A stretch of 64,000 bases of DNA from Candidatus Bipolaricaulota bacterium (GCA_028277345.1 JANQGM010000008.1:23573-87572), one strand, 5' to 3'; numbered from the stretch's first letter, positions 1 through 64,000 are shown. The notes: a model not told the origin generated them from the letters alone. Program-made: numbers and translations.

Positions 1-777
1 CGTGCCAACTTGAATTCCAACGTTGGTAACAACGGGCGCTAGGGCGTTTCGGAACGCGTGCTTGATGAGCACGATGCGTTCTTTGAGGCCCTTGGCTCGC
101 GCCGTGTTGACGTACTCCTCTCGAAGAACCTCAAGCATGCTGGCTCGGGTCAGGCGGGCGTTCATGGCCATCTGAACGGAGGCCAACGCAACGCTCGGAA
201 TGATCAAATGCCGGAAGCCATCCCACGTCACGAAAGATACGCGGAGCCACTGCCATCCAAACAAAGCGATTGAATCTCCTCTGCCTGATACCGGCAGGAT
301 TCCGAGGATGACGCCAAATACGAGCATCAGCATGAGTGCAAACCAAAACACGGGAATGGAGATTCCCATCAAGGCGACGGTTGTTACCGTGTAGTCGAGC
401 AATGAATTACGATAAATAGCCGATAACAACCCTGCTGGAATCGAAACTGCCAGCGCAATAATCAATCCGAAGAGACCAAGTTCGATGGTTGCGGGAAGAC
501 GTTGGGCGATAACCAGATAAACCGGTTTATGGTACGTCATGGCTTGCAACCTGCCGCTGAACAGCCCGCTGATAAACCGCCAATACTGCACGGGCCATGG
601 CCGGTTGAGACCCAACTCCTCCCGGATACCCTCAATGGTTTCGAGCTGTGCTCCGATACCTGCCATGACGACGGCGGGATCGCCTGGCATGAGCTTTAGG
701 AGCACGAACACGAGGACCGTGAGAGCGAACAGGGTGAAGACGACCTGCAGAAGCCGTCTCAGTGTATATCCGATCAT
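1..777 (-). CDS. ABC peptide-type transporter permease (DppB/OppB-like); 3' end cut by window edge
   Basis: Absent from the ORF track because it runs off the edge. My reverse-strand translation from the ATG (complement of 775-777) reads MIGYTLRRLLQVVFTLFALTVLVFVLLKLMPGDP...LEVLREEYVNTARAKGLKERIVLIKHAFRNALAP, a typical DppB/OppB N-terminus and EAA-loop region. It lies directly downstream of the binding-protein gene. Confidence 0.85.
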   Translation of the reverse strand, partial: MIGYTLRRLLQVVFTLFALTVLVFVLLKLMPGDPAVVMAGIGAQLETIEGIREELGLNRPWPVQYWRFISGLFSGRLQAMTYHKPVYLVIAQRLPATIELGLFGLIIALAVSIPAGLLSAIYRNSLLDYTVTTVALMGISIPVFWFALMLMLVFGVILGILPVSGRGDSIALFGWQWLRVSFVTWDGFRHLIIPSVALASVQMAMNARLTRASMLEVLREEYVNTARAKGLKERIVLIKHAFRNALAPVVTNVGIQVGT

Positions 778-892
778 ATAAGAGTCCCCAGACTTCTTTT
801 TGAAAGGCCTGGGCTGTCGTGTACAACCGACAGCCCAGACAGTTAGTTTCGCTTCCTAGCTGGTGCTAGGGCGATTGAAGCGTTCGCTTCGA

Positions 893-2494
893 CTAATTGA
901 CCCAGACGTTGTGGTACGGCGTAACCATCCACATGCTGCCCAGCGGGCTGATCGTGTAGCCCTGAACGCGAGCGCGGACACCGCGGGTTTCCACATAGTG
1001 GTATCCCGGAATGGCGCTGTAGTTCGAGAAGATCAAGCGCTGTGCTTCAACGTAGTAGCCTTCGCGCTCAGCCTGATCGAGCGTCGTCGCGGCCTTGTCG
1101 AGAAGGTCATCGACTTCAGGAATCTGCGTCCAGGACATGTTGTCTGCCGAACCGACCGTCGCGTTATCCGAGTGGAACAGATAGAACGCAAAGTCATGCG
1201 GATCCGGTCCACCGCTCCAGCCCATCCACATCATTTCGAAGTCTCCGACCGGGTCGGATTCGGAACGATAGGCGAGGTCAAGCAGCGGTCCCCAGTCCAA
1301 CGGAATGACTTCCGCGTCCACGCCATTCTCGATCAGGCTGGTGGCCATGATCGTCGCCAACTGTCGGCGGCGCGGGTCGAGCGGCGTGTGGATGCGAACG
1401 GTATAGCCTTCAGGAAGAATGCCTTCCGCTCGAAGCTCGGCGAACAGGCGCTGCGCCTCTTCGTCGTTCTCTTCGAGGTAGACGTTGTCCCTCAGGTATT
1501 CCTGGTCGTTTGCCCAAAGTGCCGGCGGAATACAACCATAGGACTTCACACCCGTCAGGTTCTGGAAGATCGAGAATACGGCGTCTTCCATTTCGACGGA
1601 CATGTAGCAAGCCTTTCGGAAACGGATGTCCGAAGAAATCGGGCTCTGCAGGTTGAAGTACATGTGGAAGTAGGAAAGGCTTCCCACTTGCTGAACGACG
1701 ACGTCGTCCATCTCCATGAAGCGCGGAACGTCAGCGGCCGGCATGTTATCGACAATGTCGACACCGCCGGATTCCAGTTCCAGCATCATGACGGAGAGTT
1801 CCGGAATCGGGCGATAGGTGATCGAGTCGAGATTCGGATAGACCAACCAGTAGTCTTCGTTTCGCTCGACCTTAATGTGCTCGCCCGGCAGCCATTCCAC
1901 GAACTTGAACGGACCTGAACCCACGGGCTCCAGGTTGAAGGCCGCATCGCCCACTTCGAGGACGTAGTCCATCGGGACGATGGACTGCGTTTCGGAACCA
2001 AAGCCCGGCGCAAACGGCGCGTACTCGGGCTTCGTGATGACGTCAACGGTGTAGTCATCGACGATGATGACCTCTTCCACCCAAATGAGCTCGGTCAAGT
2101 TGGGGGAGTTGTTGGCTTCATCGGCAATCCAGTTGAACGTGAAAGCAACGTCCTCGGCGGTAAGGTCTTCACCGTTGTGGAACTTGATGCCTTCGTTCAG
2201 ATAGAAGCGAACCTGCGAGTCGCTGAGGATGTCCCAGGACTTGGCGATCCACGGCGCGGGGGCCAGCGTCTCGGGATGCAGGATGATGAGGCCGTCGTAG
2301 ACGACGTTCATCACGTATGCATCATAGGCGGAGTTCATGATGCGCGGATCCATGTCCTTGAACGTCTGACTGACGCCGATGACGAGGTCGCCACCGACGT
2401 TGGCGCCCGGCGTTTCCGGGACGGGTGTCTGCGCGAACGCGAGAGAACCAAATACCAATAAACCAAGAGTCAAGATAAGACCGACTCGTTTCAT
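893..2494 (-). CDS. ABC transporter substrate-binding protein, family 5 (peptide/nickel type)
   Basis: 533 aa with signal peptide MKRVGLILTLGLLVFGSLAFAQ. Overall family-5 SBP pattern (KFHNGEDLTAEDV, VGSGPFKFVEW, ERNEDYW). AGGAGG-type SD precedes the ATG. Confidence 0.9.
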   Translation of the reverse strand: MKRVGLILTLGLLVFGSLAFAQTPVPETPGANVGGDLVIGVSQTFKDMDPRIMNSAYDAYVMNVVYDGLIILHPETLAPAPWIAKSWDILSDSQVRFYLNEGIKFHNGEDLTAEDVAFTFNWIADEANNSPNLTELIWVEEVIIVDDYTVDVITKPEYAPFAPGFGSETQSIVPMDYVLEVGDAAFNLEPVGSGPFKFVEWLPGEHIKVERNEDYWLVYPNLDSITYRPIPELSVMMLELESGGVDIVDNMPAADVPRFMEMDDVVVQQVGSLSYFHMYFNLQSPISSDIRFRKACYMSVEMEDAVFSIFQNLTGVKSYGCIPPALWANDQEYLRDNVYLEENDEEAQRLFAELRAEGILPEGYTVRIHTPLDPRRRQLATIMATSLIENGVDAEVIPLDWGPLLDLAYRSESDPVGDFEMMWMGWSGGPDPHDFAFYLFHSDNATVGSADNMSWTQIPEVDDLLDKAATTLDQAEREGYYVEAQRLIFSNYSAIPGYHYVETRGVRARVQGYTISPLGSMWMVTPYHNVWVN

Positions 2495-2574
2495 TAATGC
2501 GCCTCCTTACATCTTTTGAGATGTGGAATCATAGAGCGCGGCACGAGCTATCAATATAGATAGCGTGCAGTTAC

Positions 2575-2922
2575 CTATTCGAACCAGAACGCGCCAGTGA
2601 CCTTCGCGTCGATGTACTCTGCGGGAAGGACGAGCTGTAGCGTGCCGCCAGGGACGACTTCAACGTCGATGAACGCGAAGCTCGTCGAAATGGCGACCAT
2701 GGTCGGAACGCCGCCGCCGAATGCTAGAATGTCGGCCGCGTCGAACACAACTTCCTGGTCAAACATGATCGAAATCTTGGTCGCCGTTTTACCTGTTTCG
2801 TTGTTGAAGAAGTAGAACGTACGATAGCCTTCGATTTCGATGGGGGTCACTGCAACCTGCGCTGCGACTACGATGCTTGCGAGCAGCACGAGACCTAACA
2901 GTACTACTAGAGTTCTTTTCAC
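2575..2922 (-). CDS. small secreted hypothetical protein
   Basis: 115 aa with GTG start 7 nt after AAGGAGG. Signal peptide MKRTLVVLLGLVLLASIVVAAQ. Beta-rich, no family recognised. Confidence 0.6.
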   Translation of the reverse strand: MKRTLVVLLGLVLLASIVVAAQVAVTPIEIEGYRTFYFFNNETGKTATKISIMFDQEVVFDAADILAFGGGVPTMVAISTSFAFIDVEVVPGGTLQLVLPAEYIDAKVTGAFWFE

Positions 2923-3279
2923 TGCCTCGCCTCCTTAAGACAAGACGATGGGACCCATGAATGGGTATCCCGTGTCTCTACCGCTTGACTCCTTCAGTTG
3001 GCGTGACTGAAGAGGCCAACCCGGTTATCGGAACCTAGTGAATTGGCGAGATTCAGTATAGCGATGTGCGGCGGGCAAAGTCAATACAGTAGATGAGAAT
3101 TCGCAGTTAGTCATACTTAATCATCGGGAAATCGGTGAAAAAAAACACGAGGCTGGCACCCTTGCTTGAGAATAGCGGTATTTTCTGGTGTTTAAAACCG
3201 GCCTGGACTATTATTGGCGCCAAATGACCCTGCGCGGAAGATTCCTCGCAAGACTATCGAATGGGAAGTGAGAATAGGT

Positions 3280-4191
3280 ATGGACCACACGCATCTTGTT
3301 TCTCTCGCCGAACTGTCCTCTGAAGAGCATTTCGAGATCCTCGAATTGGCACGAAACCTCAAGTTGGAGAGTCGGGCGGGCGTTCGCCACGATATGCTGG
3401 CTGGGAAGACATTGGCCATGGTCTTTCAGAAGCCGTCGCTACGCACTCGTGTTTCCTTTGAAACCGGGATGTGGCAACTGGGCGGACACGCCATCTATCT
3501 TGGGCCTTCGGATATCAAACTCGGACAGCGTGAAACGACAGAAGATATCGCTCTGAATCTCTCTCGTTTCGTCGATGGGATCATGGCGCGTGTGTTTGAG
3601 CATAAATCTATCGCCGATTTGGCCGCGCACTCGACGATTCCTGTGATCAATGGTCTTTGCGATACCTATCATCCGTGTCAGGGCTTGGCCGATCTTCTGA
3701 CCATTTGGGAGAAGAAGCGAACGTTCGAAGGCTTGACGCTCACCTTTATCGGCGATGGCAACAACGTCGCTCACTCGCTCATCAATGGCTCGGCGAAAGT
3801 GGGGATGGACTTCAGAATTGCCTGCCCTGAGGGCTTTGAGCCGAACGAGACCATCGTTCGTTCAGCCCGAGGGCTGGGGGCGTCTGTGGAGATCTTCCAT
3901 GATCCGAAGGAAGCGGCAAGCGGAGCCGACGTCCTGTATACGGATGTCTGGGTGAGCATGGGACAAGAGACCGATGCCTCGTCTAAGCAAAACGCCTTCG
4001 AGGGATTCACGATCGACGAGAGCTTGGTCTCACTTGCCCACAACGATGCAATCATTCTACATTGCCTTCCAGCGCACTATGACGAGGAGATTAGCTATGG
4101 TGCATCGCGCAGCCCTGGCAGCGCGATCTTCGATCAGGCCGAGAACCGCATGCATGCGCAAAAAGCGGTCATGGCTCTGTTGATGGCCTAG
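3280..4191 (+). CDS. argF: ornithine carbamoyltransferase
   Basis: Motifs SLRTRVSFE, HPCQGLADL, DVWVSMGQE and HCLPA. I prefer ATG 3280 (MDHTHLV) over the track's TTG at 3214. Confidence 0.9.
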   Translation: MDHTHLVSLAELSSEEHFEILELARNLKLESRAGVRHDMLAGKTLAMVFQKPSLRTRVSFETGMWQLGGHAIYLGPSDIKLGQRETTEDIALNLSRFVDGIMARVFEHKSIADLAAHSTIPVINGLCDTYHPCQGLADLLTIWEKKRTFEGLTLTFIGDGNNVAHSLINGSAKVGMDFRIACPEGFEPNETIVRSARGLGASVEIFHDPKEAASGADVLYTDVWVSMGQETDASSKQNAFEGFTIDESLVSLAHNDAIILHCLPAHYDEEISYGASRSPGSAIFDQAENRMHAQKAVMALLMA

Positions 4192-4199
4192 GAGGCGAC

Positions 4200-5372
4200 A
4201 TGGCAGCGGGTGCAGTAACCGGTTCGGATGCAAAGGGAGATTGCTTCGTTATCGTTGCATCTTCCGATGCCATAACGATTGACATCACAACCAAGGCGGC
4301 GAGTCTGGTCGCTCCCGGTATCCGAAAGCTGATCGAAAGTGAGTTGGAGCTTTACGATTCTCCACCCGTATCCGTTCGTATCGAGGATTATGGCGCCCTC
4401 GATTACGTTCTGAAAGCGCGGTTAGAGACCTCGCTTCGCACGGCGTTGCCAAGGGTCAAGCGAACTTCTCGTTCCGTCGATCGGAAGGAAACTCGGTGCG
4501 ATCGCCCCCGCAGGAGCCGGCTCTATGCGCCGGGCAGCAACCCTCGCTTGCTCGTCGGGATTGAGGTTCATGGGGCGGATTGCGTGCTGCTCGATTTGGA
4601 AGACTCGGTTCCAGTGAGCGAAAAAGCCTCCGCCCGCATCCTGGTGAAGCATTTGCTGTCGGATATCGCTTTTCCTGAAGAAGTCTGGGTTCGCATCAAT
4701 CCCCTTGATTCGGGAGGCGAAGAGGATGTGCGAGAGGTCCTCCGTGGATGGCCTCACGGACTGTGCCTTCCCAAGACTGAGACAGCCGACGATGTCGTGC
4801 GATTGGCTGACCTGATCTCGACGATCGAGGCCGATTCAGGCCTTCCGGAGGGGTTCGTCAAGATCATGCCCATCATCGAAACGGCGAAGGGCGTGCTGCA
4901 TTGCGCGGAGATTGCATCCGCGGATTCTCGTGTTGTCATGACAGCGTTCGGCGCCGAGGACTACACCCGAGATGTGGGCGCGCAGCGGTCACGGCGCTCA
5001 CTATTGTTCGCGCGATCGATGTTGGTCGCCGCGTGTGCGGCGGCGGGAATTCAAGCCTCGGATACCGTTTATGCCGATCTCGGCGACATGGAAGGACTCG
5101 GCAAAGAGTGCGCGCTCGCCCGTGAACTGGGCTTCGATGGCAAGGGCGCCATCAATCCCCGGCAGCTTGCGGTTATTCACAGCGCCTTTTCACCCTCTGA
5201 AGAGGAGATGGCCTACGCGCTACGCGTGGTCGAAGCCGCCGAAGACGCTGAGAAATCGGGAGTGGGCGCCGTGGCGCTGGAGGGCAAGATGATCGATCGT
5301 CCGGTGCTCGAACGTGCGCAGCGACTCATCCGATATGGGAAACGGCTGGCGGGAGGAGGCGATGACGCATGA
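4200..5372 (+). CDS. citE: fusion of citrate-lyase acyl-carrier (CitD-like, N-terminal ~90 aa) and citrate-lyase beta / citryl-CoA-lyase-like HpcH-family domain (CitE-like)
   Basis: N-terminus ...VRIEDYGALDYVLKARLETSL matches the CitD signature DDKGALDCILRARLEALL. The remainder (SRLYAPGSNPRL, LLDLEDSV, IMPIIETAKG, FGAEDYTRD) is CitE/HpcH-like. Confidence 0.8.
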   Translation: MAAGAVTGSDAKGDCFVIVASSDAITIDITTKAASLVAPGIRKLIESELELYDSPPVSVRIEDYGALDYVLKARLETSLRTALPRVKRTSRSVDRKETRCDRPRRSRLYAPGSNPRLLVGIEVHGADCVLLDLEDSVPVSEKASARILVKHLLSDIAFPEEVWVRINPLDSGGEEDVREVLRGWPHGLCLPKTETADDVVRLADLISTIEADSGLPEGFVKIMPIIETAKGVLHCAEIASADSRVVMTAFGAEDYTRDVGAQRSRRSLLFARSMLVAACAAAGIQASDTVYADLGDMEGLGKECALARELGFDGKGAINPRQLAVIHSAFSPSEEEMAYALRVVEAAEDAEKSGVGAVALEGKMIDRPVLERAQRLIRYGKRLAGGGDDA

Positions 5373-6913
5373 AGAACGCCTTAGGCCGGGAGATTCCAGA
5401 ACGAATTGGATCGCGAGTTGTGGAGCCGTACAAAGGCGCTTTTGCCGTACGAAACGAGGGACGGAAGGCGGCGCGCTATCAGAAGAGCAGCTGGCCGGCG
5501 GACGACAAAGTACTGCCCTCCCTGGATGCAGCGATCGATGCCACCGGTTTATCCGATGGCATGACAATCTCGTTTCATCACACCTTTCGTGATGGCGACC
5601 GCGTGGTCAACCAGGTGCTCGCGGCGTGTGCCAAACGAGGCATCAAGAAGCTGAGGCTGTTCTCGACAGCGCTGTTTCCCACTCATGCGGAGGTCATCGA
5701 CCATATCAAGTCCGGTGTGGTGTCTCGGATTGAAGGATCGATGAACGGCCCGATTGGCCATTTCGTCAGCCAAGGAGGGAAGCTTTCGGAACCGGCGGTT
5801 CTGCGATCGCACGGCGGCCGATGGCGAGCGATCGAAGCTGGAGACGTGGAGATCGATGTCGCCTTCATCGCTGCACCCTACGCCGATCCGTACGGAAACG
5901 CGACCGGTATTCGTGGCGCGACGCCCTGCGGCCCCATCTCTTACTCGGCGGTGGATGCGCAGTATGCGCGCAAGACAGTCGTCGTGACCAACGACCTAGC
6001 TCCCTTTCCCGTCTACCCTATGGAGATCCAGCAAGGCTGGGTCGACGTCGTGGTCGAGGTCGACGAGATCGGCGATCCGGAGAACATCGCATCGGGAACG
6101 CTCCGCTTGACGAAATCGCCGACTCGCCTCTTGATTGCTCAGCTGACGACGGACGCCGTCGTCCATTCGGGCTACTTCAAAGATGAGTTCAGTTTCCAAG
6201 GCGGCGCGGGCGGCATCTCACTGGCAGTGACCAAACTGCTGGGCGATGAGATGGAGAAGGCGGGCATCGTGGGCTCATTCGGTATGGGAGGCGGTACCAG
6301 GATGCTGGTTGATCTACTGCATCGAGGCCTGGTCCGCACGATCCTCGACGGGCAAGCCTTCGATTTGGACGCCATTCGCTCGATCCGCGAGGATGATGCC
6401 CACGTTATGATCGATCCCGGCATGTACGCGAATTTCGATTCAGCGGGGTGTTCGACCTACAAACTGGATACCGCGTTCCTCGGAGCGACCGAAGTTGACT
6501 TGGACTTCAACGTTAATGTGAACACCCATTCCGATGGCCTGCTCCTTCACGGAATTGGCGGACACCAGGATGTTGCTTCCGGCGCATCGATGACCATGAT
6601 TACGATTCCCACGCTTCGAGGTCGCATTCCCGTCATCGTGGATTCAGTGACCACCGTGACATCGCCTGGAGAGGTCATTGACGTCATCGTGACCGAGCGA
6701 GGCATCGCCGTAAATCCGAAACGAGAGGATCTTAGCGAGCGCTTTAGGTCGGCGGGTCTTCCCGTACGGGAGCTCGCCGATATCAAGGCGGAGGTCGACC
6801 GGTTGGTGCAACCGGTGGCCAAGCCGATAGTCGGAGACGAGATCATTGCCGCCATCGAGTGGCGTGACGGAACCATCATCGACGTTGTACGAAAGGTGGA
6901 GGGATTCGAGTGA
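5369..6913 (+). CDS. citF: citrate lyase alpha subunit-like (citrate CoA-transferase family)
   Basis: 514 aa, the usual CitF length. N-terminus MKNALGREIPERI...PYKGAFA and overall pattern fit CitF. ATGA overlap with the upstream gene. Confidence 0.85.
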   Translation: MKNALGREIPERIGSRVVEPYKGAFAVRNEGRKAARYQKSSWPADDKVLPSLDAAIDATGLSDGMTISFHHTFRDGDRVVNQVLAACAKRGIKKLRLFSTALFPTHAEVIDHIKSGVVSRIEGSMNGPIGHFVSQGGKLSEPAVLRSHGGRWRAIEAGDVEIDVAFIAAPYADPYGNATGIRGATPCGPISYSAVDAQYARKTVVVTNDLAPFPVYPMEIQQGWVDVVVEVDEIGDPENIASGTLRLTKSPTRLLIAQLTTDAVVHSGYFKDEFSFQGGAGGISLAVTKLLGDEMEKAGIVGSFGMGGGTRMLVDLLHRGLVRTILDGQAFDLDAIRSIREDDAHVMIDPGMYANFDSAGCSTYKLDTAFLGATEVDLDFNVNVNTHSDGLLLHGIGGHQDVASGASMTMITIPTLRGRIPVIVDSVTTVTSPGEVIDVIVTERGIAVNPKREDLSERFRSAGLPVRELADIKAEVDRLVQPVAKPIVGDEIIAAIEWRDGTIIDVVRKVEGFE

Positions 6914-7443
6914 GAGAGAAACTGCTGAGCATTCTGCCGGAGATCGAGTGGATCGGTGACGCCGATCTCAAAGAAAAGGTTATCGCGACGTGGATCGACG
7001 GAATGGAGCGCGGTGGTTGGACGCCTGATGATGTGGCGCGTATGCCGTTCACCCTTGCCAAGAAGGTGTCGGCGTCGTTCGCCCAGCATGTGCGTTCGGT
7101 AACCCGCATCTGCGCAGCTGTCTCCGACACATTCGACGAGATCTACAATGGCGTCGATCTCAAGTTGGATCGGGACATGCTTCTTGCGGGAGCGCTGCTG
7201 CATGATGTTGGCAAATTGGTGGAAATGGAAGAGGTCGATGGCGCGTTCCGGAAGAGCGCGGATGGCAAGATCGTTCGTCACGCCTTCTCCGGCGTCGCGT
7301 TGGCCGATGCCCATGGGTTGCCCGCCGCTGTGCAGCACATCATCGGCACGCACTCCAAAGAGGGCGATCCCTTCAAGCGCATTCCGGAGTCCGTCATCTG
7401 TCACTTCGCGGACTTCATGAACTTCGACCCAATCGAGGGGTGA
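6910..7443 (+). CDS. HD-domain phosphohydrolase-family protein
   Basis: 177 aa with HD signature in AGALLHDVGK and a later histidine cluster (HAFSG, HIIGTHS). GTGA overlap with citF. Confidence 0.75.
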   Translation: MREKLLSILPEIEWIGDADLKEKVIATWIDGMERGGWTPDDVARMPFTLAKKVSASFAQHVRSVTRICAAVSDTFDEIYNGVDLKLDRDMLLAGALLHDVGKLVEMEEVDGAFRKSADGKIVRHAFSGVALADAHGLPAAVQHIIGTHSKEGDPFKRIPESVICHFADFMNFDPIEG

Positions 7444-7447
7444 ACGC

Positions 7448-8704
7448 ATGGGCATGACGTTTGCGCAGAAAATTCTAGCGGCGAAAGCCGGGTTGGATTC
7501 GATTGACGTCGGGCAGATCGTGGAGATCGAGCCCGACGTTTGTCTTTCTCATGACAATACCGCGGCCATCGCCAAGAAGTTCGCCAAGATTGGTGTGTCG
7601 ACAGTCAAGGATCCGGATAAGTTCGTGATCGTGCTCGATCACACCGTACCGGCATCCGAAGAGAAGTACGCCCAGAATCACAAAGAGATCCGCGAATTCG
7701 TTCAGATGAATGGCATTCGCCGGTTCTATGACGCGGGAGTTGGGATCTGCCATCAGGTCTTGCCCGAGAAGGGGTTCGCGCTTCCAGGCCGTCTGATCTT
7801 GGGATCGGACTCGCATACAACGACCTATGGCGCATTCGGCGCCTTCTCCGCGGGGATCGGTCGCTCGGAAATGGCTGCGCTGTATGCGACGTCCCGGATT
7901 TGGCTGAAGACGCCGGCCAGCTTCAAGATGATCATCCATGGGGAGCTGAAGGACCCTGTCTCGGCCAAGGACTTGATCCTGCACATCATCGGTTCTATCG
8001 GCGCCGATGGGGCCTTGTACAAGTCCGTCGAGTACGCCGGCGAGGCCGTGGAGAAGATGTCGCTGGGATCCCGCATGGTGCTGTCCAATATGGCCATCGA
8101 AATGGGAGCCAAGAACGGCTATTGCGCTCCCGACGACAAGACGTTCGCGTTCCTGGAGAACCGCGCGGAAGGCGAGTACACGGCCGTCTTCCCAGATGGC
8201 GACGCCGAGTACGAGCAGGTCTTGGAGTTCGACGCGTCAGCCTTGGAGCCGCAGATTGCGCGTCCGCACACCGTCGACAATGTGAGCCCGATTTCCGATG
8301 TCGCGGGAACGCCCATTCAGCAAGGGTTGCTCGGCACCTGCACCAACGGTCGAATGGAAGACCTGCGCATGGCTGCCAAGATTCTGGACGGCCGCAAGGT
8401 CGCCAATGGCGTCCGTTTGCTCGTGTTGCCAGCCTCGCAGGAGATCCTGCTCGAAGCGTTGGCCGAGGGCATCATCGATACGCTGGTGAAGGCGGGCGGG
8501 TTGTTGCTAAATCCCGGATGTGGCCCCTGCTTGGGCGCCCATCAAGGCGTGATGGCGCCGGGCGAGACAACCATCTCGACAGCCAATCGTAACTTCAAGG
8601 GGCGCATGGGATCGCGCGATGCCGAGATTTATCTTGGTTCGCCGGCGACCGTGGCTGCGTCGGTCATCACAGGTGTGCTGACCGATCCTCGAGAGTTTTT
8701 CTAG
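7448..8704 (+). CDS. aconitase-family hydro-lyase large subunit (archaeal LeuC/HacA type)
   Basis: 418 aa. MTFAQKIL...CLSHDNT, GSDSHTTTYGAFGAF, CTNGR and NPGCGPCLG (Fe-S cysteine ligand regions). Confidence 0.85.
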   Translation: MGMTFAQKILAAKAGLDSIDVGQIVEIEPDVCLSHDNTAAIAKKFAKIGVSTVKDPDKFVIVLDHTVPASEEKYAQNHKEIREFVQMNGIRRFYDAGVGICHQVLPEKGFALPGRLILGSDSHTTTYGAFGAFSAGIGRSEMAALYATSRIWLKTPASFKMIIHGELKDPVSAKDLILHIIGSIGADGALYKSVEYAGEAVEKMSLGSRMVLSNMAIEMGAKNGYCAPDDKTFAFLENRAEGEYTAVFPDGDAEYEQVLEFDASALEPQIARPHTVDNVSPISDVAGTPIQQGLLGTCTNGRMEDLRMAAKILDGRKVANGVRLLVLPASQEILLEALAEGIIDTLVKAGGLLLNPGCGPCLGAHQGVMAPGETTISTANRNFKGRMGSRDAEIYLGSPATVAASVITGVLTDPREFF

Positions 8705-9011
8705 TCAATCAAGAGCACGAAACCGCGGAGAACGCAGAGGTGCGCAGAGAAGCATAGAGGCGAAACGAAGGGTAACGGTCTGGGTCGAGAGAAAGGGTTG
8801 TTGGCTCTCGGGCATCGGAGGCTCTTGCCCTTTCTCTGACTCTCAGCGCACAACGGCAAAGGCTCGCGAAAGATGTGGTATCAGGTGGCCAGGGGGAAGG
8901 GAAGCACATGAGAACCAAGATGCGGCAGTTGCCGCGGTGTTGGTCCTCCCCTGCAGTTGACCCTCTCGGCGAACTTTGCGCCCTCGGCGGTGAATGCAGT
9001 CTGGAGGTACG

Positions 9012-9500
9012 ATGAACAAAGGAAAGGTTTGGAAGTACGGCAACGACGTGAATACCGACGTCATCTTCCCCGGGAAATACACATATCAGCCGATGGAGCC
9101 GGCCGAGATGGCCGAGCACGCGATGGAGGATCTCGATCCCGATTTCGCCAAGAACGTTGTTGAGGGCGACATCATCGTTGCAGGAAAGAACTTCGGGTGC
9201 GGCTCGTCCCGCGAGCAAGCGGCGACGTGCTTGAAGGCGGCCGGCATCGCCGCCATCATCGCTCCGTCGTTCTCGCGCATCTTCTTCCGCAATGCCATCA
9301 ATAGTGGACTGCCGGTGATCGAACTGGCCGAAGGCACGGAGCGCATCGCTGCTGGCGATGACGTTGGCATCGATTTCTCAGCTGGCGTTGTCGAGCACGA
9401 TGGAAACACCTACCGTTTCCCGCCCCTACCGCCAGAGGTTCTCGCCATCCTGGAAGACGGCGGACTCATCCCGCACGTGAAGAAGGTGCTGCAGGGATAG
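9012..9500 (+). CDS. aconitase-family hydro-lyase small subunit (LeuD/HacB type)
   Basis: MNKGKVWKYGNDVNTDVIFPGKY..., GKNFGCGSSREQA. GGAGG lies 5 nt upstream of ATG 9012 (the track start at 8994 is less likely). Confidence 0.85.
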   Translation: MNKGKVWKYGNDVNTDVIFPGKYTYQPMEPAEMAEHAMEDLDPDFAKNVVEGDIIVAGKNFGCGSSREQAATCLKAAGIAAIIAPSFSRIFFRNAINSGLPVIELAEGTERIAAGDDVGIDFSAGVVEHDGNTYRFPPLPPEVLAILEDGGLIPHVKKVLQG

Positions 9501-9508
9501 GCGTTCCA

Positions 9509-10150
9509 GTGGGAAGACGGAGTGAATCGAAAGCGGGTTGCATTCTGAAGACGATTGGATACACGACGACGAATGAAGGCAAGTTTCGCTCTCTCCAGAG
9601 CGCTTTAGAATCGCAGGGGATTCATCTCGTGCAGCGGTCGTTGGAGCTTCCCGAGCTGCGATCGGACGATGTCGTGAGCATCGCCAAGCACAAAGCCACT
9701 GATGCGTTTGCTCAATTGCGAGAGCCCGTGATCGCGTCTGACGCAGGATTCTATATCCCCGCGCTAGCGGGATTCCCCAAGACCTACGTGAACGTCATGC
9801 TCAGAACCATCGGAATTGAAGGCCTGCTCAAGCTCATGGAAGGCAAGGAACGGCAGTGCGAGTTTCTGAACTGCCTCGCCTTCCTCGATGTGGGGTTGTC
9901 CGAGCCGAAGTGCTTCATCGAGCGCTATGCGGGGACGCTTTCTCAAGAGCCTCGGGGCGAACACTGCAGCTACATGTGGTCCGAACTCTCTCTCATCTTC
10001 ATCCCCGAAGGCGAGGATCGAACTCTGGCTGAGATGGATGCCGAAGAGTATCGAAGTTGGGCGGCTACGGCGAGGGCGAAAGCGGGAGTAGAGAGGGAGC
10101 TTGCTTGCTGGATTCTGAGCGAGCGGTGCGAAAACGGGACAGCCACGTGA
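9509..10150 (+). CDS. Ham1/ITPase-family non-canonical purine NTP pyrophosphatase-like protein
   Basis: TTNEGKFRS, ELPELRSDD and ASDAGFYIPALAGFPKTY resemble the Ham1 pattern. GTG start. Confidence 0.65.
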   Translation: MGRRSESKAGCILKTIGYTTTNEGKFRSLQSALESQGIHLVQRSLELPELRSDDVVSIAKHKATDAFAQLREPVIASDAGFYIPALAGFPKTYVNVMLRTIGIEGLLKLMEGKERQCEFLNCLAFLDVGLSEPKCFIERYAGTLSQEPRGEHCSYMWSELSLIFIPEGEDRTLAEMDAEEYRSWAATARAKAGVERELACWILSERCENGTAT

Positions 10151-10365
10151 ATAGACTGATAGAATGCCGGGCATCCATTGACGACCGACCGTACGCTATC
10201 TGGCAACATCCATGCGCTGTTTACGAAATCGAAGCTCCTGACGATCCAACCAGCAAGAAGTCCCGGCGCTTCGGAGCGTCGCCCATTGGGTAAAATGCGA
10301 ACGTAGACCAATCAACGTCAGTAGCCCCGTGTTAGTTAACTTGAAGGGAGGAGGTGTCAGAGATC

Positions 10366-10962
10366 ATGGAAATTGTGCAACCACTGCCAGAACCTCAGAT
10401 CGATCTTGAGTTTCCTTTGATGAAAGCGTTGGAGAAGCGACGGACGATTCGAAAATGGCGAGACACACCACTATCGCATCAAGATATCTCCAATCTGCTT
10501 TGGGCCGCTTGTGGCATTACGAAACAAGCAACCGGGAAATCGAAAAGCAAGAGAACGGCTCCATCGGCGTGTAATTCCCAAGAGGTCCGAGTCTATCTAA
10601 TTCTGAAACAGGGTGTATTCGCTTACGACGAGGGAGAGCACAAACTGATCGCGAAAAGCTCTAAGGATCTTCGTGCGTTTGTGGGTACACAGAAGATGAT
10701 GCAGTCTGCGCCTCTTGGACTTGTCTTTGTCGCTGATCTATCGAGGATGACAGCCAGAATCTTCAAGAATGAGGAAGCGCAAAGGTTTTGCGCTTGGGTT
10801 GATACCGGCTACATAAGTCAGAACGTCTACTTGTATTGCGCTGCCGCGAATCTCGGAACGGCAGCTTTGGGATGGGTAAACAGAGATAAACTTCACCAAG
10901 AAATGGAGTTACTGGATCATGAGAAGATTGTGCTAACACAAGTTGTCGGCTACTTGAACTAG
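10366..10962 (+). CDS. nitroreductase-family protein
   Basis: KRRTIRKW...LSHQDISNLLWAACG is a typical nitroreductase N-terminal motif. ATG 10366 lies 12 nt after GGAGGAGG. Confidence 0.8.
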   Translation: MEIVQPLPEPQIDLEFPLMKALEKRRTIRKWRDTPLSHQDISNLLWAACGITKQATGKSKSKRTAPSACNSQEVRVYLILKQGVFAYDEGEHKLIAKSSKDLRAFVGTQKMMQSAPLGLVFVADLSRMTARIFKNEEAQRFCAWVDTGYISQNVYLYCAAANLGTAALGWVNRDKLHQEMELLDHEKIVLTQVVGYLN

Positions 10963-11281
10963 CACCTTAGGTGAATGGAAGAGTCGTCGCCGATCTTTCG
11001 ATCATACTGTTCAGTGTATCGAACTGATTGGTCTGGCAACGATAGTCTGGGGTATGAAACATCGTATTCCCCTGCCCCTTAACGTTGCGCCTATTGTTTC
11101 ACCGCTTACAAGTTGTCCCAATCTTTACTTTGTGGGGCTAACAACCGGTCGCTGGCCTGACACGGAGCGGGCGGGGAATGCCATTAGGGAAAATGATGTG
11201 TCGTCTTTCAATCTACGACAGAGCAGCGATCGTTTCTTGCTTGGGACTGCTTGAGCTCAACGTTGAGGTGTCGTTTGAGAT

Positions 11282-11827
11282 ATGTCGGAATCGTTCAGTG
11301 ATGCATCGGGAAGCAACTCTCAGTACGCTACACTCATGAACATAGAACTCCAATCTATCGGCATCATCCACACACCCTTCACAGAGTTGAAGGGCATGCC
11401 GATTCAACCAGCGGGCGGAGCGGGCGTGCAGGGGACCGTCGAGATTTTTTCGACGTACCGGGAGGGTTTAGCCGATCTTGGTGGATTCTCTCACCTCATC
11501 CTTCTCTATCACTTGCATCGGAGCGATGGCTACAGACTTCGCGTGGTCCCGTTTATGGATACGGTCGAACGGGGGCTGTTTGCGACCCGCGCGCCGAAGC
11601 GCCCCAATCCCATCGGCCTGTCCGTCGTCAAACTTGTTGGGGTCGAAGATGGCACGTTGCAGGTTGAGAATCTTGACGTGCTGGATGGAACCCCCTTGTT
11701 GGACATCAAACCGTTTGTCCCCGAGTTTGATGCACAAGAAAATGTGCGAACGGGCTGGCTAGAGAATGCGCGCAAGCGCGTGGCCGAGAAGCGCTCAGAC
11801 GAGCGCTTCAGCAAGGAGTTCTCATGA
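11282..11827 (+). CDS. trmO: TrmO/TsaA-family SAM-dependent tRNA methyltransferase, copy 1
   Basis: IGIIHTPF, GFSHLILLYHLHRS, ATRAPKRPNPIGLSVVKL and LDGTPLLDIKPFVP. Confidence 0.85.
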   Translation: MSESFSDASGSNSQYATLMNIELQSIGIIHTPFTELKGMPIQPAGGAGVQGTVEIFSTYREGLADLGGFSHLILLYHLHRSDGYRLRVVPFMDTVERGLFATRAPKRPNPIGLSVVKLVGVEDGTLQVENLDVLDGTPLLDIKPFVPEFDAQENVRTGWLENARKRVAEKRSDERFSKEFS

Positions 11828-12288
11828 TCCAACTTGAGCCGATTGGTGTCGTGCGCTCGCCGTTTGCAGAACCGAGTGACGTGCCCCGTTTTGCTGCGGA
11901 CCGTGCCAACGTCAAAGGCACGATTGAGATCTTCGAGACGTTCCGCGAAGGGCTGGAGGATCTCGAAGGATTCTCGCACATCGTCCTCATCTGGCGATTC
12001 CACAAAAGCGAGGAGGCCTCGCTGGATGCGACACCACCGTACGATGTCGGGACGAAGGGTGTGTTCGCGACTCGCTCTCCGCGACGTCCCAATGCCCTTG
12101 GTCTCTCGATTGTGGAGTTGGATACGATTGAGAATGGCTGCGTTCACATCCGCAACTTCGACATGGCCGACGGCACGCCAATTCTCGACATCAAACCCTA
12201 CATCCCGGAGAACATCGATCCAGCCTCCGTTTCTCTTGGGTGGCTGGAGGAAGCACGGAAGGCGGTGTTGGAAAGCCTTACGGACTAG
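11824..12288 (+). CDS. TrmO/TsaA-family protein, copy 2
   Basis: IGVVRSPF, GFSHIVLIWRFHKS, ATRSPRRPNALGLSIVEL and ADGTPILDIKPYIP. ATGA overlap with copy 1. Confidence 0.85.
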   Translation: MIQLEPIGVVRSPFAEPSDVPRFAADRANVKGTIEIFETFREGLEDLEGFSHIVLIWRFHKSEEASLDATPPYDVGTKGVFATRSPRRPNALGLSIVELDTIENGCVHIRNFDMADGTPILDIKPYIPENIDPASVSLGWLEEARKAVLESLTD

Positions 12289-12411
12289 CGTTCATCGATT
12301 CCGAATAGACTGTGAATCACTCAACGTCTTAATCCCTATTCTTTCTCACGGCGATGCGGTTCATACGTTAGTATGTAACACCTTGTATGTTAAAAATGGG
12401 GAGGATGGATC

Positions 12412-15045
12412 GTGAAGCGTCATGCAAAGCGACTGATTCTAGGTGCAACTCTCTTAGCCTGTTTCCTAGCACTATTTGCCGCAGATGAACCTGATCAGGA
12501 GGCTGGCGCAAACGAAGTTCCGCCGCGTGTTGAACGGCTTCGAGGACTTGCAGAAATCTGGGGGATGGTTCATTACTTCCATCCGGCGCTCGATGACCAT
12601 GAACTGCAGGAAGCGTGGAGCCTGGCAACGATTCGGGCGATTCCAGAGGTCGAAGCTGCGGGCACAACGGCGGAGTACGGCAAGGCTCTCCAACTCCTTG
12701 TGTCGAAGCTAGGCGACTCATCCACACGGATTCTGTTCCCAAACGGGAGTACGTACGAGAGATTGCCAATCATCTTGCGCCATGAGGGCGGACGGACGGT
12801 TGTGCAAGCTGCGGGGAAGGATATCGATTATTTGGCCGATTCAATTGTGGGGCGAGAACTGTTGGAGGTCAACGACACAGTTGTGTCGGAGTATCTCGAC
12901 GAGTGGCTCCCCTATGCATCTGGCGAAACTCTGAACCTCAAGTATCAATGGGTCTACGAACGCCTTCTCAGTGCCCCTTCAGGGACTGATATCGTGTTGG
13001 GCTTCATGCAAGAAGACGGCGAGGTTGCTGAACTCCGGAGCCGGATTCCCACTGCAAAAGACTCGCTTGCTTTGATTCCTGAAGTGGAATCCACCGTTCT
13101 CGGAGACAACGTTCTCTGGGTGAAAATCCCTTCACTATGGGCGCTTACCGATAGAGCTGGGGGGTACTTCGGCGGCATTGATCTGAGTGATTATTACACA
13201 AACATCAGAGGAATCTTCACTCGGGAAGCGACGATCATTGACTTCAGGTCTGATGGGCATTCATTCGGTGACCATTTCGTTGCGAGAAGAACGCTTCCTG
13301 CTATGCTCGGGCGCTTCACAAGCCAAGACGCATCAGAAGCGACGGGCATGATGCAGCGCGAGCATCGCGGGCTTGTCCCAGAGGTGGATCTATTTCTGCC
13401 GAGCTACTATAGCTCAGGTTGGCGCACTCGTGATGGCGAGACAATGGGAGAATCGCTTGCGTATCAGTCTCCGCTTGTCTTCCTGATCGATGAGAAAAGT
13501 TATCCAATCGTAATGCCGTATCTCGCCCCGCTCCAACAAAGCTCCCAGGCGATCATCATGGGGGAGATGGGATCTCCTCCGTGTTCCGAACACTACTCGC
13601 ATGGGCTTCCAGGTGGGCTCTCGTTTCTGTTGCGCCTTGATATCCCCAGTTCTACTTCGACAGTGGCGAGTGAAGTTATCCCGGTCCTTCCCAGACAGAT
13701 GACTGGCGATGATGAAGACAGAGCAGATCGTGGAATTGCATTGGCGCTTGCGGCGATTGATGCTTGGAATGAACGTGAAAAAGCGCAGAGTCTTCCGTTC
13801 CCGAGTTTGGGAGTTCCGCTGATGGATGAGAGTTCCATTGGTGCGCTAGGGAGTACTTCAGCAGCAGAAAGGCTGCTTGGATTGTTTGAGATCTGGTCAG
13901 CTGTCAAATACTTCTATGGGTATCCAAAAAGGATCGATGGCGACTGGGATTCACTACTTGAACAATTCATCCCTGTTGTCGAGGTGGAAACGACAGCGGC
14001 GGGCTATGGGCGTGCGATTCAGGAACTGCTAGTTTACCTCAGAGATGCCCATGCGCTTGTCTTCGGGATGCCCTGGGGTTCTGCTGCAATACCCTGGCTC
14101 GACATTCGCGAGATAGAGGGAAAGGCCGTCGTAGTGAGTGACATGCCAATTTATACAGAAGAAGACCTCGCACTCCGTCTTCCCCCAGGGCAAGTGATTC
14201 TGGAGATCAACGGTGAGCCTGTAAGTTCCGTCCTGCGGCGTGTTTTAAAGACAACGCCAGGTGCTACCGAGGCACATCGCAGGTTCAAAGCGCACCAAAC
14301 GTTGCTTCTGGATATGACTTTGCCCGATACAACATTCCGCATTCTTGATGAACAGGACAACGAGCAAGTCGTCAAAGTCTACAGCAGTCGCGTTCCACTG
14401 ATGGCAAATGATGACGGGATGCCATGGACACTCCAAGACGGGATTGCGTACATTGATCTCGGGTTGCTAACTCTTGCGGAATACGCTGAAGCAGAAGACG
14501 TTATCTGGGCATCAGATGGCGTTATCTTGGATCTTCGTGGCGGGATTCAGCCCGGAATCGTATCCGCACTAGCAGATCTCGTCTACGATGAGAGTATCCC
14601 GTATCTCCAAGCGTCAATTCCCGTGCGAGCCACCCCCGATCCGGGGACAGTAGAAGTCTTAACTATCCTGCCCCGACTGTCTCTTGTTACGCCGAGAATG
14701 TTCGGAAAGTCCGTTGTCCTGCTTGCGGATGTTGCTGCAACAAGCTTTGGAGAGACCATAGCGATGTTCCTTCAGGCTTCCGGACGAGTTGTCTTCGTTG
14801 GCGAGACAACGTCTGGAACCAACGGAGACGTGACAGCAGTGAAGCTTCCCCTTGGACTGAGTGCGGTTTTCAGCGGTATGGAAGTGAAGCATGTCGATGG
14901 CCGTCCCTTCCAAGGCATCGGCATCATCCCCGATGTCATCGTTCATCCGACCATCCAAGGCATTCGCGAAGGCAGAGACGAAATCTTTGAGAAGGGACTT
15001 GAGGTCTTGCAAGAGTTGATCGCGGCTCGCCAAGCTGAAGATTAG
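12412..15045 (+). CDS. secreted S41-family peptidase (tail-specific/tricorn-core-like) made of two tandem units
   Basis: 877 aa with signal peptide. The C-terminal unit has VVLLADVAATSFGETIAMFL...FVGETTSGTNG...GIGIIPDVIV. GGGGAGGA precedes the GTG start. Confidence 0.8.
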   Translation: MKRHAKRLILGATLLACFLALFAADEPDQEAGANEVPPRVERLRGLAEIWGMVHYFHPALDDHELQEAWSLATIRAIPEVEAAGTTAEYGKALQLLVSKLGDSSTRILFPNGSTYERLPIILRHEGGRTVVQAAGKDIDYLADSIVGRELLEVNDTVVSEYLDEWLPYASGETLNLKYQWVYERLLSAPSGTDIVLGFMQEDGEVAELRSRIPTAKDSLALIPEVESTVLGDNVLWVKIPSLWALTDRAGGYFGGIDLSDYYTNIRGIFTREATIIDFRSDGHSFGDHFVARRTLPAMLGRFTSQDASEATGMMQREHRGLVPEVDLFLPSYYSSGWRTRDGETMGESLAYQSPLVFLIDEKSYPIVMPYLAPLQQSSQAIIMGEMGSPPCSEHYSHGLPGGLSFLLRLDIPSSTSTVASEVIPVLPRQMTGDDEDRADRGIALALAAIDAWNEREKAQSLPFPSLGVPLMDESSIGALGSTSAAERLLGLFEIWSAVKYFYGYPKRIDGDWDSLLEQFIPVVEVETTAAGYGRAIQELLVYLRDAHALVFGMPWGSAAIPWLDIREIEGKAVVVSDMPIYTEEDLALRLPPGQVILEINGEPVSSVLRRVLKTTPGATEAHRRFKAHQTLLLDMTLPDTTFRILDEQDNEQVVKVYSSRVPLMANDDGMPWTLQDGIAYIDLGLLTLAEYAEAEDVIWASDGVILDLRGGIQPGIVSALADLVYDESIPYLQASIPVRATPDPGTVEVLTILPRLSLVTPRMFGKSVVLLADVAATSFGETIAMFLQASGRVVFVGETTSGTNGDVTAVKLPLGLSAVFSGMEVKHVDGRPFQGIGIIPDVIVHPTIQGIREGRDEIFEKGLEVLQELIAARQAED

Positions 15046-15343
15046 GCGAAGCCTTTTTTCCGGTATCTCATACGCGTATTCCGCGGAGGAGCTTCATGGG
15101 TGGGGCGGCTAACGCGGGAAGATACGCTTGTGATGATTTGGGAACTGTGAAGATGCGGCTAACGATCGCCCTTGTTGTGCGCTTGCGTAACGAGCTATTG
15201 CTTTCCAAATGTCAGTCATTGACAGCTGTCCTGGGATCAGCGCGGTGACTCGAAGATGTAGGGGTAACTTCGATAGGACTAGTCGGATGATTCTGCGTTT
15301 CATGATCGCTGCAGATCGACGGCGCAATCGCTACACTGAGTTC

Positions 15344-15610
15344 ATGGATAGCCAACCGATTTCTGCCGGCGTGGTACACTCCCTGCCGGACGATTTGCGA
15401 GATACTCTGCTCGCTGATCTTGCCGCATTGGATCGATGGGAGGATATCACACCGCTCGCACGGAACGAGTGGATCTGCTGGGTCGAAACCGCGAAGAAGG
15501 AAACGACCCGGCGACGGAGAATCGAAAGAGTGCGGGCGGAGCTCAAGGAAGGAAAGCGCCGCCCCTGCTGTTGGCCCGGTTGTCCGCATCGAGAAAAAAC
15601 GGGCTCATAA
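15344..15610 (+). CDS. YdeI/OmpD-associated (OmdA-like) small protein
   Basis: 88 aa from ATG 15344. ITPLARNEWICWVETAKKETTRRRRIERV...GKRRPCCWPGCPHR matches my memory of this family. Confidence 0.6.
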   Translation: MDSQPISAGVVHSLPDDLRDTLLADLAALDRWEDITPLARNEWICWVETAKKETTRRRRIERVRAELKEGKRRPCCWPGCPHREKTGS

Positions 15611-16360
15611 TCTTGATTCGCTTGATTGCCGGAGCTTAGAGTGAAAGCCCATTCCAACTGCCACGCTGTCGAACGCATTGTTGTAATTCCTATCGTGTGC
15701 AGTCCCAAACAGGGCGACGTTGCATATGGTGTTCGGTGTTAAAGCGTTCTATCTTGGTCATCCGAGGGGAAATGGCAATGTTTTTTCAACGATCGTATGT
15801 GAAATTCGGCGGCATTCGTGTGGCGTTGTGTTCTGGGGCTCTCGCTGGCTGGGCATGCTCTCGATTCAGGGATTTATGAGGGACATTGAACAACTCAACC
15901 GCAGGATACAGACATCGCTCTTTCAATCGATGCAAGAATGGTTGACGTCGGGATCAATGGTGTATGGTGTAGAGAGATCGCGCATGAATGTCCGTATGGA
16001 GAGTTCGCCATCTATCCGCTTCTGTTACTCTCCATCAAGGAGAGAAGCCTTCGGCATGCTATTGGAAGTATGGACATACCATATATTTAATCTCGGGAGC
16101 TGAAAATGACACCACACAAGAGACGGAGGTGGGGTTGTTTCTTCGAGGGTTTTCAAGTTTTCGAAAGTGAAGGACGACCACCATGGAACAATTGAAAGCC
16201 TTTCCCATGCCATTGTCGAAAAAACGATCTCACGAACGCGTGCAAAAGACCAAAACCGCTGTCTCTAGATTTCAGCATACAGTTTGCTTGACGGTTTGTT
16301 GACGAGTGTGAGCGTGTTGCCCGCCATCATGGGCGGTTTTGGCTTCTGACGCAACAAGCG

Positions 16361-16795
16361 TTGTCGAACAAGAGAATGGACGATATGGACGAACGATACG
16401 AATTGAGACGGTATTGCCAAGATAACCTCGGTGATGTGATTTCTGCGATTGGCAAAGATCCGGAACGGGAGTTCATCATTGGTGACGAGGCCAAGCGGGT
16501 GATTTATGCCGATCGTCTCAGAAACAGTGCTTCATATGTCTGTTATTTCGGTGATATTTTCTGTGGCTACATCAGAGCAGTAATAGACGATGGTATGGCG
16601 CTCTACATCAGCGAACTGTTTGTCAAACCCGAGTTCAGAAACAGGAAAATCGGCCAGAGATTGATTGAGATACTAAAAGAGAACCATCGTCCGCATACCG
16701 TTTATGTCCTGTCGGATGAAGACCTGTACTATGAGAAAAAGGGGTACAAAAGGATTGGGTCGGTGTTCGAAATAGAAGATGCGTCGACGGGCTAA
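16361..16795 (+). CDS. GNAT-family N-acetyltransferase
   Basis: LYISELFVKPEFRNRKIGQRLIE is an acetyl-CoA-binding motif A (Q/RxxGxG/A-like). GC is visibly lower than in neighbouring genes. Confidence 0.75.
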   Translation: MSNKRMDDMDERYELRRYCQDNLGDVISAIGKDPEREFIIGDEAKRVIYADRLRNSASYVCYFGDIFCGYIRAVIDDGMALYISELFVKPEFRNRKIGQRLIEILKENHRPHTVYVLSDEDLYYEKKGYKRIGSVFEIEDASTG

Positions 16796-16844
16796 CGCTT
16801 CCAAGAGATGACGGCCCCGTTCGCTTGAGAGGCCGAGAGCATGG

Positions 16845-17012
16845 CTACTTGATGAGTGCTACGGATCCTAGGGGGCACGACCCCAATCCAGCTAACGGTT
16901 TGAACCCCAAGGGTGAGGTGGCAATTCCCGCCGTCGCGATGGCCGAGAAGGCCATGATGGCGGCTAGGCACAGGGCCACGATCAGGGTTCGTCGTTTCAT
17001 GAGATGATGCAT
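16845..17012 (-). CDS. possible small secreted peptide (55 aa; below the track's length cutoff)
   Basis: My translation is MHHLMKRRTLIVALCLAAIMAFSAIATAGIATSPLGFKPLAGLGSCPLGSVALIK. GAGGAGG lies 8 nt upstream of the first ATG. Clear signal-peptide shape with an A-x-A site. Confidence 0.3.
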   Translation of the reverse strand: MHHLMKRRTLIVALCLAAIMAFSAIATAGIATSPLGFKPLAGLGSCPLGSVALIK

Positions 17013-17140
17013 GCTTCTAACCTCCTCGATGTGGTGTGTAACGTCTTACGTCTCTACCTACGCCGTTTGTCGCGATCGGTTTCATGCGGAGGTCGAATCA
17101 GTACAATGGGGATCTCCAAATCGACCGAGGAGGGACTGCC

Positions 17141-17806
17141 TTGCGACTTCTCATCACCGGCTATCCGCCGTTTGACGACTACCCGCTGAATTCGACGCAT
17201 CAGTTGATCGAATCCATGAAGCGCGATCTTCCTCATGACCTGATCGGATGGCGTGAGTCGCTTATCTTTGAGATCGTCGACTTCGATAACACGGATTCGT
17301 CGTCTCAGAAGCGAACGATGTTGAAGAGTTACGAGAAACTCATGGCAAAGCACGATCCGGATGTGTGCGTGTTTTGCGGTCAGGCAGCGTCGCGCACGTG
17401 GGTAACGCTGGAGACAATCGCGATCAACATCTTCAAGGGAGATCGCATCGATCCGGAGGGGCCGCCTGCGTACTGGGCGACGCTTCCCAACCAACCGGAG
17501 CTGGTGGAGACACTCAAGGCTGAGGAGATTCCGGCCAAGCTGTCGCACCATGCCGGAACCCACTTGTGCAACCACATCTTGTACACAGCGCTTCGTGACG
17601 CCGAGCGCGAGGGGAAGAAAAGGGTTGCCGGGTTCCTCCATCTTCCGATGACGGCGAGTCAGGTCATTGCGTGCAAGGAGAATCGCGCCTTCATTCCCGT
17701 ATCGATGATGCGAAAGGCGCTGACGTTGGTGATTCAGCACAGTCTCGCGGGACAGGAGCCTGTCGAGCTGTCAGAGTCATTGTTCAAAGGAGAAGACGAT
17801 GCGTGA
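17141..17806 (+). CDS. pcp: pyroglutamyl-peptidase I (peptidase C15)
   Basis: LLITGYPPF, CGQAASRTWVTLETIAIN and SHHAGTHLCNHILY (Cys/His catalytic regions). TTG 17141 lies 6 nt after GAGGAGGG and is preferred over 17084. Confidence 0.85.
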   Translation: MRLLITGYPPFDDYPLNSTHQLIESMKRDLPHDLIGWRESLIFEIVDFDNTDSSSQKRTMLKSYEKLMAKHDPDVCVFCGQAASRTWVTLETIAINIFKGDRIDPEGPPAYWATLPNQPELVETLKAEEIPAKLSHHAGTHLCNHILYTALRDAEREGKKRVAGFLHLPMTASQVIACKENRAFIPVSMMRKALTLVIQHSLAGQEPVELSESLFKGEDDA

Positions 17807-18182
17807 GTACGAGATCACATTTGAGATTTACGAGGGGAAAGGCGGGCATGGGACAACGGGAGATCCGCGACCGGACTTCGAGAAAGAGGGAATCTGCGCG
17901 TGGATGTACGGATGGGACGAGGAGCCCGGATATCACGTCGGAAAGACGTTCAGCCATCCTGAAGATCTTGGGAAGCTGTGCCCGTGGCTCAGGGACAGCC
18001 TGGCGGGGTTCGTGCGTGCGCTTGAGACCGGCGCCGACCTGCCGTGGCGATATCGCGACACGCCCTATGAAAAGGAAATCGATCCCGATGGCGTGACCAC
18101 AGAATACGTGCGCTGTCCCGATCCGACAGCGTGCGGCATCGTCATCAAGATCACGCGCACGGCGCTGCCTGAAGAGGAATAG
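17799..18182 (+). CDS. hypothetical protein, possibly TIGR04076-like
   Basis: 127 aa. GICAWMY, LCPWLRDSL, LPW and VRCPDP...VIKITR resemble my recollection of TIGR04076. 8-nt overlap with pcp, AAGGAG SD. Confidence 0.55.
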   Translation: MREYEITFEIYEGKGGHGTTGDPRPDFEKEGICAWMYGWDEEPGYHVGKTFSHPEDLGKLCPWLRDSLAGFVRALETGADLPWRYRDTPYEKEIDPDGVTTEYVRCPDPTACGIVIKITRTALPEEE

Positions 18183-18189
18183 GAAGCGG

Positions 18190-19008
18190 ATGCTGATCAA
18201 ATCCGGAAAGCGTGACGGCTTGTTCTTCTTGTCGGGGCTTCTATCGCTGATCGTCTTGTCGGTTGCTTTGGCGGGAGTTCTTCAGCAGGGTCTCTATCAT
18301 CCAACGACTCCCGAGGAGTTCCTCCCCGGCGCGATGAGTCAGGATATCCTGTCAATCCTTGTTGCGATCAGTCTCCTCGCATGTTTGGTGTTGATCCGGC
18401 GTGGCCGGGAGTTGGCCTGGCTCGTTTGGGCGGGATTAGTTGGATATCTCATGTATGCTTATGGGATCTACAGTTTCGACGGAGTATACAATCCGCTCTT
18501 TCTCTTCTATGTAGCCGTCTTCGGGCTGTGCGTCTATTCGCTGATTGGGTTCTTTGCGCACGCTGACGTGCGCGCTGTGCAAGTGCGATCGACCGAGCAT
18601 GGGCCGCCCAGAATCGCAACGGCGATCCTATTCCTTTTGCTGACGGCCATGTTCCTCATCCTATGGATGGGGGTTCTCATTCCGGCCATGATCGCGAGAG
18701 ACGCGCCGCAGGGGAACGCGATCTTCGTGCAGGATTTGGCCATTTACCTCCCGTTGATGACGCTGGTTGCCGTTCTTCTCCTTCGGAAACGTCCGCTTGG
18801 TGATGCGCTTGCCGTTCCCCTGCTTGTGAAGGCAAGCACACTTGGGCTCTCGGTTCTGCTTGGGACCTTGTTGGCCCCGCTTTATGGCGACCCGTTCGAT
18901 CTGAGGTCCGTCGCGATCTACGCCGTCCTTGGTGTGGGGCCACTGTTGTTCATTCCTCCGTTTCTCTTTGCGCTCCACGTTGCACAAGCGAAGCGATCGA
19001 AAACGTAG
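18190..19008 (+). CDS. polytopic membrane protein, unknown function
   Basis: 272 aa with about 8 hydrophobic segments. Confidence 0.7.
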   Translation: MLIKSGKRDGLFFLSGLLSLIVLSVALAGVLQQGLYHPTTPEEFLPGAMSQDILSILVAISLLACLVLIRRGRELAWLVWAGLVGYLMYAYGIYSFDGVYNPLFLFYVAVFGLCVYSLIGFFAHADVRAVQVRSTEHGPPRIATAILFLLLTAMFLILWMGVLIPAMIARDAPQGNAIFVQDLAIYLPLMTLVAVLLLRKRPLGDALAVPLLVKASTLGLSVLLGTLLAPLYGDPFDLRSVAIYAVLGVGPLLFIPPFLFALHVAQAKRSKT

Positions 19009-19638
19009 TCAGCTTGGCACACCGCTTACAATGCCGATCATGAGCGCTCCGAAGTGAGAGGAACGTGTTTCAATGAGATTGAGGCGATGGCGATCGGCCA
19101 AGGCGTTCAATCCGCCGGTGGCCACGAAATCGATAAACCCAGCGTGGTGTTCGGCCCCGGCCGAGTATTCGATCAAGCGAATCAGTTGCCAGGCAGGGTG
19201 AAAAACCCTTCTTCGAGGCTGCTCAAACTCGGCAATGATGAGACCTCGGCGGCTGATCCGAACGGCTTCGGACAGCATCTGCCGACGCTCGACTTCCGGA
19301 TGCTCGTGCAACGCCAAGACGAGAGTTGCGGCATCGAAGCTGGCGTCCTCAAAGGGCAACTCTAGCGCCGAGCCCGGAACGTAATGCGTATAACGTCCGC
19401 CAGCAGAACGTGCGTGGGCGACCATGTCCTCGGAAAGGTCGAGGCCGGTGGCCTGTATCCCTGCGTCTCCCAGTGCACGGCATTGGGCGCCGGTTCCCGA
19501 TGCGATGTCGAGAACAGAGCGTGCGTTCAATTGAAGACAGGCTCGAACGACTTTTGGGCGAAGCGGTGCAATCAAGGGATCGATAAGGGTTCGATAGGAG
19601 CGAACGGCCCGAGTACCGTATCGATTGGGTTGGGACAT
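19009..19638 (-). CDS. class I SAM-dependent methyltransferase
   Basis: VLDIASGTGAQCRALGDAG...GLDLSEDMV (motif I and post-I). Confidence 0.85.
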   Translation of the reverse strand: MSQPNRYGTRAVRSYRTLIDPLIAPLRPKVVRACLQLNARSVLDIASGTGAQCRALGDAGIQATGLDLSEDMVAHARSAGGRYTHYVPGSALELPFEDASFDAATLVLALHEHPEVERRQMLSEAVRISRRGLIIAEFEQPRRRVFHPAWQLIRLIEYSAGAEHHAGFIDFVATGGLNALADRHRLNLIETRSSHFGALMIGIVSGVPS

Positions 19639-19958
19639 GGAAAGAGGATAGGCGAAACGGCTGAGTCGTCAACACACAGCGGAAAGGGCTGGCTTCATAC
19701 ATCAGGTTCTCGAAGGGCTTGCCGGCTTCAGCCCATTACCAGCGAGGGTTGGCAATGCTGGCATCGACACGATCGATGGCTTCCCGCCACGACTCGACAC
19801 TGTGCGTCCGATATCATCAAGCCCCGTGAACGCATCATCGAAAGCATCGCCGAGTGGGGCTGGTGACTTCGAGGAACTCGGTTCGTCTCTCTATGAATGG
19901 AGGGGGACCGTCTCCTGTAGATGATCGGTTCCTCTTCGTTAGGCGCGGGTTCGCTGTG

Positions 19959-20453
19959 CTAGGACGCCTTCTTCTCAAGCTTTCGACGCAGTGCCTGCTC
20001 GACGGAAGAAGGAACGAAGGTTGAGACGTCTCCGCCGTACATGCTGACTTCCTTGACGATTGACGAGGAGAGAAAGCTGTACTTCTTGGCTGTCATGAAG
20101 AAGACGGATTCAAATTCCGAGGCAAGGTCACGATTGGTGAGCGCCATCTGGAATTCATACTCGAAATCGGAGTTGGCGCGAAGCCCACGGACGATGGCGT
20201 TGGCGGCATGATCCCGCGCGCATTCGATCAGCAACCCATCGTAGCTGATCACCTCCAGTCCGTTGATTCCCGCTTCCGCCAACGCTGCTTTTGTGATGTC
20301 CACGCGCTCTTCTACGGTGAAGAGCGGACTCTTATGCGGATTGGCGACGACGGCGACATAGAGCTTGGAGAAGAGTTTGCGCGCGCGACGGACGATATCG
20401 ATATGTCCATTCGTAATGGGATCGAAACTGCCTGGATAGATTGCGGTAGCCAT
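19959..20453 (-). CDS. coaD: pantetheine-phosphate adenylyltransferase
   Basis: MATAIYPGSFDPITNGHIDIV... Start trimmed to the ATG at 20453. Confidence 0.9.
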   Translation of the reverse strand: MATAIYPGSFDPITNGHIDIVRRARKLFSKLYVAVVANPHKSPLFTVEERVDITKAALAEAGINGLEVISYDGLLIECARDHAANAIVRGLRANSDFEYEFQMALTNRDLASEFESVFFMTAKKYSFLSSSIVKEVSMYGGDVSTFVPSSVEQALRRKLEKKAS

Positions 20454-20521
20454 GATGGTCCCCATGGTACTGTCGGGGGTGACGTGGGGCAACGAAGGTC
20501 GCACTGAAGAGCACGCGATGC

Positions 20522-21778
20522 TTAGGCGGAGGGGCCGACGGTGGTGATCCGCAGTCGATCAAGGTTGAGATACGTGTCGAGCGTCTCATGGGCACTCGTA
20601 CTGGTCACGGCATCGAGTCGCTCCAGCAGCGTATCGGGAGAAAGAATGTCGCGTTCGTGCAGGGCGTTATTGGCCAGCCGCGATGCACGTCGACCGTTGG
20701 TTTCCAATCCCAGAATCATATGTCCGCGCAGTTTCGCTTTAGCGAGTTCCACGTCTTGGCTAGGAAGGGGTTCGGACAGGATGCGCCGGAACTCCGTTTC
20801 GATAAGGTCGATGACTTGGTCGGTGTTCGCGGGCGCCACACCGGCATAGGTAAGCCAAACGCCACCATCGGAGAAGCTGTTGATGTAGCTGGAAACCGCG
20901 TAGGCGAGGCCGCGGGTCTCCCGGATGGAGACAAAAAGCCGCGAGCTTGTTCCATCTCCGAGAATGGAGTTCACGACTTCCAGGGGGATGCGATCATCGT
21001 GCGAGGCGATTGGCGCATCGGTTCCGATGTAGATATGAGACATTCCAGTCGCCTGATGATGGTGTGTGCGACCCGTGCAAAACACGGGAGCTTCTCTTCG
21101 TGCTGGGGGAAGGGGTTCTGCGACATCCCCTGAGAAGTACGATTCAGCGAGTTGAATGGCCTGATCAGCCGACACGGAGCCGCAGACGGCGAGAATCATG
21201 TTCGACGGCTGATAGTAGGCACGATGAAAGGTGCGAGCGACTTCAGGCGACGCCGACTGAATGCCCTCCCGAGTGCCAACGACGGATCGCGCGAAGGGAT
21301 GTCGGTCGGCCCAAGTGTCCTGACTGAAGAGATCGTAGGCCGTCTGTTCCGGATCGTCCTCGTGGGCGCGTATCTCTTCCAAGATGACACCGCGTTCCAA
21401 GTTGAAATCTTCCGGATCGAGCTTGGGGTTCAGCGTGAGATCGGCGAGAACGTCAAGAGCCGTAGGGAGACCATCCGCCGGGGCATCAACGTAATAGAAC
21501 GTCGATTCCTTGGCTGTCGCGGCATTGATGTGTCCGCCGATGGCGTCGATCTCGTGTGAGATGGCCTGAGCATCACGGGATGCCGAGCCCTTGAATGTGA
21601 GATGTTCAAGGAAATGAGCGAGCCCGGGATGATCATCCGGATCGTCACGGCCGCCAACGCGGACCCACACGCCGGCGGAAACAGAACGGGACTGCGGAAC
21701 CTCTTCGATGAGGATCCGCAGTCCGTTATCCAATGTCGCCTCGAAGGCGTTCTCGTACAACGTGTGAAGCTGCGTCAC
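20522..21778 (-). CDS. M16-family zinc peptidase (pitrilysin-like)
   Basis: HxxEH motif in GLAHFLEHLTFKG. GTG 21778 lies 10 nt after GGAG. The track's 592-aa version runs into pnp and was trimmed. Confidence 0.85.
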   Translation of the reverse strand: MTQLHTLYENAFEATLDNGLRILIEEVPQSRSVSAGVWVRVGGRDDPDDHPGLAHFLEHLTFKGSASRDAQAISHEIDAIGGHINAATAKESTFYYVDAPADGLPTALDVLADLTLNPKLDPEDFNLERGVILEEIRAHEDDPEQTAYDLFSQDTWADRHPFARSVVGTREGIQSASPEVARTFHRAYYQPSNMILAVCGSVSADQAIQLAESYFSGDVAEPLPPARREAPVFCTGRTHHHQATGMSHIYIGTDAPIASHDDRIPLEVVNSILGDGTSSRLFVSIRETRGLAYAVSSYINSFSDGGVWLTYAGVAPANTDQVIDLIETEFRRILSEPLPSQDVELAKAKLRGHMILGLETNGRRASRLANNALHERDILSPDTLLERLDAVTSTSAHETLDTYLNLDRLRITTVGPSA

Positions 21779-21791
21779 GTCGTGCTCGCTC

Positions 21792-24395
21792 CTACCAACG
21801 ATCCTCGAACTCAGCGGGTTCGTCCTCACGAACCGGAGCCGGTTCTTCTTGAGCGGGCGCCGTCTGGGGTTCTGCGATCGGTTGAGCCTCTTCTGGCTGT
21901 GCCGCCGCAGGCTGAGGCTCGGGTTGTGACTCAGGCTCCGATCCAACCGCAGCGTCCTCTGCCGAGATCTCCTCGACCGGTTTCTTCTCGGAATCGGGCA
22001 CGATTCGCTGAAGCTTGTAACGTCCGCGATCATCGATGTTGAGAACCTCGACCTTGATCGGATCTCCAGGCTTGACGACATCCGTGACACGGCGGACGTA
22101 TTCGTCCGACAGCGCGGAGATGTGGACCAATCCCGTGACATCGGGGGCGATCTCAACAAACGCGCCGTAGTCGGTGGTATTCGTGACATGGCCGTCGATG
22201 ATGTCACCGACCTTGACCTCCACCTTGGGAGCGGGCTTGGTTTCAGCGGCGGGTTCGCCCTCTCCGCCCTTGTCCTGGCGAGGTTTCTTCGGAGCGGCAT
22301 CGCCGTCGATCTTCTTCAGATCCGGTCGCCCCATCTTGTCGACGCCGATGACTTCGATCGTGATTTCGTCGCCAGGGCTGACAATGTCCTTGACGTTGTC
22401 GACGTAGCCCGAGGCGAGGTTCGAGACATGGACGAGACCTTCCGAGCCGTTCTTCAAGGCCACGAAGGCCCCGAAGTCGACAATGCGGGTGACCTTGACC
22501 TGCATGACCGTGCCGATCTCAAGCTCGCTGGTCAGATCTTCGATCCATTCCTGAGCGGCATACACGGCTTCGGAATTCGGACCGGCGATCTTGACGGTCC
22601 CATCGTCGGAGATGTCGATTTCAGCGCCGGTCTCTTCGATGATCTGCCGAATCATCTTCCCGCCAGGACCGATGACGGCGCCAATCTTCTCCGTCGGAAT
22701 CTCAATCGTTGCCAGCTTCGGAGCATAGGGGGACAGCTCGGCTCGCGGTTCGCTGATGGCGCGGTCCATCTCATCAAGGATGGCCATGCGGGCACGCTTG
22801 GCCTGCTCAAGCGCCGTCTTCATCGTGGCGCCATTGATGCCGCCGACCTTGACATCCAGCTGGAATCCGGTGACGCCTGCGCGCGTGCCGACGACCTTGA
22901 AATCCATGTCGCCATAGTGATCTTCGGCGCCTTGGATGTCAGTCAGAATCACGCGTTGCTGGGTCACGGGGTCTTCGATCAATCCCATGGCAATTCCGGC
23001 GACCGGACGCTTGAGAGGGACGCCGGCATCCATCATGGCCAGGGAAGCGCTGCAAACCGTGGCCATGGAGGACGAGCCGTTCGACTCCAGAATCTCCGAA
23101 ACGGTGCGGACAACGTACGGGAAATCTTCCTCGGACGGCATGGCGGCCTTGAGCGAGTTCTCAGCCAAGTAGCCGTGCCCCACCGAGCGGCGGGAAGGCG
23201 AGCCGATACGTCCGACTTCGCCAACGGAAAACGGCGGGAAGTTGTAATGTAGCATGAAACGCTTGCGGCCGTCATACATCATCTGATCGATGATCTGCTC
23301 GTCGCCGCGTGTGGCGCCAAGCGTGACGATGCCCAAGCTCTGAGTTTCCCCGCGGGTGAACAACGAGGAGCCGTGCGCGCGCGGCAAGACGCCGACGGCG
23401 CAGTTAATGGGGCGGATCTCTTCGGGACGGCGCCCGTCGAGTCGAATGCCTCGCTCAAGAATCTGCTGCCGCATGTACTCCTTGAGGAGCGTTTCTTGCG
23501 CCTTGGCAATCGCGCCTTTGCGTTCCGTAACTTCGTCTTCCGACAAGTGATCGGGAATGAGCCGTTCGTAGAGCTGGTCGCGGAGTTCGCTGAGGAACTC
23601 GCCGCGCGACTGCTTGGTCGGCAGCGAGTGAATGCCGGAGAACGGCGTCCAGACCAAATCTCGAACTTGATCTAGAAGCGCGGTGTCTTCGGGCGCTTGC
23701 TCCGGGACCTCCTTCTTGACCGCGTTGATCCGTGAAGCAAAGGCTTCCTGCAGGCCGATGAGCTGGCGAATGGCGGCATGCGCCAGTTCGATGGCTTCAA
23801 CGACCTCATCCTCGGACAACTCATCCATCATCCCCTCGATCATCGTGACCGTATCCTTCGTCCCGGCCACGGTGATTTCGACACCGCAGGACTCTTGCGT
23901 TTCCAGATCCGGATTGATCACGAACCGTCCATCGACACGCCCCACGCGCACGCCGGCGATGGGGCCCTGGAATGGGGCATCGGAGATCATGAGCGCCGCT
24001 GAGGCGCCGAGAATGCCGAGGACGTTCGGCGGGCAATCGGGCTCTGCGGATAGAACGGTGGCGACGATCTGAACTTCGTCGTTGTATCCCTTCGGGAAGA
24101 GCGGTCGGATCGGCCGGTCGATCATACGGCCGGTCAAGATGGCGGCGTCGCTGGGACGCCCCTCGCGCTTGAAGAAGCCGCCCGGAATCTTGCCTGCGGC
24201 GTAGAAGCGCTCTTCGTAGTCCACGCGTAGCGGGAAATAACCGATGTCTTGTCGGGGTTCTGCGGTCACTACGGTGACGAGTACGTGCGAATCACCGTGA
24301 GCGACCAGTACGGCTCCACCTGCTTGTCGTGCAATTTGTCCAGTTTCTAGTGTGAGTTCTTTGCCATTAAAGTCAATGCTTTCTCGAATGTACAT
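21792..24395 (-). CDS. pnp: polyribonucleotide nucleotidyltransferase (PNPase) with an extra S1 domain and an acidic tail
   Basis: Two RNase-PH cores, KH (IGAVIGPGGKMIRQI) and S1 domains. ATG 24395 follows GAGGAG just downstream of rpsO. Confidence 0.95.
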   Translation of the reverse strand: MYIRESIDFNGKELTLETGQIARQAGGAVLVAHGDSHVLVTVVTAEPRQDIGYFPLRVDYEERFYAAGKIPGGFFKREGRPSDAAILTGRMIDRPIRPLFPKGYNDEVQIVATVLSAEPDCPPNVLGILGASAALMISDAPFQGPIAGVRVGRVDGRFVINPDLETQESCGVEITVAGTKDTVTMIEGMMDELSEDEVVEAIELAHAAIRQLIGLQEAFASRINAVKKEVPEQAPEDTALLDQVRDLVWTPFSGIHSLPTKQSRGEFLSELRDQLYERLIPDHLSEDEVTERKGAIAKAQETLLKEYMRQQILERGIRLDGRRPEEIRPINCAVGVLPRAHGSSLFTRGETQSLGIVTLGATRGDEQIIDQMMYDGRKRFMLHYNFPPFSVGEVGRIGSPSRRSVGHGYLAENSLKAAMPSEEDFPYVVRTVSEILESNGSSSMATVCSASLAMMDAGVPLKRPVAGIAMGLIEDPVTQQRVILTDIQGAEDHYGDMDFKVVGTRAGVTGFQLDVKVGGINGATMKTALEQAKRARMAILDEMDRAISEPRAELSPYAPKLATIEIPTEKIGAVIGPGGKMIRQIIEETGAEIDISDDGTVKIAGPNSEAVYAAQEWIEDLTSELEIGTVMQVKVTRIVDFGAFVALKNGSEGLVHVSNLASGYVDNVKDIVSPGDEITIEVIGVDKMGRPDLKKIDGDAAPKKPRQDKGGEGEPAAETKPAPKVEVKVGDIIDGHVTNTTDYGAFVEIAPDVTGLVHISALSDEYVRRVTDVVKPGDPIKVEVLNIDDRGRYKLQRIVPDSEKKPVEEISAEDAAVGSEPESQPEPQPAAAQPEEAQPIAEPQTAPAQEEPAPVREDEPAEFEDRW

Positions 24396-24402
24396 GTAGT
24401 GT

Positions 24403-24675
24403 CTAGACTCCTCTGATACCCAGCCGTTCAAGTAGTTGACGGTAGGTTGCCAAATCATGGCGTTTGACATATTTGAGCAAACGTCGGCGTTGGCCGACCA
24501 TTTTGCGCAGGCCGCGCTGCGCGCTGAAATCCTTTTTGTGTTGGTTCAAGTGTTCCGTCAGTTCCGTAATGCGCGTTGTCAGCAATGCAATTTGGACTTC
24601 TGCTGATCCCGTGTCCTGGTCACCTTTTCCGAATTCCTTGACGATCTCCGCTTTGCGTTCCGGGTTGAGTCCCAT
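24403..24675 (-). CDS. rpsO: 30S ribosomal protein S15
   Basis: 90 aa. [37 protein letters not shown]. Confidence 0.95.
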
Positions 24676-24737
24676 GGTGTTCTCCTTTTCACCCGCGTCC
24701 GAGGAAGGGAATGCTCCGCTTCCCCAGATGGGGTTAC

Positions 24738-26009
24738 CTAGTCTTTGATCCTGTGAAGCAGGCGTTGTACTTCCGATTTTACCCGTTCTTCATCAATCGT
24801 GAGTAATTCTCCATTCTTTAGGAGTGGTTTTCCATCAACATAGACATCTGTCACATCCCCGGCTTGAGAGGCATAGGCGAGCATGGCGGCGGAACGATGC
24901 TGCGGCGTCGTGTGCAGGCCAGTGGTATCGAAGAAGACGAGATCGGCGGGCGCGCCGTCGGAAAGTCCGTCTTCCGGCAATCCGAAAACCACCCTGCCGC
25001 CGTCGACCGCCATGGAGATGCAGGCGTCGGATGAGATCAGCGAGGCATCTTCATGGTGGGCGCGCTGGAGAAGCCAGGCGGCACGTGCTTCTTCCAAGAG
25101 ATCGAGGCGGTTGTTGGAGGCCGCGCCGTCCGTCCCCAATGCGACACGAGCTCCCGCGTTTTGCAGTTGAGGAATCGGAGCGATTCCGCTTCCGAGCTTC
25201 GCATTGCTCTTCGGGCAATGGGCAACGGTGACGTTCCGCTCTGCAAGAATGGCGATATCGTCGTCCGAGACATGGACGCAATGTGCGGCGACGGCGGGGA
25301 CGGAGAAGGCCTGGAGCGACTCGAGATAGGAGACCGGTGTTTTTCCTGTCTGAGCCTTCCAGTTCTCGACCTCGGATCGCGTTTCCGAGACATGAATGTG
25401 CAGGGGAACGCTATAGGAATGCGTGAGTTCCACGGCCCCACGAATGACATCCTCCCCGCAGGTGTAGACGGCATGAGGTGCGACGGCGACGTGGATGCGT
25501 CCGTTCGCGCTTTCGTGCCATCGCTCAATGGCGGCTGCCGTTATATCAAGTTCTGAGCGGCCGCGGTCTGCAAGCGATGGCGCGATCATGCCATACGACA
25601 ATAGAGCGCGAACCCCGGATTCTTCAACGGCACGAGCGATTTCATCGAGATGGAAGTACATATCGACGAACGCGGTTGTGCCCGATCGGATCCCCTCAGC
25701 GATACCCAGCAGCGTGCACCAATAGACGTCCTCGGGTGTGAGCCGGCCCTCAAGCGGCCAGATAGTCTCGTTCAGCCAAACGCTCAACGGGACGTCATCG
25801 GCAAGGCCTCGAAAGGCCGCCATGGCCAGGTGGGTGTGGGTATTGATAAAGCCGGGAATCACGAGTTTGCCCGCGCCGTCGATGTCTTCGAACGCGACTG
25901 AGGAAGGGCCGTGTGGATCCTCCTGGGCCAGTCGTCCGTCACGAATCGCGAGCGACGCCGGCGACAGTGAATCGTTCAGAAGTCGAATGTTGTGAAACCG
26001 TGTATTCAT
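24738..26009 (-). CDS. mtaD: amidohydrolase, 5-methylthioadenosine/S-adenosylhomocysteine deaminase-like
   Basis: [26 protein letters not shown] and GTDGAASNN. The start could also be the TTG at 26021. Confidence 0.8.
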
Positions 26010-26133
26010 GAAGACGTCCAATGCTGGAATGGGACAAGTATATCTCGGTCATGGGAGGGACTCAACGTGAGCGCCTGTGTTGATAGATTATCGAGATACA
26101 AGCTATGATAGGATAAAACAGGGAGTGATGGGG

Positions 26134-26475
26134 ATGGCGATGGATGGTCCTCGTTCGGAGGATCGTGCGTGTGACTATCTACGGGCACAGGGTTATCGGC
26201 TTCTCGCCCGCAACTGGCGCGTATCACGAGGAGAAATCGACATTATCGCACGGGAGGGTGAAACGCTCGTCTTTGTCGAAGTCAAGGCACGCTCGGGGAA
26301 GGGGTTCGGTGGACCTGAGGCGGCCGTTCATCCAGCCAAACAACGGCGGCTGATTGAGGCGGCGCGTGCTTTTATCGCCGAGACCGCATGCGAGTTGCCG
26401 ATGCGGTTCGACGTCGTTGCCGTTGAGGGCGATTCGATTCGCCTCCACCAGGATGCGTTTCAGGTGGAAGCCTGA
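26134..26475 (+). CDS. yraN: YraN-family (UPF0102) endonuclease-like protein
   Basis: EDRACDYLRAQGYRLLARNWR..GEIDIIA..LVFVEVKAR. Start chosen 8 nt after GGGAG (the track start is 26077). Confidence 0.8.
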   Translation: MAMDGPRSEDRACDYLRAQGYRLLARNWRVSRGEIDIIAREGETLVFVEVKARSGKGFGGPEAAVHPAKQRRLIEAARAFIAETACELPMRFDVVAVEGDSIRLHQDAFQVEA

Positions 26476-28013
26476 TGTTCTCCATGCTCCACAGCGGCGT
26501 GGTGCATGGGGTCGATGCCCGCCTCATCGAGATTCAGTGCGATGTCTCGGGTGGGTTGCCAACTTTCAATCTCGTCGGGTTGCCTGAGAAGGAAGTCTCG
26601 GAGAGTCGCGAACGCATCCGAAGCGCCATCAAGAACTCCGGCTTCAACTTCCCTGCAGGCCGGATTACCGCCAACCTCGCGCCCGCCGACCTTCGCAAAG
26701 AGGGGGTTGGCTTCGATCTTCCGATTGCCATTGGCATTCTGTTGGCGACCGAACAGGTTCCGCGTTCCGAGAAGCGCTACCTCTTGCTGGGGGAACTGGC
26801 GCTCAATGGCGAAGTACGCCGCGTCCGAGGCGTGCTTCCCATTGCCATGGAATGCGGCGATCAGGTTGATGGGCTGATTGTACCGGCCGACAACGCACAG
26901 GAGGCGGGGATTGCGACCCAAAAGCCGGTGTATCCGGTTCGCACACTGGCCGAGGCGAGGCAATTTCTGTCCGGCGAGATCGAGATCGATCCTGTCTCTA
27001 TCGATAGAAAGGCATTGGATGTGGAACGGTCTCCGGATTTCCGACACGAACTCGCGGCGGTTCGAGGACAGCTTCAAGCGAAGCGAGGCGTCGAAATTGC
27101 CGCTGCCGGCGGGCACAACCTCCTTATGGTGGGACCGCCGGGCTCGGGAAAGAGCCTCTTGGCGCGGTGTATGCCTGAACTCCTGCCTCCGCTGTCGTTT
27201 GACGAAGCGCTTGAAGTCACCCGGATTTATAGCACGACGGGACTTCTCGAGCGTGGTGAGTTCCTCGTATGGCGGCGTCCGTTCCGAGCGCCTCATCACA
27301 CGATCTCGTATGCGGGGATGGTGGGGGGCGGACACGGGATACCCGGCCCAGGTGAAATCAGCCTCGCCCATCACGGGGTTCTTTTTCTTGACGAATTGCC
27401 GGAATTCGATCGCAATGTTCTGGAGACGCTGAGACAGCCGTTGGAAGACCGATCCATCCTCATCTCGCGCGCCGGGGTATCGGTGCGCTTCCCGGCAGCC
27501 TTTACGTTGGTTGCCGCCATGAATCCCTGTCCATGCGGGTTTCTCGGTGATCCGGTTCAAGCGTGCACCTGTTCGATGAATGAGATCCATCGATACCGAA
27601 AGCGTTTGTCCGGACCGTTTCTCGACCGCATCGATCTCTGTGTCGAAGTTCCGCGTGTCCCTGAGGAAGACCTGTTCGGCGCCCGAACGTCGGAGACCTC
27701 GCGCGATGTTCACCATCGGGTGGTGCGTGCACGGGAGGCTCAATGGCGCCGCCTCGGTACGGCTGTCGATTGCCATTCCAATGGGCAGTTGGATGGCGAT
27801 CGGCTTGAGGCGTTCTGCCGAGCGAGTGAGACCGGTCAACAATTGCTTCGCCGGGCGATGTCTCGATTCGCCTTGAGCGCGCGTTCGATCACGCGCATTC
27901 GCCGTGTCGCTCGGACGGTGGCAGATCTTGAGGGAGCCGAGTGCATCGAAGCCGAGCATATCGCCGAGGCGATTCAACTTCGAACGGCGGGGAATGCAAT
28001 GACGGGCTTCTGA
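26475..28013 (+). CDS. comM: YifB/ComM-family Mg-chelatase-like AAA+ ATPase
   Basis: N-terminal Lon-like domain, Walker A LLMVGPPGSGKS, GVLFLDELPEF. Confidence 0.9.
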   Translation: MFSMLHSGVVHGVDARLIEIQCDVSGGLPTFNLVGLPEKEVSESRERIRSAIKNSGFNFPAGRITANLAPADLRKEGVGFDLPIAIGILLATEQVPRSEKRYLLLGELALNGEVRRVRGVLPIAMECGDQVDGLIVPADNAQEAGIATQKPVYPVRTLAEARQFLSGEIEIDPVSIDRKALDVERSPDFRHELAAVRGQLQAKRGVEIAAAGGHNLLMVGPPGSGKSLLARCMPELLPPLSFDEALEVTRIYSTTGLLERGEFLVWRRPFRAPHHTISYAGMVGGGHGIPGPGEISLAHHGVLFLDELPEFDRNVLETLRQPLEDRSILISRAGVSVRFPAAFTLVAAMNPCPCGFLGDPVQACTCSMNEIHRYRKRLSGPFLDRIDLCVEVPRVPEEDLFGARTSETSRDVHHRVVRAREAQWRRLGTAVDCHSNGQLDGDRLEAFCRASETGQQLLRRAMSRFALSARSITRIRRVARTVADLEGAECIEAEHIAEAIQLRTAGNAMTGF

Positions 28014-28140
28014 TTCCTGCCCCAGGTTATTCACGAAAACCCCACACAGGATCGATATGGTCTGGGCATTCTTGACGCCGATACCCGAACATGGACAATG
28101 TCTGGGTTGTTTTATGTTGGAGGGCAGAGGAGGCCTGGGT

Positions 28141-30321
28141 ATGACGGAGAAAATCACAGGGGTTCTGGTTGTTGTCTTGATCGCCTGTTCATTGATGGGA
28201 CTGGCGGTTCAGTACCCTCTTACCGTGACCGACCTTGAGGTCGAGGGGAACGACGAGATTCGCTTCAAGGACATCCTGGATACCATTCATTTTAACGTGG
28301 GGTCATCGATCGAAGAGGCCGATCTTCGTGAAGCATCGCAAGCGATCTATGATCTAGGATGGTTCAGTGAGGTGACGCTTGATCGAAACGTGCTCGAAAC
28401 GGGGCGCGTTATCTTTCAGGTCGTCGAGAATCCGGTGATCCGAAAGATCGAGATCTCCGGCAACACGCATCGCCGAGATTTCATGTTCTTCGGGCTCAAG
28501 TTGTTCGACGAGCCGATCATGCCAACCTATCGAATCCGATCCATCCTCTGGGAAAACGATGTGCGTCGGCGCGACGTTCTAAACCGCGATGGACTGACGG
28601 ATGCGCTGGATGAGATCCTCGCCAAATACCGGGAGAGAGGGTATCTCACCGTTTCCGTGGGCAACGTGGAAATGGGTGAAACGCTGAGAATCGAGTTCAT
28701 TGAACACGTGTACGCGGGCAGTCTGATCGAGGGGCTTGTGAATGTCCCTGTCGAGATGGCCGAAGCCATGATTGAGATCCCCACCGGCGAACCGTTGCGG
28801 ATGTCCGACCTGGCTCGCACGAGAATGGATCTCGCGAGTTCCGTGTTCTTCTCCAACGTCGGATTCGATTACCAAGAAGGGCTTGAATCGGATTCGCTTT
28901 GGCTCATCTGGCAGCTCACTGAGCGAACGCTGATTGACGCACCCCTCTCCCTGCAGGCCATCAACTTCGCTGGGAACACCGTCTATTCGGATGCGGTATT
29001 GGCTGACCTCATTCCCACATTGCCTGAGGAACCTGTGGGCAATTACCAGCTTCTTCAGATCATCGAAGGCGTTTATGACCGGTACATCGATTCCGGTTAT
29101 ACGATGCTACGACTTGCGGTCGCTGCGATTGAAGACGGCGTTCTGACGCTTGAGTTAATCGAAGGTGCGATCTCGGAGATTGTGGTGGAGGGAAACACGA
29201 AGACTCGCGACTACGTCATCTCTCGCAACCTCGACTTCGCCGTCGGCGATGTGGCCAATCGCAATGACCTTTTGGTCACGTACCAACAGCTGAATTCGCT
29301 TGGCTATTTCGGCGCCCTTGATCTGGTGCCGGAATGGGGCGAAGAGGGTGTCGTGGTGACCATCACCATTGCTGAGAAGAAGGATATGGGAGGATTCGGT
29401 GGTTCGATGGTGATCGACCCGTCCACTGGCGATCTTCTGGGCGAGCTGTCCTTGAACCAAAAGAATCTGATGGGGACGGGACAGGACCTCGAACTCAGCT
29501 ACAGCCGTGGGCTGGTAGGCACGGATGATATCAAGCCCAGCACATGGAATCTTGGGTACAGCACCGTCGCCTATTTTCCGGAATTCGACCGCGTCGGCGT
29601 TGACCTGTTCCAGACATCGCGTGAAACGACGGTGGACGATGAAGCGGCCGTCAGCATCACCGTCGGTGGGGCGATTTCCTTTAGCTATCCGATTGCCGAG
29701 TACTCGAACTTCGGTCTTGCCTTTCGGCATGAAGAGGAGCGGGTGAATCTGGAAGACCATTGGACGCCCTCCGATGTCGTGACGCTTTCACTGACCTACA
29801 ACAACGCCAATGATCCCTTCTTCCCGACAGAAGGAAGCCGTCGTCAGCTGAAATTTGAGAAGGCTGGAGGATTCAGCGCGGGTCGTGAATACACCAAGTT
29901 CGATTTGACGTGGATTCAGTACGTTCCTTCACCGCTGCCGCTTCTTTCGTCATCCATGGATCAAACGCTGGCCATCCGTGTAAAGGCAGGATGGGGCGAT
30001 GCGACGGTTCCTCTGTCCAAGCAGATGGAGTTGGGGGGATCGACGTCTATCCGGGGTATCGAGGGGAGTCCCTCGCGGCAGTACGTTCTTTCGAACTTCG
30101 AGTACCGGATGGAGCTTGTGGACGGCCTGTACGCCACGGCATTCCTCGATGGAGGGTTCGATTTATCGAAGGTACGAATGGACGATTTACTAAGCTCCTT
30201 TGGGTTCGAATTGGGAATCAATGCAGCGGGTCTGCTGGTGCGGCTCGACTTTGTTTGGGTGCTGGATGAGGACTTTAGCTGGGTTCCTATTTTCGATTTC
30301 GGCATGGGGAGCATGTTCTAG
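28141..30321 (+). CDS. bamA: BamA/Omp85-family outer-membrane protein assembly factor
   Basis: Repeated POTRA-like units (I..I.VEGN..TRD.VI.R) and a C-terminal barrel ending ...FDFGMGSMF. ATG 28141 follows GGAGG. Confidence 0.8.
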   Translation: MTEKITGVLVVVLIACSLMGLAVQYPLTVTDLEVEGNDEIRFKDILDTIHFNVGSSIEEADLREASQAIYDLGWFSEVTLDRNVLETGRVIFQVVENPVIRKIEISGNTHRRDFMFFGLKLFDEPIMPTYRIRSILWENDVRRRDVLNRDGLTDALDEILAKYRERGYLTVSVGNVEMGETLRIEFIEHVYAGSLIEGLVNVPVEMAEAMIEIPTGEPLRMSDLARTRMDLASSVFFSNVGFDYQEGLESDSLWLIWQLTERTLIDAPLSLQAINFAGNTVYSDAVLADLIPTLPEEPVGNYQLLQIIEGVYDRYIDSGYTMLRLAVAAIEDGVLTLELIEGAISEIVVEGNTKTRDYVISRNLDFAVGDVANRNDLLVTYQQLNSLGYFGALDLVPEWGEEGVVVTITIAEKKDMGGFGGSMVIDPSTGDLLGELSLNQKNLMGTGQDLELSYSRGLVGTDDIKPSTWNLGYSTVAYFPEFDRVGVDLFQTSRETTVDDEAAVSITVGGAISFSYPIAEYSNFGLAFRHEEERVNLEDHWTPSDVVTLSLTYNNANDPFFPTEGSRRQLKFEKAGGFSAGREYTKFDLTWIQYVPSPLPLLSSSMDQTLAIRVKAGWGDATVPLSKQMELGGSTSIRGIEGSPSRQYVLSNFEYRMELVDGLYATAFLDGGFDLSKVRMDDLLSSFGFELGINAAGLLVRLDFVWVLDEDFSWVPIFDFGMGSMF

Positions 30322-30411
30322 AATTTCTCTGATGGAGAGGGGGGCTCCCTGATCTGGTGTGTTGGATGCAGAACTCTATAATTGAGGGACGATGGACAAG
30401 GAGGAGAACGT

Positions 30412-31155
30412 ATGTCTCGAAATACATTGGTGGTCGCGGGGTTGGCGCTGATTCTTGCGATTGGCGCATTGGTGCTTCAGTTTGCGCTTCCGTCGGGTGA
30501 TGGAGCCGGGAATGCTGATTTGGATGCCATTCGCGCGGATATCACGCTGCTGAAGCAGTCGGAAGCGTCATCATCGCTGAAAGTTGCCTTGATGGATGCC
30601 GAAGATGCGTTCAACGTGTTTGTGTCCGCCGTAGGCGATTTGCGCCAGCGGATTACGGACAAAACGAGCGAAATCACGGAATTGCAGACGCAATACAATC
30701 AGGGGACGGTGTCACGCGACGATCTGGAACGGCAAAGCTATATCTTGAATGCTGAGTTGCTTGACGCTCGCGTGACCACGGCGGCGGGAACGCTCGATCG
30801 GATGATCGCCTCCGATGACTTCTCTGACATGCGCAGCCAACTGGTGCAACTGCGCGAGCAAGCTCAGCCTATTGTTGAGCAGGTGAATAGCCTTGTCTCG
30901 ACGATCACGGTTGGCGCCATTGATGCTGTGGAATTCCAAAATCGATATCAAGGCCTAACCGCTCTGTTTGAGCAGTTCGACGGCTATGTGACGATTGCAG
31001 CCACGAACAAGCTGATCCAAGCGGCGGAGAAGATCTCGAACGAATACGGTTACGATCTCGTGATTCGCAAGAAGGACGTCCGCATTTATCACAACCCTGC
31101 CACGATCGACGACATCACCGAACTCGTGAAGGCGGAAATCGCCGGGTATCTGTAG
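30412..31155 (+). CDS. OmpH/Skp-like periplasmic chaperone (long form)
   Basis: Signal/anchor MSRNTLVVAGLALILAIGALVL, long coiled-coil-like middle, C-terminal EYGYDLVIRKKDV as in the OmpH family. Sits between bamA and fabZ. Confidence 0.6.
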   Translation: MSRNTLVVAGLALILAIGALVLQFALPSGDGAGNADLDAIRADITLLKQSEASSSLKVALMDAEDAFNVFVSAVGDLRQRITDKTSEITELQTQYNQGTVSRDDLERQSYILNAELLDARVTTAAGTLDRMIASDDFSDMRSQLVQLREQAQPIVEQVNSLVSTITVGAIDAVEFQNRYQGLTALFEQFDGYVTIAATNKLIQAAEKISNEYGYDLVIRKKDVRIYHNPATIDDITELVKAEIAGYL

Positions 31156-31164
31156 GCGAGACCG

Positions 31165-31614
31165 ATGTACGACATCGAAGCGATTCGGGAACGGCTGCCG
31201 CATCGGTACCCGTTCCTGCTCGTGGATCGAATCCTTGAGAGAACGGATGATCACGTTGTCGGTCTGAAGAACGTGACAGCTAACGAACCGTTCTTCACCG
31301 GGCATTTCCCTCCTCCGCAGGAGTCGGTGATGCCCGGTGTCCTGATCCTGGAGGCGATGACGCAGACGGCCGCTTTCCTCGCCTTGGGTTCAGATACAGA
31401 CGCTCCGCGTGTCGGCTACTTGGTCGGCATCGATAAGGCGAAACTGCGGCGCAAGGTTGTCCCGGGCGATCAACTTCGGATGGAAGCGCGCATCGCACGC
31501 CAGAAGCGGGAGCTGCTGCAGGCCGAGGTGAAGGCAACGGTCGACGGAGAGTTGGCGGCTTCGGCCATCGTCTCCATCGTTCTTCCGAGCGAGGTGCCGA
31601 GCGAAGAGGACTAG
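31165..31614 (+). CDS. fabZ: 3-hydroxyacyl-ACP dehydratase
   Basis: LPHRYPFLLVDRI, NEPFFTGHFP and MPGVLILEAMTQ. Confidence 0.9.
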   Translation: MYDIEAIRERLPHRYPFLLVDRILERTDDHVVGLKNVTANEPFFTGHFPPPQESVMPGVLILEAMTQTAAFLALGSDTDAPRVGYLVGIDKAKLRRKVVPGDQLRMEARIARQKRELLQAEVKATVDGELAASAIVSIVLPSEVPSEED

Positions 31615-31615
31615 C

Positions 31616-32509
31616 GTGTTCGAGTGTGTGCCCAATGTGAGCGAAGGACGGGATCAGCCGACGATTCGTCGATTGATCGATGCCGTCCGGGCCACCCAAA
31701 GCCGGCTCCTCGATACGCATACGGATGCCGATCATCACCGAACCGTCTTTACGGTGGTGGGCGACGCGCCGGCCATCAGCGATGGGGCTGTCGCGCTGGC
31801 GAGATGCGCGACAGCCCACATCGATTTGCGATGCCATACCGGCGGCGTTCATCCACGAATGGGGGCCGTCGATGTCATGCCGTTTGTCCCGCTCTCTCCC
31901 ACTACTATGGCCGAATGTGTCCGCGTCGCGAGAACGTGCGGACGACGCATTGCCGAGGCGCTGGACATTCCCGTCTTCCTCTATGGCCACGCGGCTGTCC
32001 ATGACGACCGGAGCGCATTGCCGGTTCTTCGAAAGGGTGGTTTTGAGGGACTCGAGCACAAGATGAGATCGCCGGACTGGATTCCCGACTACGGTCCCCG
32101 ATCGCCACATCCGACAGCCGGCGCCATGGCCGTGGGGGCGCGAACGTTCCTCGTAGCGTACAACGTTCAACTCGACACACGCGAGCTCAAGTTCGCACGC
32201 AGGATTGCATCCGCCATACGTGAAACCAACGGCGGGTTACCTGGGGTTCGAGCCTTGGGATTTCCCCTGCACTCGAAAGGCTGCGTGCAGGTCTCGATGA
32301 ATCTTACGGATGTTTCCGAAACGTCGATTCCCGGCGCCTTTCGAGTTGTTCTACGCGAGGCGGAACGCCTCGGTGTTGCCGTTCTCTCTTCAGAGATTGT
32401 CGGGCTCGCCCCTCGCGCTGCATTCGAGGGCGTCTCAAGCGATATGTTGATGCTGGAAAGGGCGACGGCATACTACATGCTTGAAAACCGGCTGGAGGAT
32501 GTGACATGA
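31616..32509 (+). CDS. glutamate formimidoyltransferase (FtcD N-terminal-domain type)
   Basis: MFECVPNVSEGRD...HTDADHHRTV. 297 aa with no cyclodeaminase domain. Confidence 0.8.
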   Translation: MFECVPNVSEGRDQPTIRRLIDAVRATQSRLLDTHTDADHHRTVFTVVGDAPAISDGAVALARCATAHIDLRCHTGGVHPRMGAVDVMPFVPLSPTTMAECVRVARTCGRRIAEALDIPVFLYGHAAVHDDRSALPVLRKGGFEGLEHKMRSPDWIPDYGPRSPHPTAGAMAVGARTFLVAYNVQLDTRELKFARRIASAIRETNGGLPGVRALGFPLHSKGCVQVSMNLTDVSETSIPGAFRVVLREAERLGVAVLSSEIVGLAPRAAFEGVSSDMLMLERATAYYMLENRLEDVT

Positions 32510-33819
32510 AGGATCATGGAGCCATGCGTTGCGATGGTCCCTTGCTCATCGTTGGATTTGGTCTAACGGGGCGAGCGGTTGCCGAGTATGCTCAGTCGCG
32601 CGGACTGGCTGTGTGCGTCTCCGATGTTGGGCCGCTCGCGGAAGAGGATCGTCATTGGCTGAAGACGCAGACGATTCCTTTTGAAGAAAACGGCCACTCG
32701 GCCGAGTTTTTCGCTTCTGCGGGACGAGCCGTTCTCAGCCCCGGCGTTCCGCCGGCGCTGTCACGGCTTGATGGTCTTCGCGAGAGGAACTGTCCGATTC
32801 AGGCGGAGATTGAGTTCGCTCTGGAGCATTGTCTTCCATGCCGGATCATTGCCGTGACCGGGACGAATGGTAAGAGTTCGACGGTCGAGGTGATCGCCGC
32901 CATACTCTCGTTTTCGGGCATCCGACATTGGATGGCCGGGAACATCGGGATGCCGCTGATCGGCCTCATCGACACGATCGAAGAAGACGATGTGCTTGTG
33001 CTTGAGGTCAGCAGCTATCAACTCGAACAGTTTCATGCGTTCCGACCCAACGTCGGCGTGCTTCTCAACCTATCGCCCGATCATCTTGCCCGGCATCGGA
33101 CGTTCGCCGCCTACGGAGAAGCCAAGGCGAAGCTGCTGGCGCAACAGAACGCGGACGATGTGGCCGTGCTCCCACGGGATCTGGCGAACCAGTTTGAAGA
33201 CGGGTGCGGCCGCCGCGTCTTCTTCGACGAGATTGCACTGCCCGCCGATGTCGAGGCGATGTTGCTTCCCCATGAGCGAACAAACTTGAAGGCGGCATGG
33301 GCGGCCTGCCGTGAGCTCATTCCGGAGCTCGATATCGCTGATCTTCCGCCGGATCGGATCTTGAACGCCTTTCGCCTCCCGCATCGAATGGAGCGCGTGG
33401 GATTTCTCAAGGGCATCGAAGTGATCAATGATTCCAAATCGACAAATGCGGGATCGACCATTGCCGCGTTGCGTGCGCTTTCTTCTCCTGCTGTATTGTT
33501 GTTGGGGGGGCGATCGAAGAGGGCGGGATACGCGGCCTTGGTTGCCGAGATTGAGACGGCTGCACTTCGTGGTGTGGTCGTTTTTGGGGAAGCGGCCGGC
33601 GAGTTTGAAACTCTCCTTTCCTCACTGCGCGGGCTCTCGCTTCATCGCGCAGGGGATCTTGAGGCAAGCATCGCCGTGGGATTGAGCCTTGCCCATGAAG
33701 GAGACGTGCTCTTGTTCTCTCCCGCCTGCTCAAGCTTCGATGCGTTCGCGAACTTCGAAGAACGCGGAAATGCCTTCAAATCCATCCTTCGATCGCTTCC
33801 AGGGTTTGCCACACTGTAG
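32506..33819 (+). CDS. murD: UDP-N-acetylmuramoylalanine--D-glutamate ligase
   Basis: GFGLTGRA, VTGTNGKSST, NLSPDHL. Confidence 0.9.
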   Translation: MKDHGAMRCDGPLLIVGFGLTGRAVAEYAQSRGLAVCVSDVGPLAEEDRHWLKTQTIPFEENGHSAEFFASAGRAVLSPGVPPALSRLDGLRERNCPIQAEIEFALEHCLPCRIIAVTGTNGKSSTVEVIAAILSFSGIRHWMAGNIGMPLIGLIDTIEEDDVLVLEVSSYQLEQFHAFRPNVGVLLNLSPDHLARHRTFAAYGEAKAKLLAQQNADDVAVLPRDLANQFEDGCGRRVFFDEIALPADVEAMLLPHERTNLKAAWAACRELIPELDIADLPPDRILNAFRLPHRMERVGFLKGIEVINDSKSTNAGSTIAALRALSSPAVLLLGGRSKRAGYAALVAEIETAALRGVVVFGEAAGEFETLLSSLRGLSLHRAGDLEASIAVGLSLAHEGDVLLFSPACSSFDAFANFEERGNAFKSILRSLPGFATL

Positions 33820-33973
33820 CAAGGACGACGCTCGCTTTTGAGACGGACATGTGTCCTCTGCGCATGAGACGAGCCTTCGTTTTGCAGGCCCCTCCCTTCC
33901 TTTCGGCCTTGTGACAGATGCCGTATTCCTATGTCGGGGTTAGTTGGACACATGCGCGGGAGGGGGACCTAGC

Positions 33974-35056
33974 GTGGTCGGAACGGTGGATCGACGAGCT
34001 GCACTCGTGACCGCACTTCTCCTGTTTGCGGGGATGATCGTGTTGTACAGTGCAAGCAGCCCGTTTTCCCTCAAACACTATGGCTCCGATACCTCCATGC
34101 TCATCCGCCAGCTAATCGCGGCCGGCGTCGGTCTGATCGGTCTGTTGATCCTCGAATCGTGGGATTACCATTCCTTGGTTCAGTTCAATGACCTGTTGCT
34201 TGTCGGCGGGGTCTTGCTGACCGTGCTGACGATTCTTCCCATCGGCCTGTCGGACGGACGCTGGCTCCCACTGGGGCCCTTTACCTTTCAGCCGACCGAA
34301 GCCGTCAAGTTCTCATTGATTCTCTTCCTGGCCCACTCGCTGAGCCGAAAGGGCGGACAGGTTCGAACCTTCAAGGATGGCGTGCTGCCCTATCTCATTC
34401 TGCTGGGCTTTCTAGCGGTGATTGTCATCCAGCAGCCGGATCTGGGGATGATCGTGGTCTTTGGCGCTCTGACGATGGCGATGCTTTTTTTCGCCGGCGC
34501 GCGGATGATTCATCTGTTGTGCATCGGAGCGGGCGGCATCCCGCTGGTTTTTCTGGCCATCCGATTTGCCCCTTATCGCTTCGCCCGATTGCTATCGTTC
34601 TTGAATCCGCATGCGTACAGTCAATCGACAGGCTATCAAACCCTGCAGTCGCTGACTGCCGTGGGATCGGGCGGCATCATCGGACGGGGGCTGGGAGGCT
34701 CGCATGCCAAGCTCTTCTACCTTCCCCAGTCGCACAACGACTTCATCATGTCCGTGCTGGCGGAGGAGTTGGGGTTGTTTGGCATCCTCCTCATCATGAC
34801 GTTGATGGGGCTGCTGGTCTGGCGTGCGTTCCGCATTGCTGAATCCGCCTCCGATCGCCTCGGGCAGCTGCTCGCCATGGGGATCGGTTTTGCGCTTGGA
34901 TTTCAAACCTTGATCAATCTGGGCGTTGTCGTCGGCCTTCTCCCCGTGACGGGGTTGACGTTTCCCTTCTTCAGCAACGGGGGGTCTTCGCTCATCATCA
35001 CGCTTGCGTTGGTCGGTGTCCTGTTGAACGTCTCCAAACAAGGAGAGAGCTCATGA
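33974..35056 (+). CDS. ftsW: FtsW/RodA/SpoVE-family peptidoglycan polymerase (cell-division FtsW by context)
   Basis: Polytopic protein. QPTEAVKF, PDLG, LPQSHNDFI, GLTFPFFSNGGSS. GTG 33974 lies 6 nt after GGGAGGGGGA. Confidence 0.9.
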   Translation: MVGTVDRRAALVTALLLFAGMIVLYSASSPFSLKHYGSDTSMLIRQLIAAGVGLIGLLILESWDYHSLVQFNDLLLVGGVLLTVLTILPIGLSDGRWLPLGPFTFQPTEAVKFSLILFLAHSLSRKGGQVRTFKDGVLPYLILLGFLAVIVIQQPDLGMIVVFGALTMAMLFFAGARMIHLLCIGAGGIPLVFLAIRFAPYRFARLLSFLNPHAYSQSTGYQTLQSLTAVGSGGIIGRGLGGSHAKLFYLPQSHNDFIMSVLAEELGLFGILLIMTLMGLLVWRAFRIAESASDRLGQLLAMGIGFALGFQTLINLGVVVGLLPVTGLTFPFFSNGGSSLIITLALVGVLLNVSKQGESS

Positions 35057-36180
35057 GAATTCTGGTCGCGGGCGGAGGCACGGGAGGCCATTTCTATCCG
35101 GCTCTGGCGATTTGCGAAGGCCTTCGCAAGAAGTACCCGCATGCGGCCTTCACCTATGTGGGGACGAAAAACGGCATCGAAGCGCGCGTTCTGCCGTCTT
35201 ACCCTTGGATTCGGTTTCACTCGATCCAAGCCAGCGGCCTCGCCCGACGCCGCCCGATGAAGAACGCCTGGGCGTTCCTGCGCCTGCTTGTAGGGTTCAT
35301 TCAAACGGTTCTATTGTTTCTCCGAGTGCGCCCCCAACTCGTTGTCGGTGTGGGTGGGTACGTGTCCTTTGCGCCGGTGTTGCTCGGTGCATTGCTCGGC
35401 CGCGTCTTGCCGATTCGATCCGTCATTCATGAGCAGAATGTGATCGGGGGATTGGCCAACAGATGGCTCTCGAAATTCGTCAATCTTGTCATGCTGTCCT
35501 TCCCGCAATCCGAACGATCGTTCCCCCATGCTCGGCGAGTTGTCGTCACGGGCAATCCGATTCGTGAGGAATTCTTGCATGTCAAGCGTTCGACTCAGGT
35601 CTATCGGCAATTCGGCCTTGATCCGCGTCGACGTACGATCCTTATCTTCGGAGGATCGAAGGGATCGATCGAGATGACGGATCAGGTGCTCAGCGGGCGA
35701 AACGAGATTGCCGCGAATCCGGACCTTCAAGTTCTCCTCGTCACTGGCAACAAGGCGTCGAAAGCGGCCATCGAGAAAGAGCTCACGAAAGCGAGGATTC
35801 GCAACATTGTTGTCATGGATTACGTCCATGAAATGGGGGCCGCCTTTGCGATCGCCGATCTGGTGGTGTGCCGAGCGGGCGCGACGTCGCTTGCGGAGAT
35901 TACGTCCTGCGGCAAGGCCTCTCTGCTGGTTCCGTGGAAGGAGTCGGCGGACGATCATCAGCGGAAGAATGCCCGTATCCTGGCGGAAGCACGCGCTTGC
36001 GCGGTAGCCGATGAGGAGGGTATCGTACGCCAGGGATTGGTCCAACAGATTCTGATGCAAATGAACGATGAGTTGGGCCTTGAAGAGCTCGCATCAAATG
36101 CTGAGCAGATGGGTCAAAAGCGCGCGGAATCGTTGATCCTTGGAGAGATTCGATCCCTGATGAGGGAGGTTCGCCCGTGA
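35053..36180 (+). CDS. murG: undecaprenyldiphospho-muramoylpentapeptide beta-N-acetylglucosaminyltransferase
   Basis: MRILVAGGGTGGHFYPALA..., CRAGATSLAE. Confidence 0.9.
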   Translation: MRILVAGGGTGGHFYPALAICEGLRKKYPHAAFTYVGTKNGIEARVLPSYPWIRFHSIQASGLARRRPMKNAWAFLRLLVGFIQTVLLFLRVRPQLVVGVGGYVSFAPVLLGALLGRVLPIRSVIHEQNVIGGLANRWLSKFVNLVMLSFPQSERSFPHARRVVVTGNPIREEFLHVKRSTQVYRQFGLDPRRRTILIFGGSKGSIEMTDQVLSGRNEIAANPDLQVLLVTGNKASKAAIEKELTKARIRNIVVMDYVHEMGAAFAIADLVVCRAGATSLAEITSCGKASLLVPWKESADDHQRKNARILAEARACAVADEEGIVRQGLVQQILMQMNDELGLEELASNAEQMGQKRAESLILGEIRSLMREVRP

Positions 36181-37565
36181 GAACGAGGGGTTCCCGGGTT
36201 CATTTTATTGGCATTGGCGGTATCGGGATGAGCGGATTGGCGTCCGTTCTGCTTGAGCAGGGCGTGGTGGTGTCAGGCTCGGATCTTCAAACGAATCCCG
36301 AAACGCTGAGATTGCAACAGCTTGGAGCGACCATTCATCACGGACACCATGCGTGCCACGTTCGCCCGGATTGCGATGCCGTCATCGTTTCTTCGGCCAT
36401 CCCGCCCTGTCATATCGAAGTGCAGGAAGCCACACGGTTGGGGCTTCCCGTGATCCCACGATTGCGCGCACTTGCTTCTGAACTCGAGAAATACCGAAGC
36501 ATCGGGGTGGCGGGAACGCACGGCAAGACGACGACGACCGCGATGATCGCGACCCTCATGCGCCCGCAACGGGCAAGCTTCCTCGTGGGGGCGGAGTGTC
36601 CGGATCTGGGCGGGAACGCCAAGCTTGACTCGGGGCAGTGGATGATTGCCGAGATCGACGAATCGGACGGTCATCTGGTGGATGTGACAACCACGATCGC
36701 CGTGTTGACGAACATCGGAAAAGATCATGTTCAGACCTATGAGAGTCTCGACGACATTGAGGGAGCATTCATGGCCTATCTGGATGGCTCCGAGCACGTT
36801 GTGCTTTGCATCGATGATTCCCGGGTCGCGCGCTTATCGGCCCGGTATCCTGAAGCTGTAACCGTGGGGATTGATGCACCGGCCGATATTCGTGCAAGCG
36901 GGCTCTCTTTCGATCGATGGACGACCTCATTTGAGTTGAACGTGCGCGGCACATCGCACGGTCGGGTGAGTCTTCCAACTCCCGGGCGCCACAATGTCCG
37001 AAACGCCCTGTGTGCTCTTGCAGCAGCCACGATTGCCGGCATCTCCATCGAGGACGCTCTGGAGCAATTGGAGGGGTTCCGCCTCCCACATCGCCGGTTC
37101 GAACTGTTGGAGGAAAACGGTGTGACGGTTGTTGACGACTACGCGCACCTTCCGGAGGAAATTGAAGCGACGCTGGATGCTATCCGCGAGGGATGGCCGG
37201 GCCGACGCATTGTCGCCATCTTCCAACCTCATCGGTTCAGCCGAACCCAGGCCCTGGGCCGAGAATTTGGGAGCGCCTTCGCGGGGGCCGATGCCGTGCT
37301 CCTCAACCCCATTTACTCAGCGTGCGAATCGCGGATTCCCGGTGTCTCCGTTTCCCAGATCTCCGATGCCATTGTGACCGAGACATGCTGCCGCGTACGG
37401 ACGATCGCCTCGCAAGAGGAGACCGTTCGCTGTCTTGAGGAGAGCATCGAAACCGGTGATTTCATCATTAGCTTCGGCGCAGGCGATGTTTGGAAAGTCA
37501 CCGAGCGATTGGCCCGCATCCTCGAAGAAGGGCACTTCCTGCATCGCATCCCTGTTGCACTTTAG
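36177..37565 (+). CDS. murC: UDP-N-acetylmuramate--L-alanine ligase
   Basis: VHFIGIGGIGMSGLA, GVAGTHGKTTTT. Confidence 0.9.
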   Translation: MRTRGSRVHFIGIGGIGMSGLASVLLEQGVVVSGSDLQTNPETLRLQQLGATIHHGHHACHVRPDCDAVIVSSAIPPCHIEVQEATRLGLPVIPRLRALASELEKYRSIGVAGTHGKTTTTAMIATLMRPQRASFLVGAECPDLGGNAKLDSGQWMIAEIDESDGHLVDVTTTIAVLTNIGKDHVQTYESLDDIEGAFMAYLDGSEHVVLCIDDSRVARLSARYPEAVTVGIDAPADIRASGLSFDRWTTSFELNVRGTSHGRVSLPTPGRHNVRNALCALAAATIAGISIEDALEQLEGFRLPHRRFELLEENGVTVVDDYAHLPEEIEATLDAIREGWPGRRIVAIFQPHRFSRTQALGREFGSAFAGADAVLLNPIYSACESRIPGVSVSQISDAIVTETCCRVRTIASQEETVRCLEESIETGDFIISFGAGDVWKVTERLARILEEGHFLHRIPVAL

Positions 37566-37729
37566 TTCCGAGAACCATCCGTAAACTTCCGGTTTCGCTT
37601 CCGCCAAGTCGTTGCCGATCAAGTAGGCACAGGTATCTCCTAGCCCAACTGATTGCACTTGAGGTGAAATCGCCCCTTGAAATCGTCCGATTTTCGAGCG
37701 ATCGAAAAACGCGGAGATCGGCATGCGAA

Positions 37730-37758
37730 TTGACATTCACGCACAAAAACTGTATAAC
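37730..37758 (+). promoter_or_regulatory. sigma70-like promoter candidate upstream of ftsQ
   Basis: TTGACA (37730-37735), a 17-nt spacer, then TATAAC (37753-37758), about 50 nt upstream of the ftsQ start. Confidence 0.4.
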
Positions 37759-37806
37759 AGGATTCACGAATCTCTCTGCTGTAGGGGAAAACGAGGTCTT
37801 TGACGG

Positions 37807-38544
37807 GTGAAGGAGGGGAACACCAAGCGCCAGAGCGCCGTTTGGGTCTTCATTTCAGGGGGGGTACTCATCGCTGCTGCAATCATCGCCCTAACCACGC
37901 CGTGGCTTCGATTCTGCGATGTGCGGAAGGTCGTTGTGTCTGGAAACCACCAGGCATCGGCATCTGAGTTGGTGTCCTTGGCGGGGCTTCATCGAGGCCA
38001 GACCGTCTTTACCGTCCCCGTTCAGCGCGTTCGACAACGGCTGGAAATGCACCCCTGGGTCAAGCAAGCGTTGGTTCGGAGAGAATTCCCACACACCATC
38101 CACGTCATCATCGAGGAGCGTGCTGTGATTGCATGGGCGAATCACCCTACTGAGGATGCTCGCGTCGCGGTGGGAGAAGGCGGCGTGATCCTCGGCGGTG
38201 AAAAAATGATCGCAAGCGCGCTACACCTTGTTGGGGCTGACTTCTCAACATGGACGTTCGGCGGAAGGGTGCTGCATCAGGCGATTGCCGATCTGCTCGC
38301 CCGGTTGCCTAGCCGTTTGTGCACGATTCCCATTGAGCGGGTGGATGTCTCGGATTTGCGTTCTATTGAGCTATTCATGGAGAATGATACGCGCGTGCGA
38401 CTGGGTGGATTCGAGTCGATTGATGACCGAATCACCGCGTTGAACGCCCTCTGTCGAGAGATAGAGTTTGATCGGTATGAACTGATTGATGTCAGATTTG
38501 GGGGAGAGGGAACGCTCGTGCCCCGTAAGGCGGTGAGGAGATGA
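37807..38544 (+). CDS. ftsQ: cell division protein FtsQ (POTRA-containing)
   Basis: Single N-terminal TM (VWVFISGGVLIAAAIIALTT), then V.V.GN......E...... and HPWV....V.R.FP..I. Position before ftsA. Confidence 0.75.
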   Translation: MKEGNTKRQSAVWVFISGGVLIAAAIIALTTPWLRFCDVRKVVVSGNHQASASELVSLAGLHRGQTVFTVPVQRVRQRLEMHPWVKQALVRREFPHTIHVIIEERAVIAWANHPTEDARVAVGEGGVILGGEKMIASALHLVGADFSTWTFGGRVLHQAIADLLARLPSRLCTIPIERVDVSDLRSIELFMENDTRVRLGGFESIDDRITALNALCREIEFDRYELIDVRFGGEGTLVPRKAVRR

Positions 38545-39776
38545 GAAAAGAAAAGGTGGTTGTCGGCATTGACGTGGGCACCACTAAAGTCGTTACGTTG
38601 GTTGGCAATGTCATCGACGGAACGATTGAGATTATCGGAATGGGGAAATCCGAATCTCATGGGCTAGAGAAGGGTGTCGTCGTCGATATCGGCCGCACCA
38701 TGTCTTCCATCCGGAAGTCGGTTGAAGAGGCCGAGAATATGGCCGATGTCAAGATCGATGCGGTCTATGTCGGCATTGCCGGGAAGCACATCTCGTCGAT
38801 CAACAACTCGGGAACGGTATCCATTAACCGCCCCGACCGGATCATCACGGACGAAGACGTGCGGCGAGTGGTCGAAACGGCTCAAGCGATTCAAATTCCA
38901 CCGGAATCCGAGATGATCCACGTCATTCCGCGGCAGTACATCGTGGATGGGCAGGATGGAATTACCGATCCCGTCGGCATGACGGGAACGCGGCTTGAGG
39001 TGGACGTTCACATCGTCACGGGTTCGATTACGGCCGTGCATAACTTGGTACGGTGCGTGGAGACGCTGGGAATCGGGATCAAGCAGATCGTCTTAGAGCC
39101 CATCGCGTCGTCGCTCGCCGTCCTGTCGTCGGCCGAGAAAGAGCTTGGCGTTATTCTGATGGATATCGGCGGCGGAACGACGGATATCAGCGTTTTCCGC
39201 GGCGGCGATATCTGGTTCTCCAAGGTCATTCCGATTGCTGGAGAGCACATCACCAACGATATCACCGTTGGCCTACAAACGCCGATCGAGGAAGCCGAAC
39301 TTGTCAAGAAGATGCATGGAACGGCGTTGGTCGATTCCGTAGGCGAGGAAGAGAAGATCGAAGTCGCCTCCATCGGGGGCGATGAAAAGAAGCTGGTCTC
39401 CAAGAAACGGCTCGCCAAGATCATCGAGCCTCGCATTGAAGAGCTGCTCGATCTTGGCATGCAAGAAGTCGAAGACGCAGGCTATCGCGATCTCGTTCCC
39501 GCAGGGCTCGTTCTTACCGGCGGTTGCTCGCTTCTCAATGGGTTGACCGACTTCGCATCTCAGCGATACGACATTCCCGTTCGCCGCGGCAAGATTCCTC
39601 AGGGAATCCATGGCCTTCGTGACATCGTCGAATCTCCGATTTATGCGACATCGATTGGCCTGCTTCGCTATGCCGTGGAAACCAAGGACTTCAAGAAGCC
39701 CGAGTTCTACGAGAAGAAGCGGGAATCCATCGTCAGCAAGCTTTTCTCGTGGTTCAACCGATTCTTCCGGGGGTAG
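38541..39776 (+). CDS. ftsA: cell division protein FtsA
   Basis: VGIDVGTTKV, DIGGGTTDISVF, LTGGCSLLNGL. Confidence 0.9.
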   Translation: MRKEKVVVGIDVGTTKVVTLVGNVIDGTIEIIGMGKSESHGLEKGVVVDIGRTMSSIRKSVEEAENMADVKIDAVYVGIAGKHISSINNSGTVSINRPDRIITDEDVRRVVETAQAIQIPPESEMIHVIPRQYIVDGQDGITDPVGMTGTRLEVDVHIVTGSITAVHNLVRCVETLGIGIKQIVLEPIASSLAVLSSAEKELGVILMDIGGGTTDISVFRGGDIWFSKVIPIAGEHITNDITVGLQTPIEEAELVKKMHGTALVDSVGEEEKIEVASIGGDEKKLVSKKRLAKIIEPRIEELLDLGMQEVEDAGYRDLVPAGLVLTGGCSLLNGLTDFASQRYDIPVRRGKIPQGIHGLRDIVESPIYATSIGLLRYAVETKDFKKPEFYEKKRESIVSKLFSWFNRFFRG

Positions 39777-39779
39777 CCG

Positions 39780-40919
39780 ATGCTTGATCAGAGCAACTTT
39801 TCAGCGTCACCGGCGACCCTCATGGTGGTGGGTGCCGGGGGCGGCGGCGGAAACGCTGTTGACCGCATGTTCGACTCCAGCGGAAACGGCGTTGAGTTGG
39901 TCGTCGCCAATACGGATGCCCAAGTCTTGGAGGTTGTGCGTGCCCATCGAACACTGCAATTGGGCCGCAAACTCACCTCAGGATTGGGCGCGGGAGGAAA
40001 CCCGGAGATCGGACGCTTGGCCGCTGAAGAGAGTCGAGAGGAGATCATCGATCTGCTCAATGGTGTCGATATGGTCTTCATTACGGCCGGCATGGGCGGT
40101 GGCACTGGAACCGGTGCCGCGCCTGTGATTGCTTCAGCCGCCAAAGAGGCCGGAATCCTCACCACGGCCATCGTGACGCGGCCGTTCTCATTCGAAGGCC
40201 TCGCGCGTGCTGAGAAAGCGGAGGCTGGGATTGCTCGACTTGCTCAATCCGTGGATGCGTTGATTTGCATCTCCAACGATAAGCTGCTGAAGGTTGCGCC
40301 AACCGATACCCCAATCACCAAAGCCTTTGAAATCGCCGATGAGATTTTGCGCCAAGGTGTGGAGGGGATTTCGGACCTCATCACCGTCCCTGGCATGATC
40401 AATCTTGATTTCGCGGACATCGAATCCGTCATGCGCGATGCAGGAACAGCGATGATGGGGATCGGTGAAGGCGAGGGGGACGGCAAGACCAAGGAAGCGG
40501 CCCGCAATGCCATTTCCTCTCCTCTGTTGGATGGCTCCATTCAGGGTGCGCGCAAGGTGATCATGAACATCACCGGCGGATCCGACTTGACATTGGAGGA
40601 AGTGACATCGGCGGCCTCGTTGATCCGAGAAGCGGTGTCCGACCGAGCCGACATCATCTTTGGAACCGCCATCCGAGATGGCATGGAGAAGGTACGGTTA
40701 ACGGTGATTGCCACCGGTTTCTCTGTGGAATACGGGCGGGAAGAAGAGGATGGTCCACCGCTCTCCAACGAGTCGATGCTGGCGCGATTGGAAGAAGAAA
40801 GTCGTGTGGGCGTCGATGATTTCGACATCCCCACGTTCTTGAGAAAGAGCCGCCGCAGCCGCGAGGAACCGCCTCGGCCTCCATGGGGAGAACCCCGGCG
40901 CGATGACGGCGAGCGCTAA
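39780..40919 (+). CDS. ftsZ: cell division GTPase FtsZ
   Basis: [37 protein letters not shown]. Confidence 0.95.
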
Positions 40920-40949
40920 TCGCCGACTTTTGCGAATCTGATATAGAAC

Positions 40950-40972
40950 GGGGCCAACGCGGCCCCGTTTTC
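40950..40972 (+). terminator. rho-independent terminator after ftsZ
   Basis: GGGGCC-AACGC-GGCCCC followed by GTTTT. Confidence 0.6.
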
Positions 40973-40991
40973 ATTCGACGATTTCGTTCAG

Positions 40992-41018
40992 AAAAAACGC
41001 CTCGCTTGATGCGAGGCG
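40992..41018 (-). terminator. rho-independent terminator after tRNA-Leu
   Basis: On the minus strand: CGCCTCGC-ATCAA-GCGAGGCG followed by TTTTTT. Confidence 0.6.
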
Positions 41019-41022
41019 CGTC

Positions 41023-41110
41023 TGGTACCAGAGGTGGGGGTCGAACCCACACGACCCAAAGGGCCACGGGATTTTGAGTCCCGCGCGTCTGCCAATTCCG
41101 CCACTCTGGC
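41023..41110 (-). tRNA. tRNA-Leu (anticodon CAA), class II with long variable arm, CCA encoded
   Basis: Reverse complement is GCCAGAGTGGCGGAATTGGCAGACGCGCGGGACTCAAAATCCCGTGGCCCTTTGGGTCGTGTGGGTTCGACCCCCACCTCTGGTACCA. Anticodon stem CGGGA/TCCCG with loop CTCAAAA. T arm GTGGG-TTCGACC-CCCAC. Confidence 0.9.
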
Positions 41111-41242
41111 AAAGATTCAACCAAATCATACGAGTCAGTGTCGAAAGCGTCAAACCACGGGGTCGAGCGTGATCTGCACAACAGTTATCACGTATCTATC
41201 CATATATACTTGCTGCGGATAGGTGAACTGGGAAGTTGCGAT

Positions 41243-41256
41243 GTAATGCGCATTAC
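41243..41256. promoter_or_regulatory. perfect 14-nt palindrome GTAATGCGCATTAC in the leader of the giant gene
   Basis: Read directly from the sequence. Candidate dimeric-regulator operator. Confidence 0.3.
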
Positions 41257-41276
41257 GGTGCTAAGCGGAAATGTGA

Positions 41277-41290
41277 TCGATGTCCATCGA
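41277..41290. promoter_or_regulatory. inverted repeat TCGATG-TC-CATCGA in the leader of the giant gene
   Basis: Read directly from the sequence, 21 nt after the previous palindrome. Confidence 0.3.
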
Positions 41291-41440
41291 CAAGGCTGGG
41301 CAAGTGATTTGTGTGAATAAGTCGCGAATGGCTAAGATGCCGGAAATGCGGAAGGACTAGGGAATTGGGAGAGAAGTCTCTGTGCTTGAATAGACAGCGA
41401 ATGCCCAGAAATGGTAGAGTAGATCTGACAAGAACGTTAC

Positions 41441-41472
41441 CCGGCTCTCCCTGAACTGGGGCCGGTTTTTTT
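41441..41472 (+). terminator. intrinsic-terminator-like hairpin plus U7 tract about 20 nt upstream of the giant ORF (attenuator candidate)
   Basis: CCGGC-TCT-CCC-TGAACT-GGG-GCCGG followed by TTTTTTT. No upstream plus-strand gene for it to terminate. Confidence 0.45.
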
Positions 41473-41493
41473 GTTTGAGTTGGGACGTGACGA

Positions 41494-44400
41494 ATGGAGG
41501 AGGGCATGGTGTCACACAGGAGGGCAAGCTTCATCACGGTCTGTTTATTGCTGCTCGGAGGCATTGTAGTCTCTGCCGCGCAGCCGGTGATTGTCGACAT
41601 CTCAATTCCGGATGCATCCATGAAGATCGGAGACGTGGTCACCGCCACGATTACCGTTCAGTCGGATCCAGCGATTTACACCCTGAATGCGAGCAATATC
41701 GGCGGCTATGCCCTCAGCGGCCTGAGCAAGCAAAGCGACACCAGTTACTTTGCAGAGTTCACCATCTCCTCCGGCGGAACGGACTATGCGGCAGCCGCCG
41801 ATATCCCGACAGACATCACGCTTGCCGATGGCGGAGATTTGGGTCTATGGAACACACCCATCTCCCAAGCGAACGATTTGATAGACGCCAATGTCCCGAC
41901 GGACCCGACACCGACGAGTTCGAGCCATGCCGTGAGTGTGTGGGATGATGACAACACCATCGACATTCAAATCTCGGGAGCGAGCGATTCGGGGAGTGGT
42001 GTTGACGGATTCGAGATCGAATGGGACCAGTCCGCCACCTGGACGCCGTCTGAGACGAAAGAGCAGGAAGAGACGTGGTCCGGAGCCACCTTCACGGCGA
42101 CCTCGGATGGCGATTGGTACTTTCACATCGCCACGGTGGACAACGCGGGGAATTGGACGAGCACAGAGCACCTTGGGCCCTTCCAGATCGATACGGCACC
42201 GCCGTCTGTACCGACGGGACTGAGCCCGGCCAGCGGGAGTACGACGAGCGATACGTCCCCAATCCTTTCTTGGAGCGCATCGACGGACACCGGAGGAAGC
42301 GGAATTCGCGACACGGATGCGTATCGAATCGTGGTGACGGGACCGGTGAACCGCGATACCTACGTCTCGGATACCGACTACAATCCCTCGCTTGCGGAAG
42401 GCACGTTCACGTGGAAGGTCTATGCCCGGGACAATGCTGGGAATGTCAGCAGCTATTCCGCGGATACGACCCTGGTCATCGATACCACATCGCCGGATGT
42501 GACCATCAACGAGGCGGGGGCGCAAGACGACCCGACCAATGCCTCGCCCGTGGTCTTTACCGTCGTCTTCGATGAGCCGATCAACGACGCGACGTTCACA
42601 AATGTGGATGTGAGCGTGGGAGGAACAGCGACGACGGGAACGGTGACCGTGACTGAGGTTGCCCCGAACGATGACACCACCTTTGAAGTCAGCATTGTCG
42701 TGACCGCAGATGGAACCGTCGTTCCGTCAATCCCTGCGGGGGGCGTCGAGGACGTGGCCGGCAACACGAACACAGTCTCGACCAGTACAGACAATTCGGT
42801 GACCTATGATGCTACCGATCCCACCGATCCCACACCCTCCAGCTCCAGCCATACCGTCAGCGTGCCCTCCAACGACAACACGATCGACATTGGTATCTCA
42901 GGCGCCAGCGATACAGGAAGCGGCGTGGATGGATTTGAAATCGAGTGGGATAAGTCTGCAACATGGACGCCGACTGAGACCAAGGAGCAGGAAGAAAACT
43001 GGGCCGGTGCAACCTTCACCGCGACATCGGACGGGGATTGGTACTTCCACATCGCCACGGTGGACAACGCTGGCAATTGGACCAGTACGCAGCATCTGGG
43101 TCCGTTCTCGATCGACACCGATCCTCCAGGCGTCACGGTCGATATTGTCGATGCATCCCTCAGTGATTCGGACAACAGCTCGCTGGTGACCTTCGAGTTC
43201 GACGAGGACGTGCAGAACTTCACGATCGATGATCTGACACCGACCCACGGGACGTTGAGTTCGTTTATCACCATCGACGCGGACAGCTATACTGTCGTCT
43301 TCACAGCCACAGATGGAATCGATGCAACGGGGTCCGTGGCTGTGGGGGCGGGAACCTATACCGATCTCGTAGGCAACAACGGTGAAGCTGGCTCTGACAC
43401 GGTCGACATCGATACTGAGGATCCTCAAATCAATGACCTTGTTCTTAACGACACGCTGATCTCCGAGTCGGATACCCCCGGAGATGGAACACTTGAGATC
43501 GTGATCCTGTGCTCCGAAGCCATGGATGAAACAATCACGCCGCTCCTTATCTTCGATCCAACGGTCGCGAGCACCTTGACCTGGGATTCGGGGGGCTGGG
43601 ATGATTCATCAACCTATCGTGCCTACTACGATGTCGCAGATGGAGATGTCGAGGAAGACACCGTCACCATCGATGTCGCGGGATTGAGGGATCTGGCTGG
43701 TAACGAGCAGCAAGACATGCCGCCATGGTTCTCGATCGAGATCGATACCGTCAAACCTTCGGTATCGAGCGTGACTGTCGATACGGATCCCGTTTATGAT
43801 GGCGACCTTACGCAAGTCGTCACCGTAACATTTGACGAAGCCATGCTCGACAACGGAACAGCGGACCCGAGCATCAGCTTCGGATCGGGAAGCTGGACGA
43901 GCAATGCCGATGGCGCGTACAACGGAGCCGACACGATTTGGACGGAAACGTTTACGCTAACAGACAGTAATCAAGATGTGTCGAATGTCACTGTTGATGT
44001 AATGGGGGCCAAGGACGCGGCAGGAAACGATCAAGAGAACTATGTGGCGCAAGCTGAGTTCGATATCAATACCTTGAACCCGACGGTTACATCGATTGTC
44101 CGTGCGGATGCCAACCCAACCAACGCTGCTTCCGTCGATTTCACGGTGACGTTATCTGAGTCCGTGTCAGGAGTGACCTCAGCCAATTTCTCTTTGGACA
44201 GTACGTGTGGATGCGAGACGATCGACAGCGTGAGTGGTTCCGGCACAACGTGGGCCGTGACCGTCTTAACAGCGGACAACGAGGATTACGTAGTTGGCAT
44301 TGATCTCGACAGCGACCTTTCGTCCATCACGGATGATGCAGGCAACGAGCTTGAGGATGCATTCACGGCTGGCGAGGAGTACGAGGTGGATCGTGAGGAT

Positions 44401-47400
44401 CCGAACATCACAACAGTGTTGATCTCGCGAAGCGGGGAGACATTGAATGATGATTTCGTCGGCAGTGAGCTCTATGTGTCCATCGCGCTTGATGACGAGA
44501 TTGACCAAACGTCCATCCCCTCCATTACGTTCTCTGCGGATGTCAGCGGTACGCTGACCTACGATCGCGTGTCGTGGGGGACGCATTCTTGCAGTGTCTA
44601 CTACACGATTGGTGATGGAAACGAGGAGATTGATGGCGTCGGAGTGTGGACGATTTCCAATGTCTTCGACCATGTTGGGAACCCGGTGAACAACATCAAC
44701 TATGGTACCGACGAATTCGACATCGACAATGAAAATCCCTCGGTGAGTTCGGTGAGCTTTTCCCCTGATTTGATTGCCGATGCTGACGATGGCTCGTACT
44801 TCTACGTTAGCATCTCCTTCGATGAGGACATGGGATCTGCGAGACCCTTCATCGTATTCGTTCCGGGCCATGGATCGACGCTTTCCCCCTACATGGATGG
44901 ATGGCTCGGCGGGAGCTTTACGGCCGAATACGAGATCCATGATCGAGATGTCGACTTCGATTCGGTGACCATCACGATCACGGGGGCTGAAGATGAGCAT
45001 GGAAACGACATGCAAGCCTATACCCCGGAACCGGATGAGTGGTTCGAGATTGATACCGAGAATCCGACAGTGGCCGCTGTAACGGTCGACGACACGCTGC
45101 TCAGCGACTCGGATGCGGGGACGACGCTAACGGTGACGGTGGACTTTTCGGAGAACATGACCGACGACGGATCGGAAGACCCGGCGCTGACGTTTGCGCC
45201 GACGGTGGGCTCGACGCTGTCCTTTTCCAGCGACAGTTGGCCGAGCGCGACGCGGTATCGTGCGGTGTACGACATCTCGGACGCGGGAGTGGACGTGGAC
45301 TCGGTGACGATTGATGTGGAAGGCGCCGAGGATGCCAATGGCAACGATCAGCAGGATTACACACCGGAAAGTGAGTTTGAGATCGACACGCTGAATCCGG
45401 TGGTGTCGATGCTGACGCTGTCAGACGATGAGATCACGGATGCGGATGTGGGGAATACGTTCACGGTGACAGTGGACTTCAGCGAAGACATGATTGCGGG
45501 GACGGTGCCGAGCATCGTCTTCTCTCCGAATCTGGATACGACGCTGCAGGCGGATGCGGGCAGCAGCGGCTGGACGGCGGACGATGTCTACGTGTTCGCG
45601 TACACCATTCTGGACGGCAACGTGACCGTGCTGGACGACGACATCACGATCTCCAATGCTCAGGATCTGGCCGGCAACGTACAGGTCATCTACAACTACA
45701 ACGACCAACTGGACGTGGACACGGAGAACCCGTACTTCCACGACTTCACGGTGACGGGTGGAGCGGTGGATGCGGATTGTCTGCGCGTAGTGACGTTTAC
45801 AGCGAAGGTCACGGATCCCAATGGTACGATGGTTCCCGGAGACATCACCGTGACGGCGGCATCGGTGACGAATACGGCGGCCGGGATCACGGCGGGCGAT
45901 GTGTACGACATCCAGCAAACCAGCGATAACCAAACGACGATTACGATTACCGGCAAGGTGGATATTGAGGATCTAACGGACTGTCCGGCGCGGGTGACGA
46001 TTACGCTGGATGCGGTGGACAGCGTGGACAACGACGCAGCCCAGCAGTCACAGTCCGACGATGTGGTGGATACCACGATTCCCACCATCGACGATCTTCG
46101 GTTCGATACGGATGATACGCATGCGGCCGAACAAACGGTACCGTACCTGGTGGACGAGTGCGGTCGCGTGGTGGTGTACTTCTCGGCGACGATCAACGAC
46201 AACTGCTGCATCGACGATGGCAACGTGACGGTCGATGTGACGTTGCCATTGCTGGCAGGAGAAGGCGACGCCGTGCTGGAGGATATTGACGTTGAGCTGA
46301 CACAGAACGGCCAGAACCAGGTGTTGATGACGGGCAGCGCGGTAGTGCGATGTCTGGAGAGCGTGACGCCGCGGCCGAATCCGGCCGGGCTGTCGCGAGT
46401 GCAGATTGACGTGGCTGCCTACGACTGCTGCGGCAATGATGCCGTGTCCGTGGAAACGGGCACCGGCGAGGGGCTGGTGGATGACGAGATTCTCCCGATT
46501 CCGCGAGACGATCCGAGACAAGACATGGTGATGGATGAGAGCGCCATTGCTGATGAGAACTTGTTGCTGAAGGTGCGATTGGACGAATTTGGCGTTTACA
46601 GGCTTGTATTGCGAGAAAACACCCCGGTGCGCATCGATCTGCTGGCCAACGACGCCGACAACCTGACGCACAATGTGGGCCATCCATTTGGACCATGTGT
46701 GGCGTGCGGTCCTTGTGGCGGCCAGACGGGGTGCTGTGCCGAGATCTTCGTGTACGAGATTGTGCAGCATCCGACGTTTGGTACCGCGGAGATCATCGAT
46801 GACTCCGGAGACTGCGGCGGTGGCAGCGTCATTCGTTTCGCGCCGGACCGCGGCTACTTGGGTCCCGACTTCTTCACCTACCGCATCGTGGATGCATTTG
46901 GGAACGTGTCCGATGTGATCGCCACCGTGTACCTGCAAACGGTGCCGGAAGTGTGGGTCGAGGACATCTTTGTGGTGGCATGTGGCGATGAAACGACCGA
47001 GTTCAGCTTACCGGTGTCGGATCTGTTCATCGACATCGAGGATCCGAGCCGGATCCCGTTTGAGTTTGAGATCTTGGCTGGCCCGAGTCATGGCGTGGTG
47101 ACGGGGAGTGTGCAGAACATCGACTACGCGCCGCCGAGCACGGTGACCGATCCGCAGTTTGGCGTGCAGGTGCCGTCGTTGGACTTCACCGAGACAGCGA
47201 TTCTGAACATGAGTTACACGCCGGCGGATGGATTTGAGGGCCGAGATCTGATCCGCGTGCAGATTAGCGACCCGTTTGGAGGATCGGCGATTGCCGTGGT
47301 GGACTTTGCCGTGGGCGCGTGCGGTCCAGCGGCAGCGGGGGAAGCGATCCTGAAGCTGGCCGGCAACCAGATCCTGCCAATGCTGCTGCCGGGGCCGGTG

Positions 47401-47622
47401 GGTGAAGCGTTGATGGCGGATCCCAGCGTGGTGCTGCTGCGCGACGTGGAGACGGGTACACTCTATGCGGAGGCGCTGGCAATCGGATGGGACGAGGAGG
47501 CACGAGCCTACGTTCTGATGATCGATGGATCGAAGCTGCCGTACGACATCTACGAGTTGGTGATTCCGTTGGATGGCGGCGAAGCGGTGACGTTGCAGTT
47601 GGAAGTGGGTGAGGCCGAGTGA
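41494..47622 (+). CDS. giant secreted multi-Ig/Fn3/cadherin-like repeat surface protein (2042 aa)
   Basis: Signal peptide (ASFITVCLLLLGGIVVSAAQP) and about 17-18 modules of roughly 100-115 aa, many joined by D-x-x-x-P junctions. DNAGN-type motifs. The true start may be 41506 or 41509, closer to GGAGGAGGG. Confidence 0.9.
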   Translation: MEEGMVSHRRASFITVCLLLLGGIVVSAAQPVIVDISIPDASMKIGDVVTATITVQSDPAIYTLNASNIGGYALSGLSKQSDTSYFAEFTISSGGTDYAAAADIPTDITLADGGDLGLWNTPISQANDLIDANVPTDPTPTSSSHAVSVWDDDNTIDIQISGASDSGSGVDGFEIEWDQSATWTPSETKEQEETWSGATFTATSDGDWYFHIATVDNAGNWTSTEHLGPFQIDTAPPSVPTGLSPASGSTTSDTSPILSWSASTDTGGSGIRDTDAYRIVVTGPVNRDTYVSDTDYNPSLAEGTFTWKVYARDNAGNVSSYSADTTLVIDTTSPDVTINEAGAQDDPTNASPVVFTVVFDEPINDATFTNVDVSVGGTATTGTVTVTEVAPNDDTTFEVSIVVTADGTVVPSIPAGGVEDVAGNTNTVSTSTDNSVTYDATDPTDPTPSSSSHTVSVPSNDNTIDIGISGASDTGSGVDGFEIEWDKSATWTPTETKEQEENWAGATFTATSDGDWYFHIATVDNAGNWTSTQHLGPFSIDTDPPGVTVDIVDASLSDSDNSSLVTFEFDEDVQNFTIDDLTPTHGTLSSFITIDADSYTVVFTATDGIDATGSVAVGAGTYTDLVGNNGEAGSDTVDIDTEDPQINDLVLNDTLISESDTPGDGTLEIVILCSEAMDETITPLLIFDPTVASTLTWDSGGWDDSSTYRAYYDVADGDVEEDTVTIDVAGLRDLAGNEQQDMPPWFSIEIDTVKPSVSSVTVDTDPVYDGDLTQVVTVTFDEAMLDNGTADPSISFGSGSWTSNADGAYNGADTIWTETFTLTDSNQDVSNVTVDVMGAKDAAGNDQENYVAQAEFDINTLNPTVTSIVRADANPTNAASVDFTVTLSESVSGVTSANFSLDSTCGCETIDSVSGSGTTWAVTVLTADNEDYVVGIDLDSDLSSITDDAGNELEDAFTAGEEYEVDREDPNITTVLISRSGETLNDDFVGSELYVSIALDDEIDQTSIPSITFSADVSGTLTYDRVSWGTHSCSVYYTIGDGNEEIDGVGVWTISNVFDHVGNPVNNINYGTDEFDIDNENPSVSSVSFSPDLIADADDGSYFYVSISFDEDMGSARPFIVFVPGHGSTLSPYMDGWLGGSFTAEYEIHDRDVDFDSVTITITGAEDEHGNDMQAYTPEPDEWFEIDTENPTVAAVTVDDTLLSDSDAGTTLTVTVDFSENMTDDGSEDPALTFAPTVGSTLSFSSDSWPSATRYRAVYDISDAGVDVDSVTIDVEGAEDANGNDQQDYTPESEFEIDTLNPVVSMLTLSDDEITDADVGNTFTVTVDFSEDMIAGTVPSIVFSPNLDTTLQADAGSSGWTADDVYVFAYTILDGNVTVLDDDITISNAQDLAGNVQVIYNYNDQLDVDTENPYFHDFTVTGGAVDADCLRVVTFTAKVTDPNGTMVPGDITVTAASVTNTAAGITAGDVYDIQQTSDNQTTITITGKVDIEDLTDCPARVTITLDAVDSVDNDAAQQSQSDDVVDTTIPTIDDLRFDTDDTHAAEQTVPYLVDECGRVVVYFSATINDNCCIDDGNVTVDVTLPLLAGEGDAVLEDIDVELTQNGQNQVLMTGSAVVRCLESVTPRPNPAGLSRVQIDVAAYDCCGNDAVSVETGTGEGLVDDEILPIPRDDPRQDMVMDESAIADENLLLKVRLDEFGVYRLVLRENTPVRIDLLANDADNLTHNVGHPFGPCVACGPCGGQTGCCAEIFVYEIVQHPTFGTAEIIDDSGDCGGGSVIRFAPDRGYLGPDFFTYRIVDAFGNVSDVIATVYLQTVPEVWVEDIFVVACGDETTEFSLPVSDLFIDIEDPSRIPFEFEILAGPSHGVVTGSVQNIDYAPPSTVTDPQFGVQVPSLDFTETAILNMSYTPADGFEGRDLIRVQISDPFGGSAIAVVDFAVGACGPAAAGEAILKLAGNQILPMLLPGPVGEALMADPSVVLLRDVETGTLYAEALAIGWDEEARAYVLMIDGSKLPYDIYELVIPLDGGEAVTLQLEVGEAE
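41902..42201 (+). repeat. intragenic duplicated module, copy 1 (aa 137-236)
   Basis: DPTPTSSSHAVSV...SGVDGFEIEWDQSATWTPSETKEQEETWSGATFTATSDGDWYFHIATVDNAGNWTSTEHLGPFQIDTAPP. Confidence 0.85.
42823..43128 (+). repeat. intragenic duplicated module, copy 2 (aa 444-545)
   Basis: DPTPSSSSHTVSV...SGVDGFEIEWDKSATWTPTETKEQEENWAGATFTATSDGDWYFHIATVDNAGNWTSTQHLGPFSIDTDPP. About 85% aa identity to copy 1 by eye. Confidence 0.85.
43114..45732 (+). repeat. array of eight diverged ~105-115-aa Ig-like modules (aa 541-1413)
   Basis: Junctions IDTDPP, IDTEDP, IDTVKP, INTLNP, VDREDP, IDNENP, IDTENP, IDTLNP and VDTENP recur at regular intervals. Confidence 0.75.
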
Positions 47623-49160
47623 AGGTGCGCGTAGGGTGGCTTGCCGGACTTCTATTGCTGACTATCACGCTGCTGGGGACGGCCAACAGCGCTCCGTCGA
47701 TGGATGACGAGTATGTGCTGACGACGCGCGAAACGGCGACGGAGATCGTTCTGAAGGCGACGGACGCCGATATTGCGGTTGCGATGCCGGAGGCGCATCG
47801 AATGGCGTTCTATGTGATCGCGGGTCCGGAACACGGTATCTTGGTGGGCGAACTGACCGATGTGATCTACAGCGATCCAAAGACGGTATCGGTGGTGCTG
47901 ACGTACGTCCCGGCGGACGGGTTCTTGGGAACGGACACGATCCACGTTGAAGTGGTGGACCCGTTTGGTGAAGCGGACGCCGCCATTGTGCAAATCGACG
48001 TGCAAGAGCAGCGGATTCCCGGGGTGCTGGCAGGGAACTGGACGAGTGAAGTGACCTACATTGTGAGCCCTGGGCCGGCGCAGAGCGCCGGGTTCACGGC
48101 GTTTCGTTCCATGTTCACCGAGTCGTATCGCATTGGGGCGCTGACGTTGAAGAGCGTGGCGTCGTTGCAGATGGAGATTGACGGCATCATCAAGGACATG
48201 ACATTCGATTCGTTGCGGTTCGACAGCCACATTTCGCTGACATCGATTGACCTGCGTTCGACGTTGTCGTTTGATCCGGATGCCGATGTATGGGCGGATG
48301 TGTTTGACTACTTCTTGAACACGACGCGATGGAGCATTGGGGGACTGGATCTCACGCATACGTGGTACGTGTTGAACACACAGACGGATTCGTACCAATC
48401 GCTGAACGCGGCCGTGAACCTGGGCATCTTCCGGCTGAACAACTTGACGCGGTTCAACCTGGACCCGAGCTGTCACTATGTGTTCTCCAGCAACATGAGT
48501 TCGTTGTACTGGTCGTGGTGCGACGTGCCGATGTCGGCGCAGTTCTCGATCACGGATGCGGGCTTCAACTACGCGCAAGTGAGTGCAAGTTCGATTCCGA
48601 TCGAGCGTTGGGCCTGGTTGCCGGAGGGATTGTATGCCAACACGTCGCTTCGGTTTGATCTGAGTTCTGGAAAGGTGTTTACGGCGTCATTTGGATGGCG
48701 GCCGATGCAGATTGGGTGTGTGGAGATCTTCGCGGAATTGGATCTGGATGGTCCGGGAGCGGGGCCGGTGACCAGCGATACGATCATTGACGGGATCAGT
48801 GTGTATGGGATGCGGATTAGCTGCAGCATTCCTGGGACGTACGGGGACGTGCGGGTGGTGTCGGCGACCTCGTTTGTTGACAGCAAGAACTCGACGGTGA
48901 CGGGGCAGTCGGACTATTTTGAAGTGATCCGGCTGAGCGGACCGATGGGGTCGTGCTGCGGGTATCCGGGGACGTGGAGTGTGGCCACGTACTTCAACGA
49001 GGCCGAGACGGGGGTGCTGTTTGACTGGGGGATGACGGTGATCGGTGCGGATGTGAACATCTCGGATCACTTTACGGGGTACATTGAGACGGTGTTTAGG
49101 TCGGAGTACTTTGATGATCCGCGGATGGAGATTACGTTGGGTTGGACGGCGCGGTGGTAG
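47619..49160 (+). CDS. secreted protein: N-terminal Ig/cadherin-like module plus ~400-aa putative outer-membrane beta-barrel domain
   Basis: GTGA overlap with the giant ORF. Signal peptide MKVRVGWLAGLLLLTITLLGTANS. The module is homologous to the distal modules of the giant protein. The C-terminus MEITLGWTARW has alternating hydrophobics and a terminal aromatic. Confidence 0.8.
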   Translation: MKVRVGWLAGLLLLTITLLGTANSAPSMDDEYVLTTRETATEIVLKATDADIAVAMPEAHRMAFYVIAGPEHGILVGELTDVIYSDPKTVSVVLTYVPADGFLGTDTIHVEVVDPFGEADAAIVQIDVQEQRIPGVLAGNWTSEVTYIVSPGPAQSAGFTAFRSMFTESYRIGALTLKSVASLQMEIDGIIKDMTFDSLRFDSHISLTSIDLRSTLSFDPDADVWADVFDYFLNTTRWSIGGLDLTHTWYVLNTQTDSYQSLNAAVNLGIFRLNNLTRFNLDPSCHYVFSSNMSSLYWSWCDVPMSAQFSITDAGFNYAQVSASSIPIERWAWLPEGLYANTSLRFDLSSGKVFTASFGWRPMQIGCVEIFAELDLDGPGAGPVTSDTIIDGISVYGMRISCSIPGTYGDVRVVSATSFVDSKNSTVTGQSDYFEVIRLSGPMGSCCGYPGTWSVATYFNEAETGVLFDWGMTVIGADVNISDHFTGYIETVFRSEYFDDPRMEITLGWTARW

Positions 49161-49242
49161 CATGCGGCGTCCCCATCGCGAATGGCGACACGGACATCCA
49201 CTGAAGCAACCGGGTTGATTAGGACGGCATGACGAGAAGACG

Positions 49243-49265
49243 GCGCCCCGTGTACAACGGGGCGC
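49243..49265. terminator. GC-rich hairpin between convergent genes (barrel partner and pgl)
   Basis: GCGCCCCG-TGTACAA-CGGGGCGC. No clean U-tract on either side. Confidence 0.45.
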
Positions 49266-49270
49266 ATGGC

Positions 49271-49987
49271 TTATCCGCCAATTGTGAGCCCCGCCGCCGC
49301 CCTGTCGAGTAGCCAAAGCGCGCGCGCGCCTAGGGCCGCTTGCACGCGAGTGGCGGGTGAATCTACGCCACTCCAGACGCGCGCATAGGCTTCTGATTTC
49401 TCTTCCCCCGTCACCAGAAACAGAATTTGGCGCGCTACCTTGAGAAGGGGAAGCGTTGCCGTAATCCGCCGTGACGGCTCGGCGCCGGGATTCTCAACAG
49501 GCACGAACCAGGCATCCTTTTCGTCCAGTGCCGAATGGCCGGGGAACAACGATGCTGTATGCCCGTCAGCTCCCAATCCAAGAAGAACCAGATCGATGGG
49601 ATGCCCGCGTAGATCATGGCGAACCTGGGTTTCATAGGCCCGCGCTGCGGCCTCAGGTTCGCGTTCTCCCTGCAATCGGAGGATCTGGGAGCGGGGGATG
49701 GGGACGTGAGATAGGAGTGCTCGATTTGCTTCACCGTAGTTGCTGGCGCGGTGGTCGGGAGGGACGCACCGCTCATCACTCCAGCCGACCACGGTATTCG
49801 CCCATGCTATCTGCGAATTTAGAGGAGGAGCGGCCAATCTCCGGAACAGAGGAAGCGGCGTTGTTCCGCCGGACAAGAAGATGATGAACCGTCCCCGATG
49901 CTGAAGCGCCGCCACCGACGCGGAGATCAAGACGTCTGCCGCATGACGATAAAGGGTCTCGGACGACTCGAAAACCTTTCGATTCAT
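49271..49987 (-). CDS. pgl: 6-phosphogluconolactonase
   Basis: [32 protein letters not shown] overlap with the zwf stop, so the start is trimmed to 49987. Confidence 0.85.
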
Positions 49988-51483
49988 TCTTCCTCGTTCT
50001 GAGGAAGGCACTTGCGCAACCACAGGCGATCCGATTCTCCGAAGAGGCCGCTGGCCTGCCGCGGTCCCCAAGATGATCGCGGGTAGCTATGAACGGGCGC
50101 TCCTAGACCAGTCCGCAAGAGGGGGTCGAGTATCTTCCAGCACGCTTCGATCTCATCGTCTCGGATGAAAAGCGCGGCATCGCCATGCAGGGCATCGATC
50201 AGGAGCCGCTCGTAGGCATCGGCCATGGCATGCTTCCCGAATCCATCCGAGTAATCGAACGACATGTCGACCGGGCGCGTTCGCATCGATGATCCAGGAA
50301 TCTTCGTTTCGAACTGTAGGCGAATGCCCTCATCCGGTTGGATCCGCAGCGAGAGATGGTTGGGGGCGGGTGTGGCATCGGGAAAGAGCTGATGAGGAAC
50401 TTCCTTGAACCGGAGCGTGATCTCCGTTTCTTTGGCCCGAAGGGACTTTCCCGTTCGGATGAAGAACGGCACATCTTGCCAGCGCCAATTGTCAATGTGT
50501 AAGCGCAGGGCCGCATAAGTCGGCGTCTGCGAGTCGTCGGCGACTCCCGTTTCCGACGTGTATCCCTCGTATTGGCCAAGTACGACATCCTGGGCCGTCA
50601 AGGCGCGGATGGCGTCGAAGACCTTGACCTTCTCATCGCGCAGGGCCTTGGCATTGACGGAGCTTGGCGGTTCGAGGCCGGTTAAGGCGACCAGTTGCAG
50701 AAGATGATTCTGAACGATGTCCCGCAAGATGCCGGAACGGTCGAAGTAGCTTCCCCGTGATGCGATGCCGATCGATTCGGCGACCGTGATTTGAACGTGA
50801 TCGACAAAATCACGATTCCAGAGCGGTTCGAAGACGGTGTTGGCGAATCGGAAGCTGAGAATGTTCTGAACGGTCTCTTTGCCCAAGTAGTGATCGATTC
50901 GATAGACCTGATCTTCGGAAAGAAGTTGCTGAAGCGCGTGGTTCAGTTCCTGGGCGGAGGCAAGATCGCGGCCAAACGGCTTCTCAATGATGACGCGTCG
51001 CCAGCTCCCGTGATCTTGCTGCAGCAGTCCGCACTGAGCGAGGCTGTGGACGATGTCGTAAACGCCCTCCGGTGGGGTGGCGAGGTAGAAGAGAACATTG
51101 CCTTGTGTCGGAAGATCGGGGTTTGCGATACGTTCTGCGAGGCGCTCGAAGGATTCCGCATCTCCCGGCGTGGCCGTGAGATAATCGACGCGCGATTCAA
51201 AGCGCGACCAGAGGTCACACAGCCGCGTATCCGGACGGAAACGAGCGTAGGATTCTATCCCTGCGTACAAGGATTGGCGAAATGCCGCAGAATCGAGCGC
51301 ACGGCGACCGACCCCGAGTACAAAGGTGTCCGGAGAGAGGGCGCCTGAGCAAGAGAGGCTGTGAAGCGCTGGGATGAGCTTTCGACGAGTAAGATCGCCG
51401 GTGGCGCCGAAGATGACGATGTACGCTGGCGGCGACGACGGAGGCTGGTCTGGGATTGATGGGTGAGGTTCCTCTTGGATCAT
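49984..51483 (-). CDS. zwf: glucose-6-phosphate dehydrogenase
   Basis: [26 protein letters not shown]. Confidence 0.95.
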
Positions 51484-51487
51484 GAAC

Positions 51488-52225
51488 TTAGGACTCCTTT
51501 TCTTGGGCTTGAACGAGGCTTGAAAAAACGGCAGACGAATCTTGCTGGGCGGTTAGGTGATGGAGCCCGGAAGGCGATGCGACGATGACATCCGTGGCTA
51601 GATCGATGAACAATCCATGTTCAACGATGCCGGCACGTTGATTGAGTTGAGCAGCCAATGCGGGGGCATCCGAAATTCCCGGAAACTGACAATCGAGAAT
51701 GACGTTGCCTTGGTCGGTGAGAAACACATCCTCTCCGCCTCGGCGCGTCACCCGGGCTCCGAGTCCCTCCAGATAGCGGGCTTCGACCGCCCAGGCAAAA
51801 GGGACAACCTCGACGGGCAAGACGAAGGATGTCCCGAGTTGGTGGGAAAGCTTGGACGCATCGACGACGATGATCTCGCGTCGAGAGGCTGACGCGACGA
51901 CCTTTTCGCGAAGCAAAGCGCCGCCTCCGCCCTTGATGAGGCGGAGCTTCGGGTCGACCTCATCCGCGCCGTCGATGGTGAGATCGATCGCCGGATGCGC
52001 TTCCAATGTGGTCAAGGGAATGCCGAGGCGACGTGCATGGCGTTCGACGTCGAGAGAGCATGGGATTGCAACGATATCGCTGTAGACGCCGTCAGTGAGA
52101 AGCTGAGCGAGCTTCTCAATGGCATAGGCCGTCGTCGAGCCATGCCCTAAGCCGACGATCATGCCGGACTGGATGAAATCAACCGCCGACTCGGCGGCCA
52201 CACGCTTCAGATTGCTCGCATTCAT
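51488..52225 (-). CDS. rpiA: ribose-5-phosphate isomerase A
   Basis: [38 protein letters not shown]. Confidence 0.9.
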
Positions 52226-52378
52226 TCTTCCCCCCTCGTGTCATCGCTGCATCCTCCATGATAAACGCAAGGCGCCGGAAACGGAATGGATCACGCGGGA
52301 GGACTCGATCGGATCCATTTCCGGTTGTGACTTCACACGGGAACCGTACAATCGCTGCATCTTCGGAAACGGACCCTC

Positions 52379-53296
52379 ATGACACGATTACAACCCGACA
52401 AACGCATTTCTGCAAAAGGACTCGCCTATCTCCTGACCGTCTATTTGGTGTGGGGGAGCACCTACTTGGCGATCCGCGTCGGCGTTCGCGAGGGATCTGG
52501 GATGCCGCCGTTCACGCTGGGTGCCATCCGCACGTTGCTGGCAGGGTGCGCCCTTCTCGGGTGGGCGGCTGCACGCCATGTGCGGATTCGCGTATCTCGC
52601 TCCGAAGCCGTGACGTTGGCGCTGGCCGGATTCTTCATGTGGCCGCTGGCCAACGGGTTGGTGAGTTGGGCGGAGCAACGTGCAGATTCAGGGTATGCAG
52701 CCTTGCTCGTCGCGGCGGTTCCGATATGGTCCACGCTCATCGACGCTGTTTGGCGGCGGCAGCGTCCATCGCTTCGTCTGCTTGGCTTTCTGGGGATCGG
52801 GTTCGTGGGGATTGGGTTGCTGACGGTGCCGCGCTTGCTTGTGGCGGATGGACTTGATCTGTGGACGATCCTCATGTTGGTGGTCGCTCCGATCTCGTGG
52901 GCCATCGGATCGTTGATGCAGATTCATCGCCCCATGACCGTCTCCCCCTTGGTGAGCTCGGCCTATCTTCATCTCTGGGGGTGTGTCGGCTTCGTGATCC
53001 TCGCCGTATGCGCTCGCGAACCGTGGCCGACGCCGACTGCCGAAGCTTGGGGAGCGCTGGCGTACTTGACGCTTGCGGGTTCGATCCTTGCGTTCACGGC
53101 CTATGTGTGCACCTTGCGTTTGCTGCCGATCAACATCGCCATGACCTACGCCTATGTCAACCCGGCGGTTGCCGTTCTGCTCGGCTGGCTGTTGCTTCAG
53201 GAAACTCTCTCCCCCATCATCTTCGCGGGCATGGGCCTCATCTTGTTTGGCGTATGGGGAATCTTCCGGGAGAAGTACGCGGCTACGACTCCGTAA
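52379..53296 (+). CDS. EamA/DMT-family transporter
   Basis: 305 aa, about 10 TM segments, two EamA-like halves. Confidence 0.85.
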   Translation: MTRLQPDKRISAKGLAYLLTVYLVWGSTYLAIRVGVREGSGMPPFTLGAIRTLLAGCALLGWAAARHVRIRVSRSEAVTLALAGFFMWPLANGLVSWAEQRADSGYAALLVAAVPIWSTLIDAVWRRQRPSLRLLGFLGIGFVGIGLLTVPRLLVADGLDLWTILMLVVAPISWAIGSLMQIHRPMTVSPLVSSAYLHLWGCVGFVILAVCAREPWPTPTAEAWGALAYLTLAGSILAFTAYVCTLRLLPINIAMTYAYVNPAVAVLLGWLLLQETLSPIIFAGMGLILFGVWGIFREKYAATTP

Positions 53297-53567
53297 CCTC
53301 CACACGCCTCCAGAAGGCGATATAGCCTTTGATTCCCGCGGCCGCATCCTTGGGTTGAGGATAGGTCCATGCGGCATTCCGCGATTCCTTCCCATCGACG
53401 ATCACATCGTAGTAGTGGGCTTCGCCTTTCCACGGGCAGGTTGTTCGATGATCGCTCGCCTTCAAGAAATCGTGATGAACGGCGTCCGGCGGGAAATAGT
53501 GATTGTTCTCAATGACGATGGTTTCGTCGCTTTCTGCAATAATGGTACCGTTATAGATGGCTTTCAT
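53283..53567 (-). CDS. DUF427-domain protein
   Basis: 94 aa. NHYFPPD...CPWKGEAHYYDV...NAAWTYPQP. Confidence 0.8.
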   Translation of the reverse strand: MKAIYNGTIIAESDETIVIENNHYFPPDAVHHDFLKASDHRTTCPWKGEAHYYDVIVDGKESRNAAWTYPQPKDAAAGIKGYIAFWRRVEVTES

Positions 53568-53694
53568 GAGTCCTCCTCAAGGATTCCATACAACATCATA
53601 GAGCCAAGACGTGGGGCGTTGCAGAGGTTTTGGTTGAGAAGCTGTGAAGGCGCGGCCTGTGATGCAGGCCGCGCACGGGTGTTTTAGGAGTGGT

Positions 53695-54072
53695 TTAGAG
53701 ATTGAGCGCATCCAGAATGATGCGAACGATGAGAAGAACCCATCCCACGATGATGCCGATCCAGATAATGCGCCGCGCTACATCGAGCAGGCCAAACAGA
53801 ATCAAAATGAGCGTAATCAGCGCGAGATACCCGATCGGCTTCTGCAGATCCTGAGAAACTCGGTCTCCTGTGACCAGATTGAGAATGTAGAGCACGCCCT
53901 GACCAAGGTAGTTGGCCGAGCTGTCGATAAACGTAAGGGCCTGATCCAAGGCCGATGATGCGGCCTCTTGAATCTCCGGTGAAACGACAGGGGCGTCTTG
54001 GGCAACGAGTCCCACCGAGCCGAGGAGCAAGACGGCGACGATGCCAATGATAACTCCGGTGTGCTTTTTCAT
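53695..54072 (-). CDS. small membrane protein, unknown function
   Basis: 125 aa. N-terminal signal/anchor plus two C-terminal hydrophobic segments. Confidence 0.6.
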   Translation of the reverse strand: MKKHTGVIIGIVAVLLLGSVGLVAQDAPVVSPEIQEAASSALDQALTFIDSSANYLGQGVLYILNLVTGDRVSQDLQKPIGYLALITLILILFGLLDVARRIIWIGIIVGWVLLIVRIILDALNL

Positions 54073-54203
54073 ACTGTCCTCCTTTACCAGCTGGGTCTAC
54101 CTTAGCACGGGAGGGGCAAACCGAAAAAACCGCGTGTCCATCAAGAAACGGGCAGGTGACGTCATGTGCGACTGTGCAGATGTCCTTGGTTGGCGTCGGG
54201 AAT

Positions 54204-55574
54204 TCAGGACGGATGAATCGGCGCACCCTCGGGACGCGGATCCCGCATCTGACGAAGCAAGTGCACCAGCATGACGCCGGTGATTACGGCAGCGATGCCG
54301 TCCGAGATCGGGAAGGACATCCAGATCCCGCTCAATCCAAACTGGGGAGGCAGCAGGAAGATCAAGGGTGTGAGAAGAATGACTTGGCGAAGCAAGGCAA
54401 GAACCAAGGCGGGAAATGCTCTTCCCAAGGCTTGGTACATGCCTGCCGCGACGACTTGGACGCCCACTGTTGGAAAGGCGAGGATGATAATTCGCGTCGC
54501 CGGTGCGCCCAGTGAGATGACGGCTGGATCCCGGGTGAAGACACGCAGCAACAGCGCAGGGATGGCCCAAAACAGGACGGTCGCCCCCGTGGCCATGATG
54601 GAAGTGACGATGTTCGACAGGCGAACAGCCTGGCGAACCCGATTCAGCTGCTTCGCTCCATAGTTGTACCCGACGATGGGCATCATGCCCTGGACGATGC
54701 CGAACATCGGCAAGAACAGGAACATGATCATCCGGTTGATGACGCCGAAGGTGGCAATGGCGATATCGCCGCCGTATCGCGCCAATGCCGTATTCAAGAT
54801 GATCACGGTGAAGCTGCTGGCAGACGCGCGAATGCCCGAGCCCATTCCCACCTTGGTCGCTTCCCAGAAGATGTGCCACTTGAGGCGGAAGTGATGTGGC
54901 TGGCTGCGCAGCGAGCTTCGCCCACCGAAGAAGTAGTAGATGAGATAAAGGACGGTGGTCGCCTGTGACAGGACGGTGGCGAGAGCGGCGCCTTGGATGC
55001 CAAGCTTGAAGCCGTAGATGAACAGCGGATCCAGCGCGATGTTCAACAGCCCGGAGATGATCATCGTCCACATGGCGACGCGTGCGTTGCCTTCGGCGCG
55101 GACAACGGCATTGGTGGCCATGGCGAACATGAAAAAGGGCGTGCCGAACAGGATCGTCCGAGAATAGGCGGCGGCATAGGGCAGGATGCCTTCGGTGGCG
55201 CCGAAGATCTTGAGCAAAGACGGCAAGTAAAGACTGCCGAAGGTCGCGATGAGCGTACTGAACAGAATGACCAAGGTAAACAGGTTGCCCAGCGCAAGGC
55301 GGGCCTCTTCACGATCTCCCTCGCCAAGACGGCGAGAGACGATCGACGAACATCCGATCCCGTACCACTGTGCCAGCGCCATGACCAGGATCTGGATGGG
55401 GAAGCTGATGGCGATGCCGGCGATCCCCAGGGAGCCGACGCCATGTCCGACGAAAATGGTATCCGTCAAGTTGTAGAGGGCTTGAACCATCAAGCCGACC
55501 ATGGCCGGAGCGGACATCCGAATGAGTAATTGACGAACCGGCGTCGTGCCGAGTTGTGCGCTGTGATCGACCAT
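54204..55574 (-). CDS. MATE-family efflux transporter
   Basis: 12-TM pattern. N-terminus VRQLLIRMSAPAMVGLMVQALYNLTDTIFVG. ATG 55574 lies 5 nt after AAGGGAG. Confidence 0.85.
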   Translation of the reverse strand: MVDHSAQLGTTPVRQLLIRMSAPAMVGLMVQALYNLTDTIFVGHGVGSLGIAGIAISFPIQILVMALAQWYGIGCSSIVSRRLGEGDREEARLALGNLFTLVILFSTLIATFGSLYLPSLLKIFGATEGILPYAAAYSRTILFGTPFFMFAMATNAVVRAEGNARVAMWTMIISGLLNIALDPLFIYGFKLGIQGAALATVLSQATTVLYLIYYFFGGRSSLRSQPHHFRLKWHIFWEATKVGMGSGIRASASSFTVIILNTALARYGGDIAIATFGVINRMIMFLFLPMFGIVQGMMPIVGYNYGAKQLNRVRQAVRLSNIVTSIMATGATVLFWAIPALLLRVFTRDPAVISLGAPATRIIILAFPTVGVQVVAAGMYQALGRAFPALVLALLRQVILLTPLIFLLPPQFGLSGIWMSFPISDGIAAVITGVMLVHLLRQMRDPRPEGAPIHPS

Positions 55575-55661
55575 CAGAACTCCCTTGACGTACAAAACGA
55601 ACTCCCCAGACATGGGGAGCTCGTGAATGGTACGACAAATCAGGGACGATGAAAAGTCGGT

Positions 55662-56420
55662 CTATCCAGGTCCCAAGGCATCGGGGTCGAAGGATTCCGG
55701 AGGGAGCGCTTCTGTCCCGATGTCCAAGATTTCGGATGTCGTGATCCGCCCGATGAGCAGCTGATTGACGATTCGCTGCATGGTCACGTAAACGTCTGTC
55801 TCGTCGCGGGTCTCGTAAACCTCGTAGAACACCTCGTAGAAAGGAATGCCGCTCACCGCGTACAACATGGCGGAGATGGGAGTGAGCGTGGAGGCATCCA
55901 CCTTGACCGTGACGACTTGGAAGGCGACCGTGAAATCGATGGCGGCAAGGTCGATCTCCAGGATCTCCTCGCCCTCTTCGTTTACCACGGACCGACGCTC
56001 CTCGATGGTGTACGAATCGGCAAATCGAATGCCGCTTGTTTGGGCGACAGCGGAATCGCCGAAGACTTCGGTGGTCGCGCTGGTCTTGATCGGAAAATCC
56101 AAGTCGGGGCCGTAGAAATAGGTGGCGTCCGGCGTGGAGAGGAAGATTTGTCCGGCCAGTTCCTCGGGCGCGTCAAACGAAATCCGCGCAAACGAGCCGT
56201 CCTCGGTATCGAGGAACGACAGATTGAGCGACGCTTCGCGCGTTTCATCCGGTGTTTCGGACACGATTCGAACGGCGATCTGGGTCACGGTTTCATCGAA
56301 GAACCGTACCTCATCCAGCCTCGTTAGCAACTCGAGGTCCGAGAGGTCTTGGGAGGACGCCGATACAACGGGCAACAACGCAAGGGTGACGAGCAGGGTC
56401 ATAGCGATCGATCGTTTCAT
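55662..56420 (-). CDS. LolA-like outer-membrane lipoprotein-sorting family protein
   Basis: 252 aa from MKRSIAMTLLVTLALLPVVSASSQ (AGGAG SD). Beta-rich, last gene of the FtsX/ABC operon. The track's 412-aa version was trimmed. Confidence 0.65.
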   Translation of the reverse strand: MKRSIAMTLLVTLALLPVVSASSQDLSDLELLTRLDEVRFFDETVTQIAVRIVSETPDETREASLNLSFLDTEDGSFARISFDAPEELAGQIFLSTPDATYFYGPDLDFPIKTSATTEVFGDSAVAQTSGIRFADSYTIEERRSVVNEEGEEILEIDLAAIDFTVAFQVVTVKVDASTLTPISAMLYAVSGIPFYEVFYEVYETRDETDVYVTMQRIVNQLLIGRITTSEILDIGTEALPPESFDPDALGPG

Positions 56421-56437
56421 GATTCTCCTTTCCTCGG

Positions 56438-57649
56438 TCAGATGCTCCTCAACGCATCGACAATCTGAATGCGAGAATTGCGCCAAGAGGGGAACGTCGA
56501 ACTCAACAACGTGGATACCAGGACGGTGACGATCGGCATCAAGATAACTTGGGTTCCCAGCCGAAGTTGAATGGCCTGAGGGATCGCAGCTCCCGGCGGC
56601 GTCCAGGTGAAGCCGATGGCATTGAAACTGAGCAGAAGAATGGCGCTCAAGATTGCGCCAAGGACGGCGCCGATGACGCCGAGAAATGCGCCTTCCAGCA
56701 AGAATGAGCGAAAGATTCGTCCGCGCTGCGTCCCAAAGGCGCGAAGTGTGCCGATTTCCCGGCTGCGCTCGAGGAACGAAATCGTGAGCACTTCCAACAC
56801 GCTGAAAAAGACGAGGACGGCGATACCGATCATGGCCAATCCCGAGAAGGCCGCATAGAACGATCGGATCGATTCGTACGATGCATTCAATTCTTCCCAC
56901 GTCCGGGTCACCAACGGAATGCCGGCTGCATCCAATCGGGCTTGCAGGGCGGCGGCAAAGGCATCGGAATCATCAAGGTCCTCAAGACCAATGAGAATGC
57001 GCTCTACACCGTCCGTCTTCAGCAATCTCTGAACGAACGAGATGGGGAAAAGTCCCAGTTGACTTTCAAGATCCTCAAACGCATAGGTCATTTCACCGCT
57101 CACATCGACGGTGGCGGCATTGAAGTTTCCGGACACCGTCCCGGTCGCGATGTTGATCCGGTCGCCCGGAACGACGCCAAGCTTTCGCGCCAACGCGCTT
57201 CCGAGAACGACCTGGCGATCGGACATCTCCTCCAGCGGGTCGCCGGCGATGACGATGCATTCGTAGTCCTGAACATCGCTGCAGGGGACGACGCCTTGGC
57301 CGATGATGAGCGTGCTCCCTTCTTCGTTGCCGACCAATCCGGCGAAGTTCAATTGCCACGAGACGCCAATGACCCCATCGAGTGTCGAGGCTTCCAGGAT
57401 CACGCGATCGAGAGTTTCGGGTGAAATGAGGTAGTCGTAATCGCTTGATGTGTTCTCAAACAGTCCTTCGCTGGCCACTTGCACGGCTCCCGATTCGCTA
57501 GCGAGCGATTCCTTGGTCGACTGAAGGGCTTCTTGAACGAATCCCAGAACCGAGACGAGGACGAGGAACCCAATGACGATCACGGCCAGGCTGAAGGCGG
57601 TGCGGCGCCGGTTCCGGAACACATTTCTCAGTGCGCTCTTCACTTGCAT
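56438..57649 (-). CDS. ABC transporter permease, FtsX/MacB-LolE type
   Basis: N-terminus ALRNVFRNRRRTAFS, a large periplasmic domain, then the C-terminal FtsX 3-TM bundle (REIGTLRAFG). Confidence 0.85.
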   Translation of the reverse strand: MQVKSALRNVFRNRRRTAFSLAVIVIGFLVLVSVLGFVQEALQSTKESLASESGAVQVASEGLFENTSSDYDYLISPETLDRVILEASTLDGVIGVSWQLNFAGLVGNEEGSTLIIGQGVVPCSDVQDYECIVIAGDPLEEMSDRQVVLGSALARKLGVVPGDRINIATGTVSGNFNAATVDVSGEMTYAFEDLESQLGLFPISFVQRLLKTDGVERILIGLEDLDDSDAFAAALQARLDAAGIPLVTRTWEELNASYESIRSFYAAFSGLAMIGIAVLVFFSVLEVLTISFLERSREIGTLRAFGTQRGRIFRSFLLEGAFLGVIGAVLGAILSAILLLSFNAIGFTWTPPGAAIPQAIQLRLGTQVILMPIVTVLVSTLLSSTFPSWRNSRIQIVDALRSI

Positions 57650-57661
57650 CTCGCCTCCTTT

Positions 57662-58873
57662 CTAATTGACCCTCAGGGCGTCGACCACGCGGATTCCCGA
57701 GGTTTGGATCGCGGGGAACACGGCGGAGAGTAACGTCGAAACCACGCCCACCAAGAAGGGCGGCGCCGCCGTCAGCAATCCCAATCGAACGGCCAGCACA
57801 CTGGTTTCAACCGTGCCCGGCGGCTGCCATTCGATCCCCAACGCGTTGAACCCCCATCCCATGAGCACGCCCGTCAAGACGCCGGCTGCGCTTCCGATCA
57901 AGGCCAGCCACGCGCTTTCAATGAGAAGCTGGCGAAACACCTCGGAGCGGGTGGTCCCCAATGCACGAAGGGTTCCGATCTCTCGTGTTCTCTCCAGGAA
58001 GGCGAGCGTCAGTACCTGAAGGATGATGAAGAATACGAGGATGAACACGGCCAAGGTGAGGAATCCAAACAAGAGATCGAAAAACCCCGACAGTTGCTGA
58101 TAAATCGCCGATAATTCAAACCACGTGCGGACGTCGAGTTCGATGGAGGCACGATCCAGCTGGCTGACGATCGCTTCCTTGGCGTCATCCGTTGCCGAAA
58201 TCGACTCCAGCCCGACGATCAATCGTTCGACGCCCCGGGTTCCCAGAAGAAGCTGGGCAAAGGACTGGGGCATGAACAAGGTTTGTAGCTCGACTTGTTC
58301 CGAGGTGAACTTGTAGATCCCCACGATCCGTAGCGGCGTTGCGTTGTAGGCGCCGTTGACTGTCGTGAGGGTCAAGGTGACGACATCGTCAACGTGGAGT
58401 CCCAGGCGGTCGGCCAGAGAGCGCCCCATCAGGATGCTGGCGACATCGGTTTCGTCCAGCGGTCGGCCTTTGAAAACCAGCTTGTCCGCATTCAGGACCG
58501 AATTGCCGGGGACTTGAGCGGTCACGCGGACGACTTGTGTCTGCTTGCCCGAGGCGATCAGGCCGGGGAATTGAAGCTGGGTTGTGATGCCGGTCACTGC
58601 TGCGTGTTGGGAGAGCAGATTGCGAACCTGCGCCTCGCGCTCCGGGTCGATGAGGTAGTCGTAGCCGTCTGCCGTGTCGTCAAAAAGATCGGCTGAGGCG
58701 AGCTGGAGGTTCCCGTACTCATTGACGGCGGCGGCTTGGATCTGAAGACGGGAATCTTCCAAGAAGCCGTAGACAAACAAGGAGATGGCCGTCCCTAAGG
58801 CGATGATGGCGACAGAAAGGAGCGTGCGGCGACGGTTACGCAGCAGGCTGCGAAGCGGTATCCACCACGTCAT
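57662..58873 (-). CDS. ABC transporter permease, FtsX/MacB-LolE type (second copy)
   Basis: LRSLLRNRRRTLLS, REIGTLRALG. ATG 58873 follows GGAGG. Confidence 0.85.
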   Translation of the reverse strand: MTWWIPLRSLLRNRRRTLLSVAIIALGTAISLFVYGFLEDSRLQIQAAAVNEYGNLQLASADLFDDTADGYDYLIDPEREAQVRNLLSQHAAVTGITTQLQFPGLIASGKQTQVVRVTAQVPGNSVLNADKLVFKGRPLDETDVASILMGRSLADRLGLHVDDVVTLTLTTVNGAYNATPLRIVGIYKFTSEQVELQTLFMPQSFAQLLLGTRGVERLIVGLESISATDDAKEAIVSQLDRASIELDVRTWFELSAIYQQLSGFFDLLFGFLTLAVFILVFFIILQVLTLAFLERTREIGTLRALGTTRSEVFRQLLIESAWLALIGSAAGVLTGVLMGWGFNALGIEWQPPGTVETSVLAVRLGLLTAAPPFLVGVVSTLLSAVFPAIQTSGIRVVDALRVN

Positions 58874-59588
58874 GGGCGCCTCCTTCCTGCAAACAACCAT
58901 CGTGAATGCGGATTTGACGCCGCGCGTACTGGGTCACGGCGGGGTCATGCGTGACGACGATGAACACCACGCAGTGTTCTTCGTTCAGCGTTCGCATGAG
59001 ATTCATCACTTGCGCGCCGGTTTCCGAATCCAGATTGGCGGTGGGTTCATCGGCGAGGACGAGTTTCGGCTGAGTGATGAGCGCTCGCGCGATGGCAATA
59101 CGCTGCCTCTGCCCGCCGGACAGCTCATTGGGCCGTCGCCGGGCGAGATCCCGCAACCCGACTTCTCCCAAGATGGCGTCGACGCGCTTTGCCCGCTCCG
59201 ATTTGGACAGCTTCTGAAGCAGAAGGGGATATTCGGCATTCTCTGCCGCCGACAACACGGGAATGAGGTTGAAGGTTTGAAAGATGAGGCCGATTTTCTC
59301 TTTCCGAAGCTGGGCCAGTTGCTTTTCGTTGAGCGTGTTCGTCGAGACGCCTTCGACCACAACCTCGCCTTCTGTTGGGCGATCGATGGCGGAGATCAGG
59401 TTGAGAAAAGTTGTTTTTCCACTTCCGGACGGCCCGTTGATGACCACGAAGTCGCCTTGCGCCGCCGTGAAATCGACATCCCTGAGCGCATAGACCGTCG
59501 ACCCTCCCACTTGGTAGGTCTTCGTCAGGCGCTGCGCCTCCAGGAACGAACGTCCCTGTTCATGACAAAACTGACTTATAGTTCCCAT
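58836..59588 (-). CDS. ABC transporter ATP-binding protein (LolD/MacB-type)
   Basis: GPSGSGKTT, LSGGQRQRIAIARAL, LVLADEPT. Confidence 0.9.
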   Translation of the reverse strand: MGTISQFCHEQGRSFLEAQRLTKTYQVGGSTVYALRDVDFTAAQGDFVVINGPSGSGKTTFLNLISAIDRPTEGEVVVEGVSTNTLNEKQLAQLRKEKIGLIFQTFNLIPVLSAAENAEYPLLLQKLSKSERAKRVDAILGEVGLRDLARRRPNELSGGQRQRIAIARALITQPKLVLADEPTANLDSETGAQVMNLMRTLNEEHCVVFIVVTHDPAVTQYARRQIRIHDGCLQEGGAHDVVDTASQPAA

Positions 59589-59716
59589 CGTTCGTTCCTT
59601 CCTTATTGGGTTGTGTAAGTTTCCCCTATACCACCCTAGTTAATCGCTAAGTCTCCATAAGATACAAATCGTGTACTCTCTCGATGGAAAAAGCATGAGC
59701 GTGGAAAGGAGTTCTC

Positions 59717-60052
59717 GTGAACGACAAATTGGCCGTTATCTTGGCAAGTGGAGATCCCCGGGTTCTCGAAATGGGTCTCATGTACGCGCGCAATTCAGCG
59801 GTCCAGGGCTGGATGTCCGATGTGAAGGTCTTCCTGTTTGGTTCCTCGGAGATCCAAATCGCCACGGATCCGGGGTTGCGTGGCATGGTTGAGGAGATGA
59901 TTGAGAGCGGTATCGTACCGGTGGCCTGCAAGTACTGCTCTGACAAGTACTCGGTGACGGAGTTGCTCGAACGCGCGGGATGCGAGATCGAATACGTCGG
60001 CGCCCCCATCTCGGAAGCCATCAAGGCCGGTTACGTGCCCATGGTTTGGTAG
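59717..60052 (+). CDS. DsrE/DsrF-like family protein
   Basis: 111 aa, small alpha/beta pattern with a conserved Cys (VACKYCSD). GTG start after GGAAAGGAG. Confidence 0.6.
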   Translation: MNDKLAVILASGDPRVLEMGLMYARNSAVQGWMSDVKVFLFGSSEIQIATDPGLRGMVEEMIESGIVPVACKYCSDKYSVTELLERAGCEIEYVGAPISEAIKAGYVPMVW

Positions 60053-60057
60053 GCGGC

Positions 60058-60990
60058 GTGAAGACGATCAAGACGATCGATTCTGCCCAGTACGTCTATG
60101 CCTTTACTCCCGAGATGGCGCCCGTCAGTCACATTGCGCCGGGAGAGATGGTGCGTTTCGATGCCCTCGACGCGTTGGGCGGGCAGGTGCGCGCAGAGAC
60201 CGACATCTTGGCGGGGTTGGACTTCGACCGCGTGAATCCCGCGACAGGACCCATTACCATTGACGGTGCGAAGCCCGGAGACACGCTTTCCGTCACCCTT
60301 CATTCCATCGAGATGGACGAGCAAGGCGCCATCGTGACCGGCCCCGGGATGGGCGTGCTTGGCGATGAGATGACGTCCTATGCCACTCGCATGCTTCCCA
60401 TCCGGAATGCGGCTGTGGAGTTCGGAGGGCTGAAGCTGCCTGTCCGACCGATGGTTGGCGTCATCGGGGTGGCGACAGAGACCGGACGCTATGCGACGGG
60501 AACGGCGCATCGACACGGCGGCAACATGGATACCAAAGAAATCGGCGTGGGATCCACCGTTTATCTTCCCGTTTCCCAGGATGGCGCGCAACTGGCGATG
60601 GGCGATGTGCATGCCGTGATGGGGGACGGCGAAGTGTGTGTCTCGGCGTGCGAAGTGGCCGCACGGATTGTTGTGGAGACGGCGGTCCTGAAGGCAACGC
60701 GACTCGCCTGGCCGATGGTCGAGACCTCTGAGCGAATTCACGTATTGGTGTCACTGCCCACCATTGAAGAGGCGCTGATTGAGGCGACACGTTGCGCTGT
60801 CTCCCTTCTGCAACGGGCGCATGGCCTGTCCAAGGAAGACGCCTACATGCTGGCGAGCCTGGCCGTGGATATCGGGGTCAGCCAATTGGTCGATCCGAAT
60901 AAAACAGCCAAGGCCAGTATCCCCAAATACGCGCTGCCCGGGCCGCTGACCGATTGGCTGTCAGGACAAGATTGGCGTGGCGATGGCTGA
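60058..60990 (+). CDS. acetamidase/formamidase-family protein
   Basis: NPATGPI.I.GA.PGD, GGNMD, GDVHAVMGDGEV. GTG 60058 chosen, so the start is uncertain. Confidence 0.8.
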   Translation: MKTIKTIDSAQYVYAFTPEMAPVSHIAPGEMVRFDALDALGGQVRAETDILAGLDFDRVNPATGPITIDGAKPGDTLSVTLHSIEMDEQGAIVTGPGMGVLGDEMTSYATRMLPIRNAAVEFGGLKLPVRPMVGVIGVATETGRYATGTAHRHGGNMDTKEIGVGSTVYLPVSQDGAQLAMGDVHAVMGDGEVCVSACEVAARIVVETAVLKATRLAWPMVETSERIHVLVSLPTIEEALIEATRCAVSLLQRAHGLSKEDAYMLASLAVDIGVSQLVDPNKTAKASIPKYALPGPLTDWLSGQDWRGDG

Positions 60991-61086
60991 GCGCGGACGG
61001 TAAGCTCAAGAAAACAAGCTGGCGGTACCGTTCGCTGCCGAAGGGTTGGACGGCGCTGTGATCCGAGAGTGCGAGGAGGCCTCAAC

Positions 61087-62277
61087 GTGCGAGCCATCGT
61101 GGGTGCGACCCTACTAACCCCTGATCAGACGATCGAAAACGGCACCATTCTCATCGAAGAGGGTGTGATTCGGAAGGTCGGAACGGATCTCCCGGTTCCC
61201 GATGGCGCGGACGTTCTCGATGCCACGGGCAAGTTCGTCATCCCCGGCATGATCGATGCCCATTGCCATACGGGAATCTTCGCCGATGGCGTGGGTTGGA
61301 ATCATTCGGATGGCAACGAGATGACCGATCCCGTGATGCCACACCTCCGCGCGATTGATGCCATTCATCCGGAGGACAAGGCCTTTCAAGATCTCCGCGA
61401 AGCCGGCGTCACCTGCATTGGTACCGGACCGGGCTCCGGAAACCTTGTGGGAGGGCAGACGGCCGTGATCAAGACTCGCGGGCGCACGATCGAAGAGATG
61501 CTCGTACGCTTCCCGGGGGCCATGAAGATGGCGCTGGGAGAGAACCCCAAGCGCGTCTATGGCGAACAGAAGCGTACGCCGTCCACACGCATGGGCAATG
61601 CCGCCATCCTTCGCGAGGTCCTGACGAAGGCACAGGCCTATCTCGAGAAGAAGGCGATCCACGAGAAGAAGGTGGCGGATTTCAACGCCGGGGTTGAGGA
61701 GGCCAAAGAGCCCGATCCGTTTGAGATTGACCTGAAACTGGAGAGCCTCGGCAAGATTCTGACTCGCGAAATCCCTGCGCACATTCACGCCCACCGCGCC
61801 GACGACATCATGACGGCGCTTCGGCTGGCTAAGGAATTCGATTTGGATCTGATCCTCATTCATGCGACCGAAGGCTACAAAATCGCCGACATCCTGGCTG
61901 AGGAAGGCGTGCCCTGTATCCCAGGTCCTGTATTGATTTCGCGCATGAAGTACGAGCTTCGCGAGCTCAATGTGAAAAACGCGGCCGTCCTCTCAAAAGC
62001 GGGCGTGAAGGTGGCCATTCAAACCGATCAATTCTCCGCCGTTCGTTACATTCGCCTGGATGCCGCTGTTGCCATCAGCGAAGGCATGTCGGATGACGAT
62101 GCGCTTCGCGCCATCACGCTGACCCCGGCCGAACTCCTCCGGGTGGACGATCGCGTGGGGAGCATTGAGGCGGGCAAGGATGCGGATCTTGTCGTTCTCA
62201 GCGCGCATCCATTCGATGTCGCTCACAGCCGCGTCGAGCACGTCCTCATCGAAGGCGAAACCGTTTACCAGCAGTAG
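61087..62277 (+). CDS. metal-dependent amidohydrolase-family protein
   Basis: VIPGMIDAHCHTG..., C-terminal GSIEAGKDADLVV. GTG 61087 lies 7 nt after GGAGG. Confidence 0.8.
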   Translation: MRAIVGATLLTPDQTIENGTILIEEGVIRKVGTDLPVPDGADVLDATGKFVIPGMIDAHCHTGIFADGVGWNHSDGNEMTDPVMPHLRAIDAIHPEDKAFQDLREAGVTCIGTGPGSGNLVGGQTAVIKTRGRTIEEMLVRFPGAMKMALGENPKRVYGEQKRTPSTRMGNAAILREVLTKAQAYLEKKAIHEKKVADFNAGVEEAKEPDPFEIDLKLESLGKILTREIPAHIHAHRADDIMTALRLAKEFDLDLILIHATEGYKIADILAEEGVPCIPGPVLISRMKYELRELNVKNAAVLSKAGVKVAIQTDQFSAVRYIRLDAAVAISEGMSDDDALRAITLTPAELLRVDDRVGSIEAGKDADLVVLSAHPFDVAHSRVEHVLIEGETVYQQ

Positions 62278-62290
62278 TTCCGGAGGGTAC

Positions 62291-63298
62291 ATGAAGACAC
62301 GGAATCTGGGACGAACGGGCGTTCGCATTTCGCAGCTCTGCTTCGGCACGATGTCGTTTGGGGGCGCGGCGGATGCGGCGATGTCAGCCGCGCTTTATCG
62401 CAAATGCCGGGAAGCCGGCATCAACGCCTTCGATTGTGCCAACGTCTATTCCGCAGGCCAGGCGGAAACCATCCTCGGCAAGTTGATGAAGGGCGAACGC
62501 AACGACCTGGTCATTACCTCGAAGGTCGGCTTCCCCATGGGCGAGGGCATCAACGATCGGGGTTTGTCCCGGCGGCATATCCTCGCCTCGGTTGAGGACA
62601 GCCTGGCGCGGCTTGGCACGGATCGGCTGGACATCCTGTTCGTTCACACTTTCGATCCGTCAACGCCGATGGAAGAGACCTTCCGCGCGCTCGATCAGCT
62701 AGTTCGAGATGGGAAGATCCTCTACACCGGCGTCTCCAATTGGGCGGCATGGCAAATCGCGCTTTCCTTGGGTATCTGCGCGCAACGCGATCTTCCGGCC
62801 TTTGCCTGCATTCAGCCGATGTACAACCTCGTCAAACGGCAGGCTGAGGTTGAGATACTGCCGCTGGCCCAATCCGAGGACCTTGCCGTCATCTCGTACA
62901 GCCCTCTGGGCGGTGGCTTGCTCACCGGGAAATACGGAACGAATATGCGCCCTGAATCCGGGCGACTGGTCGACAATACGATGTACGGCACACGCTACGG
63001 AAACGAGAGTTACTACCAAACGGCGGACCGGTTTGGGGAGTTGGCCGTGAGGGAGAACGTGCCGCCGGCAACCCTGGCCGTGGCCTGGGCCGCCGCTCAC
63101 CCCGCCGTGACGGCGCCGATCATCGGTGCGCGCAACGTTGAGCAGCTTGAGCACTCGCTTGCAGCGGCGTCCTTTGATATGAGCGCCGAGCTCTATGCCG
63201 AGATCGCGGCGCTGTCTCCGACGCCGGCGCCTGCGACCGATCGAACGGAGGAACAAGCGGGCGTGGCCTATCGAGGGAGCCGGGAAGACTACAGATAG
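62291..63298 (+). CDS. aldo/keto reductase
   Basis: MKTRNLGRTGVRISQLCFGTMSFGG, FDCANVYS, GVSNW. ATG follows GGAGGG. Confidence 0.9.
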   Translation: MKTRNLGRTGVRISQLCFGTMSFGGAADAAMSAALYRKCREAGINAFDCANVYSAGQAETILGKLMKGERNDLVITSKVGFPMGEGINDRGLSRRHILASVEDSLARLGTDRLDILFVHTFDPSTPMEETFRALDQLVRDGKILYTGVSNWAAWQIALSLGICAQRDLPAFACIQPMYNLVKRQAEVEILPLAQSEDLAVISYSPLGGGLLTGKYGTNMRPESGRLVDNTMYGTRYGNESYYQTADRFGELAVRENVPPATLAVAWAAAHPAVTAPIIGARNVEQLEHSLAAASFDMSAELYAEIAALSPTPAPATDRTEEQAGVAYRGSREDYR

Positions 63299-63313
63299 TT
63301 GGGGGTGGGGGAC

Positions 63314-63895
63314 GTGCGGAGCATCCGGGAATGGATTCAGGAAGAATCGGAGGTGCTCGGTCCGGAGTTTCTTCGAGTCGATGGGATTCTCAATCATTGC
63401 GTCGATCCGGAGTTCATCGTCTGCGTGGGCGAGGAGCTCTGGCGACGCTTCAACGATCAGGAAATCACCTGCGTCGTGACCGCCGAAGCGGCGGGCAACA
63501 TCGTTGCCTATGAGCTCGCACGCCGGCTGGGCGTACGCGCCCTATACGCGAAAAAGGGAAAAGCGGCGACGATGGTTCGACCGCTGATGAGAGCGCTAAT
63601 TTCGCCGACGAAACGTGCAGCTGTGGAGCTCGCCATCTCCCGTGACTACCTTTCGTCGGAAGACCGCGTGATCGTTGTCGATGATTTTCTCTATCAGGGA
63701 ACGACGAGCGCGCTGTTGGCGGACATGGTCGTGGAATCCGGAGCCGAACTGATCGGCTTCGGCTTCGTCATTGAGAAGACGTTCGCGGGAGGCCGGGACG
63801 CCCTGGCGCGATTCGAGGTGCCCATTAAGACGTTGGCACCGATTCGAACGATGAATCCGAGCTCCGGAACGATCGAATTCGCGGAGATGCCATGA
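63314..63895 (+). CDS. xpt: xanthine phosphoribosyltransferase
   Basis: [15 protein letters not shown]; PRPP loop [13 protein letters not shown]. The start may instead be the TTG at 63299. Confidence 0.85.
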
Positions 63896-64000
63896 GCGTT
63901 GTTGTCCTCGATTTCGGTTCCCAATACACGCGGTTGATCGCCAGGCGTGTGCGCGAGTTGGGTGCCTATTCCGTCATTCTGCCGGGAACCGCGTCCGTGG
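63892..64000 (+). CDS. guaA: GMP synthase (glutamine-hydrolysing), N-terminal fragment cut by window edge
   Basis: [35 protein letters not shown] overlap with xpt. Confidence 0.85.

Follow-up and report, generated by a model that had tools for sequence, protein, structure and literature searches.

A giant Ig-repeat fiber and a predicted outer-membrane barrel encoded by overlapping genes: a candidate envelope module of Bipolaricaulota

In the 64,000-nucleotide stretch of Candidatus Bipolaricaulota DNA analyzed here (the window), a gene for a giant Ig-repeat protein is followed on the same strand by a gene for a 513-aa protein, termed the partner (Table 1). The TGA of the giant gene and the GTG of the partner gene share 4 nt as GTGA, an overlap that an earlier note on this DNA had pointed out and that the reading frames bear out. 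The same 4-nt overlap was found in five of the seven places looked up (L001, L002, L003, L005, and L008), and in the remaining loci the two genes overlap or sit no more than about 90 nt apart. The pair is best explained as an envelope module of Bipolaricaulota made up of two translationally coupled genes, and this reading as a whole is held with moderate confidence. The giant may begin at the alternative ATG at 41506, because GGAGGAGGG lies immediately 5' of that codon. The promoter-like site is weak evidence, because seven such sites were found in the region by the consensus scan versus 4.2 ± 1.9 expected.

Table 1. Features of the locus, in positions of the window
Feature	Position	Strand	Basis
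BamA, 754 aa, POTRA and Omp85, outside operon	28057..30321	+	Pfam (POTRA 86 bits, Omp85 64 bits)
tRNA-Leu(caa)	41023-41110	-	Flank of pair
Promoter-like site TAGACA-18-TAGAGT, 5' of giant gene	41391..41420	+	Consensus scan, 9/12 matches
Giant Ig-repeat fiber gene, 2042 aa, ATG start	41494..47622	+	ORF/translation
Giant signal peptide, Sec-type, residues 1-29, ...VVSAA/QP	41494..41580	+	Hydrophobic stretch, L003 junction
N-terminal "head" of giant, residues ~30-334	41581..42495	+	Ortholog comparison
Stalk, ~13 tandem Ig-like modules (Big_12/Big_13-type)	42496..46413	+	D[TN]xxP linkers, Pfam
First Big_9-type module of giant, Cys-rich insertion	46591..46938	+	Alignment A3
Last Big_9 module of giant, residues 1822-1941	46957..47316	+	BLASTP, Pfam Big_9
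C-terminal beta-sandwich domain of giant, ~95 aa, ...IPLGxGExVxLxxEVGEAE, candidate docking end	47326..47619	+	AF2, conservation
Partner gene, 513-aa predicted outer-membrane barrel protein, GTG start	47619..49160	+	ORF
Putative partner signal peptide, residues 1-25, ...GTANSA/P	47619..47693	+	Hydrophobic N-terminus, conserved in A1
Partner Big_9 Ig-like domain, residues 26-129 (Pfam match 23-126)	47694..48005	+	Pfam, AF2
Predicted 22-strand beta-barrel, residues 136-513	48024..49157	+	AF2, Foldseek, family relations
C-terminal beta-signal-like motif E-I-T-L-G-W-T-A-R-W	49128..49157	+	A1 conservation, family ends
G+C-rich hairpin GCGCCCCGT/ACGGGGCGC, 9 bp, between convergent partner and pgl	49243..49265	.	

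The mature giant is about 213 kDa, very acidic (pI ~4), and poor in lysine. The signal peptides of both proteins were read by eye from the sequence and from conservation in orthologs. In the giant, residues 11-35 form the sole hydrophobic stretch and are followed by SAA/QP, and the L003 ortholog has the identical ...AA/QPVI junction. Pfam matches comprise four Big_12, two Big_9 (PF17963; 28.5 bits versus a gathering cutoff of 23.6), and three Big_13 domains. Eleven D[TN]xxP linkers are spaced 97 to 112 aa apart and, once the terminal domains are added, bring the count to about 18 modules, in agreement with the 17 to 18 Ig-type modules counted earlier. The absence of a transmembrane helix and of a recognized sorting signal, also claimed in the earlier note, holds as well. 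The motif scan of the protein found no LPxTG, GGxGxD, or NPNL/NPNG; Pfam and NCBIfam gave no SLH, TPS, autotransporter, or RTX family, no LysM, OmpA-like, or other cell-wall-binding domain, and no Por_Secre_tail CTD, PEP-CTERM, or similar sorting signal. The C terminus is without a hydrophobic stretch, and the hydrophobicity scan found no membrane anchor left after signal cleavage.

Orthologs of the giant occupy the same position in L003, L005, and L008. Identity to the L003 ortholog is 64% in the head versus 44% in the C-terminal 1,000 aa, and the head differs in L005 and L008. The number of stalk modules varies among orthologs, which range from 1,344 to 2,117 aa (1.6-fold). The Cys-rich insertion of the first Big_9-type module, CxxCxxCx5CC at residues 1735-1748, has low confidence in the AF2 fragment model. 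The C-terminal domain (AF2 pLDDT of 83 to 94) is kept in all orthologs and is detectable even in a distant pair, L026 (iE 3.6e-5).

In the AlphaFold2 (AF2) model of the partner (mean pLDDT of 83.4), a signal-like helix at residues 2-21 precedes the Big_9 domain (25.6 bits versus a Pfam cutoff of 23.6; pLDDT ~90), which is separated from strand 1 by only some 6 residues of linker. The 378 residues of the barrel region have no Pfam or NCBIfam family match, and a search of PDB chains with the barrel profile gave no sequence match at an E of ≤10. Residues 136-512 are modeled as 22 long antiparallel strands of 8 to 17 residues with turns mostly short on one side, and the pTM of the model is only 0.56. 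Foldseek returned 151 PDB matches at an E of ≤1e-3; 49 of 50 among the matches listed (E ~1e-6) are outer-membrane barrels, with porins, OprD/Occ channels, TonB-dependent receptors, the FimD usher, and LptD at the top. The TM-scores to known barrels are low (0.2 to 0.43), and the FimD match is generic (TM 0.41, 7% identity). The strands alternate hydrophobic and polar faces, with a dyad hydrophobicity of 2.36 versus 1.14 ± 0.18 for shuffled sequences, beyond all 1,000 shuffles. Thus, the beta-barrel-like character earlier ascribed to these ~400 aa is supported, and the prediction is not the soluble sandwich or propeller that had been named beforehand as the outcome counting against it.

The C terminus, ...MEITLGWTARW, fits the pattern polar-x-G-x-x-hydrophobic-x-aromatic. 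In alignment A1, R512 and W513 never vary and G508 hardly does; W or F is the last residue in 91 of 94 complete family representatives, in line with the BAM-type beta-signal noted previously. With a predicted barrel fold, an aromatic-ended beta-signal, and BamA in the genome, the partner is predicted to be a BAM-type outer-membrane beta-barrel protein, a closed barrel being assumed. BamA, encoded in the window as earlier claimed, is the probable insertase. For the skp gene claimed alongside it, the ORF at 30382-31155 gives no more than an OmpH match below threshold (23.7 bits versus 32.4).

The partner Big_9 domain aligns with giant residues 1822-1941 (BLASTP E of 1e-13, 26% identity), which confirms the proposed homology; judged by sequence, the last Big_9 of the giant is the closest relative of the partner Ig domain. 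The proposal that a shared docking-type domain is a constant of the module fared worse. In two divergent lineages, L022 and L023, the partner consists of the barrel without the Ig domain and still abuts the giant gene, which counts against docking of the fiber by that domain.

A giant ORF adjoins the partner in all 18 informative Bipolaricaulota loci, across which partner identity falls from 52% to 32%; the expected synteny of partner homologs with giant repeat genes is thus found throughout these loci and in four of seven distant family members. In every locus with flanks read, the pair is located between ftsZ and a convergent pentose-phosphate operon, and the dcw cluster (ftsQAZ) lies upstream wherever that flank was read. 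The ftsZ ... rpiA neighborhood is collinear within the phylum and the close partner family is limited to one phylum; gene order conserved inside a single phylum can be retained even where the proteins do not interact physically. The flanks here, tRNA-Leu(caa) on one side and convergent pgl, zwf, and rpiA behind the hairpin on the other, are as first described. The hairpin lacks a T-run, and the terminator scan did not report it. The flanks yielded no secretion-system family, again as first described, and there is no PapD-like chaperone gene nearby; the closest ABC system (55662-59588; MacB/FtsX plus LolA-like) is ~6.5 kb off on the opposite strand. Pfam and NCBIfam searches of the pair and its flanks identified no outer-membrane export route for a 213-kDa Sec substrate.

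The partner barrel belongs to a large uncurated family of 398 clusters, with 47 close homologs of 480 to 510 aa and distant barrels matching the profile at an E of 1e-21 to 1e-80. The four distant members that adjoin giant repeat genes have neighbors of differing make-up: a 4,964-aa CLIPPER/CARDB/SdrD_B protein (L009), a DUF11 protein of at least 1,693 aa (L104), a 1,616-aa Big_12/HYR protein (L025), and, in L026, a DUF7507/HYR/Big_9 protein (at least 840 aa) with a C-terminal domain matching that of the giant in the window. In L010, the barrel carries fiber-type domains fused to its N terminus, the arrangement of a classical autotransporter, and some family members occur as tandem copies or by themselves. 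In L027 and in 23 of 76 metagenome loci, a family barrel lies directly downstream of an Omp-alpha-like ORF with SLH, coiled-coil, and C-terminal helix; SLH exceeded the Pfam cutoff in the upstream proteins of L027, L056, and L093. Alignment of partner-family with SLH-associated barrels (hhalign, A2 versus A5) gave a probability of 100% and an E of 2e-53 over 339 columns; the barrels are homologous across neighbor classes. The most conserved barrel motifs, CCG and LFDWG, are common to barrels with other neighbors.

Bipolaricaulota have been reported as diderm with a toga. A bipartite Omp-alpha/Omp-beta (split OmpM) tether, a system of Thermotogae, Bipolaricaulota, and Fraserbacteria, has been reported for the first two phyla (bioRxiv 10.1101/2021.05.31.446380; PMC10160955), and the Thermotoga barrels were stated to have no homologs in other phyla (PMC10160955). 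Given this tether and the homology to SLH-adjacent barrels, the earlier statement that no described family with such a layout was known cannot be kept. The present pair resembles the tether in its adjacent genes, with the fiber gene ahead of the barrel gene and putative Sec signals on both products; in occurring in the same phylum as in bioRxiv 10.1101/2021.05.31.446380; and in a barrel homologous over its full length to those downstream of SLH proteins, through which, and not through T. maritima Omp-beta (TM0476), the comparison was made. In contrast to Omp-alpha, the giant is an all-beta Ig chain of 2042 aa without SLH, coiled coil, or C-terminal helix, and the partner barrel bears an additional Big_9 domain. 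The OmpM/SlpA proteins, SLH-coiled coil-barrel fusions of diderm Terrabacteria, likewise combine an outer-membrane barrel with a non-barrel domain that is N-terminal and periplasmic, and they belong to the envelope architecture of deep-branching diderms. However, neither the giant nor the partner has SLH, the fiber is a separate polypeptide, and, as noted above, the partner barrel profile matches no PDB chain.

Other systems resemble the pair in part. Inverse (intimin/invasin, type Ve) and classical (type Va) autotransporters combine a barrel and a bacterial Ig stalk with Sec export and BAM insertion, but their barrels are 12-stranded and covalent to the passenger, whereas here 22 strands are predicted and two polypeptides are present; the partner has no IAT_beta or Autotransporter match in Pfam or NCBIfam. 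The autotransporter-like anatomy first suggested is therefore not upheld: the strand number is 22, not 12 or 16, and no POTRA, TPS, or IAT family matches. Chaperone-usher systems (FimD/PapC) also have a large barrel with Ig-like accessory domains handling Ig-fold substrates. They differ in that no usher Pfam match or PapD-like chaperone gene was found here, and in place of donor-strand-exchanged pilins the substrate is a single giant polypeptide built of complete Ig domains. Type 11 secretion (Slam/DUF560) and two-partner secretion (TpsA/TpsB) share a barrel gene beside a dedicated Sec-exported cargo gene, but strand number and family differ, and Pfam and NCBIfam gave no DUF560, POTRA, Omp85, or TPS domain in giant or partner. 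The pair lacks the marks of a T1SS RTX adhesin of the LapA/SiiE type (Sec-type signal and no GGxGxD in the giant), of T9SS cargo or LPXTG-type sorting (no NCBIfam/Pfam match, no LPxTG), and of two-partner secretion of type Vb (no TpsB/TpsA Pfam match, no NPNL/NPNG).

The locus looks like an undescribed second fiber-plus-barrel envelope module, from the deep-branching Bipolaricaulota, because its barrel is related to the barrel paired with an SLH cell-wall tether. The observation behind the earlier note is confirmed and its interpretation partly supported; the idea of a dedicated barrel partner for the giant Ig fiber stands on the barrel prediction, the synteny, and the lack of a sorting signal. 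We consider it somewhat probable that the pair represents the bipartite Omp-alpha/Omp-beta layout in a variant form, with a barrel that holds the fiber and possibly also exports it. One mRNA would give giant and partner in coupled amounts, and Sec would export both. BamA would insert the partner, with its ~22 strands, into the outer membrane (toga) through the C-terminal ...GWxxRW beta-signal. The conserved C terminus of the fiber (two Big_9 modules plus the ~95-aa terminal domain) would contact the barrel and be held there, by the N-terminal Big_9 at the periplasmic rim or, where Big_9 is absent, in or on the barrel. The variable stalk, ~60 to 70 nm if extended, would project from the membrane, most likely outward, and carry a lineage-specific N-terminal head. 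Outward orientation is favored because of the adhesin-stalk families (Big_9, Big_12, Big_13, and CLIPPER), the stalk length variation, and the acidic, lysine-poor composition. The module would be a paralogous variant of the SLH-fiber/barrel pair, with an Ig fiber replacing the coiled-coil tether. Outer-membrane barrels normally have their N-terminal domains in the periplasm (compare OmpM, BamA, and LptD). By this analogy the partner Ig domain should face the periplasm, which fits a periplasmic fiber as well as a threaded one.

It is conceivable, though unlikely, that the barrel is mainly a dedicated translocon, usher-like or split-autotransporter-like, through whose wide ~22-strand lumen folded or partly folded Ig modules would pass singly; the N-terminal Big_9 would serve as plug or periplasmic receiver, and the C-terminal module of the fiber would stay as a stopper. 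The fiber indeed has a Sec signal but no known signal for crossing the outer membrane, and no secretion system flanks the pair. The best query-normalized TM-scores are to large plugged barrels (Cir TonB-dependent receptor, 0.43; FimD, 0.41), and the short linker to strand 1 and the fused domains in L010 point the same way. However, the usher, chaperone, TPS, POTRA, and autotransporter families are unmatched in Pfam, homologous barrels have as their partners periplasmic SLH/coiled-coil proteins, for which no export is needed, and the supposed plug is missing from the barrel-only partners.

Rather improbable is a fiber that stays in a wide, toga-type periplasm, hung from the Big_9 of the barrel as a spacer or tether between outer membrane and cell body. 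It would be a functional Omp-alpha analog with Ig domains replacing the coiled coil, and a link to division is possible because the module comes after ftsQAZ. The usual periplasmic placement of N-terminal domains, the pairing of the barrel family with periplasmic Omp-alpha-like fibers, and the core-genome position after the dcw cluster are in its favor, as is the available space: in T. maritima the width of the periplasm is ~70 nm laterally and greater at the poles, and strain J31 (Bipolaricaulota) has long toga extensions. Against it, the giant has no cell-wall-binding domain and no anchor after signal cleavage, the domain families of the giant and of the distant partners (CLIPPER, SdrD_B, and HYR) are typical of surface adhesin stalks, and stalk length varies 1.6-fold between orthologs.

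Very improbable is the lack of any physical partnership, with the 513-aa protein as a general porin or toga lattice protein, the giant as an independent surface or S-layer protein, and adjacency as inherited gene order and co-expression only: the single-phylum collinearity, the motifs shared with other barrels, and the tandem or solitary family members would suit it, but the 4-nt overlap is kept over deep divergence, the partner Ig domain is a copy of the last Big_9 of the fiber, fiber genes of differing domain make-up adjoin unrelated, distant family barrels, and the fiber C-terminal domain co-occurs with a barrel in L026.

The GTG start codon of the partner gene, which encodes the predicted barrel protein, overlaps the TGA stop codon of the gene for the giant Ig-repeat fiber protein (GTGA), and the coordinates and overlap claimed in the earlier note were confirmed. 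The flanks it described, a tRNA on one side and a convergent pentose-phosphate operon behind a hairpin on the other, were also seen. The earlier note further placed bamA and skp in the window; bamA was found, and for skp the ORF after bamA matches OmpH/Skp only below the Pfam cut-off (23.7 versus 32.4 bits, last 50 residues). The 877-aa ORF at 12412-15045 was rejected as BamA and is an S41 peptidase-family protein. At the 5' end of the giant gene (41494-41510), the first ATG comes before GGAGGAGGG and a second ATG at 41506; judged from the sequence, the true start may be this second ATG (MVSHRR...), four codons downstream. A promoter-like site lies upstream, and the short hairpin with a T7 run in the 5' leader looks like a leader terminator or attenuator. 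This hairpin had no Rfam match, and its folding energy was not better than that of shuffles (z = 0.77).

Features of the giant/partner locus and of other genes in the window
Feature	Coordinates	Strand	Remarks
BamA	28057-30321		
ORF after bamA	30382-31155		Sub-threshold OmpH/Skp match
tRNA-Leu(caa)		minus	Flanks the pair
Promoter-like site	41391-41420		Upstream of the giant
Short hairpin + T7 run	41449-41472		5' leader, ~25 nt before the giant start
Giant ORF	41494..47622	+	2042 aa
Partner ORF	47619..49160	+	513 aa, GTG start
9-bp G+C hairpin	49243-49265		Between the pair and pgl/zwf/rpiA
pgl, zwf, rpiA			Other flank, convergent with the partner
Cluster with LolA-like protein	55662-59588	minus	With two MacB/FtsX permeases and an ABC ATPase

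The partner is a predicted outer-membrane beta-barrel of about 22 strands. Its hydrophobic N-terminus is followed by one Big_9 domain (residues 23-126; 25.6 bits in Pfam against a cut-off of 23.6), and this Ig domain aligns with residues 1822-1941 of the giant (E = 1e-13). Residues 130-513 had no match in Pfam or NCBIfam. An alignment of 26 partner homologues (A1) was built, and the subsequent AlphaFold2 run gave a model with a mean pLDDT of 83.4 and a pTM of 0.56. In the model, the Ig domain is connected by a linker of ~6 residues to 22 antiparallel strands (8-17 residues each; residues 136-512), with turns of mostly 2-4 residues on one side and longer loops on the other. A Foldseek search against the PDB yielded 151 hits at E <= 1e-3, and 49 of the 50 matches listed were outer-membrane barrels, including porins, OprD/Occ channels, TonB-dependent receptors, the FimD usher, and LptD. 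The TM-scores were low (0.2-0.43) and the identity was 7-12%; thus, the fold class was matched and no specific family. The barrel profile gave no hit among all PDB sequences even at E <= 10.

Further lines agree with a membrane barrel, among them the lack of PDB sequence hits. Alternate strand positions of the partner differed by 2.36 Kyte-Doolittle units (alignment average) versus 1.14 +/- 0.18 for shuffled sequences, and 0 of 1000 shuffles reached the observed value. The C-terminus (...TLGWTARW) fits the BAM beta-signal pattern, with R512 and W513 invariant in A1. The strongest conservation of the whole barrel superfamily lies in a patch at residues 424-472 (window ~48888-49034), which contains NSxVTGQxDYFE, an invariant Cys-Cys-Gly, and then PGxWSxATYF and LFDWGM. 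Since this patch also occurs in SLH-associated barrels, it is a family hallmark rather than a fiber-specific site.

The sole hydrophobic stretch of the giant spans residues 11-35 and is followed by SAA-QP. The mature protein (~213 kDa, pI ~4) is very acidic and lysine-poor, with 12.7% D and 0.65% K. Pfam recognized four stretches of Big_12, two of Big_9, and three sub-threshold Big_13; NCBIfam gave sub-threshold matches only, and a motif search for LPxTG, GGxGxD, and NPNL found none. Because self-BLAST of the giant returned no repeat pairs, the modules were counted by linker periodicity. The 11 D[TN]xxP linkers, spaced 97-112 residues apart, together with the terminal domains suggest about 18 modules.

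Across loci the giants are orthologous, with collinear C-terminal 600-1000 residues and a variable number of stalk modules. The conserved end consists of a Big_9 domain with a Cys-rich insertion, a second Big_9 domain, and a ~95-aa beta-sandwich ending in ...EVGEAE, for which the AlphaFold2 pLDDT was 83-94. Foldseek with the C-terminal model retrieved only generic tandem Ig/cadherin matches (e.g., RET, titin, PrgB, and SbsB/SbsC). The Cys-rich insertion (C-V-A-C-G-P-C-GGQTG-C-C, residues 1735-1748, window 46696-46740), inside the first C-terminal Big_9-type module, reads CxxCxxC...CC in most orthologues and is shorter in some (P0055 and P0057). AlphaFold2 confidence is low here, and the insertion may serve as a metal site or form a disulfide knot. 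At the other end, the N-terminal ~300 aa of the mature giant (41581-42495) match the orthologue of locus L003 at 64%, compared with 44% for the rest of the protein. This region is swapped for unrelated sequence in L005 and L008, so the giant "head" is lineage-specific. A ~95-aa unit at residues ~140-233 is repeated almost unchanged at ~447-541.

Forty-seven close homologues of the partner (480-510 aa) were obtained. Those named in their source derive from MAGs of Candidatus Bipolaricaulota (Acetothermia); a few carry the label Atribacteria, Dehalococcoidia, or "uncultured Thermotogae". Sufficient upstream sequence was available for 18 loci, drawn from seven look-ups and fourteen genome loci. 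As predicted in the earlier note, which expected the homologues downstream of very large Ig-repeat genes, a large ORF ends at, or just ahead of, the partner start in all 18. The complete ones among these upstream ORFs encode 1043-2117 aa; the others are truncated by the end of the contig. Of the seven look-up places, five (L001, L002, L003, L005, and L008) show the identical 4-nt overlap. At loci with long flanks, the genes run ftsQ-ftsA-ftsZ, giant, partner, and convergent pentose-phosphate operon, as in the window.

The divergent partners of L022 and L023 (34-35% identity) lack the Ig domain, and their signal peptide leads straight into the first strand (SGSW...). These barrel-only partners still abut or overlap a giant gene with the same C-terminal architecture. 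Therefore, the Ig domain shared by giant and partner is an addition and not a constant of the module, and the shared docking domain proposed earlier had to be abandoned. In L016 (6612-9092), the frame containing the partner is open for 827 codons from stop to stop, with the barrel from codon 464; this partner may have additional domains at its N-terminus, or the upstream frame may simply happen to be open.

The barrel belongs to a much wider family. A search of 1.84 billion representatives with a barrel-only profile (A2) recovered 398 clusters at E <= 1e-3, of which 96 reached E <= 1e-30. Among the best 150 of the 398 clusters, 94 members were complete: 36 barrel-only, 33 with about one N-terminal domain, 14 with about two, and 11 with longer extensions. 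The terminal residue was W or F in 91 of these 94. No Pfam family covered the barrel in any of ten diverse members, and their N-terminal extensions were Big_9/cadherin-like or DUF11/DUF7507 (CLIPPER) domains. In fibrillar adhesins, CLIPPER/DUF11 domains typically make up the stalk (bioRxiv 10.1101/2025.04.25.650565).

The neighborhoods of seven distant members were examined. Immediately upstream of the barrel P0145 is the gene for a 4964-aa CLIPPER/CARDB/SdrD_B protein. P0107 comes after a DUF11 protein of at least 1693 aa. The protein upstream of P0085, with DUF7507, HYR, LTD, and Big_9 domains and a length of at least 840 aa, shares its C-terminal domain with the giant of the window (iE 3.6e-5). 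P0195 is directly upstream of a 1616-aa Big_12/HYR protein, and P0110 has fiber-type domains fused to the barrel, with no giant nearby. The gene immediately upstream of P0166 encodes a 230-aa protein that combines a signal peptide, an SLH domain scoring above the Pfam cut-off, a coiled-coil-like middle part, and a hydrophobic helix at the C-terminus, which is the architecture of Omp-alpha. When metagenomes were scanned with the P0166 subgroup (A5), 76 loci emerged, 23 of which have the same Omp-alpha-like ORF immediately upstream of the barrel. In a profile-profile comparison, the partner barrels matched this subgroup with 100% probability (E 2e-53, 339 columns). The partner barrel is homologous to barrels encoded downstream of SLH/coiled-coil Omp-alpha-like proteins. 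The earlier note knew of no described layout of this kind; a related one is described, the split OmpM tether with SLH protein and barrel on adjacent genes, and Bipolaricaulota have been reported to possess this Omp-alpha/Omp-beta type, like Thermotogae (bioRxiv 10.1101/2021.05.31.446380). A full-text literature search found no paper describing the giant/barrel pair itself.

The best-supported reading is a bipartite envelope module, in which an Omp-beta-like outer-membrane barrel is paired with a cognate giant Ig fiber as a paralogous variant of the SLH-fiber/barrel pair. The fiber would leave the cytoplasm via Sec, BamA would insert the barrel into the outer membrane, and the conserved C-terminal end of the fiber would be held at the barrel by direct contact. 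The analysis shows the anatomy of the two genes, their coupling and synteny, the prediction of a barrel, and how its family is related; the Sec route, the insertion by BamA, the contact, and the orientation are inferred. Three features favor an outward projection: domain families of the adhesin-stalk kind, a stalk that varies in length, and an acidic composition. Alternatively, the fiber may be a periplasmic spacer. The N-terminal domains of outer-membrane barrels face the periplasm as a rule and homologous barrels pair with periplasmic fibers, which keeps the spacer a candidate. Since the barrel is large, the fiber a predicted Sec substrate, and no other export system encoded nearby, the partner could possibly also act as a dedicated translocon for the fiber. 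Scans of Pfam and NCBIfam, together with motif searches, led to the rejection of readings as an autotransporter, inverse autotransporter, TPS, usher, T1SS, T9SS, or LPXTG system, and the PADLOC defense-system library gave no match. The earlier analogy to a split autotransporter fails, as neither Pfam nor NCBIfam showed an autotransporter or inverse autotransporter match; the dedicated barrel and its synteny are what stand of that reading.

With the bipartite module as the preferred reading, it is conceivable, although we think it rather improbable, that Omp-beta-like barrels are the core of an unrecognized Sec-/BAM-dependent surface-fiber system for export and retention in deep-branching diderms. 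The ~22-strand barrel would pass the Ig-type chain and then hold its C-terminal module, and the Omp-alpha/Omp-beta/OmpM tether and giant adhesin/S-layer-like fiber anchoring would be two uses of one ancestral "fiber + barrel" device.

An open question with bearing on models of early envelope evolution is how the outer membrane is built and decorated in diderm Terrabacteria that lack LPS, Tol-Pal, and the classical secretion systems. Here, the giant/partner module is a core-genome feature of a whole phylum, right behind the division cluster. The large barrel family that it defines has no Pfam/NCBIfam model and no solved relative, and this family connects SLH outer-membrane tethering with the anchoring of giant adhesin-type fibers. 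If the barrel also exports the fiber, it would constitute a new outer-membrane secretion route. Strain J31, the first cultured member of Bipolaricaulota, shows long toga-like polar extensions and a hexagonal surface lattice (bioRxiv 10.1101/2025.11.21.689855). In this recently cultured strain, the C-terminal module of the fiber and the barrel are concrete targets for proteomics, cryo-ET, and cross-linking.

Several further arrangements were observed. In the distant family member of L025 (8740-14839), the barrel gene precedes that of the 1616-aa Big_12/HYR fiber, a reversal of the usual order, and a further 1966-aa protein with ~15 Big_9-like repeats lies 3 kb upstream. SLH-associated barrels occur as two or three same-strand tandem paralogues in L028, L042, L043, L044, L046, L054, and L083. 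Small PKD-domain proteins recur just downstream of SLH-protein/barrel pairs (L065 2404-3327, L082 6223-7083, L089 7363-8169, and L095 2424-3611), and in L003 one (17935-18570) is encoded within a few kb of the giant/partner pair. In other Bipolaricaulota (L001, L006, and L008), the cluster with the LolA-like protein is conserved at a distance of a few kb downstream of the module; it may be related to the "pABC permease" system of the toga that was noted for Thermotoga.

Follow-up and report, generated by a model that had tools for sequence, protein, structure and literature searches.

A predicted Ig-fused outer-membrane barrel encoded beside a giant Ig-repeat protein in Bipolaricaulota: a candidate dock in a toga-like envelope

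What is the role of a 513-residue protein whose gene overlaps the end of a gene encoding an Ig-repeat protein of 2042 residues? Both genes lie in a window of 64,000 nucleotides (the whole stretch of DNA that was analysed) from a Candidatus Bipolaricaulota bacterium. The start of the smaller gene and the stop of the larger share four nucleotides, GTGA; from its GTG the smaller reading frame continues for 513 codons and then a stop. The features of the pair are as follows.

41494..47622, + strand: giant Ig-repeat protein of 2042 aa (Big_12, Big_9, Big_13), upstream of the barrel gene
46630..47619, + strand: last 330 residues of the giant, made up of two Big_9-like modules and a tail of ~100 aa; candidate docking region
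46957..47307, + strand: giant module, residues 1822-1938, homologous to the N-terminal Ig domain of the barrel protein (BLASTP)
47619..49160, + strand: barrel ORF of 513 aa, stop codon included; signal peptide, Ig-like domain and predicted 22-strand outer-membrane barrel
47619..47693, + strand: Sec-type signal peptide, approximately residues 1-25 (K2/R4, hydrophobic core, ...TANSAP)
47685..47996, + strand: Big_9 Ig-like beta-sandwich (Pfam PF17963), residues 23-126, homologous to giant residues 1822-1938
48024..49157, + strand: barrel domain, residues 136-513, 22 antiparallel strands in the AF2 prediction, short turns alternating with longer loops

A first-pass annotation of this DNA had described the smaller protein as a partner of the giant with a signal peptide, and the translation contains all the peptide strings that it quoted, the C-terminus MEITLGWTARW among them. 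The signal peptide is borne out: basic residues stand at the N-terminus, residues 1-23 form the sole hydrophobic stretch of helix length in the protein, the AF2 model has a helix at residues 2-20, and the signal peptide, with its initial Met, is conserved in 40 homologues. Because this signal peptide is the protein's own and is conserved, a frameshift or fusion artefact between giant and barrel was rejected. The Ig-like module said to be shared with the giant is likewise real, since the N-terminal module matches giant residues 1822-1938 at 30% identity (BLASTP E 5e-16). Pfam assigns it to Big_9 at residues 23-126 (25.6 bits against a cut-off of 23.6, E 2.3e-5), and AF2 places strands over residues 31-129 with pLDDT 86-96.

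The remainder of the protein, in which amphipathic beta-hairpins fill ~380 residues up to the terminal ...GWTARW, had been read as a putative outer-membrane barrel from its alternating hydrophobic and polar runs. Beta-type amphipathicity over residues 131-513 is 1.08, against 0.82 ± 0.07 in 200 shuffles (z ~3.9): the alternation therefore exceeds chance. Across 41 homologues the mean difference between the two faces of a strand is 2.3 Kyte-Doolittle units, and strands 2, 6, 10, 12 and 14 are without a clearly hydrophobic face. AF2 models of the full-length protein (pLDDT 85.2) and of the barrel only (82.7) both contain 22 strands of 8-17 residues arranged as a pure hairpin meander, in which even-to-odd connections are turns of mostly 2 residues and odd-to-even connections are loops of 2-16; pTM is low (0.58-0.61). 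The terminal strand has the hydrophobic positions attributed to it, with W, A, W, L, I and M at -1, -3, -5, -7, -9 and -11, an alternation that resembles a beta-signal, and the terminal W is present in 144 of the 144 sequences that are aligned to their end in an alignment of 184.

Foldseek against the PDB, a check proposed with the first-pass annotation, returned 137 and 163 matches at E<=1e-3, the best 50 being essentially all outer-membrane barrels, matched with probability 1.0. Barrels of 22 and 24 strands fit best. TMq climbs with strand number, from 0.23-0.31 for porins of 16 to 18 strands to 0.35-0.48 for the 22-strand BtuB and Cir, and stands at 0.44-0.47 for the 24-strand FimD (0.38-0.47 for FimD and PapC ushers overall); the highest TM-scores are those to Cir (0.47-0.48), and none reaches 0.5. 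Taken with the confident 22-strand model, these neighbours make it very probable that the ORF product is an outer-membrane barrel.

Covariation supports the neighbouring strands of the hairpins. The block joining strand 1 to strand 22, as would close the barrel, ranks 5 among 210 non-neighbour strand pairs (z ~3.1), a weak signal in a noisy map (effective sequence number 83-148); two of the top pairs in the block share one antiparallel register. A first closure test, by anti-diagonal averaging of the covariation, gave rank 51 of 209 and was not significant. A search for the cross-lumen strand pairs of a flattened barrel gave results that disagreed between covariation metrics. The evidence on closure of the predicted barrel is indirect: the trend in TM-scores, this weak covariation and the mean difference between strand faces. 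The most conserved motifs of the barrel are located in loops (FDP, VTGQxDYFE, CCGxPGxW and LFDWGM, besides the terminal R-W), and these loops may fill the lumen. Four Cys (301, 367, 446 and 447) are invariant and fall on three separate short-turn hairpins, a placement hard to square with intramolecular disulfides in a round barrel; two further Cys (285 and 402) are present.

To which family does the barrel belong? Neither Pfam nor NCBIfam has a family that covers the barrel, whether in the local protein or in the ten distant members searched, and a profile of the full-length alignment found no match at E<=1 among all PDB sequences. The barrel protein has no Pfam match to POTRA or Omp85 (PF07244, PF08479, PF01103), in agreement with the claim that it has no POTRA repeats and is not a TpsB/Omp85 protein, and none to the autotransporter signatures PF03797 and PF11924; neither Pfam nor NCBIfam detects an usher domain (PF00577), TonB_dep_Rec, a plug domain or a TonB box. 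A confident match to a characterised porin or usher family of unrelated function would have told against the original proposal; by sequence, no match to a characterised porin, usher or TonB-dependent transporter family is found in Pfam, NCBIfam or the PDB. Two-partner secretion of the Omp85/TpsB type was rejected on the missing domains and on strand number (22 predicted against 16), and a type V or inverse autotransporter on the missing 12-strand signature and the fact that the giant is a separate protein with a signal peptide of its own.

The barrel family, which the first-pass annotation did not recognise, is indeed unnamed, but it is no orphan: it comprises 397 cluster representatives (50% identity) at E<=1e-3, and it is homologous from end to end with barrels encoded beside SLH proteins. 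Members consist of the barrel only or carry up to several N-terminal modules. Four members lie directly 3′ of an SLH protein with a C-terminal TM helix. BLASTP aligns the local barrel with these SLH-adjacent barrels at E 1e-30 to 1e-34, and hhalign aligns the local orthogroup with them over 341 columns (probability 100%, E 2e-49). Because the alignment runs end to end, the local barrel is, judged by sequence, an Ig-fused paralogue of an Omp-beta-like barrel.

The remaining contexts involve giants. In all eight of the orthologous loci examined (8/8) the giant gene is followed by the barrel gene, and the last 330 residues of the giant are 35-57% identical in 7 orthologous loci, while the middle repeats vary in number. 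Distant members of the family adjoin proteins of 4964, 1616 and 4634 aa and PKD/Ig proteins; the subfamilies with giant neighbours are 19-29% identical to each other and differ in gene order. Where the giants of a subfamily carry DUF11/DUF7507, that domain is also the N-terminal module of the barrel. Every sampled context places a member of the family next to one of two kinds of protein, a giant with Ig repeats or a small protein with SLH, coiled coil and C-terminal TM helix. The question whether homologues always neighbour giant Ig genes is therefore answered in part: some do, and others stand beside SLH proteins instead. At the local locus the barrel protein, the giant and the flanking genes all lack an SLH match.

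The host is a diderm member of the Bipolaricaulota, a phylum with a toga-like outer membrane (PMC6092417; bioRxiv 10.1101/2025.11.21.689855). The barrel gene has ftsZ, the giant, pgl and zwf as neighbours, and FtsA and FtsZ are 88% and 82% identical to those of a MAG labelled Bipolaricaulota. Elsewhere the window contains LolA-like and MacB/FtsX genes, and a gene for the machinery of barrel insertion:

28057..30321, + strand: BamA/Omp85 homologue, POTRA domains plus Omp85 barrel, ending in ...GMGSMF

Since the family stands beside a cell-wall tether or a giant in every context sampled, the local barrel probably holds its 2042-residue neighbour at the outer membrane. Our best reading is that it is an outer-membrane dock, and possibly a conduit, for the upstream giant by way of the common Big_9 module; that the protein is inserted in the membrane, its topology, its physical contact with the giant and the anchoring or threading of the giant are all steps that we infer. 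The barrel protein would be exported by Sec and inserted into the outer membrane by BAM, its Big_9 domain most likely lying in the periplasm and joined to the 22-strand barrel by about six residues. Members of the family would serve as membrane-embedded partners of adjacent, separately encoded envelope proteins: for some paralogues a tether that resembles Omp-alpha in its SLH, coiled coil and TM helix, for others a giant acidic Ig-repeat protein. Here the giant and barrel genes are translationally coupled through the GTGA overlap; the conserved C-terminal region of the giant would dock on the barrel protein through the Big_9 module that they have in common, fixing the giant to the toga-like membrane, and the remaining chain might thread through the wide barrel to the surface. 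For this reading as a whole, the specific docking of the giant by the Ig-fused barrel included, we hold the chances to be even. Barrel-only paralogues adjoin giants too, and contact between Ig domains therefore cannot be the general mode of docking.

[quoted passage not shown] Omp-alpha is an SLH protein with a C-terminal TM helix (PMC9388160). Here too a barrel is combined with a separately encoded partner, and the local barrel is homologous end to end to barrels that directly follow proteins of Omp-alpha architecture (signal peptide, SLH, coiled coil, C-terminal TM helix); the likeness to Omp-beta comes through the homology and position of these SLH-adjacent barrels. The local locus differs in that it has no SLH protein, the partner being a 2042-aa Ig-repeat protein without a TM helix, and in that the barrel bears an N-terminal Ig domain of its own. 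OmpM of Veillonella and SlpA of Deinococcus, likewise from diderm Terrabacteria, also join an N-terminal periplasmic extension to a C-terminal outer-membrane barrel, and insertions in SlpA have been suggested to help anchor the HPI S-layer, which is built of Ig arrays (PMC9388160). These barrels have 16 strands (OmpM, PMC10628300) and 30 strands (SlpA, PMC9388160) against the 22 predicted here, their extension is SLH plus coiled coil rather than an Ig domain, and no PDB chain matches the local barrel in sequence.

Two further systems resemble the pair in part. The TonB-dependent transporters Cir and BtuB have 22 strands, the best TM-scores and a domain preceding the barrel, whereas the local protein lacks plug, TonB box and TonB_dep_Rec and its N-terminal domain is an Ig sandwich. 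Giant RTX adhesins of the LapA/MpIBP type are held at the outer membrane by a terminal module on the periplasmic side of an outer-membrane channel. The concept of a giant Ig-repeat chain retained at the membrane by its terminal module is the same; those adhesins, however, are exported by type 1 secretion through a TolC-like pore and have their retention module at the N-terminus, where the local system would use Sec, a conserved C-terminal end and a putative monomeric beta-barrel channel.

The giant could instead be the cargo of a dedicated outer-membrane translocon: an usher-like pore exporting its Ig domains, with the periplasmic Ig domain of the barrel protein as a recruitment site comparable to the usher N-terminal domain, and with anchoring secondary or absent. 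Apart from its N-terminal signal peptide the giant is free of hydrophobic segments; it has no match in the PDB, and no known export or anchor signal besides that for Sec; its net charge of -315 suggests, from composition, surface exposure; its gene is coupled to that of the barrel; and the lumen of a 22-strand barrel would have room for a polypeptide or for a folded domain of small size. FimD and PapC, whose TMq of up to 0.47 puts them with the best structural matches, are also wide barrels with an N-terminal periplasmic domain and Ig-fold substrates. The resemblance is nevertheless structural only: an usher has a 24-strand barrel with a plug and with C-terminal domains, and it exports polymerising pilins rather than one giant chain, whereas the local protein has no Usher, TpsB or secretin signature and no plug, and no PapD-like chaperone gene is found among the neighbours of its gene. 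Paralogous barrels, moreover, partner Omp-alpha-like tethers, which are not secreted, and the conserved loops may fill the lumen that a translocon would need. We consider a translocon unlikely.

Slightly less probable still is that the barrel has a general role in the toga, structural or as a porin, and is an element of an Omp-beta-type lattice or a diffusion channel. Adjacency to the giant would then reflect co-regulation of envelope genes only, and the Ig domain would serve as a spacer in the periplasm and have no specific partner. Homology to the SLH-adjacent Omp-beta-like barrels is as expected of such a protein; Thermotoga togas comprise several lineage-specific barrels (PMC10160955), and OmpM unites the roles of tether and porin (PMC10628300). 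Against this, adjacency to Ig giants recurs in subfamilies that have diverged in sequence and gene order, the type of N-terminal module matches the modules of the partner (Big_9 here, DUF11/DUF7507 elsewhere), and the local genes overlap by 4 nt.

That there is no transmembrane barrel at all, and that the domain is a soluble or surface beta-rich structure (a large sandwich or a disulfide-stapled solenoid) secreted with the giant, is very improbable: the low pTM, the TM-scores below 0.5, the weak amphipathicity of some strands and the six Cys, unusual for an outer-membrane barrel, are outweighed by structural neighbours that are almost exclusively such barrels and whose fit tracks strand number, by 22 next-neighbour strands with alternating short and long connections, by the beta-signal-like C-terminus, by paralogues in the Omp-beta position beside Omp-alpha-like proteins, and by the presence of BamA.

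The proposed docking of the giant by the barrel bears on a wider problem. Thermotogae, Deinococcus and Bipolaricaulota, among the diderm Terrabacteria and their deep-branching relatives, are central to the debate on the origin and loss of the outer membrane, and most of their envelope proteins are unnamed and restricted to one lineage. Gene context had already led to a report of the split SLH and barrel arrangement in Bipolaricaulota (bioRxiv 10.1101/2021.05.31.446380); the present locus has an Ig-fused form of the barrel paired with a giant. The data suggest that one barrel family has been put to two uses, to tether the wall by means of an SLH partner and to hold giant Ig-repeat proteins, and the locus is a conserved, testable candidate for fixing a protein of >2000 residues to the Bipolaricaulota toga. 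The first isolate of the phylum has a hexagonal surface layer whose proteins are unnamed in the preprint (bioRxiv 10.1101/2025.11.21.689855), and the giant and barrel are obvious candidates to seek in its toga proteome. A bolder proposal, which we regard as rather improbable, is that the pair represents an undescribed means by which very large proteins are displayed on a toga-type outer membrane that lacks LPS: an Omp-beta-type socket of 22 strands would accept either a peptidoglycan tether or a giant Ig chain, the latter with its C-terminal modules docked to the Ig domain of the barrel and its chain threaded outward, and the pair, fixed right after ftsZ in Bipolaricaulota, would encode a component of the surface layer or sheath that cryo-EM has revealed on the first member of the phylum to be cultured.

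As to distribution, no paralogue of the barrel was found elsewhere within the 64,000-nt window. Among the distant and SLH-adjacent members one only, a relative of the DUF11-linked subfamily (P0213), is labelled Bipolaricaulota. A scan of species genomes with alignment A2 recovered 6 near relatives only, all in MAGs of Bipolaricaulota type; some of these MAGs carry the depositor label Atribacteria or Thermotogae.

The reading frame at 47619–49160 on the forward strand has a GTG start and comprises 513 codons plus a stop. An ORF check of the window confirmed it as the first-pass annotation had described it, and every peptide string quoted there was found in the translation. Where this frame begins, it shares 4 nt (GTGA) with the end of the preceding forward-strand frame at 41494–47622, which encodes a giant Ig-repeat protein of 2042 aa. 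Because its N-terminal Met and a signal-peptide-like segment persist in 40 homologues, the downstream frame is a separate protein: the possibility that it is a frameshifted tail of the giant is ruled out. The signal peptide that had been claimed corresponds to residues 1–23, the sole helix-length hydrophobic stretch in the protein; the mature product is acidic (net charge −36).

Residues 23–126 match Big_9, which is the only Pfam or NCBIfam match: searches of the protein against both collections returned no POTRA, Omp85, usher, TonB-receptor, autotransporter or porin model. The earlier exclusion of TpsB/Omp85 proteins thus holds. So does the view that the barrel belongs to no recognised family, since no PDB sequence matched the family profile at E≤1; nor did the barrel region of ten distant members match anything in Pfam. 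A confident match to a characterised porin or usher family, looked for in Pfam, NCBIfam and by profile against PDB sequences, was not found.

Evidence for the fold comes from several directions. AlphaFold2 (AF2), run on the full-length protein with a 41-sequence alignment, gave a model with pLDDT 85.2 and pTM 0.58, in which residues 31–129 form a seven- to eight-strand sandwich (pLDDT 86–96) and residues 136–512 form 22 strands of 8–17 residues, each joined to its sequence neighbour. One short helix (421–428) and one disordered loop (379–389) interrupt the meander. A barrel-only run reproduces the 22 strands (pLDDT 82.7, pTM 0.61). Connections are mostly 2 residues after even-numbered strands and 2–16 after odd-numbered strands; in the model these would be short turns on the periplasmic side and longer loops outside, as expected if the N-terminus is periplasmic. 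Foldseek searches of the PDB at E≤1e-3 returned 137 matches for one of the two models and 163 for the other; nearly all of the top 50 are outer-membrane barrels (probability 1.0). For the barrel-only model the TM-score follows the strand number of the match: 0.23–0.31 against 16- to 18-strand porins and Occ channels, 0.35–0.48 against 22-strand BtuB and Cir, and 0.44–0.47 against 24-strand FimD. An open sheet would not be expected to discriminate strand number in this way, although all TM-scores are below 0.5 and pTM is modest.

The alternating hydrophobic and polar runs noted earlier are also borne out. Beta-type amphipathic periodicity in residues 131–513 lies ∼3.9 sd above 200 shuffles, and the alternation is conserved across the barrel family. 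The last twelve residues (RMEITLGWTARW) are hydrophobic at each odd position counting from the end, as had been proposed for the final strand, and the terminal W is conserved in the family. Mean-field covariation on 184 family sequences served as an independent check of the fold: 86% of sequence-neighbour strand pairs score above the 95th percentile of other pairs. The closure pair, strand 1 with strand 22, is not significant by anti-diagonal averaging of those sequences; among 107 sequences with gap-free ends it ranks 5/210 by top-5 block score (z ∼3.1), and 141–509 and 144–506, among the best pairs of the block, share one antiparallel register. This is only suggestive of barrel closure. That the 513-aa protein is an outer-membrane barrel nevertheless seems to us highly probable.

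The host makes such a barrel biologically possible, because the phylum is diderm. A MAG deposited under the name Candidatus Bipolaricaulota (L014) has an FtsA 88% identical and an FtsZ 82% identical to the window's, and the close homologues of the 513-aa protein that carry organism names are also from Bipolaricaulota. The Ran1 genome has outer-membrane markers and lacks LPS genes (PMC6092417); in the first isolate of the phylum the outer membrane resembles a toga and bears a hexagonal surface pattern (bioRxiv 10.1101/2025.11.21.689855). The window, a segment of bacterial chromosome, includes the following.

3214–8704, forward strand: ornithine/aspartate carbamoyltransferase, citrate lyase beta/ACP and alpha subunits, and an aconitase-family protein
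28057–30321, forward strand: BamA/Omp85 homologue, 754 aa (POTRA_2, POTRA, Omp85), ending in GMGSMF
55662–58900, reverse strand: LolA-like protein (411 aa) near a MacB/FtsX-type permease

The first of these is ordinary central metabolism. The machinery for outer-membrane insertion (BamA) is encoded ∼17 kb upstream of the barrel gene and ∼6 kb upstream of murC; murC, ftsQ, ftsA and ftsZ follow at 36177–40919, and after ftsZ come the giant gene, the barrel gene and, on the opposite strand, pgl, zwf and rpiA. Outer-membrane genes thus flank the division genes on both sides. The LolA-like and MacB/FtsX-type genes, which also flank one orthologous locus (L001), resemble a module for lipoprotein sorting; the lineage itself is reported to have no LPS genes.

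The barrel gene is coupled to the giant gene. The order giant–barrel is found in 8/8 orthologous loci; in those with flanking sequence it reads ftsA-ftsZ-giant-barrel-(pgl-zwf)-rpiA-EamA. Some distant family members also sit beside Ig-repeat proteins: P0133 lies 3′ of a 4964-aa DUF11/CARDB/SdrD_B protein, P0183 precedes a 1616-aa Big_12/HYR protein, P0204 comes after a 4634-aa DUF11/CARDB protein, and P0269 sits in a cluster of two family members with PKD/Ig proteins. Homologues thus neighbour giant Ig-repeat genes in all the orthologous loci but not throughout the family: P0149, P0171, P0241 and P0312 each directly follow an SLH protein of 180–230 aa instead. The SLH genes lie as follows, directly upstream of the paralogous barrels.

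L016, 9085–9777: Omp-alpha-like SLH protein
L017, 9215–9790: Omp-alpha-like SLH protein
L019, 7209–7826: Omp-alpha-like SLH protein
L020, 7280–7822: Omp-alpha-like SLH protein

The conserved context ffh-rpsP-trmD-rplS-lepB-rnhB is always upstream of the SLH gene. Each SLH protein combines a signal peptide, a single SLH domain, a coiled-coil-like stretch of ∼60 aa and a C-terminal TM helix (...NANFIISLTALLVGIIGVALATLGL); this is the Omp-alpha architecture, namely signal peptide, SLH domain, coiled coil and C-terminal helix, as summarised in PMC9388160. A split OmpM-like system of SLH protein plus barrel has been reported from gene context in Thermotogae, Bipolaricaulota and Fraserbacteria (bioRxiv 10.1101/2021.05.31.446380). 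Since profile–profile comparison aligns the orthogroup with the SLH-adjacent barrels over 341/370 columns (probability 100%, E 2e-49), the protein is, by sequence, a paralogue of an Omp-beta-like barrel. All family members sampled adjoin an envelope partner. The family itself is the counterpart of the Omp-beta-like barrels that accompany SLH tethers, outer-membrane barrels already noted in this clade; the literature we found describes neither a form that is fused to an Ig domain and linked to a giant nor a family with two kinds of partner. Our analysis supports the overall reading in the first-pass annotation: a real, well-conserved gene whose product is a probable outer-membrane barrel, uncharacterised, unusual in being fused to an Ig domain, and partnered by a giant.

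The giant has a single N-terminal signal-like segment, no other hydrophobic stretch, and Big_12, Big_9 and Big_13 repeats. Orthologues differ in length (1344 aa in L003, against 2042 aa for the present giant); the C-terminal 330 residues are conserved throughout (35–57% identity). Within these, residues 1822–1938 are homologous to the Ig domain of the barrel protein (30% identity, E 5e-16), and the shared Ig-like module is thereby confirmed. We suppose that BAM would insert the barrel with both termini periplasmic, placing the Ig domain at the periplasmic rim, like the N-terminal extensions of OmpM, SlpA, BamA and ushers. The conserved C-terminal modules of the giant might then dock onto this domain, fixing the giant to the toga; that the barrel protein is a specific dock for the giant we consider an even bet. 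The giant could pass through the wide barrel and so reach the surface, and its extreme acidity (12.5% Asp, net charge −315) and adhesin-type repeats favour exposure; alternatively it could hang into the periplasm, where the Omp-alpha analogy favours contact.

Cysteines 301, 367, 446 and 447 are invariant across orthogroups and present in 94–97% of the 184 family sequences (∼20% identity); 285 and 402 are further cysteines. The conserved four are predicted on three short-turn hairpins (strand 10–11 turn, strand 15 start, strand 18–19 turn), which in a round 22-strand barrel would lie too far apart for intramolecular disulfides. Co-loss patterns in the family hint that Cys 301 may go with 446/447. 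The arrangement might be explained by a flattened barrel, by bonds between subunits in a lattice, or by bonds to the giant, whose C-terminal part is rich in Cys. The giant has a Cys cluster at ∼1556–1774, in its conserved C-terminal part, with three vicinal CC pairs (1571–72, 1645–46, 1747–48) and a CxxCxxCx5CC motif (CVACGPCGGQTGCC); a CC pair is invariant in the barrel as well. The two proteins could conceivably be joined by a disulfide or through a metal.

Searched against 1.84 billion proteins, the barrel-only profile retrieved 397 cluster representatives at E≤1e-3. Some are barrel-only (360–390 aa); others are N-terminally extended (∼500, 580, 690 and 800–930 aa) by Big_9, cadherin-like or DUF7507/DUF11 modules, or by unannotated sequence, and in the DUF11-linked subfamily the extensions match the partner's module type. 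The four cysteines and the motifs FDP, G-F, CC-G and LFD-G are kept even at 19–26% identity. The most conserved motifs lie in loops that should be external, the opposite of ordinary porins, which suggests that these loops either turn inward to occupy the lumen or make up a binding site. In SLH-adjacent P0171 (828 aa, L017 10001–12487) the profile matches the first strand at 23–52 and the remaining barrel at 509–840, which implies that ∼450 aa, unmatched in Pfam, are inserted behind the first strand.

A near-identical unit of ∼100 aa (PTDPTP..SGVDGFEIEWD..DGDWYFHIATVDNAGNW..), with weak matches to OmpL47-type and Y_Y_Y domains, occurs twice in the giant (residues ∼136–240 and 452–556). Four orthologous loci carry a second large Ig-protein gene 3′ of the barrel gene, with similarity to the window's giant over these stretches.

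L001, 5828–6760: second Ig-protein stretch
L010, 6887–7750: second Ig-protein stretch
L011, 7368–8072: second Ig-protein stretch
L012, 1772–2656: second Ig-protein stretch

Over 235–311 aa this protein is 73–81% identical to part of the giant's first 600 residues, whereas the barrel itself is only 45–52% identical in the same loci; the far stronger conservation of the stretch suggests that a conserved module may be shuffled among giants.
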